Shown: piece after piece, positions 1-64,000 of the stretch | How the letters are laid out: each line of letters starts with the position of its first letter | Numbering within the stretch: position 1 is the stretch's first letter | Assembly (NCBI GenBank): GCA_945860865.1 | Contig: CAMARW010000001.1 | Coordinates: 336,294 to 400,293, forward strand | Direction: 5' to 3' | Source: Chitinophaga pinensis | GTDB taxonomy: Bacteria > Bacteroidota > Bacteroidia > UKL13-3 | Length of the DNA stretch: 64,000 nucleotides | The notes under the pieces: generated by a model | What the model saw: only the letters and a program-made list of their open reading frames with translations | The model's database searches: none | Told to the model about the DNA's origin: nothing | Made by a program: the position numbers and the translations under genes

Positions 1-1959
1 GATGCTATTCGTTCTCTTTCTCATGATAGTGTGGCACATTTTTTAAATTCATCTTTAAATAAGGGTGAGATTACAGCAGTAAAGAAAGACATTAATGAGG
101 GGAATACTAAAATGCTATATATAGCTCCAGAAACCCTCAAAAAGGATGAAACCATTGAGTTTTTAAAAACCATTGATATTTCTTTCGTAGCTGTAGATGA
201 AGCGCATTGTATTTCGGAATGGGGGCATGATTTTAGGCCAGAATATCGCCGTATCAAGGCAATGGTAAAAGAGATTAAAGATGTTCCGCTTATGGCACTT
301 ACAGCCACGGCTACTCCTAAGGTTCAAAGCGATATTATAAAAAATTTACAAATGGGCGATGCAACGGTTTTTAAATCGTCGTTTAATCGCTCAAACCTGT
401 ATTATGAAGTGCGTTCCAAAGGGAAAAAAGGAGAGGCTATCAAAGAAATCGTTTCTTTTATCAAAGCTCGTCCCAATAAAACAGGTATCATTTACTGCCT
501 GAGCCGAAAGCGCGTGGATGAAATTTCAGGTATTTTGCAGGCAAATGGGATAAAAGCATTGTCCTACCATGCGGGTTTAGATGCCAAAGTTCGTGCCGAC
601 CACCAAGATAAGTTTTTAATGGAAGATGCCGACGTAATTGTGGCAACCATTGCTTTTGGAATGGGTATAGACAAACCAGATGTTCGTTTTGTAATTCATT
701 ACGATATTCCTAAAAGTATTGAGGGATATTACCAAGAAACAGGTAGAGGTGGCAGAGATGGGTTAGAGGGCGAATGTGTTTTGTTCTACAATCCTGCTGA
801 TATTGAGAAATTAGAAAAGTTTTTAAAGGATAAGCCTGTTGCTGAACGCGAAATTGGGGAATTGCTCATTTTTGAAACCGAAGCTTTTGCAGAATCTGCT
901 GCTTGTAGAAGAAAATTCTTGCTACATTATTTCGGAGAAGAGTTTCCAGAAAAAGATTGTAACAAAATGTGCGACAATTGCAGGCATCCAAAAGAGAAAG
1001 TAGATGCCCAAGAAGCAGCCCTTAATGCGCTTAAACTTATCAAGGAAATTAAAGGTAAATACAACCTTAAGCATTGTGTAGATATTTTAATTGGAAGCAA
1101 AACACATGAGGTAGCCATGAGCGGTCACCACGATTTATCTCTTTTTGCAGTGGGCAAAGATAAAGATGATAATTATTGGAAATCAGTAATTAGGCAGCTT
1201 CTATTGCGTGGAATGGTATCTAAAAATATTGAAAATTACGGATTACTAGCTATTAATGAAGCAGGTGAAGCATATCTTAAAAATCCAACTCAATTTGAAA
1301 TGGCAATTGACCGTAAATTTGAGCGCCACACTGATATGGAAGAAGATGATAGTCAGGTTGAAGCCGTTTACGATGAAGTTTTATACAGTATCTTAAAAGA
1401 CCTTTGTAAAAAAGTAGCTAAGGCAAAGAATTTACCTCCTTATATCGTTTTTCAAGAACCATCTCTCCAAGAAATGGCTTTTAAATACCCTATTACCATG
1501 GAAGAATTATCTAAGGTAAGCGGTGTAAGCTCGGGGAAAGCAAGCAAATTTGGTAAAGAATTTTTAGCCGTAATAGAAAAATACGTTCAAGAAAATAATA
1601 TTGAGCGCACAGAAGATGTTACCATAAAATCTGTAGTTAATAAATCGGCCCGCAAAATTGCCATTATTACCAATATAGATAAGCGTGTTTCGTTGGATGA
1701 CATTGCCCGCGGACAAGGCTTAAAAAAGGATGAGATTTTGGTGGAAATTGAGAATATTGTAAACAGTGGAACCAAGTTAAACCTGAGCAGGTATGTTAAT
1801 GAACTTACCGAGGAAGATATCTTAGAGGAGGTTATGGACTTTTTTCGTAAAACCAACGAAAATGTTCTAGAGGCTTCTTTAAAAGAATATGGTGAGGAGT
1901 TTAGTAAAGATGATTTGCATTTAATGCATATTCATTTTGTAAGCGAAATGGCTAATTAA
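1..1959 (+). CDS. recQ: ATP-dependent DNA helicase RecQ, 5'-truncated at the window edge
   Basis: The reading frame is open from nt 1, so the gene begins upstream of the window. Helicase C-terminal motifs are present (YIAPE, DEAH-like 'VDEAHCISEWGHDFRPEY', 'QETGRGGRDG'). A zinc-binding RQC cysteine cluster (CxxC...CDNC) and a C-terminal HRDC-like region are also recognisable. Confidence 0.9.
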   Translation, partial: DAIRSLSHDSVAHFLNSSLNKGEITAVKKDINEGNTKMLYIAPETLKKDETIEFLKTIDISFVAVDEAHCISEWGHDFRPEYRRIKAMVKEIKDVPLMALTATATPKVQSDIIKNLQMGDATVFKSSFNRSNLYYEVRSKGKKGEAIKEIVSFIKARPNKTGIIYCLSRKRVDEISGILQANGIKALSYHAGLDAKVRADHQDKFLMEDADVIVATIAFGMGIDKPDVRFVIHYDIPKSIEGYYQETGRGGRDGLEGECVLFYNPADIEKLEKFLKDKPVAEREIGELLIFETEAFAESAACRRKFLLHYFGEEFPEKDCNKMCDNCRHPKEKVDAQEAALNALKLIKEIKGKYNLKHCVDILIGSKTHEVAMSGHHDLSLFAVGKDKDDNYWKSVIRQLLLRGMVSKNIENYGLLAINEAGEAYLKNPTQFEMAIDRKFERHTDMEEDDSQVEAVYDEVLYSILKDLCKKVAKAKNLPPYIVFQEPSLQEMAFKYPITMEELSKVSGVSSGKASKFGKEFLAVIEKYVQENNIERTEDVTIKSVVNKSARKIAIITNIDKRVSLDDIARGQGLKKDEILVEIENIVNSGTKLNLSRYVNELTEEDILEEVMDFFRKTNENVLEASLKEYGEEFSKDDLHLMHIHFVSEMAN

Positions 1960-2026
1960 AAATTTAAAAACTTTGTCATTGTAAATTCTAGGGAGTTTAT
2001 ACATTTGCAACTTAATTTTTTTAAAA

Positions 2027-4027
2027 GTGAGTGGTAATCATCATGCTAAACAACAGCTCTCAGTAGCTGGATTAGTTGTTGCGTTAGGTATTATTTACGG
2101 AGATATTGGTACTTCTCCTTTGTATGTATTTAAGGCAATTATACACGGGAAAGAAATCTCTGAACTCCTCATTCTAGGCGGCTTATCATGCATTTTCTGG
2201 ACACTTACCCTCCAAACTTCTGTAAAATACGTAAGCATTGTTCTTAATGCAGATAATAATGGTGAAGGGGGCATATTTGCCCTTTTTGCTTTGGTACGCA
2301 GGCGCAAACCTTTTTTAATTGTTCCAGCTATTATTGGTGGCTGCGCGCTGCTAGCAGATGGGATGATTACTCCACCCATTTCTGTATCATCGGCCATCGA
2401 GGGTTTAACCATTCGTTACCCAGATTTACCTACTATCCCCATTGTAATTGCAATTATTACTGGGATTTTCTTAATGCAACGCATGGGAACGGCTATTGTG
2501 GGCAAACTATTTGGTCCGGTTATGATTATTTGGTTTGGCATGTTAGGTACATTAGGTGTAATGGGACTTGGCGCAAATACAGAAATCTTTAGAGCTTTGA
2601 ACCCCATGTATGCCTATGAATTACTTACTGTTTATCCAAATGGTTTTTGGTTATTGGGTGCCGTTTTCCTCTGTACCACGGGTGCCGAAGCTTTATACTC
2701 AGATATGGGCCACTGCGGCAAACAGAATATTCAAGTAAGTTGGATTTTTGTAAAGAGTGCCTTGTTGCTTAATTATTTTGGTCAGGGTGCTTATTTACTC
2801 AACCATATTGGTTCGCCCATGCCCGATGTAAATCCATTTTACGCCATTATGCCCGAGTGGTTCTTGTTAATAGGCATTAGTATCGCTACCATGGCAACTA
2901 TAATTGCCTCGCAAGCCATGATAACCGGCTCATATACCTTGGTTTCTGAGGCCATTCGCCTAAACGTTTGGCCTAAAGTAAAAATTAAATTCCCGTCCGA
3001 TTTAAAAGGCCAAATCTATGTGCCTAGTGTTAACTGGATATTGTGGGTAGGTTGCATAGGCATTGTGCTATATTTTAAAGAATCTAGTGCTATGGAGGCT
3101 GCTTACGGACTTGCTATTGTTATTACCATGCTCATGACAACCATTTTATTGGTTAATTTTTTAGAGCGCAAAAAAACGCCATCTGTTTTTTTGGTTTTAC
3201 TGTTGTTGGTCTATTTAACTATTGAAGGTGCATTTCTTGTGGCCAATATTGTAAAAATTCCAGCAGGAGGTTGGATGACATTACTCATTTCTATGTCGTT
3301 TATGTTTGTGATGTGGGTATGGTACAAGGGAAGAAAAATCAAAAATAGGTTAACAGAATTTGTGAATTTAAGGGAATATTTGCCCAAGTTACATCAGTTA
3401 AGTATAGACGAATCGCTTTCTAAATATGCAACCCATTTGGTTTATTTAACCAGTGCAGATCATTTGTATGAGATTGAAAACAAGGTGATGTACTCCATTT
3501 TTCAAAAGCGCCCAAAAAGAGCCGATGTGTATTGGCTGGTGCATATTCATGTAGACGATCAGCCGTATACTATGGAGTATAAGGTAGATCACATAAGAGC
3601 CAATGATGTGGTACGTGTAGAGTTCCGACTTGGATTTAAGGTGGAGCAAAAAATAAATTTTTACTTTAGGAAAGTGGTTGAAGAGTTGGTGAAAAATGGA
3701 GAAATAGATGTTACCTCAAGATATACCTCCTTGCGCGATCAAAAAGTTACGGGCGATTTTAGATTTGTTGTTTTAAAGCGCCATCTTTCTAATGAAAATG
3801 ATTTAATGGGTATAGAGCGTTTTATTATGCAAGCCTATTTTGCCATAGATAATTTAAGTTTAAGCGAAGAAAAAGCATTTGGTCTAGATACTTCCTCTGT
3901 TACCATAGAGAAAGTGCCACTGATTGTTTCACCCATGCGCGACTTTAAACTCAAGCGCGTGTATGATAAAGGCTTTTTGTACGAACCTAGCTCAGAAGTT
4001 GTAAACGAAGATGGTTTGTGTAGTTGA
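2027..4027 (+). CDS. kup: KUP/HAK/KT family potassium transporter
   Basis: N-terminal 'GVVYGDIGTSPLY'-type motif (here 'IIYGDIGTSPLYVFKA') and about 12 predicted TM helices followed by a cytoplasmic C-terminal domain. The mapped start codon is GTG. Confidence 0.9.
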   Translation: MSGNHHAKQQLSVAGLVVALGIIYGDIGTSPLYVFKAIIHGKEISELLILGGLSCIFWTLTLQTSVKYVSIVLNADNNGEGGIFALFALVRRRKPFLIVPAIIGGCALLADGMITPPISVSSAIEGLTIRYPDLPTIPIVIAIITGIFLMQRMGTAIVGKLFGPVMIIWFGMLGTLGVMGLGANTEIFRALNPMYAYELLTVYPNGFWLLGAVFLCTTGAEALYSDMGHCGKQNIQVSWIFVKSALLLNYFGQGAYLLNHIGSPMPDVNPFYAIMPEWFLLIGISIATMATIIASQAMITGSYTLVSEAIRLNVWPKVKIKFPSDLKGQIYVPSVNWILWVGCIGIVLYFKESSAMEAAYGLAIVITMLMTTILLVNFLERKKTPSVFLVLLLLVYLTIEGAFLVANIVKIPAGGWMTLLISMSFMFVMWVWYKGRKIKNRLTEFVNLREYLPKLHQLSIDESLSKYATHLVYLTSADHLYEIENKVMYSIFQKRPKRADVYWLVHIHVDDQPYTMEYKVDHIRANDVVRVEFRLGFKVEQKINFYFRKVVEELVKNGEIDVTSRYTSLRDQKVTGDFRFVVLKRHLSNENDLMGIERFIMQAYFAIDNLSLSEEKAFGLDTSSVTIEKVPLIVSPMRDFKLKRVYDKGFLYEPSSEVVNEDGLCS

Positions 4028-4035
4028 GATAGAAA

Positions 4036-4833
4036 TTAACTATTCTTTTTCAACACATAATAACAAGTAGTAGTTACAAAATCTCTGAACCAAGGCAGGG
4101 CGGCTATGAACGCATTTTGCTTTTTGGGTTTGGCGCCAAATTTATATTTATAACTAGGGTTTATAAACCAAAATTCTCTCTGTGCAATGGCAAAACCTGC
4201 CTCTTTGGTAATGCGTTCAAAGCGGTTTATGCTAATTTGCGTTTCTTTCACTTCCAATACATCAACAATTCTTCCTTCAACCTCTCCAAACGCCCGCATT
4301 AATCCAGTATAGAGAAAATTAGGTAACAAATGAAAGTAAGGTAATTTATCAAGGAACTTACTATCTAAACTCTGCTGATGTCCGCCAAAAGGCATCATCC
4401 AAGGTGGAAAGGCAAAGAAGATTACACCGTTAGGCTTTAAAAAATGGATAATATGCTTCACAAATTTGGCCTGATCATGGATATGCTCAATGGTATCTTT
4501 TAACAAGATGATGTCGAACTTTTCATCGAGGTCTGTATCAGGATTAATTTCGTAAACATTCTTATTTAAGATTTGCGCATTCCCATTGGCTAAGTCTTCT
4601 TTTAAGAAATCTTTAGAAATATCGCTGGCCCAACCTAAAAGTTCTATTCCTGTTATGCGGCAACCAGCCTCAATAAAAGCTTTACAAACGCCACCGTATC
4701 CGCTTCCCACTTCAAGGAAACGCATACCTTTTTCAATCTTTTTTTCCTTTTCAATAAAAGGAATAATAAACTCTGTGGTAGTATCAAACTGTTGTTTAAA
4801 ATACCGGTTGTAATCGCCTTGTAATTCTATCAT
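4036..4833 (-). CDS. class I SAM-dependent methyltransferase
   Basis: Glycine-rich motif I 'LEVGSGYGGVCKAFIEAGCRITGIEL' and an acidic motif II 'DIILLKD'. Confidence 0.7.
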   Translation of the reverse strand: MIELQGDYNRYFKQQFDTTTEFIIPFIEKEKKIEKGMRFLEVGSGYGGVCKAFIEAGCRITGIELLGWASDISKDFLKEDLANGNAQILNKNVYEINPDTDLDEKFDIILLKDTIEHIHDQAKFVKHIIHFLKPNGVIFFAFPPWMMPFGGHQQSLDSKFLDKLPYFHLLPNFLYTGLMRAFGEVEGRIVDVLEVKETQISINRFERITKEAGFAIAQREFWFINPSYKYKFGAKPKKQNAFIAALPWFRDFVTTTCYYVLKKNS

Positions 4834-4874
4834 TTTTTTAACCTAACGAGTGGGCAAATTAAAGGGTTTATTAT

Positions 4875-6350
4875 TTAGTTCCTACTATAATTAGGTGCTT
4901 CTTTGGTAATGGTAATATCATGGGCATGACTTTCTTTAGATCCGGCAGTGGTTATTTTAATAAACTTACCATTTTCTTGAAGGTCTTCAATGGTTTTGGC
5001 ACCACAATAACCCATACCTGCGCGCAGGCCACCAACAAATTGATATACTACTTCTTTTAATAAGCCTTTAAATGGCACAATACCTACAATTCCTTCAGGC
5101 ACAAGCTTGGCAATTTCATCCTCTGCATCCTGGAAATATCTATCTTTACTACCTTCCTTCATGGCTTCTATAGAGCCCATTCCGCGGTACGATTTAAATT
5201 TTCTACCTTCATAAATGATGGTTTCTCCCGGCGATTCTTCCACACCAGCAAAGATAGAACCACTCATTACTGTGCTAGCGCCTGCAGCGATGGCTTTCAC
5301 TAAATCGCCACTGTATCTGATGCCGCCATCTGCAATTACTGGCACGCCGCTGCCTTTAATGGCTTTGGCTGCTTCATAAACAGCAGTTAATTGAGGCACA
5401 CCAATACCTGCAATAATTCTAGTGGTACAAATAGAACCTGGTCCTACACCCACTTTTACAGCATCTACGCCCATATCTACCAACGCTCTTGCCGCATCGC
5501 CAGTAGCAATATTCCCGGCAATAATATCAATGTTTGTAAACGATTTACGTAATCTTTGCACCTCATTCATAACCCCACGAGAATGCCCATGTGCTGTGTC
5601 AATAATTACTACATCAACACCTGCTTTAACCAATGCCGCAATGCGGTCTTCGGTTTCGGCTGCCACGCCAACTGCAGCGCCCACTATTAACCTACCATGT
5701 TTGTCTTTGCAGCCCATCGGATGATCCTTAATTTTAAGAATATCCTTGTACGTTATTAAGCCTTTTAATTTACCATCCTTGTCTACAACAGGTAATTTCT
5801 CAATTTTATATTGTTGTAAAATACTTTCAGCTTGTTTTAAATCGGTGCCTTCAGGCGCAGTAATCAGCCTTTCTTTTGTCATGATAAGCGAAACCCCCTT
5901 TTGCAAATCCTTCTCAAAGCGAAGGTCGCGGTTGGTTAAAATACCCACCAATTTGCCCTCACCGTTTACAATAGGAATGCCACCAATTTTGTTCTCTAAC
6001 ATCATGCGCTGAGCATCTTTTAAAGTGGCCGAATCGTGCAAGGTTAGTGGATCCATGATCATACCACTTTCGCTGCGCTTCACTTTCCTAACCTCATCTG
6101 CCTGACGGTCGATACTCATGTTTTTATGCAAGATACCCACTCCACCTTGCTGAGCTAAAGCAATAGCTAGTTTAGATTCTGTAACCGTATCCATTGCCGC
6201 CGAAAGGATGGGGATGTTGATACGAATATTTCTAGAAAGTTGAGTGGATGTGATTACTTCGCGCGGAAGTACTTCTGAATATGCTGGTAAAAGAAGTACA
6301 TCATCGTACGTTAAACCCTCACCAAAAAATTTTTTATTGTCTTGAAACAT
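4875..6350 (-). CDS. guaB: IMP dehydrogenase
   Basis: N-terminal '[21 protein letters not shown]', a tandem CBS insert, the catalytic loop '[11 protein letters not shown]' and 'GGIRYSGD'. 491 aa. Confidence 0.95.
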
Positions 6351-6533
6351 AGCAAATAATACCTTTAGTTATTTGCCGTGCAAAAATAGGGTTGAGCACC
6401 CACATAAACAAACAGTTTTTAAAATCCATATGAATTGTATAGCACGTAAACCCAATAAACTGCGTTAAACATTAAACTTTTTAGTTCCCTATTTTATTAA
6501 TATATTACACCATCATTTAAAATCAATTAGAAA

Positions 6534-7025
6534 ATGCACCTTATTAAACAAGAAATAGCCATAGAAGTATATGATTCAGAATTGGAGTTAAGCGAGGAAG
6601 ATAAAATATTGTTGCAATTAGCCAGAGAATCTATGGAGAATGCCTATGCGCCATATTCTCGATTTCTGGTAGGTTGTGTGTTACAATTAGAGAACAATAC
6701 CTTGGTAAAAGGTAATAATCAAGAAAATATGGCCTACCCAAGCGGCTTGTGTGCAGAAAGGGTTGCTATCTTTTATGCAGGTGCCAATTACCCTGGTGTG
6801 CCTGTTAAAACTATGGCTATTGTAGCAAGGGCAAAAGATTATAAAATAGAAACACCTATAGTAAGTTGTGGGGCTTGTTTGCAAAGTTTATGTGAATATG
6901 AAAGACAATTTGGTAAGCCCATTAGAACCCTTCTGCAGGCAGAAGGGGGTAAAATATGGATTGCTAATCAAGGAACTAAAGCTTTTATGCCTTTTCAATT
7001 TAATGTGGAGGAGTTAAAAAGGTGA
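6534..7025 (+). CDS. cdd: cytidine deaminase
   Basis: Zinc-binding 'CAER' and 'PCGACLQ'-type motifs ('CAERVAIFYA', 'SCGACLQSL') in a protein of about 160 aa. Confidence 0.85.
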   Translation: MHLIKQEIAIEVYDSELELSEEDKILLQLARESMENAYAPYSRFLVGCVLQLENNTLVKGNNQENMAYPSGLCAERVAIFYAGANYPGVPVKTMAIVARAKDYKIETPIVSCGACLQSLCEYERQFGKPIRTLLQAEGGKIWIANQGTKAFMPFQFNVEELKR

Positions 7026-8626
7026 TACAAACACATAAGGGTAAATATATAGATATCCTGAACCAACGAATTTTCCTTGCAGAAATTAAGGTTCAAAACG
7101 GCATAATTATGGAAATTAATGCGTGTAATGATGCGCCAGATAGGTACATTTTGCCCGGATTTATAGACGCGCATGTGCATGTTGAAAGCTCGTTATTGGC
7201 GCCAAGCGAGTTTGCACGTATGGCTCTTACGCATGGCACCATTGCTAGTATCAGCGACCCGCATGAAATTGCCAATGTTTTAGGTATGCAAGGGGTAGAG
7301 TATATGATTGAAAATGGTAAACAAGTGCCCTTTTATTTTTATTTTGGAGCTCCTTCTTGTGTTCCTGCTACGGTTTTTGAAACGGCTGGCGCCAAAATTA
7401 CGGTTAATGAGGTAAAAGAATTATTGGCTAATCCTGCTATATTTTATCTTTCTGAAATGATGAACTTTCCGGGTGTTTTAGCAGGTGATGAGGAGGTAAT
7501 GCAAAAAATTTCTGCCGCTCATGCCGCTGGTAAACCTGTTGATGGTCATGCACCCGCTTTGCGCGGTAAAGCACTTCAAAGATATGTAGCAGCCGGCATA
7601 AGCACAGACCATGAATGCTTTACTTTGGAAGAAGCAGAGGAAAAGTTAAAGTTGGGCATGCAAGTATTAATTAGGGAAGGCAGTGCCGCCAAAAACTTTG
7701 ATGCTTTGATTCCACTTTTGGATACTTACTATGCGCAAATAATGTTTTGTTCAGATGATAAACATCCAGATTCATTGCTGCTTGGGCATATAAATGTTTT
7801 GGTTAAAAGAGCACTAGAGGCTGGTTGTAATTTATTTAAGGTATTGCAAGTGGCTTGTTTAAACCCAGCCATGCATTATAAAACCAAACACGGCCTTTTG
7901 CAGGTTGGCGATGCTGCCGATTTTATTGTGGTAAATAACTTGCAAGATTGGCAAGTTTTACAAACTTTTATAAGGGGTAATTTGGTAGCAGAAACGGGCG
8001 AAACATGCTGCCCTTATATTGAACCAATTTGCCTCAATAACTTTTTGGCCGAACCTATTTCGCTTGAAGATTTAGCCCATTTACCCCGCGCTATAGAACC
8101 CGTAATCGTTTGTATAGATGGACAATTAATTACCGAAAGTAAAGCCATAAAAAGAATGGATTGCACCCCACAAAATGATTGCCTAAAATTGGTAGTTGTA
8201 AACAGGTATACCAAGGCAAAACCTGCCATTGCCTATGTAAAAAACTTCGGCTTGAACCAAGGTGCCATTGCCAGTTCTGTTGCTCATGATAGTCATAATA
8301 TTATTGCCGTTGGATACAGTGATGCAGATATACTTAAAGCGGTAAATATTGTAATTGCAGAAAAGGGAGCTCTGGTAGCTTGTAATGAAAAAGAACAAAT
8401 AGTTTTACCTTTACCTATTGCAGGTTTAATGAGTAATTTGGATGCCTGGCAAGTTGCTCAGAAGTATACTCACTTAGATCGTTTTAGCAAAGAAGTTTTA
8501 GGTTCAAGCTTAACTGCTCCTTTAATGAGTTTATCATTTATGGCTTTATTAGTAATTCCACATTTAAAATTGAGTGATTTGGGCCTTTTTAATGGCGATA
8601 ATTTTGCATTTGTTGAAAGAGATTGA
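7022..8626 (+). CDS. ade: adenine deaminase
   Basis: Amidohydrolase metal-binding 'GFIDAHVHVESS' and adenine-deaminase-like 'THGTIASISDPHEIANV'. 534 aa. The GTG start overlaps the cdd stop codon (GTGA). Confidence 0.8.
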   Translation: MIQTHKGKYIDILNQRIFLAEIKVQNGIIMEINACNDAPDRYILPGFIDAHVHVESSLLAPSEFARMALTHGTIASISDPHEIANVLGMQGVEYMIENGKQVPFYFYFGAPSCVPATVFETAGAKITVNEVKELLANPAIFYLSEMMNFPGVLAGDEEVMQKISAAHAAGKPVDGHAPALRGKALQRYVAAGISTDHECFTLEEAEEKLKLGMQVLIREGSAAKNFDALIPLLDTYYAQIMFCSDDKHPDSLLLGHINVLVKRALEAGCNLFKVLQVACLNPAMHYKTKHGLLQVGDAADFIVVNNLQDWQVLQTFIRGNLVAETGETCCPYIEPICLNNFLAEPISLEDLAHLPRAIEPVIVCIDGQLITESKAIKRMDCTPQNDCLKLVVVNRYTKAKPAIAYVKNFGLNQGAIASSVAHDSHNIIAVGYSDADILKAVNIVIAEKGALVACNEKEQIVLPLPIAGLMSNLDAWQVAQKYTHLDRFSKEVLGSSLTAPLMSLSFMALLVIPHLKLSDLGLFNGDNFAFVERD

Positions 8627-8800
8627 TGCTGTTTTTACCAAAAATCTGATGCTATTTTATACTGTTTACTGTATAATTGTAAGATGTTCAAAAATAAATT
8701 TTATGAGGGCCAATTTTATAAACCTAAATCTATTATTTCTGGATGCAATGGAATTGCAGGTGATCTTAACTTTAAACTAAAAAAAGTAATTTTATAAAAA

Positions 8801-11800
8801 ATGCAGGCACACAATCATTTGCTTGTTCAGAAATTGGATGCTTTTATAAAAAAGTATTACAAAAATTTATTGCTAAAAGGTGCCATAATTTTTGTGGGTT
8901 TGTTTGTATTGTTTTTTTTGAGCATTACAGCCTTAGAATATTTTGGCAGGTACAATTCTGCAACTCGGGCATTTTTATTTTATGCTTTTCTTGTTATATC
9001 TGGCATACTTCTATTGCGTTTTATACTTTTTCCTTTGCTACAATTGTTTAAAATAGGTAAGCAAATTTCGCATGCGCAGGCGGCGCTCATCATAGGTGTT
9101 CATTTTAAAGAAGTAAGTGATAAACTAATGAATGCCCTGCAACTTTTGGCTCAGGCCAATGAAAGCAATAGTTTATTAACGGCTGCCATACAGCAAAAAA
9201 CCCAAGAGTTATCTCCTTTACCTTTTACAGCAGCGGTAAACTACAAGAAAAATATAAAGTATTTACGTTGGGCAATTATTCCAGTTTTGTTGTTAATAAT
9301 TATCCTTATTGGTTCGCCCAAATTATTGAGCGAAGGAGCTAAAAGGGTTATTCAATATAACCAAACGTTTAAAGAACCTGCTCCTTTTGTTTTTGAAATA
9401 AGCAATGATAAGTTGGAGGCAGAACAGTTTCAAGATTTTGAATTAGCTGTTAAGGTGCAAGGAAATGAAATTCCTGGAGATGTTTTTGTGCATGCTTTTA
9501 ACCAAATATACCGCATGGAAAAAGTGGATGCCACGCATTTTACTTATACCTTTAAAAATTTGCAACAAAGCACTCCTTTCTATTTGGAAGCATTAGGTTT
9601 TGAAGATGATGTGAGGCAAATTGTTGTGCTAAACAGACCTATTATGTTGTCTTATGCTGTGCATTTGGATTACCCAGCTTATTTGCAACAAAAGGATGAA
9701 ACCATTAATAATCCGGGCGATTTAAACATCCCAGCTGGCACGGTTGTGAAGTGGCAATTTACGGGCAAACAAACCGAGTCTGTGCGTTTACAATTTAACA
9801 AGTTTGAGGTTAAGGCAGAAAGCAAAGATTTGGTGCATTACCAATACAGTAGAAAGTTTTTTGTCTCAGATGCGTATGCCATAAAGTTGAGCAATAGTAA
9901 GGTAAACAAGGGCGATTCTTTGTTCTTTCAGATTTCGGTGGTGCCCGATGCTTTTCCGCAAATAAGTATGGAAGAACAGCGGGATTCTGTAACGGGTAAA
10001 ATTTTGTATTTTGGTGGTTCAGCCTCCGATGATCAAGGTTTGAGCAAGCTTACTTTCAATTATAAATTTTTAAAATCGGCTGATCCTAAGAAAGTAGATA
10101 GGGGTTTGGTTACACAAAATATTCCCATACAAATAGGCAAACAAATAAATATTGCCCATGTGTTTAATTTATTTGAAATTGATTTGAACCTAGAGGATGA
10201 GTTAAGTTATTATTTTGAAATATGGGACAATGATGCGGTTTATGGTGCCAAGTCTACTCAGTCTAAACCTTTTGTTTTAAAAGCCCCTTCTAAGCAAGAA
10301 GTAAAAGATCAATCGCAGCAAGATAGCAAGGCTTTGCAGCAAAAAATGGAAGAAGCTCTAAAAGAATCTAAAGATTTGCAAAAAGAGTTAAAAGATGTTC
10401 AGAAGAAATTAAAATCGCAGCAACCTTTAACTTTTGAGGAGAAGAAAAAACTAGAACAATTGCAAAAAAGGCAAAAAGATTTGGTTCAGAAAATAGAAGA
10501 ATTACAACAAGATTTTAAGCAGAAAAACCAGAAAGAACAATCTTTTAAAGAGGAAGAAGAGCGCATTTTAGAGAAGCAAGAGCAGTTGCAGAAAATGTAT
10601 GAGGAGATGCTTACTGATGAAATGAAGCAGTTAATGAAAAAGCTAGACGATATGGTAAAAATGCAGAACAAAGACCAGATTCAGAAGGAGCTAGATAAGT
10701 TAGATGTAAACAACAAAGATGTAGAGAAGGAGTTGGATAGAATGTTGGAAATGTACAAGGAAATGGCCTTAGAGAAGAAAATGGAAGAAACCATGAAGGA
10801 CTTAAAAGACCTTGCCCAGAAGCAAAATGAATTAGCTAAAGAAACAGAACAAAAGACTAAAAGCAACGAAGAATTATTGAAGAAACAAGAGGAGTTAAAC
10901 AAGGCATTTGAGGAGGTTAAAAAGGATATTCAGGAAATGCAAAAAGAGAATAAACAATTAGAAAACCCCAAAGAATTACCTGATACCAAAGAAGCAGAGA
11001 AGAAGATTGAGGATAAGTTGCAACAAAGCAAGGATGAATTAAGTAAGGGAAATAATAAAAAGAGCAGTAAAAGTCAGAAAGAAGCCGCCGACGAAATGGA
11101 GCAAATGCAAGAAAAAATGCAGGAGCAAACGGAGAAAGAAGAGGAGGAGCAAGAAGAAATAGATGAAAAGGCTCTGCGTGAAATATTGGAAAATGTGGTT
11201 CAATTAAGCAAAGACCAAGAGGATATTATGGAGCAAATGAAGGGTTTAGTTGGCTATAATCCTCAATTTGTGAAAATGGCGCAGGAGCAAAAAATCATAA
11301 AAGATAATGCCAGAATGGTAGAAGATAGTTTATTGGCATTAAGCAAAAGAGTGCCAGCTATTCAATCTTTTGTAAACAGAGAGGTAACCAAGTTAAACAG
11401 TCATTTGGATCAAGCTAGTAATAGTTTTTCTACGCGCAATGAGGGGCAAATTAGGGTGCAACAACAGTACGCCATGACCCGTATGAATAATCTTGGCCTA
11501 CTGCTTAGTGAGGCATTGCAACAAATGCAGCAACAATCGCAAGAAAAGAAGGAATCTAAAAAATCGGGCAAAGGTAAACCTTCTAAAAAACCAGGCAAAG
11601 GAAGTAAGCCAAGCATGAGTCAGCTTAAGAAAATGCAAGAGGAAATGAATAAGCAGATGAAAGATGGCATGAATAAAAATGGTAAAGGAGAAAGTAGTAA
11701 ACCCGGCACTGAGCAGTTTGCCCGCATGGCTGCCAAACAAATGGCTATTAGGCAACAAATGCAAAAAATGTTGAGCCAAATGGATGCCCTAGAGAAAGAG

Positions 11801-12136
11801 AAAATGGGTGGCGGAAAACAACTAGGCGATTTGCAAAAAATGATGGAAGCCACAGAAAAAGATTTAGTAAACAAGCGCCTAACACAAGAAACTTTGATGC
11901 GTCAACAAGAAATTTTAACTCGTTTACTGGAGCATGAAAAGGCCGAGAAAAAACAAGAAGAGGAAATGAAGCGCGAGGCAACTAAAGGCAAAGAATTACC
12001 CAAACCTGATCCAAAATATTTAGAGAAATTTGAGCGTAAAAATCAAAAAAATACCGACTTACTTCAATCTATTCCGCTAGAGATGCAGCCTTATTATAAG
12101 CAAAAAGCGAAGGAATTTTTGGATGGAAAATTCTAA
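8801..12136 (+). CDS. large membrane-anchored protein with a long Lys/Glu/Gln-rich coiled-coil region; possibly DUF4175-like
   Basis: Uninterrupted 1111-codon ORF. The N-terminus has 3 predicted TM helices. Residues ~200-500 form a mixed beta-rich domain. Residues ~500-1000 are strongly biased K/E/Q heptad-like sequence, and a Gly/Lys/Pro/Ser low-complexity stretch ('GKGKPSKKPGKGSKPS') follows. No catalytic motif is recognisable. Confidence 0.75.
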   Translation: MQAHNHLLVQKLDAFIKKYYKNLLLKGAIIFVGLFVLFFLSITALEYFGRYNSATRAFLFYAFLVISGILLLRFILFPLLQLFKIGKQISHAQAALIIGVHFKEVSDKLMNALQLLAQANESNSLLTAAIQQKTQELSPLPFTAAVNYKKNIKYLRWAIIPVLLLIIILIGSPKLLSEGAKRVIQYNQTFKEPAPFVFEISNDKLEAEQFQDFELAVKVQGNEIPGDVFVHAFNQIYRMEKVDATHFTYTFKNLQQSTPFYLEALGFEDDVRQIVVLNRPIMLSYAVHLDYPAYLQQKDETINNPGDLNIPAGTVVKWQFTGKQTESVRLQFNKFEVKAESKDLVHYQYSRKFFVSDAYAIKLSNSKVNKGDSLFFQISVVPDAFPQISMEEQRDSVTGKILYFGGSASDDQGLSKLTFNYKFLKSADPKKVDRGLVTQNIPIQIGKQINIAHVFNLFEIDLNLEDELSYYFEIWDNDAVYGAKSTQSKPFVLKAPSKQEVKDQSQQDSKALQQKMEEALKESKDLQKELKDVQKKLKSQQPLTFEEKKKLEQLQKRQKDLVQKIEELQQDFKQKNQKEQSFKEEEERILEKQEQLQKMYEEMLTDEMKQLMKKLDDMVKMQNKDQIQKELDKLDVNNKDVEKELDRMLEMYKEMALEKKMEETMKDLKDLAQKQNELAKETEQKTKSNEELLKKQEELNKAFEEVKKDIQEMQKENKQLENPKELPDTKEAEKKIEDKLQQSKDELSKGNNKKSSKSQKEAADEMEQMQEKMQEQTEKEEEEQEEIDEKALREILENVVQLSKDQEDIMEQMKGLVGYNPQFVKMAQEQKIIKDNARMVEDSLLALSKRVPAIQSFVNREVTKLNSHLDQASNSFSTRNEGQIRVQQQYAMTRMNNLGLLLSEALQQMQQQSQEKKESKKSGKGKPSKKPGKGSKPSMSQLKKMQEEMNKQMKDGMNKNGKGESSKPGTEQFARMAAKQMAIRQQMQKMLSQMDALEKEKMGGGKQLGDLQKMMEATEKDLVNKRLTQETLMRQQEILTRLLEHEKAEKKQEEEMKREATKGKELPKPDPKYLEKFERKNQKNTDLLQSIPLEMQPYYKQKAKEFLDGKF

Positions 12137-12154
12137 CTATTATATTTTGCGGAT

Positions 12155-12889
12155 TTAAAATAAATAGCTCACTTTACTTAAAAACAATCCTTGGGCAGGC
12201 ACACTCATTCCTGCTTCACTTCTGTTTTTGCTATCTAATATTTTTTGAAAATCAGCTGCATTTATTTTTCCTTTACCAACTTCTAGCAAAGTACCTACAA
12301 TGGCGCGTACCATATTTCGCAGAAATCGATCAGCTTCAATGGTAAATACCAAGAATCCATCTGCATTTATTTCCCATTGTGCACTTTTTATTTGGCAATT
12401 AAATGTTTTTACATCCGTGTGTAGTTTGCTAAAGCACTCAAAGTCTTGGTGTAAAAGTAGGCGTTTAGCCGCCTCATTCATTTTGTTTACTGCTAATGGT
12501 TTAGTATATAAATAGCTCAAATCTTGCGCAAATGGGTTAGCTTTTAAGCTTATCCAGTATTCATATTGCCTGCTTATGGCACTAAACCGAGCATGCATAT
12601 TTTGGGCTACTTCAAATACTTCATAAACAGATATATCTTTGGGTAATATGGCATTTAATTGTGAGGCTAATTTCTCGCAATCTATTGGTTGATCCAAATC
12701 TAGATGAAGGTAGTATTGTTTGGCATGAACGCCTGTATCTGTTCTCCCACAGCCAACTACAGCAATATTTTCTTTGAGCAAAATGCTTAGTTTGGTTTCA
12801 ATTTCTTCTTGAATGCTCTTTGCATTAGGTTGTTTTTGCCAGCCGTGATAATGCTTGCCAAAGTATGCAAGATGAATAAAATAGCGCAT
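12155..12889 (-). CDS. truA: tRNA pseudouridine(38-40) synthase TruA
   Basis: Catalytic 'GCGRTDTGVHA' motif in a 244-aa protein. Confidence 0.9.
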   Translation of the reverse strand: MRYFIHLAYFGKHYHGWQKQPNAKSIQEEIETKLSILLKENIAVVGCGRTDTGVHAKQYYLHLDLDQPIDCEKLASQLNAILPKDISVYEVFEVAQNMHARFSAISRQYEYWISLKANPFAQDLSYLYTKPLAVNKMNEAAKRLLLHQDFECFSKLHTDVKTFNCQIKSAQWEINADGFLVFTIEADRFLRNMVRAIVGTLLEVGKGKINAADFQKILDSKNRSEAGMSVPAQGLFLSKVSYLF

Positions 12890-12891
12890 AT

Positions 12892-13632
12892 TTAACCAAT
12901 GGAAATAATGGCGTCGTATGATTTTTGAGCAGCCATCTGTTCTGCTTTTTTCTTAGATGTATGTTGTGCTTCGCCTTTTAGTTCGCCATTGTATTTAACG
13001 CTAATCTTATAAATTCTGTTTTTACCATCTGGAATTTCTTCCACTTCAAAATCTATTATCTTGTTGTTTTTCTGCGCAAATTCAATGAGTCTTCCTTTAT
13101 AATTGGTTTCAGTAGTTTGTAATTTATCTACATCAATATGAAAGCGAAGCAGGTTGTCTACAATAAATTTTTTACATCCTTCAAATCCGGCATCTAAAAA
13201 AATGGCGCCTAAAAATGCCTCCAGAGCATTTCCAAAAATGCTATTGCGCAAAGAAATATTTTGGAGCGCTTTTCTGTCGTAGGAAACTATTTGGTTCAGG
13301 TTAATTTTAATAGCCAAGTCATTTAGACTTTCTCTACTCACAATTTTAGAACGCAATTGGGTTAAAAAACCCTCATCTTTAAACGGATATTTTAAAAACA
13401 GAAACTCTGCTACAATTGCGTTTAGCATGGCATCTCCCAAAAATTCTAAACGCTCATTACTATCTTTTGAGCCAGAGGAGTGTATGGTTTTAGAAACAGA
13501 ATGGTGTCGTAAAGCTTGTTCGTATGGCTTTAATCTTTTGGGTGTAAAACCAGTAATATTTTTGATTTTTTCTGCTAAATCGCGTTGTTCGGCCGTTCTT
13601 GACCTTAAAAAAGAAAGCAAGTAACTTAACAA
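12892..13632 (-). CDS. rnc: ribonuclease III
   Basis: RNase III signature 'ERLEFLGDAML' followed by a C-terminal dsRBD-like region. Confidence 0.9.
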   Translation of the reverse strand: MLSYLLSFLRSRTAEQRDLAEKIKNITGFTPKRLKPYEQALRHHSVSKTIHSSGSKDSNERLEFLGDAMLNAIVAEFLFLKYPFKDEGFLTQLRSKIVSRESLNDLAIKINLNQIVSYDRKALQNISLRNSIFGNALEAFLGAIFLDAGFEGCKKFIVDNLLRFHIDVDKLQTTETNYKGRLIEFAQKNNKIIDFEVEEIPDGKNRIYKISVKYNGELKGEAQHTSKKKAEQMAAQKSYDAIISIG

Positions 13633-13635
13633 AAT

Positions 13636-14886
13636 TTAGGGTTCAAATCTTTTTACAATTACCGAGGCGTTGTGTCCACCAAAGCCAAAAGTATTGCTAA
13701 TAGCCGCATTTACTGTTCTGTGTTGGGCTTCGTTAAATGTTAAATTTAAGCGTGTGTCAAAAGCAGGATCGTCTGTAGAATGGTTAATAGTTGGTGGAAT
13801 TATTCCTTTGTGAATAGCCATAATACAAGCAATTGTTTCAACAGCTCCTGCACCACCAAGCAAATGACCTGTCATAGATTTGGTAGAGCTGATATTCATT
13901 TTAAAGGCATGTTCTCCAAAAACAGAGAGAATAGCTTTAATTTCTTGTGGGTCTCCTAGTGGAGTGGAAGTTCCGTGTACATTAACATAATCAATGTCTT
14001 CTGGTTTCATGCCTGCATCTTCCAAGGCATATTTCATTACGTTTATAGCTCCTAAACCCTCTGGGTGTGGGGCTGTCATGTGGTAGGCATCAGCAGATAG
14101 GCCACAACCCATAACTTCGCAATAAATTTTAGCTCCACGCGCTTTGGCATGCTCGTATTCTTCCAAAATTAGTGCGCCAGCGCCCTCGCCTAAAACAAAT
14201 CCATCTCTATTTAAATCAAACGGACGAGAAGCGGTAGCAGGATCATCATTACGCTCACTCAATGCTTTCATAGCATTAAAGCCACCAATAGCGGCTTCGT
14301 TTACGCAAGCTTCTGAGCCTCCAGTTACTATTATGTCTGCCTTATTTAAACGAATGTAATTGAAAGCGTCTGCTATTGCATTGGTAGAAGAAGCACATGC
14401 TGCTACAGTAACAAAATTAGGTCCTCTATAGCCGTGGCGTATAGAGATTAAACCCGCAGAAATATCCCCAATCATCATGGGAATAAAGAACGGACTAAAT
14501 CTTGGGGTTCCATCTCCTTTGGCAAAGGCCGTAACCTCATTCAAAAAAGTGTGTAAACCACCAATACCAGTGCCCCAAATAACGCCTATCCTGTCTTTAT
14601 CAAGTTGGTCGTTTAAACCCGCATCTTTAATTGCTTCGTCAGAAGTAACGATAGCAAACTGCGTGAAGCGGTCCATTCTACGGGCCTCTTTTTTGTCGAT
14701 AAATTGGGTTGCATCAAAATTTTTGACCTCACAAGAGAAGCGCGTTTTGAACTTGGAAGTATCAAATTGGGTAGTGAGCGCTGCACCACTAACCCCATTT
14801 GATAATCCATTCCAATACTCCTCTAAAGTGTTTCCAATGGGTGTTAATGCACCTAGTCCTGTAACAACAACTCTGCGGGTTGGCAT
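13636..14886 (-). CDS. fabF: beta-ketoacyl-ACP synthase II
   Basis: 'RRVVVTGLG' at the N-terminus, active-site Cys context 'ACASS', and His-His motifs ('HGTSTPLGD', 'GHLLGGAG'). 416 aa. Confidence 0.95.
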   Translation of the reverse strand: MPTRRVVVTGLGALTPIGNTLEEYWNGLSNGVSGAALTTQFDTSKFKTRFSCEVKNFDATQFIDKKEARRMDRFTQFAIVTSDEAIKDAGLNDQLDKDRIGVIWGTGIGGLHTFLNEVTAFAKGDGTPRFSPFFIPMMIGDISAGLISIRHGYRGPNFVTVAACASSTNAIADAFNYIRLNKADIIVTGGSEACVNEAAIGGFNAMKALSERNDDPATASRPFDLNRDGFVLGEGAGALILEEYEHAKARGAKIYCEVMGCGLSADAYHMTAPHPEGLGAINVMKYALEDAGMKPEDIDYVNVHGTSTPLGDPQEIKAILSVFGEHAFKMNISSTKSMTGHLLGGAGAVETIACIMAIHKGIIPPTINHSTDDPAFDTRLNLTFNEAQHRTVNAAISNTFGFGGHNASVIVKRFEP

Positions 14887-14915
14887 AAAGTAAATAGTTA
14901 ATTAATGTGCGTTAA

Positions 14916-15155
14916 TTAGCTTTTTACGTTTTGCTCAATGTAGGAAATTGCTTGTCCAACAGTTCCAATCTTTTCAGCTTGGTCATCTGGAATAGCAATG
15001 TTGAACTCTTTTTCAAATTCCATGATTAACTCAACGGTATCCAATGAATCGGCACCTAAATCGTTTGTAAAACTAGCTTCGTCGTTGATTTCACTTTCTT
15101 CAACTCCAAGCTTGTCCATAATAATGGTCTTTACTCTTCCTTTAATATCTGACAT
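14916..15155 (-). CDS. acpP: acyl carrier protein
   Basis: Phosphopantetheine attachment motif '[12 protein letters not shown]' in a 79-aa protein, sitting directly upstream (in transcription order) of fabF. Confidence 0.95.
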
Positions 15156-15312
15156 TTTCTTAAGGTTTAATAGGTTGCAAATAAACTACTTTTTAGAATT
15201 AAAATGCAAGTTTTCGTTTTGATTATTATTTTATCTCCTATTTTTTTCTTTTTTTAAGTTAATTTAGTACTAAATCAGCCTTTTTAATTTATAATTCGTT
15301 TAATTTGTAATA

Positions 15313-15732
15313 TTGAAAAAGCTACAATTAGAGGTTGAGGAGGATTTGTCCTTTTTGCTTTTTGGTTTGGTTTCGAATCATAAAGCAAGTAAATTATTAT
15401 TTTTCCTGAACCAAATTGAATCGATGAATTTTGAGCGTGTGGCAGATTTGGATTTGCCAGATTACAACCCAAATTCTGAAATTAGCTTTTCTAAATTTGC
15501 CCATTTTGATGAAGAGAACCATCTAGATTTCTATTTGCTTGCCAATAAGGAATTCGGATTGTGTTTGTTTAATGAACTGAAGCAATTTGATTATTTGTTA
15601 ATTGTAAGAGGGGGTACAGAATTTTTTGATGATAAAAAGTTTTCTCGTTCTTGCATGCAATTAAATGGTATACAGTTTATCGCATCAATAACAAACCCTA
15701 AGTTACTTTCTAAAATTAGTTGGATTATTTAA
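15313..15732 (+). CDS. hypothetical protein, possibly IPExxxVDY family
   Basis: 139-aa ORF that lies between acpP and pyk in conserved Bacteroidetes synteny. The family name is recalled from memory and was not checked against a profile. Confidence 0.5.
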   Translation: MKKLQLEVEEDLSFLLFGLVSNHKASKLLFFLNQIESMNFERVADLDLPDYNPNSEISFSKFAHFDEENHLDFYLLANKEFGLCLFNELKQFDYLLIVRGGTEFFDDKKFSRSCMQLNGIQFIASITNPKLLSKISWII

Positions 15733-15737
15733 AATAC

Positions 15738-17174
15738 ATGAGTGATATAAAATTTAACCGAACCAAAATAATTGCCACTATCGGTCCGGCAACCAGTAGC
15801 TACGAAAATTTGAAATTTATTATCCAAGAAGGGGTAGACGTTTGTAGACTCAATTTCTCACATGGATCTTATGATGATCACTTGGTTGTGATTAACAATA
15901 TCAATAAAATTAATGAGGAGTTGGGAACGCATGTTTGTATGTTGCTCGATTTGCAAGGACCAAAATTGCGCATTGGGGAGGTAGAAAACGGCAAAATAGA
16001 ACTTATTACCGGTTCTGAGCTTTTAGTTACAACTGAAAAATGTATCGGTAACCCTCATCAAATTTATGTAAATTTTGATAGTTTGGCTCAAGATATTAAT
16101 AAGGGTGAGCGCATTTTACTTGATGATGGCAAATTAGAACTTGAGGTGCTTGAAACTAATAAGAAAAATTTAGTTAAAACACGAGTTTTAGCGGGTGGTA
16201 TGCTTTCAAACAAAAAAGGATTTAACCTGCCTGATACTAAAATGTCTATTCCAAGCATGACACAAAAGGACTTAGATGATTTGAAGTTTGGTTTGCAACA
16301 CAAGGTAGAATGGGTTGCCCTCAGTTTTGTTCGCTCGGCAGAGGATGTAATATTTATTAAAAATATAATCGAATTAAATGAGTGGAAAGCGCGCGTTATT
16401 GCCAAAGTAGAAAAACCTGAAGCCATTCTAAATATCGATAGTATTGTGCAGGTTTCGGATGGTATTATGGTGGCTCGTGGCGATTTAGGTGTAGAAATGC
16501 CTATGGAGCAAGTGCCTGTTTTGCAAAAACTCATTGTTAAAAAATGTATTGAAGCCTCCAAACCGGTTATCATTGCTACGCAAATGATGGAAAGCATGAT
16601 CAGTAGCCCTGTGCCTACCCGCGCAGAGGTGAATGATGTTGCTAATGCCGTTATGGATGGTGCCGATGCGGTAATGCTAAGTGCTGAAACTTCTGTTGGC
16701 GCTTTTCCAAATTTGTGTGTAAGGGCTATGCAAAAAACCATCGCACATGTTGAGCAACAAACCAATGCTCCTTATTTTAAAGGGAAACGCCCCGACGAGA
16801 ATTCACCCACTTTTATTTCAGATGAAATCTTGTTTACTTCTGTACGCATCTCAGATCACTTGAAAGCTGCAGCAGTAGTAGGTATGACATTCTCTGGTTA
16901 TTCTGCCTATCGTTTGTCATCGTACCGACCTAAAGCACCTATTTTCATTTTTACAACCAATCCACGTTTATTAAAAACTTTGAGTTTGGTTTGGGGTGTA
17001 CGTGGGTTTTTATACCGTGGTTTTGAAAGTACCGACCAATCTATAGGAGATATCAATGATTCTTTAAAAGAAATGGGTTATGTGAAAACGGGTGATGTAG
17101 TAATTAATACCGCCAGTATGCCCATTACCGATAGGTCTAGAACCAATGCAGTTAAAATAAGTGAAATCAAATAA
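15738..17174 (+). CDS. pyk: pyruvate kinase
   Basis: 'KIIATIGPATSS' at the N-terminus, 'MVARGDLG' and 'ATQMMESM' motifs. The ORF track begins at a TTG at 15720, but the first ATG (15738, 'MSDIKFNRTK') fits typical pyruvate kinase N-termini better. Confidence 0.9.
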   Translation: MSDIKFNRTKIIATIGPATSSYENLKFIIQEGVDVCRLNFSHGSYDDHLVVINNINKINEELGTHVCMLLDLQGPKLRIGEVENGKIELITGSELLVTTEKCIGNPHQIYVNFDSLAQDINKGERILLDDGKLELEVLETNKKNLVKTRVLAGGMLSNKKGFNLPDTKMSIPSMTQKDLDDLKFGLQHKVEWVALSFVRSAEDVIFIKNIIELNEWKARVIAKVEKPEAILNIDSIVQVSDGIMVARGDLGVEMPMEQVPVLQKLIVKKCIEASKPVIIATQMMESMISSPVPTRAEVNDVANAVMDGADAVMLSAETSVGAFPNLCVRAMQKTIAHVEQQTNAPYFKGKRPDENSPTFISDEILFTSVRISDHLKAAAVVGMTFSGYSAYRLSSYRPKAPIFIFTTNPRLLKTLSLVWGVRGFLYRGFESTDQSIGDINDSLKEMGYVKTGDVVINTASMPITDRSRTNAVKISEIK

Positions 17175-17200
17175 TTTTGACCCAATTTTAATTCTTATCT

Positions 17201-17590
17201 ATGAAAAAACTTGCTTATTTATCGTTGTTATTGCCCCTTCTGTTTGCAGCTTGTAACCAATCAGATAATGTAACACCAGAGAAAGAAGCTGCCGATATAA
17301 TCCTCAAAGATAGCTCAGATTTTAACGGTCGCTTGTTTGTTTATACTTACGATTTTAATACCAACAATCGTTTATCTGCCGACGTTTATATATATACGCA
17401 ATACGAAGACATCAGTAGAAATTTGTTTTTGTATTATAAACGAACTCAAAATACAGATGCAGAAGCTGATTTTGGATTTTTGTTGCAAGGTAATTATTAC
17501 ATAGTTGCTAGAACTTTTAGTAAATCGGATACAAGTTTAGTGCAAGTGCTTAGCAAAAGAGAAATACGTAGAAATGTATATTTAAAATGA
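17201..17590 (+). CDS. hypothetical lipoprotein
   Basis: Signal peptide with lipobox 'LLFAAC' in a 129-aa protein. The stop overlaps the next ORF start (ATGA). Confidence 0.55.
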   Translation: MKKLAYLSLLLPLLFAACNQSDNVTPEKEAADIILKDSSDFNGRLFVYTYDFNTNNRLSADVYIYTQYEDISRNLFLYYKRTQNTDAEADFGFLLQGNYYIVARTFSKSDTSLVQVLSKREIRRNVYLK

Positions 17591-18096
17591 GTGTTGATTT
17601 AATAGAAAATAAAGTTGTAAACTCGGGTTTAATCACTTTAAATTTAGAAGATTTTTTGCCAACTACTCCCTTAATAGAGTTGGATATAAAGCCTTGGTTG
17701 TTTAAAGAACTTATTTTACAAGAGAAACCTTTTAGAGAGCATATTAAAGCTTTTGATTGGTCTGTTTACAAAGATAAAATTGTTGTGTTTACTTGTTCTG
17801 CAGATGCCATTGTGCCTGTTTGGGCCTATATGCTATTGGGTGTGGCAGTGCATCCATTTGCCAAAAGATTCTTTTTTGGTTCGAACCAAATTGCGGAAGA
17901 AATATTGTGCTTTGAAGCAATAAATGAGGTGGATTTTTCGCAATATAAAGATGTTCGTATGATTGTGAAAGGATGCGGCGAGAAGCCAATTCCAACTCAG
18001 GCATATGTGGCTATTATGAGCAAATTACTTCCCTTTGCTAAAAGTGTTATGTATGGCGAAGCATGCAGTAATGTGCCTGTGTTTAAAAGAAAATAA
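17587..18096 (+). CDS. DUF2480-like hypothetical protein
   Basis: 169-aa protein conserved in Bacteroidetes next to a TrpF-like gene. The family assignment is from memory of the sequence pattern, not a search. Confidence 0.5.
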   Translation: MSVDLIENKVVNSGLITLNLEDFLPTTPLIELDIKPWLFKELILQEKPFREHIKAFDWSVYKDKIVVFTCSADAIVPVWAYMLLGVAVHPFAKRFFFGSNQIAEEILCFEAINEVDFSQYKDVRMIVKGCGEKPIPTQAYVAIMSKLLPFAKSVMYGEACSNVPVFKRK

Positions 18097-18102
18097 TTTG
18101 TT

Positions 18103-18714
18103 ATGAGTAGTTATATTACCAAGATACTTTATAGTCCAATTACCCACCTAGCCGATGCCCGTTTTGCCGCCGCTGCTGGTATAGAATACTTGGGTTTTTG
18201 TTTAAATCCGTCTCATCCAAACTTTATTTTGCCAATTAAAGCCAAAGAAATTTTAGACTGGATAAGCGGCTCTCATGCGGTAGCTTATTTTGGCGAGCAA
18301 TCTGTTGAAGAGATTATAGCTTTAAGCGAGTTGCTAAATATGGATATTGTGGCATTAGAAAATAATTTACTCCCAGATGAATTGCCCAGTATTGGAAAAC
18401 CAATTATTAAGGTAATTGATATTACCGGGAAAGACACAATTTATTTACACAATGAGTTTGCTGCTTACCACAATTATGCAGATGCATTTGAATTAAAGGG
18501 TAGTTTTAATGAAAATGTAAGCATAGAATTTGTAAAAGGTATCTGCGCTCAATACAAGGTTTTTTTGAGTGTTGATTTCAAGGATTTACCTGTAAGAGAA
18601 ACACTACTTTATTTGCAGCCTTATGCTTTTATGTTAGAAACCGGAGAAGAAGAAAAAACAGGATTAAAAGAATATGATGAATTAAACGAATTCTTAGAAA
18701 AACTGAAACTATAG
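18103..18714 (+). CDS. phosphoribosylanthranilate isomerase (TrpF)-like protein
   Basis: 'ITHLADARFAAAAGIEYLGFCL' resembles the TrpF N-terminal 'ITrxEDAxxAxxAGADxLGFvF' motif. It is not located in a trp operon and is divergent from canonical TrpF. Confidence 0.5.
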   Translation: MSSYITKILYSPITHLADARFAAAAGIEYLGFCLNPSHPNFILPIKAKEILDWISGSHAVAYFGEQSVEEIIALSELLNMDIVALENNLLPDELPSIGKPIIKVIDITGKDTIYLHNEFAAYHNYADAFELKGSFNENVSIEFVKGICAQYKVFLSVDFKDLPVRETLLYLQPYAFMLETGEEEKTGLKEYDELNEFLEKLKL

Positions 18715-18717
18715 AAT

Positions 18718-20001
18718 TTAGATTTCTTTTTTTACTATTTCGATAAATCGTTCAATTTCATTGGTGTTGTTGTAAATATGTGTAGAAATTCTAACACAAT
18801 TTATCTCATTTTCTGCAACCATTCTAATTCTAATTTTTTGCTCTGCACACTTGGCATAAAATTTAGAGAAATCAAATCCTTTTATCCTAAACCCATTAAT
18901 GGCACAACGCGAGTTTTGTTCTGTTGGCGTTAGCATTTCTATTTTATCGCCCAGGGCCATCAAATTATCTTGGGTATATTTTCCGAGGTAATTTATTCTA
19001 TTGTAAATGTTTTCCATGCCAATATTATCTATAAAAGCAATGGCCGCATCTACACCTTTGTATAAACCTAAACCTTGGGTGCCGCCATAATATCGGTGTG
19101 CATTATTGGCATATGCGCCGCTTTTAATGGGATCTGTGGCCATATTCCATTTGCCATTATCGCTACCTCCGCCCACAAAATAGGTTTGCAATGTTTCTTG
19201 AAAATCTTTTCGTATATATAAAAAACCGGTTCCTTTTGGACCCAACATCCATTTATGGCAACAAGATGCATATGCATCGCAGCCCATTTGGTGCAAATCT
19301 AGTAGTAACATTCCCGGACCATGCGCGCCATCTATTAAAGAGAAAATGCCCTTTTCTTTAGCCCAAGCACAAATTTCTTTAACAGGTAATATTTGTCCAA
19401 TTGTGCAAGGTATATGAGGCACAGCAATGGCCTTTGTTTTTTTTGTGTAGAGTGCTTGTATTCTTTCTAACGTTTCTGCTGCGGTAGACGCGGGAGTAAA
19501 AACCTTTATTTTTATACCATGTAATTTTTGTCGGTTCAGCCAAGGAAATGCATTGCCTACATGCTCATGTGTAGTTAAAATAACTTCATCTCCTTTCTTT
19601 AAAGGGATGCCCCAACAAGCTATATTTATACCATCTGTAACATTATGAGTGAGGGCAATTTCATCTTCATTGGCACCCACAAATTGCGCAATTTTGGCAT
19701 GTGTATTTTCCCAACCTCCGTAATTACCATAAACATCTCCCTCCATCATGCCTTTGTGAACAGCCTCTATAACGGGGTAAGGAGAGGGGCCCATGGTCCC
19801 ATTGTTTAAATAGGCCCAATCTTTTTGAAGCGGAAATTGCTGCCTAACTAATGTCCAGTATTTCTCGTTTTGTGGGTCTATTTTATCATCTTGTTTGGGT
19901 AGGGTTATGGCTGGTAATTCGTTAAAAACAGAAGGTATGGTAAGGGCTCCTAACAAGCCTAAACTGCTCTGCTTCAAAAACGATCTTCTTGCATCTTTCA
20001 T
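18718..20001 (-). CDS. aminotransferase class V-fold PLP-dependent enzyme with a twin-arginine (Tat) signal peptide
   Basis: N-terminal 'MKDARRSFLKQSSLGLLGAL' (RRxFLK Tat motif). The mature domain resembles cysteine desulfurase / isopenicillin-N epimerase and has a conserved Lys context 'SCCHKWMLGPKG'. Confidence 0.75.
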   Translation of the reverse strand: MKDARRSFLKQSSLGLLGALTIPSVFNELPAITLPKQDDKIDPQNEKYWTLVRQQFPLQKDWAYLNNGTMGPSPYPVIEAVHKGMMEGDVYGNYGGWENTHAKIAQFVGANEDEIALTHNVTDGINIACWGIPLKKGDEVILTTHEHVGNAFPWLNRQKLHGIKIKVFTPASTAAETLERIQALYTKKTKAIAVPHIPCTIGQILPVKEICAWAKEKGIFSLIDGAHGPGMLLLDLHQMGCDAYASCCHKWMLGPKGTGFLYIRKDFQETLQTYFVGGGSDNGKWNMATDPIKSGAYANNAHRYYGGTQGLGLYKGVDAAIAFIDNIGMENIYNRINYLGKYTQDNLMALGDKIEMLTPTEQNSRCAINGFRIKGFDFSKFYAKCAEQKIRIRMVAENEINCVRISTHIYNNTNEIERFIEIVKKEI

Positions 20002-20209
20002 AATTTAAATTTTATACAAGGTAAAAAAGTTTTTGAAAAAACAAGTTGAATAAGTAAATCAATTAATTTTTTGGCAAAGCCTAAAATGAGTTGTCTGTTT
20101 AGAAAACAAACCTGTGCAACAATTAAAACTCAAACTGAAATTGATTTGGTGGGCATTCTTTTACGAGTAAATTTGTTCTTCCAATAATTTTTATACTTTT
20201 AAAGAAATT

Positions 20210-21304
20210 TTGATAAACCTAAAACATACTTCCTTGCGCGTTATTGGCATTATGAGCGGCACTTCTTTAGATGGGGTAGATGTTTTGTGCGCGCATTTTT
20301 ATTTTAAGAATAATGGCTGGCAGTACCAAATTTTATCAGCTAAAACCTATCCTTATTCCGAAATGTGGTTGGCACGTTTGCAAGATTTACCGCAGCAATC
20401 GGCACAAAATTACGCCAAAACGCATGCCTTTTACGGCCGGTATTTGGGGCAATTGGTTCAAACATTCTTAAAAGAAACTGGTCTCCAGGCAGATTTGGTA
20501 GCCTCGCACGGACATACCATTTTTCACCAACCAAATGCAGGATTTACCGCTCAAATTGGCGATGGAGCTGCACTTGCAGCTTATTGTGGTTTGCCCGTTT
20601 TGTGCGATTTTAGGAGCATGGATGTGGCCTTGGGCGGACAAGGAGCGCCATTGGTGCCGGTAGGAGATGCGCTTTTATTTGCCGAGTATGATGCTTGTTT
20701 AAATTTGGGTGGATTTTCAAATATTTCTTTTAAAAAGAGCCACATGCGATTAGCCTTTGATGTATCGCCTTGTAACTTGATTTTAAATAAAGTGGCACAA
20801 ACGCTTGGTTTTGCCTACGATAACAAAGGTGCTTTGGCGCAAAGTGCTGAACCAAACCTTGCGTTACTGGCCCAATTAAATGCATTACCTTTTTATGGGT
20901 TAACAGGAGCAAAATCTTTAGGCATAGAATGGCTGAACCAACACTTCTGGCCCATTATTGAAAAGGGTGAAACCCTCGCAGAAACAGAGTTGTTGGCCAC
21001 TTTTACGCAACATATAGCTAATCAAGTGGCACAAGTAATTAATGCGCATGCAATTAAAGATGTTTTAGTAACGGGAGGCGGTGCCCTAAACGATTATTTG
21101 GTTCAGCAAATACAAGAAAAAACAGCAGCAAAGTTGATTGTGCCCGAAATAGAATTGGTACAATTTAAAGAGGCGCTTATCTTTGCCTTTTTGGGAGTGT
21201 TACGCATAAACAATCAACATAATGTTTTACAGGCAGTAACAGGCTCAAAACAAAATCATATTGGGGGGGCGGTTTATGGAAATTTTAATTTACTCGAACA
21301 ATAA
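20210..21304 (+). CDS. anmK: anhydro-N-acetylmuramic acid kinase
   Basis: 'IGIMSGTSLDGVDV' matches the AnmK N-terminus. The start is ambiguous: TTG at 20210 or TTG at 20234. Confidence 0.85.
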   Translation: MINLKHTSLRVIGIMSGTSLDGVDVLCAHFYFKNNGWQYQILSAKTYPYSEMWLARLQDLPQQSAQNYAKTHAFYGRYLGQLVQTFLKETGLQADLVASHGHTIFHQPNAGFTAQIGDGAALAAYCGLPVLCDFRSMDVALGGQGAPLVPVGDALLFAEYDACLNLGGFSNISFKKSHMRLAFDVSPCNLILNKVAQTLGFAYDNKGALAQSAEPNLALLAQLNALPFYGLTGAKSLGIEWLNQHFWPIIEKGETLAETELLATFTQHIANQVAQVINAHAIKDVLVTGGGALNDYLVQQIQEKTAAKLIVPEIELVQFKEALIFAFLGVLRINNQHNVLQAVTGSKQNHIGGAVYGNFNLLEQ

Positions 21305-21319
21305 ATATACAAGGTAATT

Positions 21320-22555
21320 ATGCAATTATTAAAGCTAATTAAGAAATACGAAGAAAAACAGCCAGAAATTGTTTTTGAATGGAAAGACAGCGAAACCGAA
21401 GCAGAGGGTTGGGTGGTAATAAATTCTTTACGTGGCGGTGCAGCTGGTGGTGGAACGCGTATGCGTAAGGGTTTAAATAAACATGAGGTTACCTCTTTGG
21501 CTAAAACCATGGAGATAAAATTTACAGTAGCTGGTCCTGCTATTGGCGGGGCTAAATCGGGTATTAATTTTGATCCGGCAGATCCGCGCAAAAAGGGCGT
21601 TTTAGAGCGCTGGTATAAAGCAGTACAACCTTTGCTTAAAAATTATTATGGTACGGGCGGCGATTTAAACGTAGATGAGATTCACGAGGTAATTCCCATT
21701 ACTGAGAAAAATGGTTTGTTACATCCACAAGAAGGTGTGGTAAATGGTCACTTTAAAGTAGAAGGTGATGCTAAAAATTTACGCATAAACAATTTGCGCA
21801 TTGGGGTTTCTAAAGCATTAACCGATGATCGTTTTTCGCCAGAGGTGTCTCAAAAATTTTTGGTAGCAGATATGATTACTGGTTTTGGTGTAGCCGAAGC
21901 AGTACGTCATTATTATTCTATTTGGGGTGGTAATGTTAATTTTAAGCGTGCCATTATTCAGGGTTGGGGCAATGTAGGTGCGGCAGCTGCCTATTATCTA
22001 AGTTTATATGGAATTGTAATTGTAGGTATCATTGATAGAAATGGGGGTTTATTAAAGCCAACCGGATTTACCAAGGAAGAAATAAAAGATTTGTTTCTAG
22101 CCAAGCAGGGTAATACATTGGTTCACCCAGATATGATGAGCTATGAAGAAATAAACGAGAAAATTTGGGAAGTGGGCGCAGAGATATTTGTTCCAGCGGC
22201 AGCCTCTAGGTTGGTAACGCAGGCGCAAATAGAAAAAATGATTGATAATGATTTGGAAGTAATAAGCTGTGGCGCCAATGTGCCTTTTGCAGATCAAGAA
22301 ATATTTTTAGGGCCAATTGCTAATTACACAGACGACCATGTGGCTATTATTCCAGATTATATTGCTAATTGCGGCATGGCGCGTGTATTTGCCTATTGCA
22401 TGAGCAATGATACAGTAGATTTGAGCGACGAGGCCATATTTAAAGATACATCCAAAACCATTTGGCAAGGCTTGATGCGCTTGCATCAGTTTAATCCAAA
22501 ACACAAAGGTTTACTTAAGAAAGGGCTAGAGATGGCTTTAGTAAATTTGGTATAA
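21320..22555 (+). CDS. Glu/Leu/Phe/Val family amino-acid dehydrogenase
   Basis: Catalytic lysine motif 'GGAAGGGTRM', an NAD-binding 'GWGNVGAAAA', and a 411-aa length. Confidence 0.8.
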   Translation: MQLLKLIKKYEEKQPEIVFEWKDSETEAEGWVVINSLRGGAAGGGTRMRKGLNKHEVTSLAKTMEIKFTVAGPAIGGAKSGINFDPADPRKKGVLERWYKAVQPLLKNYYGTGGDLNVDEIHEVIPITEKNGLLHPQEGVVNGHFKVEGDAKNLRINNLRIGVSKALTDDRFSPEVSQKFLVADMITGFGVAEAVRHYYSIWGGNVNFKRAIIQGWGNVGAAAAYYLSLYGIVIVGIIDRNGGLLKPTGFTKEEIKDLFLAKQGNTLVHPDMMSYEEINEKIWEVGAEIFVPAAASRLVTQAQIEKMIDNDLEVISCGANVPFADQEIFLGPIANYTDDHVAIIPDYIANCGMARVFAYCMSNDTVDLSDEAIFKDTSKTIWQGLMRLHQFNPKHKGLLKKGLEMALVNLV

Positions 22556-22619
22556 GTGTTTTTAGGTTCAGCCCAAATAGTTTTTGTAACTTCGCCAATA
22601 CATAAGAGCTTAATGTAAA

Positions 22620-23714
22620 ATGAAAATAGATTTTTTAACAAAAGCCTTTCTTGGAAACCCTCTTACAGACTGGTTAATAAGCTTGGGGATTATTGCAATA
22701 ACCTTAATCTTTAATGGATTAATTGCCAAATTGGCCTCTAAAGCATCTTATAAGTTTTTTAAAAACGTAGCATCGCCAGAGTTTTACCAAGAATTTAGTA
22801 GGTTGTTTAATCAGCCTTTCGTTAATTTAATTAATGTAATTGCAGTATTTGTTGCCTGTAATTACCTTGTTTTTCCAAAAGAATGGGATTTGGCACATGT
22901 AAGCGATTTTGGTTTGCGCTGGGTTTTGCATGCCTTATTTACGGTGGTATTAATTTATACCATAACGGTGCTCTTTTTGAGGGTAACAGATTTTATGGAA
23001 TATGTTTACCACAACCGAGAAGATGGCCATACCAGCAAAGATTTAACCACTTTTATTAAAGAACTTTCACGCGTTTTAATTTACATCATTAGTTTCTTCG
23101 CTATTTTAGCAAAAGCTTTTGAAGTTAATATAACGGCTTTAGTAACCAGCTTAGGTATTGGGGGTTTGGCTATTGCATTGGCTGCACAAGATACTTTAGC
23201 CAACTTAATTGGTTCTTTTATCATCTATTTAGATAAACCTTTTCAGGTTGGCGAATTAATTGAAGTGGGTGAAATTAGAGGAACGGTAGAGAAAATTGGG
23301 TTTAGAACAACCCGCATCAGAACATTGGATAAATCTCTTTTAATTGTACCTAACAAAAAGATTATAGATTCTAACTTAAATAATATTGCTCAAAGTACCC
23401 AACGAAGGGTAAGATTTGTAATTGGTTTAACCTATCAAAGCAAATCGGATAGTATTTTAAACATTGTAGAGGAAATTAAAGCAGCAATTTTAGAGGAAGA
23501 CCCAATTACCGCGCACGAAATGACTGTAAGGTTTTTAGACTTTGACAGCAGTTCTTTAAATCTCCTTGTAATTTATTTTGTGAACTCAAACGATTACAAT
23601 CTGATGGTTGAAATAAAAGAAAAAATTAATGTTAAAATTATGGAAATAGTAAACAGAAATGGTTGCGAGTTTGCTTATCCATCACAAACAATATTTCTCA
23701 ATAAACAAAATTAA
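22620..23714 (+). CDS. mechanosensitive ion channel family protein (MscS-like)
   Basis: Several N-terminal TM helices, then an MscS pore/beta domain ('GELIEVGEIRGTVEKIGFRTTRIRTLD'). Confidence 0.85.
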   Translation: MKIDFLTKAFLGNPLTDWLISLGIIAITLIFNGLIAKLASKASYKFFKNVASPEFYQEFSRLFNQPFVNLINVIAVFVACNYLVFPKEWDLAHVSDFGLRWVLHALFTVVLIYTITVLFLRVTDFMEYVYHNREDGHTSKDLTTFIKELSRVLIYIISFFAILAKAFEVNITALVTSLGIGGLAIALAAQDTLANLIGSFIIYLDKPFQVGELIEVGEIRGTVEKIGFRTTRIRTLDKSLLIVPNKKIIDSNLNNIAQSTQRRVRFVIGLTYQSKSDSILNIVEEIKAAILEEDPITAHEMTVRFLDFDSSSLNLLVIYFVNSNDYNLMVEIKEKINVKIMEIVNRNGCEFAYPSQTIFLNKQN

Positions 23715-23776
23715 TAGAGGTTAATCATGTATCACGAAAATCCTAATGATATTTTCCTACCTTTGACATTCTTTTT

Positions 23777-25672
23777 ATGAGTGATCCAATAAAACATGAG
23801 TGCGGCATTGCAATGATTCGCCTCCTTAAACCATTAAGTTTTTACGAAGAAAAATATGGTTCAGCATTATACGGGTTAAAAAAACTGTACCTCCTCATGG
23901 AGAAACAGCATAATCGTGGGCAAGATGGTGCAGGCGTGGGTGTTATTAAATTTGACCCAGAACCAGGCGAGCAATTTATCTTCAGGCAACGTGCCAACGG
24001 CAGCAGTGCTATAGCCGAAATATTTGATAGAATTAATAGCAAAATCACCAAATCTGGCAGCAAAGAGGAAGTAAATCAAAGCGATTTCCTTAAAAAACAC
24101 GCTCCTTTTGTAGGTGAACTGTACCTAGGTCACCTGCGTTATGGAACCCATGGTGGCAACAGTAAAGACCTTTGCCATCCCTTTATTCGTGATAATAACT
24201 GGATGAGCCGCAACCTGCTATTGGCCGGTAACTTTAACCTAACCAATGTTGATGAACTTTTTGAGGTATTGATAGAACTGGGCCAGCACCCAAGAGACCG
24301 CGCCGATACTGTTACCATGCTCGAAAAAATGGGGCATTTCTTAGATGAAGAGGTGCAACGTAACTTTACACGCTTTAAATTAGAGGGGCACTCAAATCAA
24401 GATATTAGTCAGCACATGAGCAGCCATGTTAATGTAGAAACTATCTTGAAGCGCTCTTTAAGAGATGCAGATGGAGGCTACGTTATGGCGGGTATGATTG
24501 GGCACGGCGATGCTTTTGTAGTGCGCGATCCCAATGGCATTCGCCCATGTTTCTATTACAAAAACGACGAGATTGTTGTAATTACAAGTGAAAAGCCGGC
24601 TATTATGACGGGCTTCAATATTGCCTATAGCGATATTAAAGAATTAGGCTTAGGCAATGCACTTATCATGAAAAAAGATGGCGATGTGCAAGAAGTAAAT
24701 ATCATGCCTCCCGGAGAGCGCTTGTCGTGCTCGTTTGAACGTATTTATTTTTCGAGGGGAAATGATAAAGAGATTTACCAGGAGCGTAAAATGTTGGGCC
24801 ATTTGCTGGCACCAAAAATAATGAAATCGCTCAATTACGATTTTGATAACACCGTTTTCTCTTATATACCCAATACGGCCGCTGTTGCTTTTTATGGCAT
24901 GATTGAGGGCGTTTATGAAATATTAAACGAGTGGAAGGTGCAAGAAATATTAAATTTAGGTCCCAACCCCGACACCAAAGAACTTAAGAAAATATTAGAC
25001 GTGCTTCTGCGCAGAGAGCGCGTAGCTATTAAGGATGCCAAACTTAGAACGTTTATAACTGATGATGCTCACCGCGAAGATATGGTGGCACATGTTTATG
25101 ATGTTACTTATGGTTTAATTAGAAACAACGTAGATACGTTGGTAGTAATAGACGATTCAATTGTACGCGGAACTACACTTAGAACTAGTATTTTAAGAAT
25201 TTTAGATCGTTTACATCCTAAGAAAATAATCATTGTTTCTTCTTCGCCTCAAATAAGATATCCAGATTGTTATGGTATTGATATGAGCAGAATGAAAGAT
25301 TTTGTGGCTTTTCAAGCAATGGTTTCTTTGCTCAAAACGCATAACCTAGAACATTTACTTACATCGGTTTACGACAAATGTAAAGCGCAAGAGAATTTGC
25401 CCAAAGAAGAAATGGTAAATTATGTTAAAGAGTTGTATGCGCCATTTACAGCCGACCAAATAAGTGCACGCATTTCAGAAATAGTTACACCAGATGAGAT
25501 AAACGCTAAGGTTGAGGTTGTTTATCAAAGCATTGAAAACTTACATACTGCTTGTCCGAGGCATTTAGGTGATTGGTATTTTACCGGAAATTACCCAACA
25601 CCGGGCGGATTTAAAGTTGTAAACAAGGCATTTATCAATTACATGGAAGGTAATGCCGGTAGGGCTTATTAA
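23777..25672 (+). CDS. purF: amidophosphoribosyltransferase, long Bacteroidetes-type class II glutamine amidotransferase
   Basis: Ntn-hydrolase N-terminus 'MSDPIKHECGIAMI' with the catalytic Cys straight after a short leader, plus a PRTase domain 'VIDDSIVRGTT'. Confidence 0.8.
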   Translation: MSDPIKHECGIAMIRLLKPLSFYEEKYGSALYGLKKLYLLMEKQHNRGQDGAGVGVIKFDPEPGEQFIFRQRANGSSAIAEIFDRINSKITKSGSKEEVNQSDFLKKHAPFVGELYLGHLRYGTHGGNSKDLCHPFIRDNNWMSRNLLLAGNFNLTNVDELFEVLIELGQHPRDRADTVTMLEKMGHFLDEEVQRNFTRFKLEGHSNQDISQHMSSHVNVETILKRSLRDADGGYVMAGMIGHGDAFVVRDPNGIRPCFYYKNDEIVVITSEKPAIMTGFNIAYSDIKELGLGNALIMKKDGDVQEVNIMPPGERLSCSFERIYFSRGNDKEIYQERKMLGHLLAPKIMKSLNYDFDNTVFSYIPNTAAVAFYGMIEGVYEILNEWKVQEILNLGPNPDTKELKKILDVLLRRERVAIKDAKLRTFITDDAHREDMVAHVYDVTYGLIRNNVDTLVVIDDSIVRGTTLRTSILRILDRLHPKKIIIVSSSPQIRYPDCYGIDMSRMKDFVAFQAMVSLLKTHNLEHLLTSVYDKCKAQENLPKEEMVNYVKELYAPFTADQISARISEIVTPDEINAKVEVVYQSIENLHTACPRHLGDWYFTGNYPTPGGFKVVNKAFINYMEGNAGRAY

Positions 25673-25681
25673 ATTGTTGCC

Positions 25682-26404
25682 ATGATTTTAAAAAGTACAA
25701 ACCTAGTAAAGCGCTATAAAAAGCGCACCGTTGTTAACAACGTATCTATTGAGGTGCACCAGGGCGAGTGCGTAGGCTTGTTGGGCCCCAACGGAGCTGG
25801 CAAAACTACTACTTTTTATATGACTGTTGGTTTAATTAAGCCAGATGAGGGTGATGTATACTTAAATGATGAAAAAATAACTCATTTGCCCATGTATAGG
25901 CGTGCGCAAAAAGGTTTGGGGTATTTGGCTCAGGAAGCCTCTATTTTTAGAACGCTCAGTGTGGAAGATAATATACTTGCAGTTTTAGAAATGACTCAAT
26001 TAAGTAAAACGGAACAAAAAGAAAAATTAGAAACTTTACTAGAAGAATTTGGTTTGAACCGAGTGCGCACTAGCATGGGAAATGTATTAAGTGGAGGTGA
26101 GCGCAGAAGAACAGAAATTGCACGGGCTTTGGCCGTAAATCCTAAATTCATTCTTTTAGATGAACCATTTGCAGGTATAGATCCTATTGCGGTTGAAGAT
26201 ATTCAACAAATTGTAGCCAAATTAAAACACAAAAATATTGGTATTTTAATTACCGATCACAATGTGCACGAAACACTGAGTATTGTTGATAGGGCTTATC
26301 TTTTGTTTGAAGGTAAAATTTTAAAAGGAGGAACTGCCCAAGAATTAGCCGACGATGAAATGGTAAGAAAAGTGTACCTCGGGCAAAATTTCGTTTTAAG
26401 GTGA
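25682..26404 (+). CDS. lptB: LPS export ABC transporter ATP-binding protein
   Basis: Walker A 'GPNGAGKTT', ABC signature 'LSGGERRR', Walker B '[11 protein letters not shown]'. 240 aa. Confidence 0.9.
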
Positions 26405-26448
26405 TAATTTTTCGTATTTTGCATTCAATATAATAAAACACTAATAGC

Positions 26449-26649
26449 ATGATCAAAAAGTTGTTGAGTCTAATCCTACTAGTTGGAATTTTGGGAAGTT
26501 GTGATAATGAACCAAAAATGAGTGAGCAAGAAGAGAGCGCCATAGAAAACCAACTTCAAGCAGATCAAAAAGCCATGGATTCATTAGAAGCTGCCATTTT
26601 ATCTCAAATGGATGATGTAAATTTAGATAGCTTAGAAGAAGCGGAATAA
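26449..26649 (+). CDS. small acidic lipoprotein (hypothetical)
   Basis: 66-aa ORF with a signal peptide and lipobox 'LGSCDN'. The mature part is very acidic. Confidence 0.45.
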   Translation: MIKKLLSLILLVGILGSCDNEPKMSEQEESAIENQLQADQKAMDSLEAAILSQMDDVNLDSLEEAE

Positions 26650-26656
26650 GCTACAA

Positions 26657-27796
26657 TTAGGTAGTTTTTACCTCTATTTTTCCGTCGGCATGTTTAGCAA
26701 ACCTAGACTTGTTTCTATCGTGCACTTGGTCGTATTTTGGCCAAGGCCAGCCTCCAAATTGGGTGCGGTGATAATCTTCAAAAGCTTGGTTAATTTCTTC
26801 TTTGGTGTTCATTACAAAAGGCCCGTATTGAATTACCGTTTCGCCAATAGGCCTTCCTTGTAACACTAATATACTTACCTCTTTGGCACCCGCCTCTAAA
26901 TTTAAATCAATATCTGGCTGAACCAAAATAGCGTGGTAAGGTTTTACAATTTGATTGGCCACTTGTAGGCTCTCTCCTTCATAAAAATAAAGTGTTCTAT
27001 TAATTCCCACACCTGCTTTGGGAAGGGTGAATTTTCCGCCTGCATCTATCTTGATATTGAAAACAGCTACTTCGTTTTTCTCATCTGCAGCCCAAGAATT
27101 GGGTGGCGGAATAGGAGCTTTAAGTTTATCTAATTTTCCTGCAATGATTTCGATTTTGGTGTTTTTTCCAGCTAAATCTTTGTGCAAATAATTGGGAATG
27201 TCATCTCTCCACAACATTTTAAAGTGCGGTTCTACCATTTTACTTTTCTTAGGTAGGTTCAGCCAGATTTGAAAAAGCTCTAAGGGGTTTTCTTTCTCTT
27301 TGCTTAAAAGCGGGAACATTTCTGAGTGTTGTACGCCTTTTCCGGCGGTCATCCATTGTACATCTCCATCGCCGTACCTGCCTGCCGCACCCAATGAATC
27401 TGCGTGGTCTACCAATCCTTTTCTAACCACAGTTATGGTTTCAAAACCCCTGTGTGGGTGACCCGGAAAGCCGGGAACAACTTTGCCATGGTACATTCTA
27501 AAGCCGTCTTTGATAATAAAATCATCGCCCATTTGTCGGCCCAGCATAGAAGTGCTTGGTCCCATTTGGTCGTTGCCCTTTGGAAAGCGGTCTTCGTGGT
27601 GCACACAAAACAAGAATGGGTCGGCGGTTTCCCATTGAAAGCCGAGCGGTTTAACGCTTAAAACTGGATTCATACGTTTATTTTGAAAAGCTTCTTTAAA
27701 AGATTGGGCAATATTATTTACAGGCATGGCAATACTAGCGCCAACTGCCAGCGATAATTTGCCTAAAAAACGCCTACGTGCTAATGGTTTTTCCAT
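26657..27796 (-). CDS. pirin family protein with a Tat signal peptide
   Basis: Cupin His motifs 'HPHRGFETIT' and 'HSEMF'. The likely start is the internal Met giving 'MEKPLARRRFLGKLSLAVGASIA' (Tat motif). The ORF track extends further to 27937. Confidence 0.8.
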   Translation of the reverse strand: MEKPLARRRFLGKLSLAVGASIAMPVNNIAQSFKEAFQNKRMNPVLSVKPLGFQWETADPFLFCVHHEDRFPKGNDQMGPSTSMLGRQMGDDFIIKDGFRMYHGKVVPGFPGHPHRGFETITVVRKGLVDHADSLGAAGRYGDGDVQWMTAGKGVQHSEMFPLLSKEKENPLELFQIWLNLPKKSKMVEPHFKMLWRDDIPNYLHKDLAGKNTKIEIIAGKLDKLKAPIPPPNSWAADEKNEVAVFNIKIDAGGKFTLPKAGVGINRTLYFYEGESLQVANQIVKPYHAILVQPDIDLNLEAGAKEVSILVLQGRPIGETVIQYGPFVMNTKEEINQAFEDYHRTQFGGWPWPKYDQVHDRNKSRFAKHADGKIEVKTT

Positions 27797-27863
27797 GGTT
27801 GCTATTGTTTGTAAATGTAACGTTATTGGGGGAAATATGTTTGTTGTATTATTGCGGAATATT

Positions 27864-29987
27864 ATGCCACAAAACGAACACCATTCCATTATTGCCCGCG
27901 AATTGGGCCTGCCGGTTAAATCTGTTGATGCCACCATTCAATTGATAAATGATGCCTGTACCACGCCGTTTATTGCGCGTTACCGCAAGGAAATTACGGG
28001 GGCTTTAGACGAGGTTGAAATTGAAAATATACGAATAAAAAATAGCTATTTTATTGAGTTAATTAAGCGCAAAAAAACCATTTTAGATACCATTGCCGAG
28101 CAGGGTAAATTGGATGCAACACTGCAAGCAAAAATAGAATCTTGTTGGGATACGAATGTGCTAGAAGACCTGTATTTGCCTTACAAACCAAAACGTAAAA
28201 CTAAGGCCAGTATGGCCAGAGAAAAGGGCTTGGAGCCGCTTGCCTTGTGGTTGTTTAAGGAGTATCCAGAAGACCCTTTTTTACAGGCCGAACGCTATGT
28301 AAAAAATGGGGTTAAAGATGCCGAGGAAGCCTTACAAGGAGCCCGCGATATAGTGGCCGAAATGATTAATGAAAATGCCGAAGTGCGCGAGCGCTTGCGT
28401 AATTTGTTTCAGAAACGCAGTGTGTTTCAAAGTAAATTGGTGAAAGCTAAAGAGGCAGAAGCGCAAAATTACAGAGATTATTTTGCCTTTGATGAACCGC
28501 TTCAAAGGTGTCCCTCGCACAGGGTTTTGGCCATGTTTAGGGGAGAAGAAGAGGGCTTTTTGCGTATAAGCATTTCGCCAGAAGAGGCTGATGCTTTAGA
28601 TATTATAGCAAGGCAGGTAGTAAGGCGAAATGGTGCTAGCAGCCAGCAGTTGCAGTTGGCTGTTACAGATTCGTACAAGCGTTTATTGCTTCCTTCTTTG
28701 GAGAATGAAATTAGATCGCAAGCCAAATCTAAAGCCGATGAAGATGCCATTATGGTGTTTGCAGAAAATTTAAAACAATTGCTTTTGTCTCCGCCTTTGG
28801 GCAGCAAAAATGTTTTGGCTATAGACCCCGGATACCGCTCTGGTTGTAAAGTGGTTTGTTTAGATAAGGTAGGAAATTTATTGGCAGAAACGGTTATTTA
28901 TCCGCATGAGCCGCAAAAAGAGATGGTTAAAGCCGAAGCTATTTTGCGCAAATGGGCAATACAATACCAAATAGAAGCCATTGCCATTGGTAACGGAACG
29001 GCAGGCAGGGAAACAGAAACCTTTGTGCGCGGATTACAATTGGGTTCAGACAAGGCTATTTATTTGGTGAATGAAAATGGGGCTTCGGTATACTCGGCCT
29101 CGGCTATTGCCCGTGAGGAGTTTCCAGATTATGATGTAACCGTGCGTGGCGCCGTTTCTATTGGTAGAAGGTTGATAGATCCTTTGGCAGAACTGGTTAA
29201 AATTGATCCAAAAGCCATTGGTGTGGGGCAATACCAGCATGATGTAGACCAAACAAAATTAAAAGAACGGCTAGAAACAGTGGTGCAATTGTGCGTAAAC
29301 CAAGTAGGCGTAAATTTGAATACCGCCAGTAAAAGTTTGCTTACTTATGTATCTGGTTTAAATGCCCAAACAGCGCAACAAATTGTAAACTACCGCAAAG
29401 AAAATGGCTTGTTTAAGGGAAGAACAGAACTCAAAAAAGTGTCGCGTTTGGGACCGAAAGCCTTTGAACAATGTGCGGCTTTTTTAAGAATTCCGGGAGC
29501 TAAAAATGTGTTAGATAATAGTGCAGTGCATCCAGAAAGTTACGGTATTGTAAGCAATATGGCCAAAAAGCATCACTGCGCAGTTGAAGATTTAATTGCC
29601 AATGAGGCCATCAGAAAACAGGTGGTGGCCACAGATTATGTGAGCGAACAAGCAGGTTTGTTAACCGTAAATGATATCATAAAAGAATTGGCTAAACCGG
29701 GTAGAGACCCGCGCGGACCATTGGTTCAGTTTGAATTTGCCGATGTAAAAAAGCCCGAGGATTTATATGAAGGCATGGTGTTGCCCGGCATTGTTACCAA
29801 TATAACGCGCTTTGGTTGCTTTGTAGATATTGGCGTAAAGCAAGATGGTATGGTGCACATTTCTCAATTGGCAGATAAGTATGTGGCTGATCCAAACACG
29901 GTGGTAAAATTGCAGCAGCAAGTAAAGGTAAAAGTGTTGGAGGTAGATTTACAAAGAAAGCGCATAAGTTTGAGTATGAAGCTATAA
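27864..29987 (+). CDS. tex: Tex-like RNA-binding transcriptional accessory protein
   Basis: N-terminal 'IARELGLP...TIPFIARYRKE', a YqgF/RNase H-like domain, an HhH region, and a C-terminal S1 domain ('GMVLPGIVTNITRFGCFVDIGVKQDGMVHIS'). The start was placed at the ATG at 27864. The ORF track begins at 27726. Confidence 0.9.
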   Translation: MPQNEHHSIIARELGLPVKSVDATIQLINDACTTPFIARYRKEITGALDEVEIENIRIKNSYFIELIKRKKTILDTIAEQGKLDATLQAKIESCWDTNVLEDLYLPYKPKRKTKASMAREKGLEPLALWLFKEYPEDPFLQAERYVKNGVKDAEEALQGARDIVAEMINENAEVRERLRNLFQKRSVFQSKLVKAKEAEAQNYRDYFAFDEPLQRCPSHRVLAMFRGEEEGFLRISISPEEADALDIIARQVVRRNGASSQQLQLAVTDSYKRLLLPSLENEIRSQAKSKADEDAIMVFAENLKQLLLSPPLGSKNVLAIDPGYRSGCKVVCLDKVGNLLAETVIYPHEPQKEMVKAEAILRKWAIQYQIEAIAIGNGTAGRETETFVRGLQLGSDKAIYLVNENGASVYSASAIAREEFPDYDVTVRGAVSIGRRLIDPLAELVKIDPKAIGVGQYQHDVDQTKLKERLETVVQLCVNQVGVNLNTASKSLLTYVSGLNAQTAQQIVNYRKENGLFKGRTELKKVSRLGPKAFEQCAAFLRIPGAKNVLDNSAVHPESYGIVSNMAKKHHCAVEDLIANEAIRKQVVATDYVSEQAGLLTVNDIIKELAKPGRDPRGPLVQFEFADVKKPEDLYEGMVLPGIVTNITRFGCFVDIGVKQDGMVHISQLADKYVADPNTVVKLQQQVKVKVLEVDLQRKRISLSMKL

Positions 29988-29996
29988 ATTTATGCC

Positions 29997-30413
29997 ATGG
30001 TTTTCTCTGAAAAAATCCATTCGTTTAAGCAAACGCAAACTTTACCAAAACAAAAAAAAGATATGCTACAAGTAAACGATTATATAGCTAGTTTTTCTCC
30101 AGAAGTGCAAACTATATTGAGGCAAATTAGGCAAATAATAATAGACAATGCTACTGATGTTATAGAGCAATTCAGCTATGGTATGCCCGCCTATAAACTT
30201 AACGGAAAGCCACTCGTTTATTTTGCCGCATATGAGAACCACATAGGTTTTTATGCCACACCAAGTGGCCATACAAAATTTGCCAAAGCCCTATCCAACT
30301 ACAAGCAAGGCAAAGGCTCTGTGCAATTTCCTTTGGCTGAACCAATGCCGTTTGATTTAATAAAAGAAATGGTATTGTTTAGGGTAAGGGAGAATGAGGG
30401 AAGGGAAATTTGA
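29997..30413 (+). CDS. DUF1801 (YdhG-like) domain protein
   Basis: 'YGMPAYKLNGKPLVYFAAYENHIGFY' is characteristic of the DUF1801 family. Confidence 0.7.
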   Translation: MVFSEKIHSFKQTQTLPKQKKDMLQVNDYIASFSPEVQTILRQIRQIIIDNATDVIEQFSYGMPAYKLNGKPLVYFAAYENHIGFYATPSGHTKFAKALSNYKQGKGSVQFPLAEPMPFDLIKEMVLFRVRENEGREI

Positions 30414-30460
30414 AATGTTTGTAAGATTTAACTTAAAAAAAGATGTTTAATTGGGAGTTT

Positions 30461-30721
30461 TTATTCATAAACTTCCTTTCTGTGGCCAAGGTCGATTATC
30501 TCAATTAAAAGGATTTTATTAGAAATTGTGTAGATTATTCGATAATCACCAACACGAATGCGGTATCCATCTCTACCTTTAAGTTTTATATACCCTATTG
30601 GTCTCGGATTTTCGGCAAGACCAAATAGGGCTTCTTTTATATTTGAATAATAAGGTTCGCTAATTTTTTCAAGTGCCTTTATTGGTCTTTTTTTTAGCTT
30701 AATTCTAAATTTGGAAATCAT
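30461..30721 (-). CDS. type II toxin-antitoxin system RelE/ParE family toxin
   Basis: 86-aa basic protein of RelE/ParE-type length and pattern ('RIIYTISNKILLIEIIDLGHRKEVY'), translationally coupled to an upstream small acidic ORF. Confidence 0.75.
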   Translation of the reverse strand: MISKFRIKLKKRPIKALEKISEPYYSNIKEALFGLAENPRPIGYIKLKGRDGYRIRVGDYRIIYTISNKILLIEIIDLGHRKEVYE

Positions 30722-30930
30722 TATTTTTTGATACGATTAGCTTCAATCATTTTGAAAGCTTCCTCTATATCAATCGAAGGTTCGTCAGTTTTTTTTGCTT
30801 CATCAAAAAGCTTAATGTCTTCTAACTCGTCTAATTCATCCATAATTGCTTTAAAATCCTTAATAGGAATAACCACTGAGATTTTTTTTCCAATATTATC
30901 TGTGATAAATTGAGGCGATATGGTAAGCAT
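30721..30930 (-). CDS. putative antitoxin partner of the RelE/ParE toxin
   Basis: 69-aa acidic protein. Its stop overlaps the toxin start by 1 nt (ATGA-type coupling). Confidence 0.65.
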   Translation of the reverse strand: MLTISPQFITDNIGKKISVVIPIKDFKAIMDELDELEDIKLFDEAKKTDEPSIDIEEAFKMIEANRIKK

Positions 30931-31138
30931 TTTTTCTGAAATTTAAATAGGAATAAAATTGTTCTCTTCTTATTACAAATATAAAATAAAATTTCTACAA
31001 AAAATAAACTCTTAATGCATTATATTACTTATTGGGGAAATCTCATGCTTTTTCTTGGATAGCCATAAATTCAATATTAAAATTTACCTAATCAATTATA
31101 ACAAAACAAACCTTAGCTTTGTTAACAAATTATAAATC

Positions 31139-32431
31139 ATGGATTACCACAATAAAAATTTGCCACATTTAATTGTTATTGGGGGCGGATTTGCCGGTAT
31201 AGAACTGATAAAAAAGTTAAAAGGGAAACCCATTCGGGTAACTGTTTTTGATAAGAATAATTACTTTAATTTTCAACCGCTCATGTACCAAGTGGCCTCT
31301 GGTGGCTTGGGTCCGGATGCCATTGCTTACCCATTGCGCAAAATTATTGGGAGTATGCCCAATGTGGCTTTTAGAATGGCAGAAGTAAACAAAATAGATA
31401 CAGTTGCTAATAAAATTGAAACAAGCATTGGTGCCTTTGAGTTTGATTATTTATGCATTGCCACAGGTGCTCAAACTAATTTTTTTGGTAATAAAGAGTT
31501 GGAGAAACATTGCATGCAGCTAAAGTCGATCCCAGATGCTTTAGATTTACGTAGCGATATATTGCAAGAATTTGAAAAGGCTTTAAATGAAAGTAATGGC
31601 AACTCCATTGAGCGTATCTTAAATTTTGTAGTAGTAGGGGGTGGTCCAACCGGAGTAGAAACAGCCGGGGCACTGGCCGAGATTAAGAAGCATGTGCTGC
31701 CTTCTGATTATAGCGAGTTAGATGCCAAGAAAATGCAGGTATATTTGGTAGAAGCAGCGCCAAGAGTTTTGTCTGCCATGAGCGAAATTTCTTCCAAAAA
31801 AGCAAAAGAGTTTTTAGAAGAATTAGACGTTCATGTTTTGTTAAATACCTCCGTACAAGCATACCAAGTTGAAACGGGTGAGTTATTGTTAAGTTCGGGT
31901 CAGACCTTAAAAACAGATACCGTTATTTGGAGTGCTGGCGTTAAAGGAAAAACCATTCCGGGCATACCAGAAAATGTATTGGCCCGCGGCAACCGTTACC
32001 AAGTAGATGCTTATAACCGAATAGAAGGCTTTAAAAATATTTTTGCCATTGGCGATATTGCCTATATGAGCACTGATAAAGCTTACCCCAACGGACACCC
32101 CATGGTGGGTACGGTTGCCCAACAACAAGGAAAGCTTTTGGCTAAAAACATATTAAATGAACTCAATAGCAAACCCATGAAACCATACACTTATCTAAAC
32201 TTAGGTAGCATGGCAACGGTGGGAAGACACAAGGCGGTATTGGAGGTTTTCGGGATTAAATTACAAGGTTTCCTAGCTTGGTTGGGTTGGATGTTTTTAC
32301 ACTTAATGTTGCTGGTAGGCTTTAGAAGCAGGCTAATTGTGTTTACCAATTGGATGTGGAATTACTTTAGCTACCAGCGAGCCATCAGAATTATTACTAG
32401 GCCCTTTGTGCCGAAAAGTAAAGATTCCTAA
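31139..32431 (+). CDS. ndh: NAD(P)/FAD-dependent oxidoreductase, type II NADH:quinone oxidoreductase (Ndh-2)-like
   Basis: Two dinucleotide-binding motifs ('LVIGGGFAGIEL', 'VVVGGGPTGVETAGALAE') and a C-terminal amphipathic/hydrophobic tail. 430 aa. Confidence 0.8.
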   Translation: MDYHNKNLPHLIVIGGGFAGIELIKKLKGKPIRVTVFDKNNYFNFQPLMYQVASGGLGPDAIAYPLRKIIGSMPNVAFRMAEVNKIDTVANKIETSIGAFEFDYLCIATGAQTNFFGNKELEKHCMQLKSIPDALDLRSDILQEFEKALNESNGNSIERILNFVVVGGGPTGVETAGALAEIKKHVLPSDYSELDAKKMQVYLVEAAPRVLSAMSEISSKKAKEFLEELDVHVLLNTSVQAYQVETGELLLSSGQTLKTDTVIWSAGVKGKTIPGIPENVLARGNRYQVDAYNRIEGFKNIFAIGDIAYMSTDKAYPNGHPMVGTVAQQQGKLLAKNILNELNSKPMKPYTYLNLGSMATVGRHKAVLEVFGIKLQGFLAWLGWMFLHLMLLVGFRSRLIVFTNWMWNYFSYQRAIRIITRPFVPKSKDS

Positions 32432-32495
32432 TTTTTTTTCTCTTCAGGCAACCATTTGTTACTTTGTGGCATTATAGCAGTAAATAAAGCTAAAC

Positions 32496-33047
32496 GTGCA
32501 ATTAAACAAAGAACATTTAAAGCTATTAAAGCAAGGTGATGCCAAAACCCAGCAATGGGTTTTTGAAACTTTGTATGCTAAAATGTTTAGGGTTTGCCTG
32601 CGGTATTTGGTGCGCACCGATGAGGCTGAAGACTGCCTCATGAAAGGCTTTATGAAGGCTTTCCAGCAATTAGATACTTTCACTTATGCGCACGAACAAA
32701 GTTTTGTTCATTGGCTAAAGCGCATTATGGTTAACGAGAGTTTAATGGCTTTGCGCAAACAACAAAATTTAAGTTTGGCAAGTATTTCAGATGAGTTGGA
32801 AGTGGGATGGGATGATGATTTTCTAGCCCATATTGCGGCTAAAGATTTGCTCGATGCATTGCTTAAATTACCCACGGGCTACCGTACTGTTTTTAATTTA
32901 TTTGTGGTAGAAGGCTATACGCATCAAGAAATTGCAGCCGAGTTAAACATGAGCGAAAGTACCAGCAAATCTCAATTGTTTAAGGCCAAACAACGCTTAC
33001 AATTAATTTTGTCGAAAACACAATATGGCTATGGAAAAGCAAAATAA
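32496..33047 (+). CDS. RNA polymerase ECF-type sigma-70 factor
   Basis: Region 2 and region 4 are recognisable, including an HTH 'GYTHQEIAAELNMSESTSKSQLFKAKQRL'. GTG start. Confidence 0.8.
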   Translation: MQLNKEHLKLLKQGDAKTQQWVFETLYAKMFRVCLRYLVRTDEAEDCLMKGFMKAFQQLDTFTYAHEQSFVHWLKRIMVNESLMALRKQQNLSLASISDELEVGWDDDFLAHIAAKDLLDALLKLPTGYRTVFNLFVVEGYTHQEIAAELNMSESTSKSQLFKAKQRLQLILSKTQYGYGKAK

Positions 33048-33636
33048 ACAGGTTCAGGATATGCTAGATTCCTTAGACGATTTACCTTTGGAAAACACCC
33101 CCAATGTGGCAAGTAAGTGGGAAATTTTAGCCATGGGTTTGCAAGGTAAAAAGCCTGCCAAAAAATCGAGCTTAATGGTATATATCATTGGTATGGCTGC
33201 TTCGTTTTTAGCTGTACTAATTTTCTTTTGGTCTGAACCTAAACAGGGTTTACCAATTGCACAAGTTGCCAATAAAATCGTGGAAAAGCCGCTGTATTTA
33301 TCGCCAAGCAAGGCAATAAAAAATTCCGTTTTAAAGCCGATAAACAAGAAAAAAAATGTTGTAAAAATGAATGTTGTTGAGCCACCTGTTTTGGTTCAGG
33401 CCATAGATAGTTTTTTACCTTTAGAATCAACTAAGTTGCTTAGCAATCAAGAGCCAGTAAAAGTAAAACCGCGATATGTAGAAATAGACTTTACCAATGA
33501 GGTTTATGCGGCTAAATTTCCATCAGCCAATACAAGCGAAAAATTAGTGCAATTTCGATTTTTTAAATCTGAAATTAGCAACCCTACCAATACCCAAGGA
33601 GGATCTTCTTTACTGCAGTTTAAAACAAATTTTTAA
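33025..33636 (+). CDS. putative anti-sigma factor, single-pass membrane protein
   Basis: Overlaps the 3' end of the ECF sigma gene. It has one TM helix ('LMVYIIGMAASFLAVLIFFW') and a short N-terminal cytoplasmic segment. Confidence 0.55.
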   Translation: MAMEKQNKQVQDMLDSLDDLPLENTPNVASKWEILAMGLQGKKPAKKSSLMVYIIGMAASFLAVLIFFWSEPKQGLPIAQVANKIVEKPLYLSPSKAIKNSVLKPINKKKNVVKMNVVEPPVLVQAIDSFLPLESTKLLSNQEPVKVKPRYVEIDFTNEVYAAKFPSANTSEKLVQFRFFKSEISNPTNTQGGSSLLQFKTNF

Positions 33637-33642
33637 TGAATA

Positions 33643-34689
33643 ATGAGTATGAGAATTAAAATTATTTTAGCATTGGCTTTATCTTGGTTTTGTTTGAACC
33701 AAAAGGTTTTGGCACAGGCGCAATGGTATGCAGATGTAGATTTTCCTGAGGATGTTTATTTTGATACCTTGCATATTGTTTTGCCCGGTAATGATAAAGT
33801 TTTGATATTGGGCAAAGAGTTTAAGGAGCTAAAGATTTTTGCCGACAAAGCAGAAGCTTTAAAAACAACTTTTATAGCCGATTTAAAAGCTGCTTATGCC
33901 AGCGGAAAATTATCTGCCGATGCCCAAGAAGTATATTACTTTTATAAAAATGCCGCACAGCGGAGAGTTAAGGCCGAAGCCGCAGAGTACACAGAGAAAC
34001 GCGTAGATGTAGCCCAAGAGATGTTGCGCATGGATTTGTTGTTGCCCAAACACAAGTTTGTAATCCTTGATATGGAGAATAAAATGGAGTGGCAATTGTA
34101 TGTAAATAATCCAGATAGTTTGGCTTTTAAATTGGAAAATACCAATATAAAACAAGCCATTGAAGTGGGTACTGCCAATAAAAAATATAGACGTCAAAGC
34201 ACACAACTCTGGGTAGATACCGATAGCAGTGCTTACAGCCTACTACATTTTCAACACAAGAGGTCCTTATCGTTTTCGGTTGGACCCAGGGTTGGTTTAT
34301 CCGTAATTGGGAGTAAAATTGCGCCTAATTTAGGTATTTGGGCTATGTTTCAACACCAAGGAAAATATGGTACATCGCCTTATAAATTTGGTTTAGGTTT
34401 AACCGAATATATTTTTGCAGATTTTGATGAAGGCAAAATTAGTAATTACCAAGAAACCCGTGCCATTGAGGCAATGCTTATGTTTAATACAGGCTGGCGT
34501 TCTAAAAATGCCAAATGGTTTGGCTTGCAAGGTGGAATTATTCAGAGCTCTGCAGAAAATGAATTACATAATGCCGCTAAATTTAGTGTTATTTCAAATG
34601 GATATGGTCCGTTCGGTTGGACGTTCGATATGATTACTACAAGAAGCAATAAATTAGTATACGGAGTAACCCTTAACTTACCATTTTAA
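33643..34689 (+). CDS. secreted protein, putative outer-membrane beta-barrel
   Basis: Signal peptide 'ALALSWFCLNQKVLAQA'. The C-terminal half has alternating Gly/aromatic residues and the protein ends in Phe ('TLNLPF'), which is typical of OM beta-barrels. Confidence 0.55.
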   Translation: MSMRIKIILALALSWFCLNQKVLAQAQWYADVDFPEDVYFDTLHIVLPGNDKVLILGKEFKELKIFADKAEALKTTFIADLKAAYASGKLSADAQEVYYFYKNAAQRRVKAEAAEYTEKRVDVAQEMLRMDLLLPKHKFVILDMENKMEWQLYVNNPDSLAFKLENTNIKQAIEVGTANKKYRRQSTQLWVDTDSSAYSLLHFQHKRSLSFSVGPRVGLSVIGSKIAPNLGIWAMFQHQGKYGTSPYKFGLGLTEYIFADFDEGKISNYQETRAIEAMLMFNTGWRSKNAKWFGLQGGIIQSSAENELHNAAKFSVISNGYGPFGWTFDMITTRSNKLVYGVTLNLPF

Positions 34690-35153
34690 CAACAATTACC
34701 GCCTGGAGTGCATTTTGGCTGGCTATTTACTTCTGCTAAATTAATTTTCAGTTTTTCTGCAGGAATACCGCAACTATCTTGCGCTAAACAAGCCGTTGTA
34801 GTTGCATGTAAAACAAAGCTTTTGCCATTAAATGTCAAACTATATTTGCCAATCGTTTCGCCTTGGTATTCTACCTCAATTTCGCCATCTACTAAGCCCA
34901 GTTTTTCTTCAGAAAGTTGTATAATGTTTAACAGTTTTGTAGGCTTTAAACGGTGGTCTAAATCGTTAGCATTCCATAATTGAAAATTTACTTTTTGCTC
35001 GGTTCTAATTACCCCGCCACAATCAATAAAATGTTTTTGAACAGAACCCACCTCCGTAACATGAAAATGATCGGGAACACTGTTGCCATTATCCAAAACA
35101 AAAGCCACATTTTCTAACTGTGGTAAAATGGTCTTTATCTCTGCTAATCTCAT
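34686..35153 (-). CDS. DUF6428 family protein (ArsR-associated)
   Basis: 155 aa with a conserved Cys-rich C-terminus ('CGIPAEK...CTPGGNCC') and 'HFHVTEVG'. This family is typically encoded next to ArsR in Bacteroidetes ars loci. The family was recognised from memory. Confidence 0.65.
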   Translation of the reverse strand: MRLAEIKTILPQLENVAFVLDNGNSVPDHFHVTEVGSVQKHFIDCGGVIRTEQKVNFQLWNANDLDHRLKPTKLLNIIQLSEEKLGLVDGEIEVEYQGETIGKYSLTFNGKSFVLHATTTACLAQDSCGIPAEKLKINLAEVNSQPKCTPGGNCC

Positions 35154-35204
35154 ATTATTATTTTAAATCTCAAATCCAAAATCTCAAATCCCAAATTTCA
35201 AAAC

Positions 35205-35537
35205 TCAACAACAGCTATTTTTATTAGCTTCTAATTGTTGGCTTATGTTATCAAAATACAATGCTAAGTGATGAATGGCTTTGTCTTCTATGCAATAACA
35301 AATTGCGCTTCCGCTTATTTTACCTTTGATTATACCTGCCTTTTTTAGCTCTTTTAAGTGCTGTGAAATGGTTGCCTGTGCCAATGGCAATACGTTTACA
35401 ATGTCTCCACATATGCAGGTTTTCACCTGCAATAAATGCCCAATAATAGCAATGCGTGCTGGGTGCCCCATGGCTTTAAACATATTGGCCATTTGGTTCT
35501 GTTCTTCACTAAAATATTCTGTTTTGCTGTAACCCAT
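35205..35537 (-). CDS. ArsR/SmtB family metalloregulator
   Basis: HTH 'LPLAQATISQHLKELKKAGII' and a metal-site-like 'CICGDI'. The start was placed at the internal ATG (35537). The ORF track extends to 35582. Confidence 0.8.
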   Translation of the reverse strand: MGYSKTEYFSEEQNQMANMFKAMGHPARIAIIGHLLQVKTCICGDIVNVLPLAQATISQHLKELKKAGIIKGKISGSAICYCIEDKAIHHLALYFDNISQQLEANKNSCC

Positions 35538-35625
35538 ATATGTATTTATATCGCAATATAACGATAATTGGGTTGATAACAAGTTTAATATCTATTTTAG
35601 CCGCTTTATTTGAAAAGTTTGCAAC

Positions 35626-38010
35626 ATGAAACAAAAGTTTTTATTACTCACCTCTGTGCTTTTACTATTTTTTGCGGGTATTGGATCGGCCCAGCCATTA
35701 ACGCAAACGGTTAGGGGAACTATACTTGATAAAGAAACGCAGGAGCCGCTTATTGGCGCAACGGTGCAATTAAAAACGGCCGATGGAAAAGTTTTGGGTA
35801 CCAGCACAGATGCTTTGGGTAAGTTTAAAATCTTGGGTGTTCCGCTGGGCAGGGTAAGCATGCAAATGAGTTACGTGGGTTACGAGTCTTTACCATTGTC
35901 TGATGTTTTGGTGCATTCTGCTAAAGAAGTTGTTTTACAAATTGTAATGGTAGAAAAAGCGCTGGCTGTTAAAGAGGTTTTGGTTCAGGCTAATAAAGAT
36001 AAAGCGCGTTTAAACAATGAATTGGTTTTGGTAAGCGGCAGAAGTTTTTCGGTAGACCAAGTAAACAGGTATGCGGGTGGGTTTAACGACCCCAGTAGAA
36101 TGGCAGCCAATTTTGCGGGTGTGGCCGGTGGGGGAAACGACCAACGCAATGATATTGTAATTAGGGGAAATTCTCCTTTGGGTTTGTTGTGGCGTTTAGA
36201 GGGTGCAGATATTCCTAATCCCAATCACTTTGGTAGTCAGGGTGCCAATGGTGGTCCGGTTAGTATTATAAACACCAATATGCTTTCTAATTCCGATTTT
36301 TTAACGGGTGCTTTTCCGGCAGAATATGGCAATGCCCAAGCGGGTGTGTTCGACTTAAAATTGCGCAATGGTAATAATGAAAAACGCGAATTTATTGGTC
36401 AGGTTGGCTTTGGCGGTTTAGAACTTTTAGCTGAAGGTCCGATACAAAAATCAAAGGGATCTTCTTTCATGATGAGTTACCGTTACAGTACCCTAAGTTT
36501 GTTTAGTGCCGTTGGGATAAAATTTGGTAATGCGGGCATTCCCAATTACCAAGATGTTAGTTTTAAGTTTCATTTTCCACAAACTAAGTTAGGTTCTTGG
36601 AGCTTTTTTGGCATAGGTGGCAACAGTAATACCCAATTATTAGATAGTAAAAAGGAAGGCGCCGAGCGTCAAAATATCGGTTTTGCCCAAGATATAGATT
36701 TTGGTTCAGCCATGGGCGTAGTGGGTGTTACAAATGTTTTTAGATTGGGCACTAAGGCCTTTGTTAAAACTATTGTTTCTGGTTCTGGAGAAACCAATAC
36801 GGTAAGGGTGGATTCTTTAAGTAGAAACAATGTGCCTTTTTATTTATTGGGAAGATCTACCGCCAATGTGAGGCAAAGTATGCACAGTTTTATAAACTAT
36901 AAACGCAATGCCCAGCAAAGCATAAAAGCAGGTTTCATTTTAAACCGTTTAAGTGGCAGTATGTACGATAGCATTTGGTTAAACCCATTACAAAATTATT
37001 TTAGTAGATTATCTTTTAATGAACACAGTTTTTTAAGTCAGGCTTACCTTAACTACAACCACAGATTGGGTGCAAGATTAAGCGTTAATGCCGGTTTGCA
37101 CCTCAGTTATTTGCATTTAAACAATACACATGGGTTTGATCCAAGGGCAAGTATACGGTATCAATTAAATGCCAATCATACCCTATCTTTTGGCTATGGT
37201 AAGCACAGTCAGATACAACCTTTATTAACCTATTTTACCCGAACATTAGTAGATACCGCTAAACAGGTTTATGCCAATACCAATAAAGATTTGGCCATGA
37301 GCAATGCGCATCATTTTGTGTTGGGATACGATTGGATGCTGGGTTCGCAAACACGATTAAAGTTTGAAAGCTATTACCAAAGATTGGATAATTTGCCAGT
37401 AACACAAAATGCATCTTCGTTTTCAACCCTCAATTTTGGGGCAGATTTTGTGCCTGTTTATGCAGATAGTTTGCGCAATGGCGGCAAAGGGTATAACTAT
37501 GGCTTAGAGATAACCTTAGAGCGTTTTATGAGTAAGGGATTATACTATTTACTTACAGGTAGTTTTTACCAAAGTAAATACCAAGCCAGCGATTTGGTTT
37601 GGCGCAATACAGCCTTTAATGGAAACTTTGTAGTAAACGGATTAATAGGGAAAGAATGGCAAGTGGGTAAATCAAAAAACAACGTGCTGGGTGCCAATAT
37701 AAAAGTGGTTTACAGCGGTGGCAGAAGGTTTATTCCCATAGATGAGATTGCCTCAAAGGCAAGTGGAGGTGTGGTTTTTAAAGAAAATTTGGCTTACCAA
37801 AACAGGTTGCCCGATTTTTTTAGAACCGATTTTAAAATAAGTTTCAGGCAAAATGCCAAACGTTTCACGCAAGAATTTGCCATCGAAATCCAAAATATTT
37901 TTAACACGCAAAATGTGCTGAACCAAATCTGGAACCCCGCAACCGGAAGCATGCAAACAAATTACCAGATTGGATTTTTCCCTGTGCCGTTTTATCGGAT
38001 TTATTTTTAG
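35626..38010 (+). CDS. TonB-dependent receptor with an N-terminal carboxypeptidase-regulatory-like domain
   Basis: Signal peptide, then a CarbopepD_reg-like segment 'VRGTILDKETQEPLIGATVQL', a plug and a large beta-barrel, with a C-terminal aromatic residue ('YRIYF'). 794 aa. No adjacent SusD-like gene. Confidence 0.8.
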   Translation: MKQKFLLLTSVLLLFFAGIGSAQPLTQTVRGTILDKETQEPLIGATVQLKTADGKVLGTSTDALGKFKILGVPLGRVSMQMSYVGYESLPLSDVLVHSAKEVVLQIVMVEKALAVKEVLVQANKDKARLNNELVLVSGRSFSVDQVNRYAGGFNDPSRMAANFAGVAGGGNDQRNDIVIRGNSPLGLLWRLEGADIPNPNHFGSQGANGGPVSIINTNMLSNSDFLTGAFPAEYGNAQAGVFDLKLRNGNNEKREFIGQVGFGGLELLAEGPIQKSKGSSFMMSYRYSTLSLFSAVGIKFGNAGIPNYQDVSFKFHFPQTKLGSWSFFGIGGNSNTQLLDSKKEGAERQNIGFAQDIDFGSAMGVVGVTNVFRLGTKAFVKTIVSGSGETNTVRVDSLSRNNVPFYLLGRSTANVRQSMHSFINYKRNAQQSIKAGFILNRLSGSMYDSIWLNPLQNYFSRLSFNEHSFLSQAYLNYNHRLGARLSVNAGLHLSYLHLNNTHGFDPRASIRYQLNANHTLSFGYGKHSQIQPLLTYFTRTLVDTAKQVYANTNKDLAMSNAHHFVLGYDWMLGSQTRLKFESYYQRLDNLPVTQNASSFSTLNFGADFVPVYADSLRNGGKGYNYGLEITLERFMSKGLYYLLTGSFYQSKYQASDLVWRNTAFNGNFVVNGLIGKEWQVGKSKNNVLGANIKVVYSGGRRFIPIDEIASKASGGVVFKENLAYQNRLPDFFRTDFKISFRQNAKRFTQEFAIEIQNIFNTQNVLNQIWNPATGSMQTNYQIGFFPVPFYRIYF

Positions 38011-38180
38011 AATCTAGAGTCCAGAGTCCAGAATCCAGAATCCAGACTTTTTAGAAACGAGAAGCGAGAGAGGAGATTTTTGAATCTAGTTTATATTTTC
38101 CTTCTACTTGCAAAATGACTAAGTTTAATTCAAAATGCCAGAAGCCAGCTGCTAGAAGCTAGCAGCTAAAAACGAAGTAG

Positions 38181-38254
38181 TGGGCCCACCTGGAATCGAA
38201 CCAGGCACCTACTGATTATGAGTCAGTTGCTCTAACCGAATGAGCTATAGGCCC
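38181..38254 (-). tRNA. tRNA-Met (anticodon CAU), elongator type, or tRNA-Ile2 if lysidine-modified
   Basis: The reverse complement folds as a cloverleaf: 7-bp acceptor stem GGGCCUA/UGGGCCC, D-loop 'AGCUCAUUCGGUUAGAGC', anticodon stem-loop CUGAC-UCAUAAU-CAGUAG, and T-arm 'GGUUCGAUUCC'. A G1:C72 pair argues against an initiator tRNA. CCA is not encoded. Confidence 0.9.
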
Positions 38255-38275
38255 TGCTAACTGCTTAGCGAGGCG

Positions 38276-38306
38276 CAAAAATAATCTTTTTGTTAAATTG
38301 TACAAG
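38276..38306 (-). promoter_or_regulatory. putative Bacteroidetes sigma-A promoter for the tRNA-Met gene
   Basis: On the minus strand a TTG is followed 19 nt later by TATTTTTG, matching the -7 TAnnTTTG consensus, and this sits about 20 nt upstream of the tRNA 5' end. Confidence 0.4.
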
Positions 38307-38412
38307 ACTTTTTTAAAAGAGTTTGGAGGCCCGTTATGATTTAAGTTTTGAAATACTCTAGGTATGCCTTAATATTGACCAAGTTTAAATAGTACAGTAA
38401 ACTCACTTACTT

Positions 38413-38760
38413 ATGATTAGTTGGTTCGAAATACCGGTTTTAGATATTCACCGTGCCATGGAATTTTACCGTAAATTCTTGGAAGCAAATATCAATTTTC
38501 AGGATGCAGGCGATTTTAAGATGGCTATTTTAGGTGGCCAACAAGGCGCCTTAATTCAGCATAATGCCTACAAACCAAGTTTTGCAGGTGTGTTGGTTTA
38601 TATCCATTGTCATTTGCCTATACAAGAACAAATGGCATTGGCAGAAAGCTCAGGAGGTAAAATATTACGTCCGGCTGCACTCATTAGCGAAGATTTTGGT
38701 TATACTGGAATCATTGAAGATAGCGAGGGCAACCGCATTGGGCTGCACGGCAGAAACTAA
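38413..38760 (+). CDS. VOC (glyoxalase/bleomycin-resistance) family protein
   Basis: 115-aa protein of VOC-family length with a plausible N-terminal metal-site region 'WFEIPVLDIHRAMEFY'. Confidence 0.65.
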   Translation: MISWFEIPVLDIHRAMEFYRKFLEANINFQDAGDFKMAILGGQQGALIQHNAYKPSFAGVLVYIHCHLPIQEQMALAESSGGKILRPAALISEDFGYTGIIEDSEGNRIGLHGRN

Positions 38761-38766
38761 ATCACT

Positions 38767-39630
38767 ATGCCAAAGTTTAAGTGGTATTATCCCATTTTAG
38801 CGATACCGTTTTACTTGGTATCGCTCATGCCCATGTTTTTGTTGCACGGCTTGTCAGACCTGGCTCGCTTTTTATTTTTTAGCGTTTTTAATTACCGCAA
38901 GGAAGTGGTTTTTACCAACCTTAAAAATGCTTTTCCAGACAAAGACGAAGCTTGGATAAAGCAAACCGCGTATGCTTTTTATCAAAATTTGTTTGATACC
39001 ATTATAGAAACCATAGCCATGGCATCTGTAAGTAAGAAATTTTATAAAAAGCATATTCGTATACACAATTTAGATCTTTTAAACAGCTTAAACCAAAGGC
39101 CATTTATTTTGGTTTGCGGACATTTAGCTAATTGGGAGTGGGCCGGACAAGGTTTGCACCAAACAGGTACGCAAGTAGATGTATTGTATCATCCTTTAAG
39201 TAGTAAATGGTTTAATTGGTTTATGTATTTTATACGTTCGCGTTTTGGAATACACCCAATACCGATGCAGCATACCTTGAAAGAAATGCTAAATCGGAAA
39301 GAAATTCCCTCAGCCATTACTTTTATTGCCGATCAAACTGCTGGTCCAGACGCTTGCCATTGGATGACATTCTTGAACCAAGATACCCCCGTTTTTTTGG
39401 GGGTAGAAAAGATGGCACAAAAGCTTAATTACCCCATTGTTTATGGCGATATGTACAGGAGCAAGCGCGGGTATTACGATGTGTATTTCAAATTAATTAC
39501 GCTTGAACCCAAAAGTTTAAAGCCATTTGAAATTACTGAATTGCATACAAAAATGCTTGAAGAAAGTATTATAAAAAAACCTGAAGATTGGCTTTGGAGT
39601 CATAAGCGTTGGAAACATAAACGTAAATAA
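38767..39630 (+). CDS. lipid A biosynthesis (LpxL/HtrB-like) lysophospholipid acyltransferase family protein
   Basis: N-terminal membrane anchor and an acyltransferase 'HLANWEW' motif (HX4D-like region) typical of lauroyl/myristoyl acyltransferases. 287 aa. Confidence 0.7.
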   Translation: MPKFKWYYPILAIPFYLVSLMPMFLLHGLSDLARFLFFSVFNYRKEVVFTNLKNAFPDKDEAWIKQTAYAFYQNLFDTIIETIAMASVSKKFYKKHIRIHNLDLLNSLNQRPFILVCGHLANWEWAGQGLHQTGTQVDVLYHPLSSKWFNWFMYFIRSRFGIHPIPMQHTLKEMLNRKEIPSAITFIADQTAGPDACHWMTFLNQDTPVFLGVEKMAQKLNYPIVYGDMYRSKRGYYDVYFKLITLEPKSLKPFEITELHTKMLEESIIKKPEDWLWSHKRWKHKRK

Positions 39631-39633
39631 ACC

Positions 39634-41280
39634 ATGAAAAATCAAACTAATTGGAAACTGTATAAAAGCATTTCGTTTTGTTGGATAATGCTATGCCTAT
39701 TTGCTTGTAAAACCAAAGAAAAAGCTCAATTTTTGGTTGTAGGAAACCTGTTGAGTGTTACAGATAGTTTGTTGCCTCATGAAGCCATGGTTATTAAAGA
39801 TGGTAAAGTGGCGGCCCTTGGTTCGGCCAAAGATTTACTACAGCAGTTTGAAGTAGATTCTCAATTACATTTTGATGGTAAATTTATTTATCCTGGATTA
39901 ATAGATGCCCATTGTCATTTTTACGGATTAGGTATGTTTGCGCAAAGAGTAGATTTAAGCGGAACCCAATCTTTTGAAGAAGTAGTAGCGCGCTGCCAAG
40001 CTTTTGTGGGGAGTTCGCCACGCAGTTTTTTATTGGGTAGGGGTTGGGATCAAACCAAATGGCTTAGCAAAGAATTTCCTAGCAATGCGTTATTAAATGC
40101 CGCCTTTCCAGATTATCCGGTATTGCTCAAACGCGTAGATGGTCATGCCGCTATAGCCAATGATGTTGCCTTGAAAATGGCAAATATAACCACTAGCAGC
40201 AAGGTTTCTGGCGGTTCATTTTTGCAGATAAATGGAAAGCTAAGTGGCGTATTAATTGATAATGCGGTAGATTTAGTCGAGGCTATTTTGCCAAAGCCAA
40301 CCAATAATGAAATTAGTGCTGCGCTCTTGCATGCGCAAGATTTATGTTTGGACTACGGACTAACCGCGGTAACCGATGCAGGTTTAGATACAGAAATTAT
40401 TTGGCTAATAGATTCATTGCAACAAGCGGGTAGTTTAAAGATTAAAATAAATGCCATGGTAAGTTTAACAGACGATAATTTGGCTTACTGGCTGAACCGA
40501 GGTGTTTTTAATAGCGATAGATTGCAGGTTAATAGTTTTAAAATGTATGGCGATGGTGCGCTTGGTTCTAGGGGTGCTTGCTTATTAAAACATTACCACG
40601 ATAAACCCGATGAACAAGGATTTCTACTAACGCAATTGCCGGCTATGGAGCGTTATATTAGGAAAATTGCTGCTTCTCCTTTTCAATTAAATACGCATGC
40701 GATTGGCGATTCTACCAACAGAATATTGTTAAATTTGTATAAATCTGCCTTGGAGGGCAAGCCCGATAGGCGCTGGCGAATAGAACATGCCCAAGTGGTA
40801 GATATGACCGATTTTAATTTATTTAAAGAAGCCAATGTGATTCCTTCTGTGCAACCAACGCATGCAACCAGTGATATGTATTGGGCGCAAGAGCGGTTGG
40901 GTTTGGAGCGCATGAAAGGAGCGTATGCCTACCAAACTTTATTACAACAAAATGGCTGGATACCATTGGGTACAGATTTTCCGGTAGAGCAAGTTTCTCC
41001 GTTCTTTACTTTTTTTGCCGCTGTTGCCAGAACAGATGCAAACAATTTTCCTGCGGGTGGTTTTATGAAAGAAGAGGCCTTAACGCGCGAGCAAGCTATC
41101 AAAGGCATGACCTATTGGGCAGCAAAAGCGGCCTTTCAAGAAAAAAGTATGGGAACTTTAACAATTGGTTCGGCAGCAGATTTTGTAGTGCTTGAACAAT
41201 CTTTCGCCTCAGGCAATTTACACCAAATTAGAAACCAGAAAGCACTTTTTACTTTCATTAATGGCGCGCAAGTAAAATAA
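39634..41280 (+). CDS. amidohydrolase family (Amidohydro_3 / YtcJ-like) metal-dependent hydrolase with a lipoprotein-type signal
   Basis: 'GLIDAHCHFYGLG' metal-binding motif and later 'HAIGD' and 'DFPVE' motifs. The N-terminal hydrophobic segment has 'LFAC'. Confidence 0.75.
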   Translation: MKNQTNWKLYKSISFCWIMLCLFACKTKEKAQFLVVGNLLSVTDSLLPHEAMVIKDGKVAALGSAKDLLQQFEVDSQLHFDGKFIYPGLIDAHCHFYGLGMFAQRVDLSGTQSFEEVVARCQAFVGSSPRSFLLGRGWDQTKWLSKEFPSNALLNAAFPDYPVLLKRVDGHAAIANDVALKMANITTSSKVSGGSFLQINGKLSGVLIDNAVDLVEAILPKPTNNEISAALLHAQDLCLDYGLTAVTDAGLDTEIIWLIDSLQQAGSLKIKINAMVSLTDDNLAYWLNRGVFNSDRLQVNSFKMYGDGALGSRGACLLKHYHDKPDEQGFLLTQLPAMERYIRKIAASPFQLNTHAIGDSTNRILLNLYKSALEGKPDRRWRIEHAQVVDMTDFNLFKEANVIPSVQPTHATSDMYWAQERLGLERMKGAYAYQTLLQQNGWIPLGTDFPVEQVSPFFTFFAAVARTDANNFPAGGFMKEEALTREQAIKGMTYWAAKAAFQEKSMGTLTIGSAADFVVLEQSFASGNLHQIRNQKALFTFINGAQVK

Positions 41281-41366
41281 AACCTTCTGATTGCTTGCTA
41301 GTTAATCTTGCAATAAATAATTTGTTTTAACATTAAATGTATATACATATAAATTTGTGTCTGTAA

Positions 41367-41822
41367 ATGATACTAGAAAAAGCCATACAACAAACTAAAT
41401 TTAAGAACGCAAATCATAAGGTAATTCTGAATTTGGTTTACACTGCCGGTTTGGTTCAGGCCGAGCAGGCTAGGTTTTTTAAGCAGTATGATCTATCGCC
41501 ACAACAATACAATGTATTGCGCATCTTAAGAGGTCAGCATCCTAATCCGGTTTGTGTAGGTTTGGTTCAGGAAAGAATGTTAGATCAAATGAGTAACGCT
41601 TCTCGATTGATAGAGAAATTAAAGTTGAAAAATTTACTTACACGTAAAGAATGCAAAGAGGATAGAAGGCAAGTAGATGTAGCGATAACTAAAGACGGAC
41701 TTGATTTGTTAACTGAGATAGATAAAGAGTTCGACAAATTTGAGGCCTATATTAATTGCTTAGATACCCAAGAGGCAAGCGAGTTAAATGCCTTATTAGA
41801 TAAATTAGCCAACCAATTTTAA
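41367..41822 (+). CDS. MarR family transcriptional regulator
   Basis: Winged-helix region 'LSPQQYNVLRILRG...' in a 151-aa protein. Confidence 0.7.
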   Translation: MILEKAIQQTKFKNANHKVILNLVYTAGLVQAEQARFFKQYDLSPQQYNVLRILRGQHPNPVCVGLVQERMLDQMSNASRLIEKLKLKNLLTRKECKEDRRQVDVAITKDGLDLLTEIDKEFDKFEAYINCLDTQEASELNALLDKLANQF

Positions 41823-41843
41823 AACAAAATAAATAAAAAAAAC

Positions 41844-42458
41844 ATGAAAAATTTGATCTTATCATTAGCCATTGCAGGTCTGGGTTTATCTGCAAATGCT
41901 ACAAGTCCGGCTCCTAAAGCCGCAACAGTTTTTAACGTAGATGCAGCCGCTTCTACTTTTAAATGGCATGCAACCAAAGTAACTGGTCAGCATTACGGTG
42001 TAGCTAAGTTCTCTAAAGGTACCATTACTACTGATGGCAAATCGCTAAAGGCAGCAGAAATTATTGTAGACATGAACACCATTGATGCAACAGATTTAAC
42101 AGGTGAATACCATGATAAATTGGTTGGTCATTTAAAAGGTGATGATTTCTTCTCGGTAGAAAAGCATGGTGCAGCTGTTATTAAAGTAAAATCTGCTACT
42201 GCCATTAAGCCTAGTAAAACTTCTGCAAATAACTATAGTGTTGTTGCCGATTTAACTATCAAAGGTATTACACAAGAAGTTACTTTTCCTGCCTTGGTTG
42301 TAATCTCAGACAAGCAAGTAGTAGTAAATGCAGATTTCATGGTAAACCGTGCTAAATTTGATATCCGTTACGGTTCTAGCAGCTTTTTTGAAGGCTTAGG
42401 CGATAAAGCCATTGCTGATGAATTTAACGTAAAAGTGCGCGTAGTAGCTGCTAAATAA
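41844..42458 (+). CDS. YceI family periplasmic polyisoprenoid-binding protein
   Basis: Signal peptide and YceI-like motifs 'STFKWHATKVTGQHYG' and 'GHLKGDDFF'. Confidence 0.75.
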   Translation: MKNLILSLAIAGLGLSANATSPAPKAATVFNVDAAASTFKWHATKVTGQHYGVAKFSKGTITTDGKSLKAAEIIVDMNTIDATDLTGEYHDKLVGHLKGDDFFSVEKHGAAVIKVKSATAIKPSKTSANNYSVVADLTIKGITQEVTFPALVVISDKQVVVNADFMVNRAKFDIRYGSSSFFEGLGDKAIADEFNVKVRVVAAK

Positions 42459-42482
42459 ATAATTAAAAACAATTAATAAAAA

Positions 42483-42516
42483 ACGCCCGGTGTAATACTA
42501 CATCGGGCGTTTTTTG
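42483..42516. terminator. bidirectional rho-independent terminator between convergent yceI-like and desaturase genes
   Basis: Hairpin ACGCCCGGTG...CATCGGGCGT flanked by an A-tract upstream and a T-tract downstream. Confidence 0.7.
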
Positions 42517-42558
42517 TTAGTTTATAGGTTAAACTAAAACATTTAATTTCTTAAATTA

Positions 42559-43635
42559 CTAAGCAGCTGAACCAATATTTTTTAAGTGTAATAAATGTGA
42601 TCTTAATGCACTTGCTACCGATGGGAATTCATTGTAATTGATATTAAATTCTTTACAGGTATTTATTAAAATTTTATTGAGTTCTGGGTAGTGTACATGA
42701 CTAATTTTAGGGAATAAATGATGTTCTACTTGGAAATTTAAACCACCCAATAACCAGCTTACTGTTTTGTTTTTAGTAGCAAAATTAAAGGTGGTGTTTA
42801 ATTGATGCACGGCCCATTCTGTTTCAATTTTAGTGTCTTGGCCATGCGTATCTATGAATGGCGCTTCTTCTACCACGTGTGCTAATTGAAACACCACTGC
42901 AATCACTATTCCGGTTACAAAAACTATTACCGTGTAACCAATAAGGGTGTTTATTACACCTGCAAAAAAGAATGGAAGGATTAAAAATAAACCTACATAC
43001 CCAATTTTAGTTAACCAAAAGGCGATATGCTCTGAGGATTTCATTTTACGGATAGGCGTAAAGTCTGAAATTTTACCTGAGAAATACTTTTTAAAATCGT
43101 TTAAAAAAATCCAGAATAAATAGGTCATGCCATACAATAACAGACTATAAATATGCTGAAAACGGTTGAACCAATATCCCTTTTGATCGCGGTGAACACG
43201 AATAAATGGTTTGATGTCTATGTCATCATCCATACCTTCGATGTTGGTATACGAATGGTGATTTATATTGTGTTTAAGTTTCCACATAAAGCTAGAGCCA
43301 CCTAACATATTGAGTGAGTAGCTCATCATATCGTTCACCCATTTTTTAGAGCTGTAACTTCCATGTGCGCCATCATGCATTATATTAAAACCAATGGCGG
43401 CCATATCTAAGCCCATTATGGCGCAAATTCCCAAACTAATCCAATTAGATGCTGGCGTAAAAAACACCAAAACAGTATAGCATGCCACCAAGATGCTAAG
43501 TAGAACAGCTGTTTTAAAATATAGCTGAAAATTGCCGGTATAGTTTATTTTTTTTTCTTGAAAATAATGATCTACACGGTTACGCAAAGTGTTAAAAAAT
43601 AATGCGTTACTATTGTTAAATTTTATTTTTGTCAT
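42559..43635 (-). CDS. membrane fatty acid desaturase
   Basis: Three His boxes ('HDGAHGS', 'HNINHH', 'QVEHHLFP') and multiple TM helices. Confidence 0.8.
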   Translation of the reverse strand: MTKIKFNNSNALFFNTLRNRVDHYFQEKKINYTGNFQLYFKTAVLLSILVACYTVLVFFTPASNWISLGICAIMGLDMAAIGFNIMHDGAHGSYSSKKWVNDMMSYSLNMLGGSSFMWKLKHNINHHSYTNIEGMDDDIDIKPFIRVHRDQKGYWFNRFQHIYSLLLYGMTYLFWIFLNDFKKYFSGKISDFTPIRKMKSSEHIAFWLTKIGYVGLFLILPFFFAGVINTLIGYTVIVFVTGIVIAVVFQLAHVVEEAPFIDTHGQDTKIETEWAVHQLNTTFNFATKNKTVSWLLGGLNFQVEHHLFPKISHVHYPELNKILINTCKEFNINYNEFPSVASALRSHLLHLKNIGSAA

Positions 43636-43731
43636 GGTAATTTAAATACTGGCGTGCAAGATATTTAATTCTTAGAGATTCTGAACTGATTAGAATTAGG
43701 TTTTAAAAATATTACACAAATATGCCATTTT

Positions 43732-44055
43732 TTGCGCATCTTCGAAGTCAAATTTGTGCGGCAAGTGAGATTTCAAGATGAACAAAGTATTAAGGATTTA
43801 ATCAATCAATTGGTAGATCAAAATAAGTTAAAGCCCAAATTATTGGAAGCAAAACTCATAGCCGAGTGGCCGCGAATTATAGGCGAGCCCATTGCCAAAT
43901 ACACAGAAAAAATTCAGATATACAAAGGCAAAGTAACGCTAACCATTAGTTCTCCTGCCCTTAGAAATGAATTAAACTACCAGCGAAAAGCATTGGCAGA
44001 TTTAATTAACAAAGAATTAAATTGCGATTTTATAGAGGATGTGGTGATAAGGTAG
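43732..44055 (+). CDS. DUF721 domain protein
   Basis: About 100 aa with 'LIAEWPRIIGEPIAKYTEKIQIYKGKVTLTISSPALRNEL', the DUF721 pattern. The mapped start is a TTG and the true start is probably a little downstream. Confidence 0.6.
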   Translation: MRIFEVKFVRQVRFQDEQSIKDLINQLVDQNKLKPKLLEAKLIAEWPRIIGEPIAKYTEKIQIYKGKVTLTISSPALRNELNYQRKALADLINKELNCDFIEDVVIR

Positions 44056-44211
44056 GTTTAATTTTGCGGTCCATCCTTCTTAAGTATATTTTTAACTTAA
44101 TCCGAGTTTAGTATTAAAATACAAGATTCTGCTTTTTGAGATCGGGTATTTTAGGAAGGTAAAGTTGGAATACCTAAAAATGCTTTTATTTGCAATATAA
44201 ATAGCAATAAA

Positions 44212-45900
44212 ATGGCCAAGCAATTAATAGAATGTGTTCCCAATTTTAGTGAGGGAAATGATTTGCAAATTATTAAGCAAATTACAGATGTGATAGAAAG
44301 TGTAGAAGGGGTAATGTTGTTAGATGTAGACCCAGGAAAAGCCACCAATAGAACCGTGGTAACTTTTGTGGGAGAGCCCAAGGCCGTTATTGAAGCGGCT
44401 TATTTGGCCATTAAAAAGGCCTCAGAAATTATTGATATGCGCAAACACAAAGGCGAGCATCCACGCATGGGCGCTACCGATGTTTGTCCACTTATCCCAG
44501 TTAGTGGCATTAGCATGGAAGAAACAGCAGCTTATGCTGTTAATCTGGCGCAGAGGGTTGGTTCAGACCTGCAGATACCTGTTTATTTATACGAATATGC
44601 ACAGCCAAATGCAGCGCGAAATAACCTTTCTATTATACGCGGTGGTGAGTATGAGGGCTTTTTTGATAAGGTAAAATTACCTGAGTGGAAACCCGATTTT
44701 GGTCCGGCTATAATGAATGAGCGCGCGGGTGCTACTGTTATTGGTGCACGCGATTTCTTGATTGCTTATAATGTAAATCTCAATACAAAATCGGTTCGCT
44801 TAGCCAACTCTGTGGCTTTTGATGTACGCGAGGCTGGTAGGGTAAAGAGAGAAGGAAACCCAATAACCGGTAAAGTGGTGAAAGATGCCGAAGGGAATGA
44901 TGTGCGCATACCGGGAACCCTAAAGGCTTGCAAGGCCATTGGTTGGTATATAGAAGAGTATGGTATTGCACAAATTAGCATGAACCTTACCAATTATAAA
45001 ATTACATCGGTACACATGGCCTTTGATGAGGTTTGTAAAAGTGCCGAGCGCCGCGGCATGCGCGTAACAGGTTCTGAGTTGGTGGGATTAATTCCTTTAG
45101 ATGCCATGCTAGCGGCTGGTAGGCATTACCTGCAAAAACAAAACCGTTCGTTGGGTGTAAGCGAAGCAGAATTGATAGAAATAGCCATAAAATCTTTGGG
45201 CTTAAATGAGCTTACGCCATTCGACCCACAGCAAAAAATCATTGAATACAAGCTACAACAAGCTTCGCAAGCGCGCTTAATAAAAATGAACTTGGTAGCT
45301 TTCGCCAACGAAACTGCCAGTGAAAGTCCGGCCCCAGGAGGCGGTTCTATTAGCGCCTACGTAGGCAGTTTAGGTGTTGCTTTGGGCACTATGGTGGCCA
45401 ATTTAAGTGCAGGCAAAAGAGGTTGGGAAGACCAATTTACTTTCTTTAGCGATTGGGCTCAAAAAGGTCAGGCTATAAAAGATAAATTGCTTGCAGCAGT
45501 GGATGAAGATACCGCTGCATTTAATAAAATTATGGAGGCATTTGGTTTGCCAAAAAATACCGCAGAAGAAAAGTTGGTTCGAACCGAAGCCATTGAAAAT
45601 GCTACCAAATACGCCTGTGAAGTACCTTTTGCCGTAATGCAAACATCCTATGATTCTTTGGAAATGCTTAGCCTAATGGTAGAAAAAGGCAATCAAAATT
45701 CTATTACAGATGCAGGGGTTGGCGTATTGTGCGTTAAAACAGCTGTACGTGGTGCGTATTTTAATGTAATGATAAACGCTAAAGGATTAAAAGACCAGGC
45801 TTTTGCCCAAGAAATTACCCATAGAGCAAAAGCTTTATTGGCAAAAAATCACCAAGAATCTGATAGAATTTTGGCCTTGGTAGAAGCGGCTTTAGTATAA
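44212..45900 (+). CDS. ftcD: bifunctional glutamate formimidoyltransferase / formimidoyltetrahydrofolate cyclodeaminase
   Basis: N-terminal 'IECVPNFSEGND' formiminotransferase motif and a C-terminal cyclodeaminase domain. 562 aa. Confidence 0.85.
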   Translation: MAKQLIECVPNFSEGNDLQIIKQITDVIESVEGVMLLDVDPGKATNRTVVTFVGEPKAVIEAAYLAIKKASEIIDMRKHKGEHPRMGATDVCPLIPVSGISMEETAAYAVNLAQRVGSDLQIPVYLYEYAQPNAARNNLSIIRGGEYEGFFDKVKLPEWKPDFGPAIMNERAGATVIGARDFLIAYNVNLNTKSVRLANSVAFDVREAGRVKREGNPITGKVVKDAEGNDVRIPGTLKACKAIGWYIEEYGIAQISMNLTNYKITSVHMAFDEVCKSAERRGMRVTGSELVGLIPLDAMLAAGRHYLQKQNRSLGVSEAELIEIAIKSLGLNELTPFDPQQKIIEYKLQQASQARLIKMNLVAFANETASESPAPGGGSISAYVGSLGVALGTMVANLSAGKRGWEDQFTFFSDWAQKGQAIKDKLLAAVDEDTAAFNKIMEAFGLPKNTAEEKLVRTEAIENATKYACEVPFAVMQTSYDSLEMLSLMVEKGNQNSITDAGVGVLCVKTAVRGAYFNVMINAKGLKDQAFAQEITHRAKALLAKNHQESDRILALVEAALV

Positions 45901-45919
45901 TTTTTTTTGGTTTTAACCT

Positions 45920-46246
45920 ATGAAAACTATCGTAAAAAAAGCCATTGGATTGATATTAATGATTGCCGCGCCCCTTATAAGTGGGCGGGCATTTTATGAA
46001 TATGTTTCTATTAAGTTTTTAAACCAGAAGCCAAGTTTTCCGTTTGGTAAATCAATTATGGAAAGCACCCAAGTAAGTGATATTGCCTACTTGGCCAATT
46101 ATGAAAATCAGTTACTAACCATAGGATTTATTTTTTTAGGCGTGGCCGCATTGGCTTATGTAAGCATGCTCATTCGCGCTTTTATAAACTTAGTTTGGCT
46201 GGCTTTGCTAATTGGAGTAGGGTTTTACTTGAGTAAGATGATCTAA
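45920..46246 (+). CDS. hypothetical small membrane protein
   Basis: 108 aa with 3 predicted TM segments. No recognisable motifs. Confidence 0.4.
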   Translation: MKTIVKKAIGLILMIAAPLISGRAFYEYVSIKFLNQKPSFPFGKSIMESTQVSDIAYLANYENQLLTIGFIFLGVAALAYVSMLIRAFINLVWLALLIGVGFYLSKMI

Positions 46247-46369
46247 TTTTGGTATAAATATGACCAATTTAATTTAGTATAAATCTAAATTAAAACGATT
46301 TCAAACCATTCTCTATTAAAGTGTTTATAAGCATATAAATTCGTTGCAGCAATAAATTAATTAAACACC

Positions 46370-46747
46370 ATGAATAGAAAGAACTTTTTAAAATCGATGG
46401 CGCTAGGCGCAGCCTCAACCAGTATTTTAGTAGCAGCTTGTGGCGGTGATGCGCCAAAAACAGAAACTACCACTGCACCAGTAGAAACACCTGAAGAGGT
46501 TCCAGCAGAAACTGCACCAGCTGCCACAGCAGATTGTAACGATTTAAGCGGATTAACAGAAGCTGAAATCAAACAAAGAGAAGCAGTTGCTTATGTTACT
46601 GTTTCTACAGATGCCGAAAAAAATTGCGGAAATTGCCGTTTTATGCAAGAAGGTACCCAAGCAAATGGTTGCAACGGTTGTCAATTATTTAAAGGTCCAG
46701 TTGTACCAGAAGGAAATTGTAAATCTTGGTTTAAGAAGGACGCTTAA
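46370..46747 (+). CDS. HiPIP-like high-potential iron-sulfur protein with a Tat-like/lipoprotein signal
   Basis: C-terminal four-Cys pattern 'CGNCRF...GCNGCQLF...GNCKSWF', as in HiPIP [4Fe-4S] ligation. The N-terminus 'NRKNFLKSMALGAASTSILVAAC' has a Tat-like motif (RK variant) and a lipobox. A Thr/Pro/Glu/Ala-rich linker separates the two. Confidence 0.6.
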   Translation: MNRKNFLKSMALGAASTSILVAACGGDAPKTETTTAPVETPEEVPAETAPAATADCNDLSGLTEAEIKQREAVAYVTVSTDAEKNCGNCRFMQEGTQANGCNGCQLFKGPVVPEGNCKSWFKKDA

Positions 46748-46851
46748 AGCTTCTAGCATCTAGCTTTTTCCTTAGTAGAATGATTTTGGTCGATAGACCA
46801 TAGACCATAGACCATAGTTTTTGGGTTTTTAGACCATTGGTCTATTTATAA

Positions 46852-46889
46852 AAGAGGGGATAGTACTTTGCATTATCCCCTCTTTTTTT
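46852..46889 (+). terminator. rho-independent terminator
   Basis: Hairpin AGAGGGGATA-gtactttgcat-TATCCCCTCT followed by TTTTTTT. Confidence 0.65.
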
Positions 46890-46922
46890 GGCCTGGCGGA
46901 AGCTGCCTCTTGCAGCCGGCCT

Positions 46923-47164
46923 CTAACGAATTTATTCGTGACAATACTCCTACCCGCCGCAGGCAAAGTTAATTCGTGCATCCGTGGCAATACTATTCGT
47001 GCATTCGTGGCAAAAATTTATTCGTGACAATACTCCTGCCCGCCGCAGGCAAAATTAATTCGTGCATCCGTGGCAATACTATTCGTGACAATACTCCTAC
47101 CCGCCGCAGGCAAAATTAATTCGTGCATCCGTGGCGATACTATTCGTGCATTCGTGGCAATACC
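46923..47164. repeat. intergenic tandem repeat array: three copies of a ~61-nt unit plus two partial copies
   Basis: Unit 'ATTCGTGACAATACTCCT(A/G)CCCGCCGCAGGCAAA(G/A)TTAATTCGTGCATCCGTGGC(A/G)ATACT' at 46923, 47010 and 47071. A 'ATTCGTGCATTCGTGGCAA' partial follows copies 1 and 3. Confidence 0.85.
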
Positions 47165-47187
47165 CTGCCGTTGGTTTAATACTGAAT

Positions 47188-47841
47188 TTATTTTGCAGCT
47201 ACGGGCTTACTAACGGTTACAAACTGCGGGTAAAAAATATCCATGGCCGTGAACAAAAACAGTATATTATAGAGATACGGTTTGATAGATTTAGTCCTAT
47301 TAATGCCTTTGTGAAGAATAATTTCGAACCCCAAATCGCGATACATTCTTTGAATGCTTTTAGAAGTGAAAAAACGCAGGTGAGTAAAATCTAAGATGCC
47401 CGATTCTTGGTATTTGAAATCCTGCTTACACACAATTTCGATAAGCGCCTTATGATACCTAATATTGGGAATAGAACTTATGATTACCCCCGTTGGCTTA
47501 AGTTTAGATTGGAGCATTTTTAAAACCTCATTGGGGTTGCTTAAATGTTCTAAAACATCGTTTAAATAAATAGCATCAAAATAGTGGTTTGGCAGTTGCA
47601 GAATAAGCTTTTCGCAAGGGCCTACCAATACTTTATGCATAATTTCTGCGGCTTTTTCAGCTTCAGATTCCATCAATTCAATGCCCCAAGTTTCTAAGCC
47701 ATATTGGTCTTTAAGCACTGCCGATAATGCACCATTTCCACAGCCAATATCTAGCACCGTTTGGATGTTAGCTGGCAAAAAATCTAACATTTCTTTTCGG
47801 TATGCTTGGTAATAACCTGCTGGTTTATTTTCGTAATTCAT
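47188..47841 (-). CDS. class I SAM-dependent methyltransferase
   Basis: Motif I 'VLDIGCGNGALSAVL' and acidic motif 'DAIYLNDVLEH'. The start was placed at the ATG at 47841 ('MNYENKP'). The ORF track extends to 47910. Confidence 0.7.
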   Translation of the reverse strand: MNYENKPAGYYQAYRKEMLDFLPANIQTVLDIGCGNGALSAVLKDQYGLETWGIELMESEAEKAAEIMHKVLVGPCEKLILQLPNHYFDAIYLNDVLEHLSNPNEVLKMLQSKLKPTGVIISSIPNIRYHKALIEIVCKQDFKYQESGILDFTHLRFFTSKSIQRMYRDLGFEIILHKGINRTKSIKPYLYNILFLFTAMDIFYPQFVTVSKPVAAK

Positions 47842-47926
47842 GTTGTTTTTTTGTTTAAACTTAAAATCGAAACTATACAATTTTTGCAAAAAAAGAAAGT
47901 TTGCCAACAATCCTTATCTTGCAGCC

Positions 47927-50773
47927 ATGCAGGAAAAGAAATTATTTTTATTAGATGGTATGGCTCTGGTTTATAGGGCCTATTTTGCTTTTAGCCAAAA
48001 CCCAAGGGTTACAAGTTATGGTTTTAATACCTCTGCTGTTTTTGGATACGTAACTACTCTTTTAGATTTGCTTAAAAGAGAAAAGCCTACCCATATTGGG
48101 GTTTCTTTTGATACCTCTGAACCTACAGCCCGACACATAGAATTTGAAGCTTATAAAGCACATAGGGAAGAAATGCCAGAAGGAATTTCTAGCGCGCTTC
48201 CCTATATTTATGAAGTAACGAAAGCCCTTAAAATACCTTTGCTTATAAGGCCAGGTTATGAGGCAGATGACGTTATAGGAACGCTTGCCAAAAAGGCTAA
48301 AATGGCCGGTTTTAAGGTGTTTATGATGACACCCGACAAAGATTTTGCGCAGTTGGTAGAAGAGGATATTTATATTTACAAGCCTGCCAGAATGGGCAAT
48401 GATATTGAAATTATGGGCGTGCCTGAGGTGCTAAAAAAATGGGAAATTACCGACGTAAATCAAGTAATTGATATTTTAGGTTTGTGGGGCGATGCGGTAG
48501 ATAATATCCCGGGTGTACCCGGTGTGGGAGAAAAAACGGCGAAACTATTGGTTCAGAAATATGGTAGCATGGAGGGATTGTACGAACATACCCACGAGCT
48601 AAAAGGTAAGCAAAAGGAGAATGTAGAAAATAACCGCGAACAAGCTTTTTTATCAAAGCGCTTGGCAACTATAGATATTAATGTGCCCATTGATTTTGAT
48701 GAACATGATTTAATATTAGACCCTCCCGATAAAGAAGCTACCGAAAAATTGTTTGCCGAGTTGGAGTTTAAAACCCTGCTAAGGCGGGTTTTTCCAGATG
48801 CTACTCCAGCTGCAGAATCTGCACCTGTTGCCAAAATGCAGAAAGCCACAGGTGGCTTTGATTTGTTTAACCAAGGTGCCGTTGCGGGTCAGCCAAAACC
48901 CGCCGAAAATGTGCTGGATACGGCTGTAGAAAATGAAGAACCAGCCATAAAAAGAGAAAATATTCTTACCACCCCACATCAATATGAATTACTGCAAACA
49001 GAGGAGGAGATTTCGCAGGCCATAGCTTTACTATTAGCGCAATCTGAGGTGTGTTTTGATACAGAAACTTCTCAATTAGAAAGTACCCAAGCAGATATCG
49101 TGGGACTCTCTTTAGCGTATAAAAATCACCATGCTTATTATGTTCCCTTTCCTGTAGATTTTGAGCAAGCAAAGGCTTTGTTAAAGCGGTTTGAACCTAT
49201 TTTTTTGAGTGAGCAAATAGTGAAAATTGGGCAGAATGTAAAGTATGATTTGAATATCCTAAAGCGTTATGGATTTACCCTACAAGGACCTGTTTTTGAT
49301 ACCATGTTGGCGCATTATTTGATTGAGCCAGATTTACGACATGGTATGGATTTTTTAAGCGGTATTTACCTCAATTATGAGCCGGTTAGTATAGAAGAGT
49401 TGATTGGCAAAAAGGGTAAAAATCAATTGAGCATGCGCGATGTTGCTTTAGATAAAATTAAAGAGTATGCCTCAGAAGACGCAGATATAACCCTGCAGTT
49501 AAAAGAAAAATTAAGTCCTGAATTAATATCACATGATGCCGAAAAATTGTTCTATGAAATGGAAATTCCGCTCATAGATGTGCTTAGTGATATCGAAATT
49601 GCCGGTATAAAAGTAAACGAATCTTTCTTAAATGATTATTCCAAAGAGCTAGAAACCGAGTTGGTTCAGCTCGAAAAAGATATTATTGCCTTGGCAGGCA
49701 TGACTTTTAATATTTCTTCGCCTAAGCAATTGGGAGAGGTTTTGTTTGATCATTTAAAATTAGACCCCAAGGCCAAAAAGACCAAAACGGGGCAATACCA
49801 GACTGGCGAGGATGTGCTATTGGGATTGGGTGAGCATGAAATTATACAAAAGATATTATTGGTAAGGCAGTTTCAAAAACTAAAATCTACCTATGTAGAT
49901 GCGCTGCCAACCATGATTAATCCGTTAACGGGGCGGGTGCATACATCATTTAACCAGGCAGTTGCCGCAACCGGCCGATTGAGTTCTACCAATCCCAATT
50001 TGCAGAATATTCCTATTAAAACAGATAAAGGAAAAGAAGTACGCAAAGCATTTATTCCACGCAACGAAAACTATGTATTGTTAAGTGCAGATTATTCTCA
50101 AATTGAATTGCGCATTATAGCGTCTGTGGCCAAAGAGGAAGCCATGATAGAGGCTTTTAAGAACAAACAAGATATCCATCAAGCTACCGCAGCCAAGGTG
50201 TTTGGTAAACCAATTGAGGAAGTTACACCCGATGAAAGAAGGCGCGCCAAAGCGGTAAATTTTGGAATTATTTACGGACAATCAGCGTTTGGGTTAAGTC
50301 AGAACCTAGGCATAGGCAGAAAAGAAGCAGCGCAAATTATAGAAGATTATTTTAAAGCCTATCCAGGTATTAAAACCTATATGGATACTACTATTAATTT
50401 TGCCAAGGAGCATGGTTATGTAGCAACTTTAATGGGCAGAAGAAGGTATTTGCGCGATATAAACTCGGGTAATTTTACCGTGAGAGGCTTTGCCGAACGC
50501 AATGCCATCAACGCGCCCATACAAGGTAGCGCAGCAGATATGATAAAGTTGGCTATGATTAAAATTCATAAAGCATTGAAAGATCCTGCAAACGGAATTG
50601 TGCATTCTAAAATGATTTTGCAAGTACATGATGAATTGGTTTTTGATGCCCACAAAGACGAGGTAGAAGCTTTGAAAAAATTGGTGCTTTACAACATGGA
50701 AACCGCCATGGAATTGTTAACTCCCGTTGTGGCCGAGGTTGGTATTGGCAATAATTGGTTAGAGGCGCATTAG
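47927..50773 (+). CDS. polA: DNA polymerase I
   Basis: 5'-3' exonuclease N-terminus 'KKLFLLDGMALVYRAYFA', a 3'-5' exo domain, and polymerase motifs 'DYSQIELR' and 'LQVHDELVFD'. The start was placed at the ATG at 47927. Confidence 0.95.
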   Translation: MQEKKLFLLDGMALVYRAYFAFSQNPRVTSYGFNTSAVFGYVTTLLDLLKREKPTHIGVSFDTSEPTARHIEFEAYKAHREEMPEGISSALPYIYEVTKALKIPLLIRPGYEADDVIGTLAKKAKMAGFKVFMMTPDKDFAQLVEEDIYIYKPARMGNDIEIMGVPEVLKKWEITDVNQVIDILGLWGDAVDNIPGVPGVGEKTAKLLVQKYGSMEGLYEHTHELKGKQKENVENNREQAFLSKRLATIDINVPIDFDEHDLILDPPDKEATEKLFAELEFKTLLRRVFPDATPAAESAPVAKMQKATGGFDLFNQGAVAGQPKPAENVLDTAVENEEPAIKRENILTTPHQYELLQTEEEISQAIALLLAQSEVCFDTETSQLESTQADIVGLSLAYKNHHAYYVPFPVDFEQAKALLKRFEPIFLSEQIVKIGQNVKYDLNILKRYGFTLQGPVFDTMLAHYLIEPDLRHGMDFLSGIYLNYEPVSIEELIGKKGKNQLSMRDVALDKIKEYASEDADITLQLKEKLSPELISHDAEKLFYEMEIPLIDVLSDIEIAGIKVNESFLNDYSKELETELVQLEKDIIALAGMTFNISSPKQLGEVLFDHLKLDPKAKKTKTGQYQTGEDVLLGLGEHEIIQKILLVRQFQKLKSTYVDALPTMINPLTGRVHTSFNQAVAATGRLSSTNPNLQNIPIKTDKGKEVRKAFIPRNENYVLLSADYSQIELRIIASVAKEEAMIEAFKNKQDIHQATAAKVFGKPIEEVTPDERRRAKAVNFGIIYGQSAFGLSQNLGIGRKEAAQIIEDYFKAYPGIKTYMDTTINFAKEHGYVATLMGRRRYLRDINSGNFTVRGFAERNAINAPIQGSAADMIKLAMIKIHKALKDPANGIVHSKMILQVHDELVFDAHKDEVEALKKLVLYNMETAMELLTPVVAEVGIGNNWLEAH

Positions 50774-50789
50774 TCTTACTTAATGATTC

Positions 50790-52511
50790 ATGCTAAGGAA
50801 ATTTAATTTTATTTGGGGAGCCCTGCTGACTATAATATTGTTTATTGTTAGTATAAACAACTATATAGGCAATACAGATTTAACCATACAGGCCGACGGA
50901 ATTGGGTATTACGATTACCTACCCGCCACATTTATTTACCATGATTTATACCGCATAAACGATTCTAGCGGCAAACTCAATGCGAGAGTATCGCAACAAA
51001 AAGGCGCCTATGTAGAAACAGAAAACGGAAATTGGGTAAATAAATATGCGCCAGGTACGGCTGTGCTTCAATTGCCCTTTTTTCTGTATACACATTTTTG
51101 CATAAGCGAGCCAATAGAGGGTAAATTGGGATATCAATTGCCCTATCAAAAAAGTGTTTTTTATGCTGCTTTGTTTTACCTTTTTCTAGCTTTGGTTTTT
51201 ATTCATTTATTGCTTAAAACTTATGCTATTCCATCATGGATAATTGTTTTTTTGCAGCTGCTACTTGCGCTGGCAACCGGTGTTACGCATTATGCCAATG
51301 TAGAAGCAAGTTTTAGTCATGTTTATTCTTTATTTGCCATAACCGCCTTCCTATATTTTGCTCGTAAATTTTTTATAGAAAGGCAATATCCGTTCTTTTT
51401 ATGGGCTAGTTTCTTTTTCGGTTTGATCCTAATTTTACGACCCGTAAATGGTATAATTTTGGCTGCTGTTCCTTTTGTAGCAGTTACTTTTGATCAGGTA
51501 AGTGAGGGTTTTAAATATTTGTATAAAAAATACCTTGTAGCACTTGCCGGGTTGTTTATTGTATTCTTGTTTGCAGGCTTTTTATCCTTGGTTTGGTATA
51601 TGCAATGCGAGCAATGGGTACTCAATACCTACCAAAATGAAGAAGGATTTTATTTTTTGAATCCCCAAATATTCAATATTCTATTCTCCTACAAAAAGGG
51701 ATTATTTGTTTATACGCCGGTTCTTCTTTTAGCTTTTTTAGCTTTATTTACCTGGATTAAAAACAGGCAATTTTATGCCCTATTTACTTGGCTCGGATTC
51801 TTTATATTTCTAACATATATATTGTCTTCTTGGTGGAGTTGGTTTTATGGATGCAGTTATGGTTTAAGGGCCTACATCGATTTCTATGCTGTGTTCTTTA
51901 TACCCATTGCCATAGTAATGCAGCAAACAAAAAAATGGATGCGCATAGGTGTCATTATTTTTGGGGTGACTTGTGTATATTTAAATTTGGTTCAGACATA
52001 CCAATACAAAGAATATATTTTGCACTGGATAGAGATGGATAAGGAAGCTTATTGGAAAGTGTTTGGTAAAACTGATAGTAAATACAAAGGGATATTATGG
52101 AAACGAACATACAATTTAGAAGGATATACCCAAAGCAAGGAGATGTTTTTTGCTAATAATTATGATTCCGTGATGCGTATTTATTCTCAAGAAATTCCAT
52201 TTTTTGAAAGGGTATCTTTAGTAGAAATTAAGTTTCAATCTAATTTTAGAGAGGCAAGTAACTTGCAGGTAGGTTTAAAATTATTGTCGCAGGAAGACAG
52301 CCTTTATTATTATGATCACTCATTGCCAATTATTCATTTTTTAGATCCAAAAATAGGCGAGTATGGTACTTGGCAAAATGGATCTTATTTCTTTGAAATT
52401 CCAAAATCGCCCTCCCAATTAAACACTCAAATAGAGCTGTTGTTTAAAAATAAAAACGAGGCAGATACACTGAGTAACTTAGCCTTAAAATTTTATTATA
52501 AAACCCAATAA
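50790..52511 (+). CDS. polytopic membrane protein, possibly a GT-C-type glycosyltransferase
   Basis: At least 10 predicted TM helices. The first extracytoplasmic loop has an Asp-rich 'ADGIGYYDYLP', and there is a C-terminal soluble domain of about 170 aa. The assignment is weak. Confidence 0.5.
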   Translation: MLRKFNFIWGALLTIILFIVSINNYIGNTDLTIQADGIGYYDYLPATFIYHDLYRINDSSGKLNARVSQQKGAYVETENGNWVNKYAPGTAVLQLPFFLYTHFCISEPIEGKLGYQLPYQKSVFYAALFYLFLALVFIHLLLKTYAIPSWIIVFLQLLLALATGVTHYANVEASFSHVYSLFAITAFLYFARKFFIERQYPFFLWASFFFGLILILRPVNGIILAAVPFVAVTFDQVSEGFKYLYKKYLVALAGLFIVFLFAGFLSLVWYMQCEQWVLNTYQNEEGFYFLNPQIFNILFSYKKGLFVYTPVLLLAFLALFTWIKNRQFYALFTWLGFFIFLTYILSSWWSWFYGCSYGLRAYIDFYAVFFIPIAIVMQQTKKWMRIGVIIFGVTCVYLNLVQTYQYKEYILHWIEMDKEAYWKVFGKTDSKYKGILWKRTYNLEGYTQSKEMFFANNYDSVMRIYSQEIPFFERVSLVEIKFQSNFREASNLQVGLKLLSQEDSLYYYDHSLPIIHFLDPKIGEYGTWQNGSYFFEIPKSPSQLNTQIELLFKNKNEADTLSNLALKFYYKTQ

Positions 52512-52576
52512 AAAAAGCCTACTCAAAATTTGAGTAGGCTTTTAATTTTATTCCATTTAGCTATTATACAATAGTG

Positions 52577-54118
52577 CTACTTAGCAAAGTTAACTGAACG
52601 TTTTTCTCTGATTACAGTAATTTTAATCTGACCTGGGTAGGTCATTTCTTTCTGAATGCGTTGTGATAAATCAATACTCATTATATCTGCTTGTTCATCG
52701 CTAACTTTCTCGCTTTCTACCATTACGCGCAGTTCTCTACCCGCTTGAATAGCGAATGCTTTTTCCACGCCATTATAGCTTAGCGCTATGTTTTCTAGCG
52801 TTTTTAAACGCTTCATGTAATTTTCTGTATCTTCTCTGCGTGCACCTGGTCTAGAGCCACTGATAGCATCACAAGCTTGAATAATTGGAGATAACATAGA
52901 TGTCATTTCAATTTCATCGTGGTGTGCACCAATCGCATTTACTACCTCAGGATGCTCTTTGTATTTTTCGGCCAATTTCATGCCCAGCAATGCATGCGGT
53001 GTTTCTGCATCATCATCTGGCACTTTACCTATATCATGTAATAATCCAGCACGTTTAGCCAATTTTACATTTAAGCCAAACTCGGCAGCCATGGTAGCAC
53101 ATAAGTTGGCAACCTCTCTACTGTGCATCAATAAATTTTGTCCGTAAGAACTTCTGTATCTCATTCTACCTACCATCCTAATTAACTCGGGATGCAAGCC
53201 GTGAATTTGTAAATCGATGCAAGTACGCTCACCAATTTCAACAATTTCTTCTTCAATTTGCTTTTTGGTTTTGGCAACTACTTCTTCAATACGCGCAGGG
53301 TGAATTCTACCATCGGTAACTAACCTGTGCATAGCTAAACGAGCTACCTCACGGCGAATAGGGTCAAAACAAGATAAAATGATAGCCTCTGGAGTGTCGT
53401 CTACAATAAATTCTACACCTGTTGCCGCTTCTAAAGCCCTAATATTTCTACCTTCTCTACCAATGATTCTGCCTTTTAATTCATCGCTTTCAATGGTAAA
53501 TACACTTACTGCATTCTCAATAGCTTGCTCGGCTGCAGTGCGTTGAATGGTACTTAAGATAATTTTTTTAGCTTCTTTGCTTGCTGTTAACTTGGCCTCA
53601 TCGGTTATGTCTTTAATTTTCGACATAGCTTCAGATCTTGCCTCGTCATGTAAGGCATTAATTAATTGTTTTTTCGCCTCGTCTGCTGTTAGTCCTGCAA
53701 TTTTCTCTAATTGCTTAACTTGGTTGTTAAGGGCTTTTTCTGCTTCTTCTTTTTTAAGTGCAACCGCAGCGCTTTGTTTTTCGAGTAATAATTTTAGGTT
53801 ATCAAGTTCAGAATCCTTTCTTTGGGTATTCTCCATCTTTGATTTTAAGCTTTGCTCTTGTTGCTTTATCTTATTTTCTTCTTTTAAGATATTGGCATTA
53901 CGCTGATTTACTTCATTCTCATGTTCTGCTTTAAGCTGTAAAAATTTTTCTTTGGCTTCAAGTAGTTTGTCTTTCTTTAAAATTTCGGCTTTTTCTTCAG
54001 CCTCCTTAATGATTTGTGCCGATTTTGATTGGGATAGGTTATTATTTACCATCCACATTACGGCTGCTCCTGCTCCTAATGAGAGCATCACAAAAATAAT
54101 TACTAAATAGATTTCCAT
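52577..54118 (-). CDS. rny: ribonuclease Y
   Basis: N-terminal TM anchor, coiled-coil, a KH domain, and an HD domain '[17 protein letters not shown]...LLHDIGK'. Confidence 0.9.
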
Positions 54119-54162
54119 GTTGGTTTAACGGTTTATGGTTTAAGTTAAACGTCTTCTAAACA

Positions 54163-54486
54163 CTACAATTGAATGGGCTTCAGCAGCAATTCTATTTCGC
54201 TGAGTGCTATTATTACTTCCTGTTCACTATCGGCTTTTTGCCTTTTTAGCGCTATATTCTCATTGGCAATCTCTATGGCAAACATAGCCAAAGCATCTTG
54301 TTGATCGCGTAGGTTAAATTGCTCAGCATAAGCCTGCAATTTATCCTGAATGAGTTTGCCGGCAGCACGCAAATGCACTTCTTCAGTGTCATTTACGCTG
54401 AGGGGATAAACCCTCCCGGCTATATGGATATTAATAGATAGCTCGTTCAATCGTTGTTGGTAAAATGGTTTAACAACTTTAGGCAT
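54163..54486 (-). CDS. zapA: cell division protein ZapA-like
   Basis: About 107 aa, 'INIHIAGRVYPLSV' followed by a C-terminal coiled coil. Conserved position between pheT and rny. Confidence 0.7.
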   Translation of the reverse strand: MPKVVKPFYQQRLNELSINIHIAGRVYPLSVNDTEEVHLRAAGKLIQDKLQAYAEQFNLRDQQDALAMFAIEIANENIALKRQKADSEQEVIIALSEIELLLKPIQL

Positions 54487-54749
54487 TCATCTATTTCGCG
54501 GAGGTAACTGTTTATGGCTAATTTTAGCTCAGTTACATCGCGCTTTCCTAGTTGAATTCCATCAGCAAGTTTACTAATTTTATTCTTATCTTCTAATATT
54601 TCTATTCTTTTTGTTTGTTCAGAAACTATTTCTCTCAAATTATTCGCTTCGGTTTGAACCAATAAAAGTTCTCTTTTTAGCGCTTCTTGCTGCTGCAACA
54701 AGGCTTGAACTTTGAGCTTTATGAGGCTTGATTTTTCTGAAAGTAACAT
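54447..54749 (-). CDS. small coiled-coil protein (hypothetical, ZapB-like)
   Basis: 100 aa of heptad-repeat Leu/Glu/Lys-rich sequence. Its 3' end overlaps the zapA start by 40 nt. Confidence 0.5.
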   Translation of the reverse strand: MLLSEKSSLIKLKVQALLQQQEALKRELLLVQTEANNLREIVSEQTKRIEILEDKNKISKLADGIQLGKRDVTELKLAINSYLREIDECLKLLNHFTNND

Positions 54750-54752
54750 ATT

Positions 54753-57167
54753 TTACCCTCTTAATATAGCGCCAACTTCTTTCTCAAAATTTTGAACCAA
54801 TTTTTTCATTACAAGGTCAATTTCTTGGTCGGTTAAGGTTTTTTGCTCATCTTGAAGCGTAAAATTGAGCGCGTACGATTTTTTCCCTTGTTCAATTTTA
54901 TCGCCTTGGTAAACATCAAAAACGCCCATATCCTTTATTAATTGTGGGGCTGTTTGCATCGCAATTTTCTCTAATTGTTGGTAGCTCACTTCTTTTGCTA
55001 ACATTAAAGCCAAATCTCTGCGTACAGCAGGAAAAATAGAGATGGGTTTTAAACTAAATTTCACCGAAGCAGCTAATTCAATCAGCATTTTAATGTCTAT
55101 GCAGGCAAACCAAACTGCTTTATCTAAATCATAAGTGGCGGCCAATTTGGGTTCAATCTTACCCATTACGGCAATTTGTTTTTTCTTAAATTTTAATTGG
55201 GTAGCCTGTTCAAAACGCTCATCTGCCTCAAATGCATAACTTATTTGGTTTAAGCCAACTTTGGATAATACCTGAAGTAGTAAATTTTTAAGGCTAAAAT
55301 ATCCCCATTCAGTTTTAGCATTGTTCCAAGATTCGGGTTGCTTTTTGCCGTATAAACCAATGGCCAAATAGCTGTTTTCAGTATAGTGACTTAGCGCTTC
55401 TCCGTTGCCCCATTTGTGGTAGGTATGACCCAATTCAAATAATCTAAGGTCGCTATTTTTGCGGTTGTTATTGTATTGCATAGCCTCTAGCATATTGGGC
55501 AATAAATCTATGCGCAACATGTTTAAGTCTTGACTAAGTGGATTAAGTAAACTTACCGCGCTGGCTAATTGTTCTTCATTGTATTGGGCAGATTTGGTGA
55601 GCGAATTACTCATCATTTCTAAGAATCCTTTGTTGCTTAAAAATTGCGCTAATTTGTTTTTTAGGTTCAGGCCAAAAGTTGCGCTACTAAAAGTGGTGGC
55701 AGATTTTACTTCTTTGCCCATCTCAATATTATTGAGGCCATAAATACGCAATATTTCTTCGGTTACATCTACTGCTCGGGTTACATCTACGCGGTAAGGT
55801 GGTACATTTAGTTCCCACTCTGTAGGGCTTATTTCGCGGATGCCAATTTGTAAATTTTGCAAGATATCTCTTTGCGTAGCTACAGGAATTTCTTTACCAA
55901 TTAGTTCGTTTGATTTAACTGGATTAAAATTAATAATTTTATCTAAAACAGGCGATGGATATACATCTACAATTTGGCTTGGTACATAGCCACCTGCTAT
56001 TTCAATTATTAAATGAGCCACTTCGTGCAGGGCTTCAAAGGTAATGTTAGGGTCGGTGCCGCGCTCATACCTGAAGCTAGCATCGGTATTTAGTCCGTGC
56101 GTCTTGGCCGCTTTTCTCACGGTAGCTCCATCAAAATAGGCGCTTTCTATAAATATGTTTTTTGTTTCGGCACTAATTCCTGAGTTTAAACCGCCAAAAA
56201 CACCAGCTAATGCCAAAGGTCTAACGGCATCACAAATTAAACACTCGTGACCAAGCATGGTTCTGCTTTGATTGTCTAGTGTTTTCATTACCTCATTTAC
56301 CTTGGCTTTACGCACAATTATTTGGTGGGCAGCAATTTCTGCCGCATCAAAGGCATGCAGTGGCTGACCCAAACTATGCATCACATAATTAGTAGCATCC
56401 ACAATATTATTTATGGGCGATAAACCAATGGCGCGTAACTTATTTTGTAGCCAAGTAGGGGAGGTTTTAACCGCAATATTGTTAATTTCTATGCCACTAT
56501 ACCTGAGACAGCCTGCATCTTTTTCGAGTGTAATGGTATAGGGGTTTTCGGCCTGACCCAATATTAATTGGGGTAATACTTTTCGTCTTTTGGGAATTCC
56601 TAGGGCATATAAATCTCTGGCAACACCTAGGTGGCTGGCCGCATCGCCACGATTTGCGGTAAGGCCAATCTCGAGGGTGTAATCTGCATATACTTCAAAG
56701 TAATCGCTGGCAGGTTTGCCTATTTCGTAATGGGCTGGTAATACTAAAATACCGTCATGACTATCGCCTAGGCTTAGTTCATCCTCTGCGCATATCATTC
56801 CCTCACTTAGTTCGCCCCTTATTTTGGCTTTGTTAATGGTAAACGGTTCGCCTTTTGTAGGGTAAACCATTGCGCCAACGGTAGCCACTAAAACTTTTTG
56901 TCCGGCCGCAACATTGGGCGCACCGCAAACTATTTGGCTTATGGCTGAACCAATATTTACACTGCAAACTTTTAACTTATCGGCATTGGGGTGTTTTTCA
57001 GCAGATAAAACCTCACCTATAACAATGCCTGCTAAACCGCCAGGAATGGAGTTATAGGGACTAATATCTTCTACTTCTAAGCCGCAACCTGTGAGTAAAT
57101 TGGCAATTTCTTCTGGACTAGCCGCTGAGTCTATAAATTCTTGGAGCCACTGATAACTTATTTTCAT
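54753..57167 (-). CDS. pheT: phenylalanine--tRNA ligase beta subunit
   Basis: N-terminal tRNA-binding (EMAP-like) domain 'MKISYQWLQEF...', B3/B4 and B5 domains, and a C-terminal FDX-ACB domain. 804 aa. Confidence 0.95.
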   Translation of the reverse strand: MKISYQWLQEFIDSAASPEEIANLLTGCGLEVEDISPYNSIPGGLAGIVIGEVLSAEKHPNADKLKVCSVNIGSAISQIVCGAPNVAAGQKVLVATVGAMVYPTKGEPFTINKAKIRGELSEGMICAEDELSLGDSHDGILVLPAHYEIGKPASDYFEVYADYTLEIGLTANRGDAASHLGVARDLYALGIPKRRKVLPQLILGQAENPYTITLEKDAGCLRYSGIEINNIAVKTSPTWLQNKLRAIGLSPINNIVDATNYVMHSLGQPLHAFDAAEIAAHQIIVRKAKVNEVMKTLDNQSRTMLGHECLICDAVRPLALAGVFGGLNSGISAETKNIFIESAYFDGATVRKAAKTHGLNTDASFRYERGTDPNITFEALHEVAHLIIEIAGGYVPSQIVDVYPSPVLDKIINFNPVKSNELIGKEIPVATQRDILQNLQIGIREISPTEWELNVPPYRVDVTRAVDVTEEILRIYGLNNIEMGKEVKSATTFSSATFGLNLKNKLAQFLSNKGFLEMMSNSLTKSAQYNEEQLASAVSLLNPLSQDLNMLRIDLLPNMLEAMQYNNNRKNSDLRLFELGHTYHKWGNGEALSHYTENSYLAIGLYGKKQPESWNNAKTEWGYFSLKNLLLQVLSKVGLNQISYAFEADERFEQATQLKFKKKQIAVMGKIEPKLAATYDLDKAVWFACIDIKMLIELAASVKFSLKPISIFPAVRRDLALMLAKEVSYQQLEKIAMQTAPQLIKDMGVFDVYQGDKIEQGKKSYALNFTLQDEQKTLTDQEIDLVMKKLVQNFEKEVGAILRG

Positions 57168-57251
57168 GCAATTGGGAATATTGTTTGCGAAAATAAGAAT
57201 AAAAAAGTCTTTTCTATTGGCTTTTATCCGCTTTAATTTGCTGTAATTTTT

Positions 57252-57611
57252 ATGAAAAGAACATTAATCGTTGGGGCATCGCCTAATTCTGATAGGTACT
57301 CATTTATAGCAACTGAAATGTTACAGGCATATAAACATGAAGTTTATCCATTTGGCTTGCGTGCAGGCAAAATTGGTTCAAACGTAATAGAATTAGCTTG
57401 GCCAGCACAACAAAATTTTGATACCGTAACTTTGTATGTGGGCATGCAAAATCAAGGTGTTTATGTGCAACAAATTATTGATTTAAAACCCAAAAGGGTT
57501 ATCTTTAATCCAGGTACAGAAAATGTGGCGTTTGCCAATGAGTTAGTAAAGAATGGCATAAAGCCAATTGAAGCCTGCACTTTGGTAATGCTCCGAACAG
57601 GGCAATATTAG
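57252..57611 (+). CDS. CoA-binding domain protein
   Basis: 'KRTLIVGASPNSDRYSF' Rossmann-like CoA-binding motif in a 119-aa protein. Confidence 0.7.
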   Translation: MKRTLIVGASPNSDRYSFIATEMLQAYKHEVYPFGLRAGKIGSNVIELAWPAQQNFDTVTLYVGMQNQGVYVQQIIDLKPKRVIFNPGTENVAFANELVKNGIKPIEACTLVMLRTGQY

Positions 57612-57670
57612 TTCAGATAAATTTTTAGAATATTACTTATACCTTTACATTTGAAAAAAATAAGTTAGTT

Positions 57671-58186
57671 ATGTTGCGTATTTCAAAAAATATTAAAAAT
57701 GTTTTATTAATTGGTTTGGGAATCTTTATAATCGCTGCTTGCCAGTCGCCCAAAGAAAAAGCTTTGAAATCAATCAAAAACATGGAGAGTAATGATAGTG
57801 CCTTTAGCAATGAGTTAATGATGAGTCTCAAAACTTCTTACATTGATTTTGCACTAGCTTATCCAGACGATGAGCAAACGCCTGGATTCTTATTTAAAGC
57901 GGCCCAACGCGCCGTTGTTTTGCAGCAGGCAAATGAGTCGGTAGATTTATTGTTACAACTTATCAATAAGTACCCTGCAAATGAGTTTGCAGAAGATGCC
58001 ACCTTTTTGTTGGCATTTACTTATGAGAATAACCTCAACGATTTAACCAACGCGCGCAAATATTACGAGCAGTTTTTAAAGAATTTTCCAAAAGGAGAGC
58101 TTGCAGAAGAAGCAAGATTATCTATTGCCAACCTAGGCAAAACTACTGAAGAGTTTTTTAATGAAATTGAAACAGCGAAAGAGTAA
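57671..58186 (+). CDS. tetratricopeptide-like lipoprotein (hypothetical)
   Basis: Signal peptide with lipobox 'IIAAC'. TPR-like helical repeats ('ARKYYEQFLKNFPKGELAEEARLSIANL'). Confidence 0.55.
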   Translation: MLRISKNIKNVLLIGLGIFIIAACQSPKEKALKSIKNMESNDSAFSNELMMSLKTSYIDFALAYPDDEQTPGFLFKAAQRAVVLQQANESVDLLLQLINKYPANEFAEDATFLLAFTYENNLNDLTNARKYYEQFLKNFPKGELAEEARLSIANLGKTTEEFFNEIETAKE

Positions 58187-58198
58187 GGGAGAATTTTG

Positions 58199-58343
58199 AA
58201 TTAAGAATTACGGATTACGGATTAAGAATTACGCATTGAGTCCAGAATCCAGACTTTAGGTTTTGGCACTTCATTCGTCATTCGTCATCCGTAATTTATA
58301 CTTCACAATTCTTCTCCGTAATTCGTAATCCGTAATCCGTAAT
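58199..58343. repeat. composite intergenic repeat element: a ~28-bp inverted repeat built from ATTACGG heptamers flanking a core that shares 'AGTCCAGAATCCAGACTTT' with the element at 38010-38089
   Basis: Left arm 'AATTACGGATTACGGATTAAGAATTACG' (58206-58233). Right arm 'CCGTAATTCGTAATCCGTAATCCGTAATT' (58315-58343), which is its reverse complement with 1 mismatch. The internal core contains 'CATTCGTCATTCGTCATCCGTAAT'. Confidence 0.8.
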
Positions 58344-58781
58344 TTATCCTTCACAACTCATCCTCAACTTCCCTTTCGGGTAATTGATAATGGCTTTAAA
58401 TTGGTAGAGTAAATCGCTTCCCAACACACCATCTATTTTGGGGAAACCTAAACTTTGGTATGCTTGGTTAACATGACTTAAATCTAAAACAGCAATTTCG
58501 TGATGGGCTAATGCTATTTTGCCCAGTTTAAACTTTGCTAGGCTACTTAAATGTGTTTCTACTTGGTTTGATCCCAATCCGATAGAGTTCATGTCCTGTT
58601 TTATTACGTCGCTTTGTGCAACAAATTTAAGCACTTCCTGCTCATCGAATGCCGTTTTGGATGCGCCAGTATCTAATAGTAAACGTGCTTTTTTGCGACC
58701 AATCTTAGCATAAATAAACAAATGGTAATTGCCCAGTTCTATCTCTATAAATTCTATGGGTAAGGTTTCTTTGAAAGTCAA
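58344..58781 (-). CDS. retropepsin-like (clan AA) aspartic protease domain protein
   Basis: 'LLDTGAS' catalytic Asp-Thr-Gly motif and a second 'GVLGSDLL' motif in a 145-aa protein. Confidence 0.7.
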   Translation of the reverse strand: MTFKETLPIEFIEIELGNYHLFIYAKIGRKKARLLLDTGASKTAFDEQEVLKFVAQSDVIKQDMNSIGLGSNQVETHLSSLAKFKLGKIALAHHEIAVLDLSHVNQAYQSLGFPKIDGVLGSDLLYQFKAIINYPKGKLRMSCEG

Positions 58782-59046
58782 AATAATTGAATTTTATCTT
58801 CTCAAATATGCGAAATTTTGTTCATTTAAACTGTAAATATACTCCCACTTTTCGACACCAAGCCACATGCTTTTAATGAAAATCAGCATTTTAAGTTATT
58901 TGACTGTGCCCATTTTGCGATCCATACTTCTGCACATCCCCATTTTTTTAATTGTCGCATTTCTTTTTAAAAACCCGTCTGAACACTAAGTAAATAAGGT
59001 GTTTTAGCTAAAATGTTAAAATGTGTAAAACTCTGATTTTTCCACA

Positions 59047-59076
59047 AAAGTGGGGGAAAGTGGTGAAAAGTGGAAA
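59047..59076 (+). promoter_or_regulatory. putative MraZ operator: three direct AAAGTGG repeats at 10-bp spacing upstream of mraZ
   Basis: 'AAAAGTGGGGGAAAGTGGTGAAAAGTGGAAA', 40-70 nt upstream of the mraZ start. MraZ proteins bind direct GTGG-containing repeats in their own promoter. Confidence 0.5.
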
Positions 59077-59116
59077 TTAGTCCTTATTTTTACGCTGTAA
59101 TCGCTTAACGCTAATA

Positions 59117-59587
59117 ATGACGCAGCTTCACGGAGAATACGAATGTAAAATGGATGCCAAAGGGAGGTTAATGATACCCTCTGCTTTAAAAAAGCAGTTG
59201 CCTGAGGCGGCCAAAGATTCGTTTTTTATAAACCGTGGTTTTGAAAAGTGTTGTGTTTTATATCCAAGCAATGAGTGGAAGTTAATAGCAGCAGAAATAG
59301 ATAAGCTAAGCGATTATATTCAGAAAGAACGAACCTTTAAAAGGTATTTCTTAAGAGGCGCGAGCAAATTAGAAATGGATGCAGCTTCTAGGGTTTTAAT
59401 TCCAAAGCAATTACAAGAGTTCGCCGATTTAAAAGGTGAGCTTGTTTTATTGGCTTATGGCAATAAAGTAGAAATTTGGAATAAGGCCGAGTATGATAAA
59501 ATGTTGAGCGAAGAGCCTTCAGATTTTAGCGCTTTGGCAGAAGAAGTAATGAGCAAACGGAAAGTGGAGGATAACGATGGAAAATAA
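59117..59587 (+). CDS. mraZ: division/cell wall cluster transcriptional regulator MraZ
   Basis: Two MraZ repeats with 'DAKGRLMIPSALK' and 'MDAASRVLIPKQL'. 156 aa. Confidence 0.9.
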   Translation: MTQLHGEYECKMDAKGRLMIPSALKKQLPEAAKDSFFINRGFEKCCVLYPSNEWKLIAAEIDKLSDYIQKERTFKRYFLRGASKLEMDAASRVLIPKQLQEFADLKGELVLLAYGNKVEIWNKAEYDKMLSEEPSDFSALAEEVMSKRKVEDNDGK

Positions 59588-60494
59588 ATACCATGCTCCT
59601 GTTATGCTTGCCGAGTGTTTAGATGCGCTGCAAATAAAACCCAATGGCAGGTATGTAGATGTTACTTTTGGAGGTGGCGGACATTCGCGTGCCATATTAA
59701 ATGAATTGGGGCCAAAGGGTAAGCTTATTGCTTTTGATCAAGATGAAGATGCCAAAGCCAATTTGCCTCATGATGAACGTTTGGTTTTTATAGATCAAAA
59801 TTTTGAATTTATTGGCAATCATTTAGATTATCAAAACCTTTTGCCGGTAGATGGAATTTTAGCCGATTTGGGTGTTTCTTCCCATCAATTTGATGTGGCA
59901 GATAGAGGCTTTTCGTTCCGGTTTGATGAGGCTGATTTAGATATGCGCATGTTGGCGGTAGATAATGCCCATAATCCTAGTGCAGCACATATTTTAAATA
60001 CATATACAGAAGAACAAATTTCGGATATATTATTTCAGTACGGCGAATTACATAATGCGCGCAGTTTAGCAGCTTCTATTTGCCATTACCGCTCGGGTCA
60101 GCCCATACAAAAAGTATTGCACCTTAAAGAAGCCATACAAAAGCAAACACCCAAATTTGGTGATTATAAATTTTATGCGCAAGTGTTTCAGGCCCTGCGC
60201 ATAGCGGTTAACCGTGAAATGGAAGTGCTAAAAGCATTCTTGCAACAGGTGCCGCAAATACTTGCCCCACAAGGTAGGTTGGTAGTAATGAGCTACCATT
60301 CTTTGGAAGATAGATTGGTTAAGAATTTTATAGCAAGCGGACAATTTTCTGGTGAGCTTGATAAAGACTTTTTTGGCAATGTAAAGAAGCCTTTAACTGC
60401 TGTAAATAGAAAAGTAATGGTTGCCAACGAAGCAGAATTGGCAATAAATCCGCGTTCGAGAAGTGCTAAGTTAAGAATTGCTGAAAAGCCCTAA
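59577..60494 (+). CDS. rsmH: 16S rRNA (cytosine1402-N4)-methyltransferase
   Basis: 'HAPVMLAECLDAL...YVDVTFGGGGHS' and 'DLGVSSHQ'. The start overlaps the mraZ stop. Confidence 0.9.
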   Translation: MENKYHAPVMLAECLDALQIKPNGRYVDVTFGGGGHSRAILNELGPKGKLIAFDQDEDAKANLPHDERLVFIDQNFEFIGNHLDYQNLLPVDGILADLGVSSHQFDVADRGFSFRFDEADLDMRMLAVDNAHNPSAAHILNTYTEEQISDILFQYGELHNARSLAASICHYRSGQPIQKVLHLKEAIQKQTPKFGDYKFYAQVFQALRIAVNREMEVLKAFLQQVPQILAPQGRLVVMSYHSLEDRLVKNFIASGQFSGELDKDFFGNVKKPLTAVNRKVMVANEAELAINPRSRSAKLRIAEKP

Positions 60495-60499
60495 AAAGC

Positions 60500-60886
60500 A
60501 TGAACAGAATTATTAAAGAAGAGGAATCAACAGGCAAAGAAACGGTTGACAATGAGTCGCGTAATTTTACCGAAACGGTGAAGCGCTTTGCCGACTTCGA
60601 TTTTCGGATAAAGCCAGAGCAGGTGCTAACGCAACTACCTTTTTTGGCCTACATATTTGTGTTGATTATGTTGTTTATATATAACAGTCACCGCAGTGAA
60701 AAGATTATTCGTGAGGCCGATCGCTTGCAACAAGAAGTTAAGGATTTAAGAAGTGAATATATTAGTGAATTAAGTCTGTTAATGGGCGAAAGTAAACAGT
60801 CTACCGTAGCCAAAAAATTAGCTCCATTTGGAATAAAAGAATTAAAAACCCCACCTAGTAAAATAACCTACCGCCATGAGCAGTAA
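60500..60886 (+). CDS. FtsL-like cell division protein
   Basis: 128 aa with a single TM ('LPFLAYIFVLIMLFIY') and a coiled-coil ('LQQEVKDLRSEY'). It sits between rsmH and ftsI. Confidence 0.65.
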   Translation: MNRIIKEEESTGKETVDNESRNFTETVKRFADFDFRIKPEQVLTQLPFLAYIFVLIMLFIYNSHRSEKIIREADRLQQEVKDLRSEYISELSLLMGESKQSTVAKKLAPFGIKELKTPPSKITYRHEQ

Positions 60887-63020
60887 TAAATCAAATACAC
60901 GTAAATCAATGTTGTTCCGAACCACTGTGGTGTTTTCGGGCATGCTCGTATTTGCTGGGTTTGTGGTTTATACTTTGTTTAATATTCAGTTTGTGGAAGG
61001 AGCTAAGTGGCGTGCTTTAGCGGATAGTTTAAGTACTAAAGTTTTTGCTATTGAGGCTGTAAGGGGCAATATTTTTGATTGTAAGGGTAATCTTTTAGCT
61101 ACTTCTCTACCCATTTACGATGTACGTTTAGACGCTCAATCTCCAGCTTTTATGGATGAAGAGTTGTTCTTAAACAATATCGATTCTTTATCATTTGGTT
61201 TGTCAGAAATTTTTAAAGATAAGCCTGCGCGCTATTATAAAAATTTATTGGTTCAAACTAAAAATGCAGGCAATCGCTATTTTTTATTTAAGCGTAAAAT
61301 TAGCTACAATCAAATGCAAGCTATGCGCAAATTGCCGCTGTTTAATTTGGGTAAATATAAAGGTGGGTTAATGGTTAATGAGCGCACTAGAAGGGAAAAG
61401 CCTTTCGGTATGTTAGCCGAGCGCACCATTGGTTTTAAGCAAGAAGAAGGTGCTGTACGTGTTGGTTTAGAAGGCTATTTTGATAAACATTTGGGTGGTA
61501 AAAGTGGTAAAAGGGTTATGCAAAGAATTGCGGGTGGAACCTATATACCTATTGATGATGAATTGATGATTGATGCCCAGCAAGGAAGAGATATTGTTAC
61601 TACTATTGATATAAACTTGCAAGATGTAGCCGAGCAAGCCTTGCATGCAAACTTATTAGAAAATGATGCCGATTATGGCACTGCTATTTTAATGGAAGTT
61701 GCCACTGGAGAAATTAAAGCAATTGCCAATCTTACCCGCGAAGCAGAAGGCGTTTACCAAGAAAAATACAACTATGCAGTAGGCGAAAGTGTAGAACCTG
61801 GTTCTACCTTTAAGTTGGTTTCTGCTATGGCTTTATTAACAGATGGATACATGGCGCCAACAGATAATGTAGATACCGAGGGTGGGCAAATGCGTTTCTG
61901 TAATTTAACTATGAAAGATTCCCATTTGGGTTCTGGTGTTATAAGTTTTCAAGAGGCTTTTGAGCATTCTTCTAATGTGGCATTTGCCAAATTAATGCAA
62001 AAAAATTACAACAAAAATCCTGAAAAAATTTATGCTCATTATAAAAATTTAGGCATTACAGAAAAGTTAGATTTTCAATTGGCTGGAGTTGGTGCACCCG
62101 TGGTTAAGGGCCCAAACAACAAATCTTGGAGTTGTACTAGTTTGCCCTACATGGCTATTGGTTATGAGCTACAAATAACGCCGTTACAATTATTAACTGT
62201 TTATAATACCATTGCCAATAATGGTGTATATGTTAAGCCTATATTGGTAAAACGCATAGAACAAGCAGGCAAAATAATTCAGGAGTTCCCTTACACCGTT
62301 TTAAATGCAGCTGTTTGTTCACCAGCGGTTGCTAAGCAATTACAAAGTATGATGGAGGGTGTGGTTTTACATGGAACTGCTTCTTCTTTAAAAAGCAGTT
62401 TTTATTCGTATGCAGGTAAAACAGGAACTGCCGTAATTGCTAATAGAGGTAAGGGTTATTTAGCTGGTGGAGGTAAAAGTTATAGGGCTTCTTTCTGTGG
62501 TTACTTTCCGGCAGAAAATCCAAAATATTCATGCATGGTATTAATTAGCAGACCCCGAAAAGACAATTATTATGCCTCTAAAGTAGCCCTTCCTGTTTTT
62601 AAAGAGATTGCAGATAAAGTGTATGCTAGTGCATTAAATCTGCATAGGGAACTAAAATTTACTCAGAAAATTTTAAGCAATGATTTGCCTCATGTTGCGC
62701 TTGCAGAAAAAAATGAATTAAAACTGGTTTTAGACCATGTTAAATTATCCTCTCATTACCACAATGATTCTATTCACCAAGACGAAAGTGAGTGGGTTAG
62801 TGGTTTGGTTCAGGATAATTCTGTGGCTATGGAGCCGCAATTATTCAATCTTTATGCTATGCCAGACGTACGCGGTATGGGTGCAAAAGATGTATTGTAT
62901 TTATTAGAACAAAAGGGTTTTAGGGTAGAACTGGTAGGTGTTGGAAAAGTGAAAAAGCAATCAGTTTTGCCAGGAACTAAATTGATAAAAAAACAACTAA
63001 TTCAATTGTATTTAGGATAA
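60876..63020 (+). CDS. ftsI: peptidoglycan D,D-transpeptidase (penicillin-binding protein 2 / FtsI)
   Basis: N-terminal TM and dimerisation domain, transpeptidase 'STFK', 'SSN' and 'KTGT' motifs. Confidence 0.9.
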   Translation: MSSNKSNTRKSMLFRTTVVFSGMLVFAGFVVYTLFNIQFVEGAKWRALADSLSTKVFAIEAVRGNIFDCKGNLLATSLPIYDVRLDAQSPAFMDEELFLNNIDSLSFGLSEIFKDKPARYYKNLLVQTKNAGNRYFLFKRKISYNQMQAMRKLPLFNLGKYKGGLMVNERTRREKPFGMLAERTIGFKQEEGAVRVGLEGYFDKHLGGKSGKRVMQRIAGGTYIPIDDELMIDAQQGRDIVTTIDINLQDVAEQALHANLLENDADYGTAILMEVATGEIKAIANLTREAEGVYQEKYNYAVGESVEPGSTFKLVSAMALLTDGYMAPTDNVDTEGGQMRFCNLTMKDSHLGSGVISFQEAFEHSSNVAFAKLMQKNYNKNPEKIYAHYKNLGITEKLDFQLAGVGAPVVKGPNNKSWSCTSLPYMAIGYELQITPLQLLTVYNTIANNGVYVKPILVKRIEQAGKIIQEFPYTVLNAAVCSPAVAKQLQSMMEGVVLHGTASSLKSSFYSYAGKTGTAVIANRGKGYLAGGGKSYRASFCGYFPAENPKYSCMVLISRPRKDNYYASKVALPVFKEIADKVYASALNLHRELKFTQKILSNDLPHVALAEKNELKLVLDHVKLSSHYHNDSIHQDESEWVSGLVQDNSVAMEPQLFNLYAMPDVRGMGAKDVLYLLEQKGFRVELVGVGKVKKQSVLPGTKLIKKQLIQLYLG

Positions 63021-64000
63021 TGCAAAAAGATTTAATACATATCATTGAGGGTTTAGCCACGCAACAAATTGTGGGTAATGCGCAGCAATCTATAAGCCGC
63101 TTATCTTTCGACTCGCGACAGGCCAAGGCCGCAACATTATTTTTTGCTGTTAAAGGAACTCAGGTAGATGGACATGATTATATACCACAAGTAATTGCAG
63201 CAGGTTGCACAGTTATTGTTTGCGAAAGCTTACCTGCCATTTTAACTGAATCAATCTGTTATATCCAGGTATTGAATGTTTCTGTTTTTATGGCTCAGGT
63301 AGCCGCTCGTTTTTATGGAAACCCAAGCCAAGAGCTCAAGCTAGTGGCTGTTACAGGTACTAATGGCAAAACTACAGTTGCTACTTTGTTATTTAATTTG
63401 TTTCGTTTGTTTAAACATGATGTTGGTTTGTTATCAACGGTACAAAATCAAATAAACGAAACCGTTATTCCATCCACACATACTACCCCAGATGTAATTA
63501 CCTTAAACGCTTTGTTACGCCAAATGGTAGATAGCGGTTGCAGTTATTGCTTTATGGAAGCAAGCTCACACGCCATCCATCAAAATAGAATTGCAGGTTT
63601 GCATTTTGCAGGTATGGGCTTTACTAATATTAGTCACGATCACCTCGATTACCATCACACTTTTGATGCGTATATTAAAGCTAAAAAATTATTGTTCGAT
63701 GGTGCCAGTGACGATGCATTTGCCATTACCAATAAAGATGATAAAAACGGTTTAGTGATGTTGCAGAATACCCGAGCCACTCGTTATACCTATGGCATAA
63801 AGCAAATGGCCGATTTTAAAGCTAAAATCATTGAGAATGATTTTAATGGCATGTTGTTGCAATTAGATGGGGAAGAAGCTTGGTTTAGGTTGGTAGGCAA
63901 TTTTAATGCGTATAATATTTTACTTGTTTATAGCATTGCTTATTTATTGGGTAAAGATAAGCTAGAAATTATCCAAAACTTAAGCAGATTAGGTTCAGTA
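63020..64000 (+). CDS. murE: UDP-N-acetylmuramoyl-L-alanyl-D-glutamate--2,6-diaminopimelate ligase, 3'-truncated at the window edge
   Basis: The ATG overlaps the ftsI stop (TAATG). 'AVTGTNGKTT' ATP-binding motif. The frame is open to the window end. Confidence 0.85.
   Translation, partial: MQKDLIHIIEGLATQQIVGNAQQSISRLSFDSRQAKAATLFFAVKGTQVDGHDYIPQVIAAGCTVIVCESLPAILTESICYIQVLNVSVFMAQVAARFYGNPSQELKLVAVTGTNGKTTVATLLFNLFRLFKHDVGLLSTVQNQINETVIPSTHTTPDVITLNALLRQMVDSGCSYCFMEASSHAIHQNRIAGLHFAGMGFTNISHDHLDYHHTFDAYIKAKKLLFDGASDDAFAITNKDDKNGLVMLQNTRATRYTYGIKQMADFKAKIIENDFNGMLLQLDGEEAWFRLVGNFNAYNILLVYSIAYLLGKDKLEIIQNLSRLGSV

Follow-up and report, generated by a model that had tools for sequence, protein, structure and literature searches.

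What does the long open reading frame between an adenine deaminase gene and truA of Chitinophaga pinensis encode, and what might its product do in the cell? In the 64,000-nucleotide stretch of DNA that was analysed (hereafter, the window), positions 8801..12136 of the plus strand form a complete CDS of 1111 aa plus stop, running from ATG to stop codon and encoding a membrane protein of the Bacteroidota-type DUF4175 family; all of its parts described below are given in plus-strand coordinates. As the original prediction stated, this is the largest ORF in the window (the runner-up has 977 aa), and it lies between ade (7022-8626, +) and truA (12155-12889, -). A TAA in frame, two codons before the ATG, pins the start codon, and the homologs share the same first residue. 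The 174-bp, AT-rich intergenic region between the ade stop codon and the ATG (8627..8800, +; GC of ~0.28) is presumed to hold the gene's own putative promoter. It matches the Bacteroidota -7 motif partially (TAnnTTTn) but nowhere exactly, and no Rfam family was detected in it.

The ORF is genuine and undisrupted, and purifying selection on it is strong. Its full-length homologs range from 98% down to 40% identity, and it is carried by at least 594 Bacteroidota species (GTDB) with almost fixed protein length. Residues 1-510 are matched by 2623 representatives of 50%-identity clusters, whose total lengths are ~1095-1205 aa. Compared to the relative L004, the overall dN/dS is ~0.045, the helical half of the protein being the most constrained, and pN is 0.02-0.14 vs. 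a pS of ~0.65.

Membership in DUF4175, which had been offered as a guess, is borne out by profile matches, most of them in the relatives. The window protein itself matched PF13779 (DUF4175) at aa 292-428 (profile positions 200-328 of 825; E = 1.2e-5) with 24.0 bits, which is 3.3 bits below the gathering cut-off of 27.3 bits, while 37 of the 38 aligned full-length relatives matched this profile (E <= 0.01; best 1e-15). The 83%-identical ortholog P0004 scored 32.3 bits and other relatives up to 57 bits, the matches in relatives covering aa ~292-534 only (profile positions 181-429 of 825), and several relatives are named 'DUF4175 family protein' by NCBI. Profile-profile comparison by hhalign further aligned the protein with the DUF4175 family of Gemmatimonadota (probability 99.8%, E = 3.3e-28, collinear over aa 9-503, 478 columns) and with the family of Planctomycetota (probability 98.6%, E = 1.3e-15, aa 10-547). 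Judged by these sequence comparisons, the protein is a member of a Bacteroidota subfamily of DUF4175. It also has the architecture expected of DUF4175, in which two to three N-terminal transmembrane (TM) helices precede a large region outside the membrane with low-complexity stretches, here K/E/Q-rich and G/K/P-rich. With PF13779, which includes the alphaproteobacterial TIGR02302, it shares the TM hairpin, loop, third TM helix, beta domains with YPxY, DDxG and DND..G motifs and a long low-complexity helical C-terminal half. It differs in length, as the Bacteroidota proteins have ~1100 aa and the complete Gemmatimonadota and Planctomycetota proteins read in the loci ~730-870 aa, although a 1268-aa DUF4175 protein of Gemmatirosa exceeds the Bacteroidota length. 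The K/E/Q-rich helical half cannot be aligned with the G/Q-rich C-terminal halves of DUF4175 proteins of other phyla, and only the N-terminal ~500 aa align with the Gemmatimonadota and Planctomycetota profiles, in which the helical half has no detectable counterpart; thus, the Bacteroidota protein may have gained a different role. No NCBIfam family, including TIGR02302, matched the window protein at E <= 1, so that it is not a TIGR02302 member but only a more distant DUF4175 relative. In agreement with the original prediction, which saw no enzymatic motif, neither Pfam nor NCBIfam revealed an enzymatic domain in the window protein; nor did it match any characterised family, and its relatives carry the ORF undisrupted.

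The AlphaFold model of the 1111-aa protein (pLDDT 78) orders its parts as a TM hairpin, a loop of ~70 aa, TM3, three Ig-like beta-sandwiches and ~600 aa of amphipathic helices with a disordered Lys/Gly/Pro linker. The three N-terminal TM helices that had been noticed before are found by hydrophobicity (aa 20-49, 53-87 and 151-180) and by the model (helices 5-49, 53-82 and 148-171) alike. The Lys-rich N-terminal segment (aa 1-25; 8801..8875) contains on average 5.4 K+R with a net charge of +3.3 in 118 homologs, which by the positive-inside rule would place it in the cytoplasm. It is followed by the TM1-TM2 hairpin (aa 26-82; 8876..9046; pLDDT of model helices 84-90), whose length of 57 aa is invariant among the 118 homologs, and by a conserved helical loop (aa 83-155; 9047..9265), probably cytoplasmic as judged by the K+R counts on its flanks. 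The loop carries the near-invariant residues Ala94, Gly99, His101, Asp107, Asn111 and Gln114-Leu115, and this motif, His included, can also be aligned in the families of Gemmatimonadota and Planctomycetota. TM3 (aa 156-174; 9266..9322) coincides with the hydrophobic window 151-180 and model helix 148-171, and no TM helix was found past aa 180 in the hydrophobicity windows. With K+R counts of 10.3 for the proposed inside vs. 3.9 for the outside, we infer, from the charge rule only, that the N-terminus and loop are cytoplasmic and that everything after TM3 (~935 aa) is periplasmic.

The ~300-aa beta-rich region of the original prediction corresponds to aa 196-494 of the model and resembles three-domain Ig/Fn3 ectodomains in a Foldseek search (E ~1e-7). 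Ig-like domain 1, a presumably periplasmic beta-sandwich, spans aa 196-290 (9386..9670; strands with pLDDT 85-93). Ig-like domain 2 (aa 300-394; 9698..9982), defined by the model and Foldseek, opens with the invariant motif YPxY...GD...GT..W, and the Pfam DUF4175 match starts here; P292, Y294, G313, W318, D383 and P386 are the invariant residues in and around it. Ig-like domain 3 (aa 401-494; 10001..10282), defined by the model and by invariant columns, contains the invariant acidic motifs DDxG (410-413) and E473/D476-N477-D478...K484, which are kept in Gemmatimonadota (DDYGV, DND..G) and partly in Planctomycetota (DDYGI). An extracytoplasmic location suits Ig-like domains.

The remaining ~610 aa (aa 498-1110) are modelled as 17 helices of 14-63 residues with breaks between them. 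It had been described as a low-complexity K/E/Q coiled coil of ~500 residues. Windows with at least 50% K/E/Q are, however, confined to aa ~501-800 (~300 aa) and a short patch at 901-950. The K/E/Q-rich amphipathic helices (aa 498-814; 10292..11242), eight in number and 16-63 residues long, show a heptad-like a/d hydrophobic pattern whose register shifts repeatedly, and core hydrophobic residues make up 23% of the helices. Neither DNA tandem repeats of note in the helical region nor internal repeats in a profile-profile comparison of the helical half were found, the lengths of the helical sub-regions are near-invariant among 118 homologs (119-121, 95-112 and 70-73 aa), and the pN of the K/E/Q-rich helices, 0.044, is the lowest class, i.e., the least non-synonymous divergence in the protein. 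In evolutionary terms, the helical half is thus not low-complexity. The K/E/Q part, being fixed in length, free of repeats and the most constrained region, is not a variable spacer, and its position-specific conservation together with the very low pN argues for specific binding surfaces instead of a spacer.

Downstream of these helices lies a conserved helical core (aa 822-921; 11264..11563) with the motifs EDSLLALSKRVP and QQYAMT..NNL..LS, which belongs to a high-confidence bundle region (aa ~654-914). A disordered Lys/Gly/Pro/Ser-rich linker (aa 922-969; 11564..11707) with one short helix (939-958) follows; pLDDT falls below 50 at 918-938 and 958-971. The Gly/Lys/Pro/Ser segment pointed out earlier, GKGKPSKKPGKGSKPS, lies in it at aa 923-938, likewise with pLDDT below 50. 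At 48-95 aa in the 118 homologs, the linker is the sole region of variable length. The C-terminal tail of the original prediction is indeed conserved, but it is not short, as the C-terminal region has 140 aa. Its helices (aa 970-1062; 11708..11986; model helices 970-998, 1005-1023 and 1029-1062), with the motifs ARMAAQQ.AIRQQ and RQQEILTRLLE.EKAE, reach the protein's highest conservation (63% mean identity over aa ~971-1060 in 118 homologs). The tail proper (aa 1063-1111; 11987..12133) has the semi-conserved consensus ...LL.TVPP.L.PYYK.K.K.YF and model helices 1072-1090 and 1097-1110 (pLDDT 60-70). In two independent models, the helices pack as four-helix bundles and not as one rod, and the helical half is accordingly modelled as four-helix bundles rather than a single coiled-coil rod. 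A monomer model may fold back helices that really form an extended oligomeric coiled coil.

A first lead to function comes from the gene neighbourhoods. In the window, the gene stands apart from any operon, as had been noted, but this does not hold everywhere. In Gemmatimonadota, the DUF4175 homolog is the distal gene of DUF4159-MoxR-DUF58-BatA/vWA operons at all four loci: at the Gemmatirosa plasmid locus L084, genes for DUF4159, AAA_3 MoxR, DUF58 and BatA_N+VWA lie immediately upstream, and L085, L086 and L087 have the same gene order with gaps of 0-30 bp. Two of the four Planctomycetota loci (L089 and L092) have the order MoxR-DUF58-BatA(-like)-X-DUF4175-like, and no MoxR genes were found nearby at the other two. 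MoxR, DUF58, BatA and DUF4159 are absent from the 64-kb window and from 83 related Bacteroidota loci (6 kb each side). At 45 of the 84 Bacteroidota loci, which span Flavobacteriales, Sphingobacteriales and Saprospiraceae, a co-directional HATPase_c_2 gene (~141 aa, Pfam E = 2.4e-23) follows at a median gap of 3 bp; no homolog of it was found in the 64-kb window, and none is adjacent in the closest relatives L004-L014.

Like the original prediction, we favor a membrane-anchored, non-enzymatic periplasmic scaffold. Our tentative choice among the readings, still somewhat short of probable, is that this inner-membrane-anchored protein is ancestrally part of a MoxR/vWA ('Bat') envelope system, the mechanism being conjectural and Bacteroidota being linked to it by homology only. 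The protein would span the membrane and serve the MoxR AAA+/vWA machinery of envelope stress tolerance ('Bat', Bacteroides aerotolerance-type) as a scaffold or adaptor. The cytoplasmic MoxR-DUF58 module could be contacted by the conserved cytoplasmic loop, while the periplasmic Ig domains with their acidic motifs and the helical bundles could offer surfaces to which partners facing the periplasm bind, for example BatA-type vWA/MIDAS proteins. The Bacteroidota gene would have left the operon and would now be expressed alone. The placement of other-phylum relatives in MoxR/BatA operons provides the first testable lead to the function of the uncharacterised DUF4175.

This proposal fits what is reported for Bat systems in several respects. 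The N-terminal module has homologs encoded by the distal genes of such operons, and the window protein, membrane-anchored, non-enzymatic and built of protein-protein interaction modules, resembles Bat proteins, whose presumed site of action is the periplasm: they have been proposed to assemble into a complex in the periplasm or membrane (PMC3557215), and Borrelia BB0173 exposes its BatA-type vWA domain to the periplasm (PMC5700661). In Riemerella, also a member of Bacteroidota, the Bat operon influences heat and oxidative stress tolerance (PMC11834572). Two alphaproteobacterial reports taken up below, on a CenR-targeted gene and on an exopolysaccharide phenotype, also agree with a role in the envelope. 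On the other side, no mechanism is established for the Bat system, and a bat mutant of Leptospira showed no phenotype (PMC3557215). The window protein is not one of the named BatA-E proteins, no vWA/MIDAS, TPR or BatD domain like theirs matched in it at E <= 1 in Pfam, and the Bacteroidota gene is never beside MoxR or Bat genes in the window and the 83 loci. No paper tying DUF4175 to Bat was found in the literature searched.

Alternatively, the protein could be a stand-alone periplasmic scaffold, tether or 'ruler' independent of MoxR/Bat, in which the inner-membrane anchor, Ig stalk and length-fixed helices organise or space the envelope. Near-invariant lengths of helical sub-regions would be expected of a protein whose physical length is important, the gene stands unlinked in the window as a monocistronic unit, the searches of Pfam and NCBIfam returned no enzymatic domain, and alphaproteobacterial members are tied to envelope regulons or phenotypes: a Rhodobacter TIGR02302/DUF4175 gene is activated directly by CenR, a regulator of division and envelope genes (PMC9275681), and cells deleted for another alphaproteobacterial DUF4175-family gene overproduced exopolysaccharide (Sato et al., 2016, as cited in PMC6842974). 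The helices are, however, broken up (14-63 residues each), contain 23% core hydrophobics and are modelled as four-helix bundles in two models, their pattern of conservation points to specific binding surfaces, and no peptidoglycan-binding or outer-membrane-binding domain was detected by Pfam or NCBIfam, which speaks against the ruler or spacer setting periplasmic width that had been suggested. This explanation, which also leaves the conserved cytoplasmic loop unaccounted for, is unlikely. A long uninterrupted helix, whether of the hydrophobic-poor ER/K type or with a single heptad register throughout, was rejected given the 17 helices with breaks between them, the shifting heptad register, the 23% of core hydrophobics and the modelled bundles, although monomer models leave room for an oligomeric coiled coil.

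It is quite improbable that the protein is an envelope sensor controlling a cytoplasmic RsbW/SpoIIAB-like serine kinase (HATPase_c_2), with the periplasmic Ig and bundle region sensing and the loop binding or releasing the kinase. Such a role would make sense of the same-strand HATPase_c_2 gene at 45 of 84 Bacteroidota loci and of the conserved cytoplasmic loop, and chemoreceptors and histidine kinases have four-helix bundles of this fold as their periplasmic sensor domains (8bsa, 6s18, 4k0d). Yet the kinase gene is missing from the window and from the flanks of the gene in L004-L014, no such gene adjoins the homologs of Gemmatimonadota and Planctomycetota, and the block runs on, with its gene order kept, into ybeY and mnmG, two unrelated housekeeping genes, so that inherited synteny may account for the adjacency. 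The similarity of the bundles is generic as well: identity to talin/vinculin rod bundles and chemoreceptor/histidine-kinase four-helix bundles is 5-16% with de novo designs as the top matches, and the likeness to both is thus a fold analogy only. A four-helix-bundle transmembrane sensor as such was rejected, since, unlike in chemoreceptors and histidine kinases, no second TM helix (none after aa 180) and no HAMP, kinase or MCP-signal (methyl-accepting) domain follows the bundle, and the bundle fold alone is shared.

A cell-division or cell-cycle envelope protein like AdvA of Acinetobacter is very unlikely. The essential, divisome-associated AdvA of A. baumannii is reported to have an N-terminal DUF4175 match beside two TM helices (PMC7481262), and the CenR that activates the Rhodobacter gene controls division as well as envelope genes (PMC9275681). 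AdvA is, however, a gammaproteobacterial divisome protein whose match is partial, N-terminal only and known from the literature statement alone, neither the window nor the 84 loci have fts, dcw or min genes close to the gene, and the anatomy of the window protein holds nothing division-specific.

There is only a slight chance that the protein is an accessory of type IX secretion (T9SS) or gliding, as had also been suggested, i.e., a GldM/PorM-like periplasmic stalk with reversed domain order. GldM and PorM of the Bacteroidota periplasm likewise carry a helical domain and Ig-like domains on an inner-membrane anchor, the host belongs to Bacteroidota, and a Por_Secre_tail gene occurs within 8 kb at one related locus. 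The window protein nevertheless has the domain order reversed and three TM helices vs. one, without sequence or profile similarity to GldM, PorM or other T9SS families in Pfam; no gld, spr or por neighbour recurs in the 84 loci, and the N-terminal module is also found within MoxR operons of Gemmatimonadota and Planctomycetota. A GldM/PorM-type component was rejected because no profile matched and no gldK/L/N neighbours were present in the window or 84 loci.

Finally, a spurious or decaying ORF made by composition bias, which the strongly A/G-rich coding strand (AT skew up to 0.52) and the spurious antisense frames of the region might suggest, has a negligible probability and is refuted by the full-length intact orthologs in at least 594 species, the low pN relative to pS and the confident structure prediction. 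As the original prediction anticipated, nine open frames of 60 or more codons occur here on the antisense strand, eight of which lie under the helical half with 39-61% Phe/Leu/Ser and are therefore regarded as composition artefacts.

The longest ORF in the window, which runs from ATG to stop at 8801..12136 (+) and had been picked out as the largest by the original prediction, encodes a 1111-aa member of a catalogued, uncharacterised family. Its sole Pfam match was DUF4175 (PF13779; E = 1.2e-5, 24.0 bits, 3.3 bits under the gathering score), in which aa 292-428 aligned with positions 200-328 of the 825-position profile. When 38 aligned relatives were scanned singly, 37 matched DUF4175 (best E = 1e-15), always over aa ~292-534, which corresponds to profile positions 181-429. 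An 83%-identical ortholog exceeded the PF13779 cut-off, and several relatives are named "DUF4175 family protein" by their sources. The original guess of DUF4175 therefore holds at the family level. Because an NCBIfam scan gave no match to the window protein, it is not a member of TIGR02302. A profile search of PDB sequences returned only coiled-coil noise, the best match being a designed coiled coil (E = 0.004).

Kyte-Doolittle windows delineated three hydrophobic segments (aa 20-49, 53-87, and 151-180), and an AlphaFold2 model based on 118 sequences (mean pLDDT 78, pTM 0.47) placed a TM hairpin at helices aa 5-49 and 53-82, a loop with short helices at aa 91-145 and TM3 at aa 148-171, in agreement with the three N-terminal TM helices proposed earlier. 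In the model, these are followed by three beta-sandwich domains (aa 196-290, 300-394, and 401-494; pLDDT ~85-93) and by a helical half with 17 helices of 14-63 residues (aa 498-1110), while aa 918-938, 958-971, 994-1004, and 1059-1070 are disordered; the motif GKGKPSKKPGKGSKPS, named in the original prediction, is found at aa 923-938. Foldseek comparison with the PDB showed that the beta region resembles three-domain Ig/Fn3 ectodomains (E ~1e-7, 7-13% identity; i.e., OPCML, PTP-delta, gp130, and the BIg adhesin SiiE), and its predicted fold is a generic Ig-like one. On family average, 10.3 Lys+Arg fall in the N-terminal segment and at both ends of the aa 83-155 loop, compared to 3.9 in the TM1-TM2 turn and the segment that follows TM3, which under the positive-inside rule would place the N-terminus and the loop in the cytoplasm and aa ~175-1111 in the periplasm. 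Three Ig-like domains would be compatible with the periplasmic side. With this anatomy, the window protein is a DUF4175 membrane protein that is conserved and non-enzymatic, and our confidence in the identity and anatomy as described is high. It should be noted that a Cys in G.GSC.KPG context occurs in the Lys/Gly/Pro linker of 55 of 118 homologs; at that column (aa 927, 11579-11581), the window protein carries Pro, and it contains no Cys at all.

A tblastn search of plasmids with the beta region gave a sole match, a distant homolog encoded by Gemmatirosa kalamazoonensis (Gemmatimonadota) on its 1.1-Mb plasmid. This 1268-aa protein has the architecture of the window protein and matches 9530-10612 of the window (E = 6e-19). 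Immediately upstream of its gene, on the same strand, are genes for DUF4159, a MoxR AAA_3 ATPase, DUF58 and BatA_N+VWA, and the identical order DUF4159-MoxR-DUF58-BatA-DUF4175 is found in three further Gemmatimonadota loci with gaps of 0-30 bp. The MoxR-DUF58-BatA/vWA genes form an envelope stress-tolerance operon (Bat, Bacteroides aerotolerance). In addition to Gemmatimonadota, Planctomycetota possess a family homologous to the DUF4175 N-terminal module, with members in Pirellulaceae (proteins P0307-P0426; loci L088-L092). The arrangement MoxR-DUF58-BatA(-like)-X-DUF4175-like-Y-Z occurs in 2 of 4 complete Planctomycetota loci, and the remaining two keep DUF4175-like-Y-Z only; the short contig L088 had no informative neighbour domains. 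By profile-profile alignment, the window family is collinear with that of Gemmatimonadota (aa 9-503; probability 99.8%, E = 3.3e-28) and with that of Planctomycetota (aa 10-547; probability 98.6%, E = 1.3e-15). The shared region includes the TM hairpin, a loop motif with a conserved His (His101 in the window protein), TM3 and the three Ig domains, in which the motifs YPxY, DDxG, and DND..G lie. The helical halves gave no profile-profile alignment between phyla. Homologs of the N-terminal module of the window protein are thus operon partners of MoxR-DUF58-BatA.

Further upstream of the Gemmatimonadota MoxR-BatA-DUF4175 operons lie GATase1_like and Peptidase_C13-like genes (Gemmatirosa plasmid locus L084, 1150-1839; L086/L087), which suggests that the conserved cluster is larger than the five genes analysed. 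In Pirellulaceae, the DUF4175-like gene is always followed by two conserved genes (~550-610 aa and ~340-465 aa), and the DUF4175-like proteins, which contain no PKS domain, are widely annotated as "polyketide synthase" in public records.

We propose that the DUF4175 protein could serve the MoxR/vWA envelope machinery as a scaffold or adaptor that spans the membrane. The conserved loop would contact the cytoplasmic MoxR-DUF58 module, and the Ig domains with their acidic motifs and the helical bundles would provide periplasmic surfaces to which partners, for example BatA-type MIDAS domains, could bind. In Bacteroidota, the DUF4175 gene is encoded apart from the MoxR-BatA operon. This mechanism is tentative; the composite of identity, anatomy and MoxR/vWA mechanism comes somewhat closer to, and still falls short of, an even chance. 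In previous work, the BatA-type vWA domain of Borrelia BB0173 was located on the periplasmic side (PMC5700661), a complex in the periplasm or membrane was suggested for Bat proteins, the function of which is still called elusive (PMC3557215), and a seven-gene bat operon of Riemerella, also of the Bacteroidota, affected heat and oxidative stress tolerance (PMC11834572). No link between DUF4175 and Bat was found in the literature searched. New here are the domain-level anatomy, the charged helices as a constrained folded module and the cross-phylum neighbourhood link to MoxR-DUF58-BatA. This link makes the DUF4175 family testable; if it is functional, DUF4175 proteins would supply the membrane-spanning partner that has been missing, and both the family and the Bat system could be tested directly.

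Among the alternatives, a stand-alone structural tether or ruler would draw on the charged helices, for which a spacer role had been envisaged. The strong K/E/Q enrichment noted earlier is present, while its length is ~300 aa rather than ~500 residues: windows with at least 50% K+E+Q cover aa ~501-800, with a second patch at aa 901-950. Its description as a low-complexity coiled coil was mistaken, given that the lengths are fixed, the sequence is conserved and without repeats, and the heptad register shifts. Apart from these two points, the original description of the ORF was largely accurate. Across 118 homologs, the K/E/Q-rich sub-regions measure 119-121, 95-112, and 70-73 aa, and only the Gly/Lys/Pro linker varies in length (48-95 aa). 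Mean identity in these homologs is 44-63% for the helices versus 42-46% for the Ig domains, and pN against the close ortholog at locus L004 is lowest for the helical regions (0.02-0.04) and higher for the Ig domains (0.11) and the TM region (0.14). TRF detected no tandem repeats of note in the DNA, and local hhalign profile-profile comparison of the Ig and helical modules detected no significant internal repeats; thus, the window protein is no spacer built by repeat expansion. Of the residues in the helices, 23% are Leu/Ile/Val/Met/Phe/Tyr/Trp, with a heptad-like a/d pattern whose register shifts repeatedly, as in amphipathic packing helices, and an ER/K single-helix spacer was rejected on these grounds. 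Fixed lengths, conservation, low pN and lack of repeats all speak against the spacer idea. The charged helices make up a module that is folded and under constraint, and a stand-alone tether or ruler is unlikely.

To compare neighbourhoods, ORFs were clustered from 83 related Bacteroidota loci and the window. No neighbour gene was universal among these 84 loci, and MoxR, DUF58, BatA, and DUF4159 were found in none of the 83 related loci. A sensor feeding an adjacent kinase would involve a ~141-aa HATPase_c_2 gene (E = 2.4e-23; fold of the RsbW/SpoIIAB anti-sigma kinases). In 45 of the 84 loci, this gene lies 3' of the DUF4175 gene on the same strand (median gap, 3 bp) and is followed by ybeY (44 loci), mnmG-like (33) and methyltransferase (22) genes. 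A typical case is L002 (11401-11814); others include L015, L031, L037, L082, and L083. Searches of the 64-kb window by tblastn with MoxR, DUF58, BatA, DUF4159 and HATPase_c_2 matched nothing, and HATPase_c_2 is missing in the closest relatives of the window too. We regard such a sensor as improbable, and a classical 4HB sensor kinase or chemoreceptor was rejected. An extended form of the scaffold proposal holds that Bacteroidota DUF4175 would be an unlinked core component of the Bat/MoxR-vWA system, namely the transmembrane element whose conserved His-containing loop would couple the cytoplasmic MoxR-DUF58 ATPase to a periplasmic Ig/bundle platform, and that in many Bacteroidota it would also be wired to the RsbW-like HATPase_c_2 kinase. 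This is doubtful; if true, DUF4175 would act as the input device in an envelope-stress signalling route that has not been described before.

In the window's clade (L004-L007 and L011), cdd-like/ade genes occupy the upstream side, and the window has truA downstream. L004-L006 and L011 have both deaminase genes 5' of the DUF4175 gene; L007 keeps the adenine deaminase only. In nine loci, a secreted thioredoxin-like gene (Thioredoxin_7/DsbH-type) is divergently upstream of the DUF4175 gene (L001 7413-7898 (-), L003 6763-7239 (-), and seven more); the window contained no homolog of it.

A role in division finds a precedent in AdvA of A. baumannii, a division protein that is essential and has an N-terminal DUF4175 match (PMC7481262). 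The mentions of DUF4175/TIGR02302 in the literature searched are incidental only, and they also include RSP_0730, a TIGR02302 gene of Rhodobacter that CenR targets directly, together with envelope genes (PMC9275681), and a deletion mutant of an Azorhizobium family gene, which overproduced exopolysaccharide according to Sato et al. (2016), as cited in PMC6842974. A division role is quite improbable. Still less credible is a T9SS or gliding accessory, as the original prediction had entertained for a member of the Bacteroidota; it was rejected, since no gld, spr, or por family recurs beside the DUF4175 gene in the 84 loci.

The window ORF is a real gene. An in-frame TAA sits two codons 5' of the ATG and homologs begin at the identical residue, so that the start is unambiguous. 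A word-indexed search with the window protein returned 824 relatives, of which the best 120, mostly full length at 1055-1166 aa with few exceptions, shared between 40% and 98% identity with it; those named by their sources were mostly labelled Bacteroidota. The gene is present in at least 594 Bacteroidota species (one genome scanned per GTDB species), and an exhaustive search with aa 1-510 found at least 2623 cluster representatives (50% identity) at E <= 0.001, 1001 of them at E <= 1e-30; full-length members were almost all 1095-1205 aa. Compared to the 88%-identical L004 ortholog, pN was 0.072, pS 0.67, and dN/dS ~0.045, the last being approximate because dS is saturated. DUF4175 is a large family without assigned function that is under strong purifying selection, of which the window gene is an ordinary, intact housekeeping-type copy, and a pseudogene was rejected. 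Eight of nine antisense frames of at least 60 codons lie beneath the helical half and are 39-61% Phe/Leu/Ser, and are therefore mirror images of the AAG/GAA-rich sense strand, as had been anticipated. That the ORF itself is spurious is next to impossible.

Pfam confirmed the reported position of the gene between ade and truA, with a cytidine-deaminase-like gene and adenine deaminase upstream and truA, rnc, and fabF convergent downstream. Beyond these immediate flanks, the next 15 kb on either side contain unrelated genes, and the window neighbours are unrelated housekeeping genes (guaB, cdd-like, ade, truA, rnc, fabF, pyk, kup, recQ, anmK, mscS, and others). The cytidine/deoxycytidylate-deaminase-like gene (6534-7025 (+)) overlaps the GTG-started adenine deaminase gene (7022-8626 (+)) by 4 nt, pointing to a small operon for nucleobase salvage immediately 5' of the DUF4175 gene. 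An Rfam scan of the gene and flanks gave no match, no terminator was found in the gene region, the exact TAnnTTTG motif was absent upstream, and sigma-70 promoter-like sites were not clearly above shuffled expectation in a scan whose model excludes Bacteroidota promoters.

Directly beside the DUF4175 gene, L001 and L012-L014 carry orthologs (52-71% identity) of a DUF2480 gene (17587-18096 (+)) and of a 631-aa ORF without Pfam match (23777-25672 (+)). The window copies are displaced 5.5 and 11.6 kb downstream of the DUF4175 gene, respectively, and thus represent rearranged residual synteny. Directly 3' of the DUF2480 gene is a 203-aa ORF (18103-18714 (+)) without Pfam match. Two long ORFs at 26657-27937 (-) and 27726-29987 (+) overlap by ~210 nt on opposite strands; probably, one start is mis-assigned or one of the two ORFs is spurious.

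Follow-up and report, generated by a model that had tools for sequence, protein, structure and literature searches.

The locus and its flanking genes

The window, by which we mean the whole 64-kb stretch of DNA that was analysed, contains a pair of convergent genes encoding a TPR lipoprotein and a retropepsin-like aspartic protease. The spacer between them is 157 nt long and bounded by both stop codons, and the pair is itself flanked by pheT/CoA-binding genes and by the mraZ-rsmH-ftsL-ftsI cluster. The identities of the two genes are supported by Pfam calls on identical proteins encoded by metagenome contigs. An exact-sequence look-up of the window's protease gave no match on record; the length of the protease C-terminus is conserved among relatives.

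57671..58186, + strand: TPR lipoprotein gene, 171 aa (ORF list; Pfam TPR_6/YfiO for the same protein in metagenome contigs)
58184-58186, + strand: TPR stop codon TAA, which falls within the extended left arm of the palindrome
58344..58781, - strand: retropepsin-like aspartic protease gene, 145 aa (ORF list; PF13650)
58344-58346: protease stop codon, read as TTA on the + strand, into which the right arm runs

A long palindrome between two stop codons

Positions 58186-58364 form a long imperfect palindrome. Its 28-nt left arm, AATTACGGATTACGGATTAAGAATTACG, lies at 58206-58233 and has its reverse complement, with 1 mismatch, at 58317-58344, which places on the map the pair of arms described by the first-pass annotation. 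A repeat search extends the arms to 48 nt (58186-58233 and 58317-58364, 81% complementary), and in this form they reach across the TPR stop codon on one side and into the final ~20 nt of the protease coding sequence on the other. The predicted minimum free energy of the RNA is -56.3 kcal/mol on the + strand (z -7.1) and -60.2 kcal/mol on the - strand (z -6.3), and 0 of 200 shuffled sequences folded as stably. Given the match between the arms, their extension and a fold equalled by no shuffle, the palindrome is real and far beyond chance. Arms, fold and ORF positions thus agree with the earlier description of a very long hairpin of heptamer arrays between convergent genes, and a stem of 28-48 bp bears out the remark that it is far larger than a normal intrinsic terminator. 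The core of about 80 bp proposed at the same time has the right size (83 nt between the arms), and it belongs to the stem as its inner portion, 58238-58249 pairing with 58259-58272.

A scan of the whole window against Rfam 15 at the gathering score gave a tRNA-Met (38181-38254) as sole match and no family at the palindrome. A sigma-70-like promoter reading of the array was dropped after inspection by eye, the match being poor.

The palindrome is built of heptamers

The whole element is set on a 7-nt register. Tandem Repeats Finder reports period 7 at 58190-58231 (6 copies) and at 58273-58344 (10.4 copies), and the unit types GAATTAC and GGATTAC occur in both arms. The parts are as follows.

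58191..58233, + strand: left arm, six 7-nt units GAATTTT GAATTAA GAATTAC GGATTAC GGATTAA GAATTAC (+G)
58234..58272, + strand: core with inner stem-loop, CATTGAGTCCAGAATCCAGACTTTAGGTTTTGGCACTTC, in which 58238-49 is paired with 58259-72 in the predicted fold
58239-57, + strand: 19-nt motif of the (AGAATCC)2 type, inside the core
58273..58320, + strand: inner copy (unit B) of a 48-nt unit, ATTCGTC ATTCGTC ATCCGTA ATTTATACTTCACAATTCTTCTCCGTA
58317-58344, + strand: right arm proper, CGTAATT CGTAATC CGTAATC CGTAATT, running to the protease stop at 58346
58347-58364: outer right arm, which is the end of the protease coding sequence and has a degenerate heptamer periodicity

The right half contains a tandem duplication, since 58273-58314 and 58321-58362 are direct repeats with 86% identity at a spacing of 48. 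Each 48-nt copy consists of a heptamer array followed by TTTAT(A/C)CTTCACAA(T/C)TC. The tail of the outer copy is the genuine 3' end of the protease gene (...RMSCEG*), and unit B is a degenerate copy of the heptamer array together with that 3' end. On the opposite strand, the left arm reads as a third, inverted copy of the 48-nt unit, in which the variants of the heptamer follow one another in the same order. Two motifs that had been listed separately as direct repeats of the core, CATTCGT and CTTCACAA, are therefore both parts of one 48-nt tandem unit, and the second CTTCACAA (58349-58356) is not in the core at all but within the protease coding sequence. Across the 64-kb window, ATTACGGATTACGG has 8 matches with up to 2 mismatches where 0.35 are expected; 7 of them are in the spacer and the remaining one is a chance match in a coding sequence.

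Length alleles within the species

Exact and near-exact look-ups of the flanking proteins retrieved from metagenomes ~25 independent contigs of the same species, whose TPR proteins are 99-100% identical. Together with some partial alleles, they reveal at least six complete spacer alleles, several of which were each found in 3-8 samples.

88-nt allele: 4 contigs
95-nt allele: 3 contigs
123-nt allele: 3 contigs
136-nt allele: 1 contig
143-nt allele: at least 7 contigs, the commonest
157-nt allele: the window only

Three kinds of difference separate the alleles: whole heptamers added or missing in one arm or the other, the presence of the degenerate pair GAATTTT GAATTAA (14 nt), and the 48-nt unit. 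Depending on the strain, the left arm contains 1, 3, 4 or 5 ATTACGN units, and three contigs (L001/2/4) are without its two degenerate units. The difference between the 136- and 143-nt alleles is a single CGTAATT unit. Unit B is missing from the 88-, 95- and 123-nt alleles and present in those of 136, 143 and 157 nt, and a contig with 97% protease identity (L128) carries the 48-nt unit three times in tandem and is followed downstream by different DNA. The unit numbers of the two arms are not coupled among alleles. Some inverted symmetry is kept in every allele, while the predicted fold ranges from -32 to -59 kcal/mol, with z-scores from -1.9 (143-nt) to -10.7 (123-nt).

Short-read metagenome assembly might in principle create such palindromes and variants, and several contigs do stop inside the repeat, one of them (L003) in the adapter-like AGATCG. 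Yet the same alleles turned up in separate samples and pipelines (ENA, JGI and Logan), four times for the 88-nt allele, three times each for those of 95 and 123 nt, and at least seven times for that of 143 nt. The arrays (at most 35 nt) and the ~100-nt duplication are shorter than typical reads, and at a second repeat locus a 44-kb JGI contig (L251) is the same as the window over 186 nt downstream of the HiPIP gene. An artefactual origin is thus hardly credible.

The orthologous spacer in relatives

Distant relatives retain the gene pair and not the element. The relative with 80% TPR identity (L235) has a spacer of 240 nt with arrays, no inverted arm and no hairpin (z -0.1). Right after its TPR stop codon it carries (AGAATCC)2-3, which can be aligned with the core of the window and is homologous to it, and its (TCATAAT/TCATATT/TCATCCT)n array extends into the 3' end of the protease gene. 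In another contig (L129) the array likewise extends into the end of the protease coding sequence, and a relative with 92% protease identity ends in (TTATGAA)n. The spacer is 46-50 nt long in the 76% relative, where it varies only in an A-run, 11 nt in the 69% relative and ~2 nt in the 60% relative. These relatives' spacers of 2-50 nt have no structure (z about 0), and three related loci from metagenome contigs served as near-empty sites. The comparison between related strains that the first-pass annotation had proposed revealed the presence/absence polymorphism it had in mind, with the hairpin missing in relatives, and a polymorphism in length, with six alleles.

Other heptamer arrays in the window

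An autocorrelation scan of periods 3-14 detected tandem arrays at period 7 alone; period 14 re-detects the same arrays. In ~1 Mb of related and fetched loci we counted 252 arrays of period 7, while no other period between 4 and 12 gave more than 7. The arrays at 35165, 38009, 38136 and 46793 are all outside ORFs, and their units differ from those of the arms of the palindrome.

35165-35208: heptamer array whose placement resembles direct arrays upstream of start codons (TAACTGA type)
38009..38050, + strand: array TCTAGAG TCCAGAG TCCAGAG TCCAGAA TCCAGAA TCCAGAC, just past the stop codon of a 794-aa gene
38136-38168: palindromic GCCAGAA/GCTAGAA array beside the tRNA-Met gene
~46750: AGCTTCT array
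46793-46817: ATAGACC array

The 19-nt motif of the core does recur some 20 kb away, as previously noticed, at 38032-38050 with 1 mismatch. It is not a dispersed element, because both copies are short arrays of AGAATCC/TCCAGAA, with two units in the core and 5.4 copies at 38 kb. A second polymorphic locus lies downstream of the HiPIP-like gene (46370-46747), where the number of units varies from 2 to 5 in (AGCTTCT)n and from 1.5 to 3.6 in (ATAGACC)n; the canonical terminator adjoining it is conserved across strains. Canonical U-tract terminators were found at 46862-46890 (read from the sequence) and at 52513-52543 (terminator scan).

AATTACG arrays across phyla and phages

Three tandem ATTACGN units occur at 120 or more loci in 185,579 species genomes, for a rough chance estimate of ~17. 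Among the matches listed, which do not extend to the species of the window, are Nostocales, Chloroflexota, Bacteroidota (including three Chitinophaga species), Acidobacteriota, Planctomycetota, Ignavibacteria, Ruminococcus and CPR. The variable position is A in 113 of ~135 arrays among these matches, and ~30 arrays are accompanied by an inverted partner no more than 300 nt away, often as a stop-adjacent (AATTACG)n-loop-(CGTAATT)n hairpin. In IMG/VR, (AATTACG)3 was found in 64 stretches from ~45 samples, as tallied from the sample codes in contig names, whereas three composition-matched control heptamers repeated three times gave 11, 7 and 13. Three units of AGAATCC gave 73 matches, mostly from one phage family in one sample, and three units of ATTACGG gave 2. 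In several phage contigs of 55-65% GC the array stands in many spacers, and one of these contigs has a conserved cassette of ~95 nt made of a hairpin plus an RBS.

The excess of AATTACG (64 vs 7-13) is suggestive only, because the unit was missing from the non-seed arrays at loci retrieved with other heptamers and because the 73 matches of AGAATCC come mostly from one phage family. The first of these results led us to reject the idea that AATTACG is a universal favourite. ATTACGN arrays at 184 fetched loci had no clear terminator-like placement or strand bias: the bacterial loci among them include 22 convergent, 14 divergent and 67 tandem arrangements, with 27 sense and 31 antisense arrays, numbers to be read with ORF calls that are noisy in high-GC DNA. 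The order of the arms (ATTACG first in 17 cases, CGTAAT first in 9) is not significant by a rough estimate.

The AGAATCC unit is present at two loci within 64 kb, and arrays of the AATTACG type are commoner than those of composition-matched heptamers.

Alternative explanations

The first-pass annotation took the structure for a MITE-like or REP/BIME-like mobile intergenic element, and an element of this kind (or a REPIN) inserted between the two genes would account for the long terminal inverted symmetry and for the contigs that often break there (L003, L129, L231 and L232). We now think it very improbable. The symmetry comes with no target-site duplication and no direct repeat flanking the arms, and the repeated unit, as well as the outer arm, contains the 3' end of the native protease gene. 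The element is present in the species of the window and missing in the 69% and 60% relatives, as expected for an insertion, but intermediate relatives have arrays of related units at the site, no inverted arm and no clean empty site, and the alleles vary in 7-nt steps and not in an all-or-none way. The 19-nt motif common to the core and to a site 20 kb away might have indicated dispersal, but it is merely another array of the AGAATCC heptamer. No second copy of the arm occurs within the 64-kb window with up to 2 mismatches. Searches by blastn with the 191-nt element gave no match in 50,697 phage records and only partial, array-to-array matches in 72,556 plasmid records; no homologous element was found in these phage and plasmid records, and no Rfam family matched. 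Iterated sites for a sequence-specific DNA- or RNA-binding protein, with the palindrome as two opposed binding arrays, are a further candidate, in line with the heptamer-reading regulator proposed by MacGregor for TAACTGA arrays (PMC4679880). Three tandem AATTACG units are 5-9 times commoner in IMG/VR than the three composition-matched heptamers, and N=A predominates in ATTACGN arrays across phyla, but AATTACG is missing among the non-seed arrays of control loci. Within a single phage genome, several spacers carry the unit in spite of a GC content of 55-65%, and AGAATCC occurs twice in the window, but other arrays of the same genome have unrelated units, the number of units is highly unstable, and degenerate units (ATTACGG, ATTAAGA, ATGACGA) coexist within one array. 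In the absence of any strand bias relative to genes, and with no candidate protein identified, we regard the binding-site explanation as improbable.

A selected function of the RNA, in which the long hairpin acts like REP sequences as a bidirectional terminator, insulator or stabiliser of mRNA 3' ends, has more in its favour, and we still consider it unlikely. The element is exactly between the two stop codons and its arms begin at both, yet the hairpin is not conserved and is missing in the 80%, 76%, 69% and 60% relatives. The predicted fold is very stable on both strands and the inverted symmetry is partly kept in all alleles, but the commonest allele (143 nt) has a z-score of -1.9 and the unit numbers of the arms vary independently. 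The long stem is thus not required, since the pair persists in relatives with unstructured spacers of 2-50 nt and since the commonest allele folds weakly. The sequence past each arm is moderately U-rich, without a proper U-tract, while canonical U-tract terminators occur in the window, which implies that the organism has no need of heptamer hairpins to end transcription. Intrinsic terminators have a short G+C-rich stem of about 5-15 bp, a small loop and, when bidirectional, a U-tract on both strands; here the stem (28-48 bp) is AT-rich, the core is 83 nt, there is no U-run, and the terminator scan did not report the element. Hairpins of AATTACG arrays do stand directly after stop codons in Chitinophaga and phage contigs, but ATTACGN arrays elsewhere lack a terminator-typical depletion pattern or strand bias. 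The idea of a terminator or RNA-stability element, which is unproven, is therefore weakened by these comparisons and predicted folds. As all alleles have some inverted symmetry, there may be weak selection for the hairpin.

A mirrored microsatellite that probably arose in place

We consider it probable that the element is a hypervariable heptanucleotide microsatellite, a long SSR similar to STRR, that arose in place and became a quasi-palindrome. This reading as an in-situ microsatellite follows from the alleles in 7-nt steps, the 48-nt unit that includes native coding sequence, and the array intermediates in relatives. The element shows all the tested defining features of heptanucleotide SSRs and not those of REP/REPIN elements, MITEs or intrinsic terminators. 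It is a clear and fairly ordinary case of a known, poorly understood class of bacterial repeats, and not a new kind of system.

The comparison of alleles and relatives shows the steps of its formation. The older array is the one where the protease gene ends; its unit drifts by one base among relatives, from TCATAAT/TTATGAA to TCGTAAT/CCGTAAT, and is homogenised along the array. The mirrored array beside the TPR stop codon, whose variants come in the same order as in the right arm, was added only in the species of the window. Each arm gains and loses whole 7-nt units independently, and the 48-nt unit, made of the array and the last protease codons, exists in one, two or three tandem copies. Judging from the allele patterns, slipped-strand mispairing would alter the number of units, and unequal exchange or slippage between arrays may have produced the 48-nt duplication. 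Intramolecular template switching, by inverted duplication and quasi-palindrome correction, may have created the left arm and would keep the two arms alike. The two AGAATCC loci in 64 kb and the excess of AATTACG-type arrays hint that the units are not seeded at random, which goes beyond what pure slippage explains.

The microsatellite may have consequences for the RNA that require no function. Whichever side it is transcribed from, it would give the two convergent mRNAs a long hairpin at their 3' ends, with protection from 3' exonucleases, less read-through or cleavage by RNase III as possible results. Such an effect would vary with allele length as a mere by-product. Any effect of the RNA hairpin is probably incidental. 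An allele-dependent effect on the processing or stability of the 3' ends is plausible, if unproven, given the precedent of the hmw hairpin cleaved by RNase III (PMC12721329).

A broader proposal is that ATTACGN-type arrays and hairpins after stop codons, mainly of AATTACG, form a distinct, cross-phylum and phage-carried class with a common sequence-specific cause, of which the palindrome in the window would be a degenerating member. Instead of random slippage, this cause may be a factor reading the unit or a mechanism writing it. The phyla named for the class are Bacteroidota, Nostocales, Chloroflexota, Acidobacteriota, Planctomycetota and Firmicutes. We consider the proposal unlikely; still, the recurrence of AATTACG arrays across phyla and phages is the only part of our results that could lead to something new.

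This reading carries a caution for annotation: very long intergenic palindromes in Bacteroidota and cyanobacteria can be mirrored microsatellites, and need not be mobile elements, terminators or sRNAs. Strain-level variation in length and breaks in assemblies are concentrated at such loci. The allele series offers a rare view, within one species, of the growth of a heptamer SSR, its higher-order duplication, its invasion of the 3' end of a gene and the formation of a palindrome. With it, natural populations can be used to test why bacteria favour 7-nt units, a question that dates from 2007, and whether the hairpin, once formed, acts back on the instability of the repeat, a feedback recently demonstrated for hmw in H. 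influenzae.

Comparison with known systems

A full-text literature search with AATTACGAATTACG, ATTACGGATTACGG and their complements found no paper, and the only database matches of the element are arrays in plasmids of Tolypothrix/Calothrix PCC 7601, Dolichospermum and Bernardetia. In Calothrix and Nostoc, heptanucleotide SSRs are called STRR. Heptamers have been described, in the summaries given by two later papers, as the most over-represented class of long SSRs in many bacteria (Mrazek 2007, summarised in PMC4679880 and PMC4692102). The likeness of our element to these LSSR/STRR is close: the units of 7 nt are in tandem and intergenic, there are many arrays per genome, period 7 is by far the commonest, and copy number differs among strains in increments of 7 nt (PMC4679880, PMC4692102). 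It differs from them in its host, an uncultured freshwater member of the Bacteroidia, in its unit (ATTACGG/ATTACGA), in the two opposed arrays that form a stem of 28-48 bp, and in the 48-nt higher-order repeat that includes coding sequence.

TAACTGA repeats in Beggiatoaceae, Cyanobacteria and Bacteroidetes show indels of 7 nt between strains and repeat-free spacers in relatives (MacGregor 2015, PMC4679880). They share with our case a genome-specific vocabulary of heptamers, a scattered phylogeny that includes Bacteroidetes, and shorter, repeat-free spacers in relatives. However, TAACTGA arrays are mostly direct, stand shortly before start codons and are hardly ever inverted, unlike the palindrome described here; the array at 35165-35208 is nearer to that placement than the palindrome is. 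Inverted pairs are formed by GGGAATC in Xanthomonas, where 70-75 of ~185 arrays (Xcc/Xac) are in inverted pairs capable of forming stem-loops or cruciforms (Rehm et al. 2015, PMC4692102). In both cases, arrays of one heptamer stand close together on opposite strands and vary in length among related strains. The Xanthomonas unit is G-rich and quadruplex-capable, whereas ours is AT-rich and without a G-tract, and the present locus offers a dense allele series within a species, with arms that change independently.

REP/BIME/REPIN elements and MITEs resemble the element as intergenic imperfect palindromes that are often between convergent genes and able to stabilise mRNA 3' ends. Yet they consist of dispersed, near-identical copies moved by RAYT or a transposase and are not built of 7-nt units, whereas here neither a second copy nor conserved ends were found in the window or in the phage and plasmid records.

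The best experimental precedent is hmw1A/hmw2A of H. influenzae, in which the phase-variable heptamer SSR (ATCTTTC)n is one arm of a long RNA hairpin that is cleaved by RNase III, and the structure of the hairpin is needed for the change in repeat number (PMC12721329). Our element is similar in having a heptamer SSR as hairpin arm and a copy number that varies in populations (PMC12721329, PMC8262952). The hmw repeat is in the 5'-UTR, controls an adhesin, has a demonstrated function and provides only one arm of the hairpin, whereas the palindrome described here lies between two 3' ends and both of its arms are SSRs.

Synteny and length variation in relatives

Two genes, Wzy_C/O-antigen-ligase-like and Por_Secre_tail (T9SS cargo), adjoin the retropepsin-like protease gene in two of the relatives that we compared.

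Wzy_C/O-antigen-ligase-like and Por_Secre_tail genes beside the protease gene
L129 (92% protease relative), 6957-9971
L235 (80% TPR relative), 2104-4412

In L129 they lie between the protease gene and mraZ. Both are missing at the corresponding position of the window, and therefore the surroundings of the main repeat, the heptamer-array quasi-palindrome, are also a synteny breakpoint. The spacer of the 76% relative (L237-L241, around 10517-10566) measures 46-50 nt and varies solely in an A-run, which has 5, 8 or 9 A. The rsmH gene of L237 is broken into two ORFs (137 and 126 aa), which is probably a frameshift or an assembly error.

The spacer downstream of the HiPIP-like gene (ORF 46370-46747) is a second polymorphic repeat locus.

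Repeats downstream of the HiPIP-like gene (window coordinates)
46750-46845, (AGCTTCT)n and (ATAGACC)n arrays, directly 3' of the ORF stop
46929-47163, complex tandem repeat, periods of 61 and 86 nt, 92-97% identity

Between strains, copy number goes from 2 to 5 units for AGCTTCT and from 1.5 to 3.6 units for ATAGACC; the canonical bidirectional terminator that adjoins these arrays (46862-46890) is conserved. The complex repeat is built of modules ATTCGTGACAATACTCCTACCCGCCGCAGGCAAAATTA and ATTCGTGCATCCGTGGCAATACT, both of which contain ATTCGTG heptamers and the small hairpin CCTxCCCGCCGCAGG, and the spacer that carries it is between 345 and 526 nt long in strains sharing an identical upstream HiPIP-like protein.

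Heptamer arrays in Chitinophaga and phages

Hairpins were found immediately 3' of stop codons in Chitinophaga varians, C. fulva and C. solisilvae (L016, L018 and L087). They have the two-layer architecture of the window palindrome, with an outer stem of (ATTACGA)3-4/(TCGTAAT)3-4 and an inner stem of unique sequence; that of L087 is ATGTAGAGGCGGAGATAAAA...TTTTATCTCCGCCTCTACAT.

AATTACG arrays also occur in IMG/VR phage contigs.

Phage contigs rich in AATTACG arrays
L159, 9.9 kb, 55% GC
L146 and L154, a single 17.7-kb contig, 64-65% GC

Copies of a conserved intergenic cassette of about 95 nt
L151, 5815-5935 and 9590-9715
L164, 1470-1600 and 2985-3110

Both array-rich contigs have 5-6 or more arrays or array hairpins dispersed over separate spacers, and at their GC content so AT-rich a unit is very improbable from composition; one of those in L146 is adjoined by (GGAATTA)n. 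The cassette, with at least four occurrences over two related contigs (55-58% GC), runs from a stop codon through (AATTACG)4, a short loop, (AATTCGT)2 AATTC..AATTCGTAATTC and AGCGAAAGGAGAGAGCGA to ATG, and looks like a phage-specific hairpin joined to a translation-initiation region.

Other heptamer arrays in the window

Window coordinates of the arrays
38136-38168, palindromic heptamer-like array GCCAGAAGCCAGCTGCTAGAAGCTAGCAGCT, directly 3' of tRNA-Met (38180-38254, minus strand)
35165-35208, six-unit array AAATCTC/AAATCCA/AAATCCC, in a 51-nt spacer flanked by two co-directional ORFs of the minus strand

The former includes an 8-bp stem, GCTGCTAG/CTAGCAGC, a possible terminator of tRNA-Met. 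The six-unit array occupies its whole spacer, and a few bases separate its end from the downstream start codon at 35153. This position matches that of MacGregor's TAACTGA arrays (PMC4679880), intergenic heptamer direct repeats found mostly just upstream of start codons.
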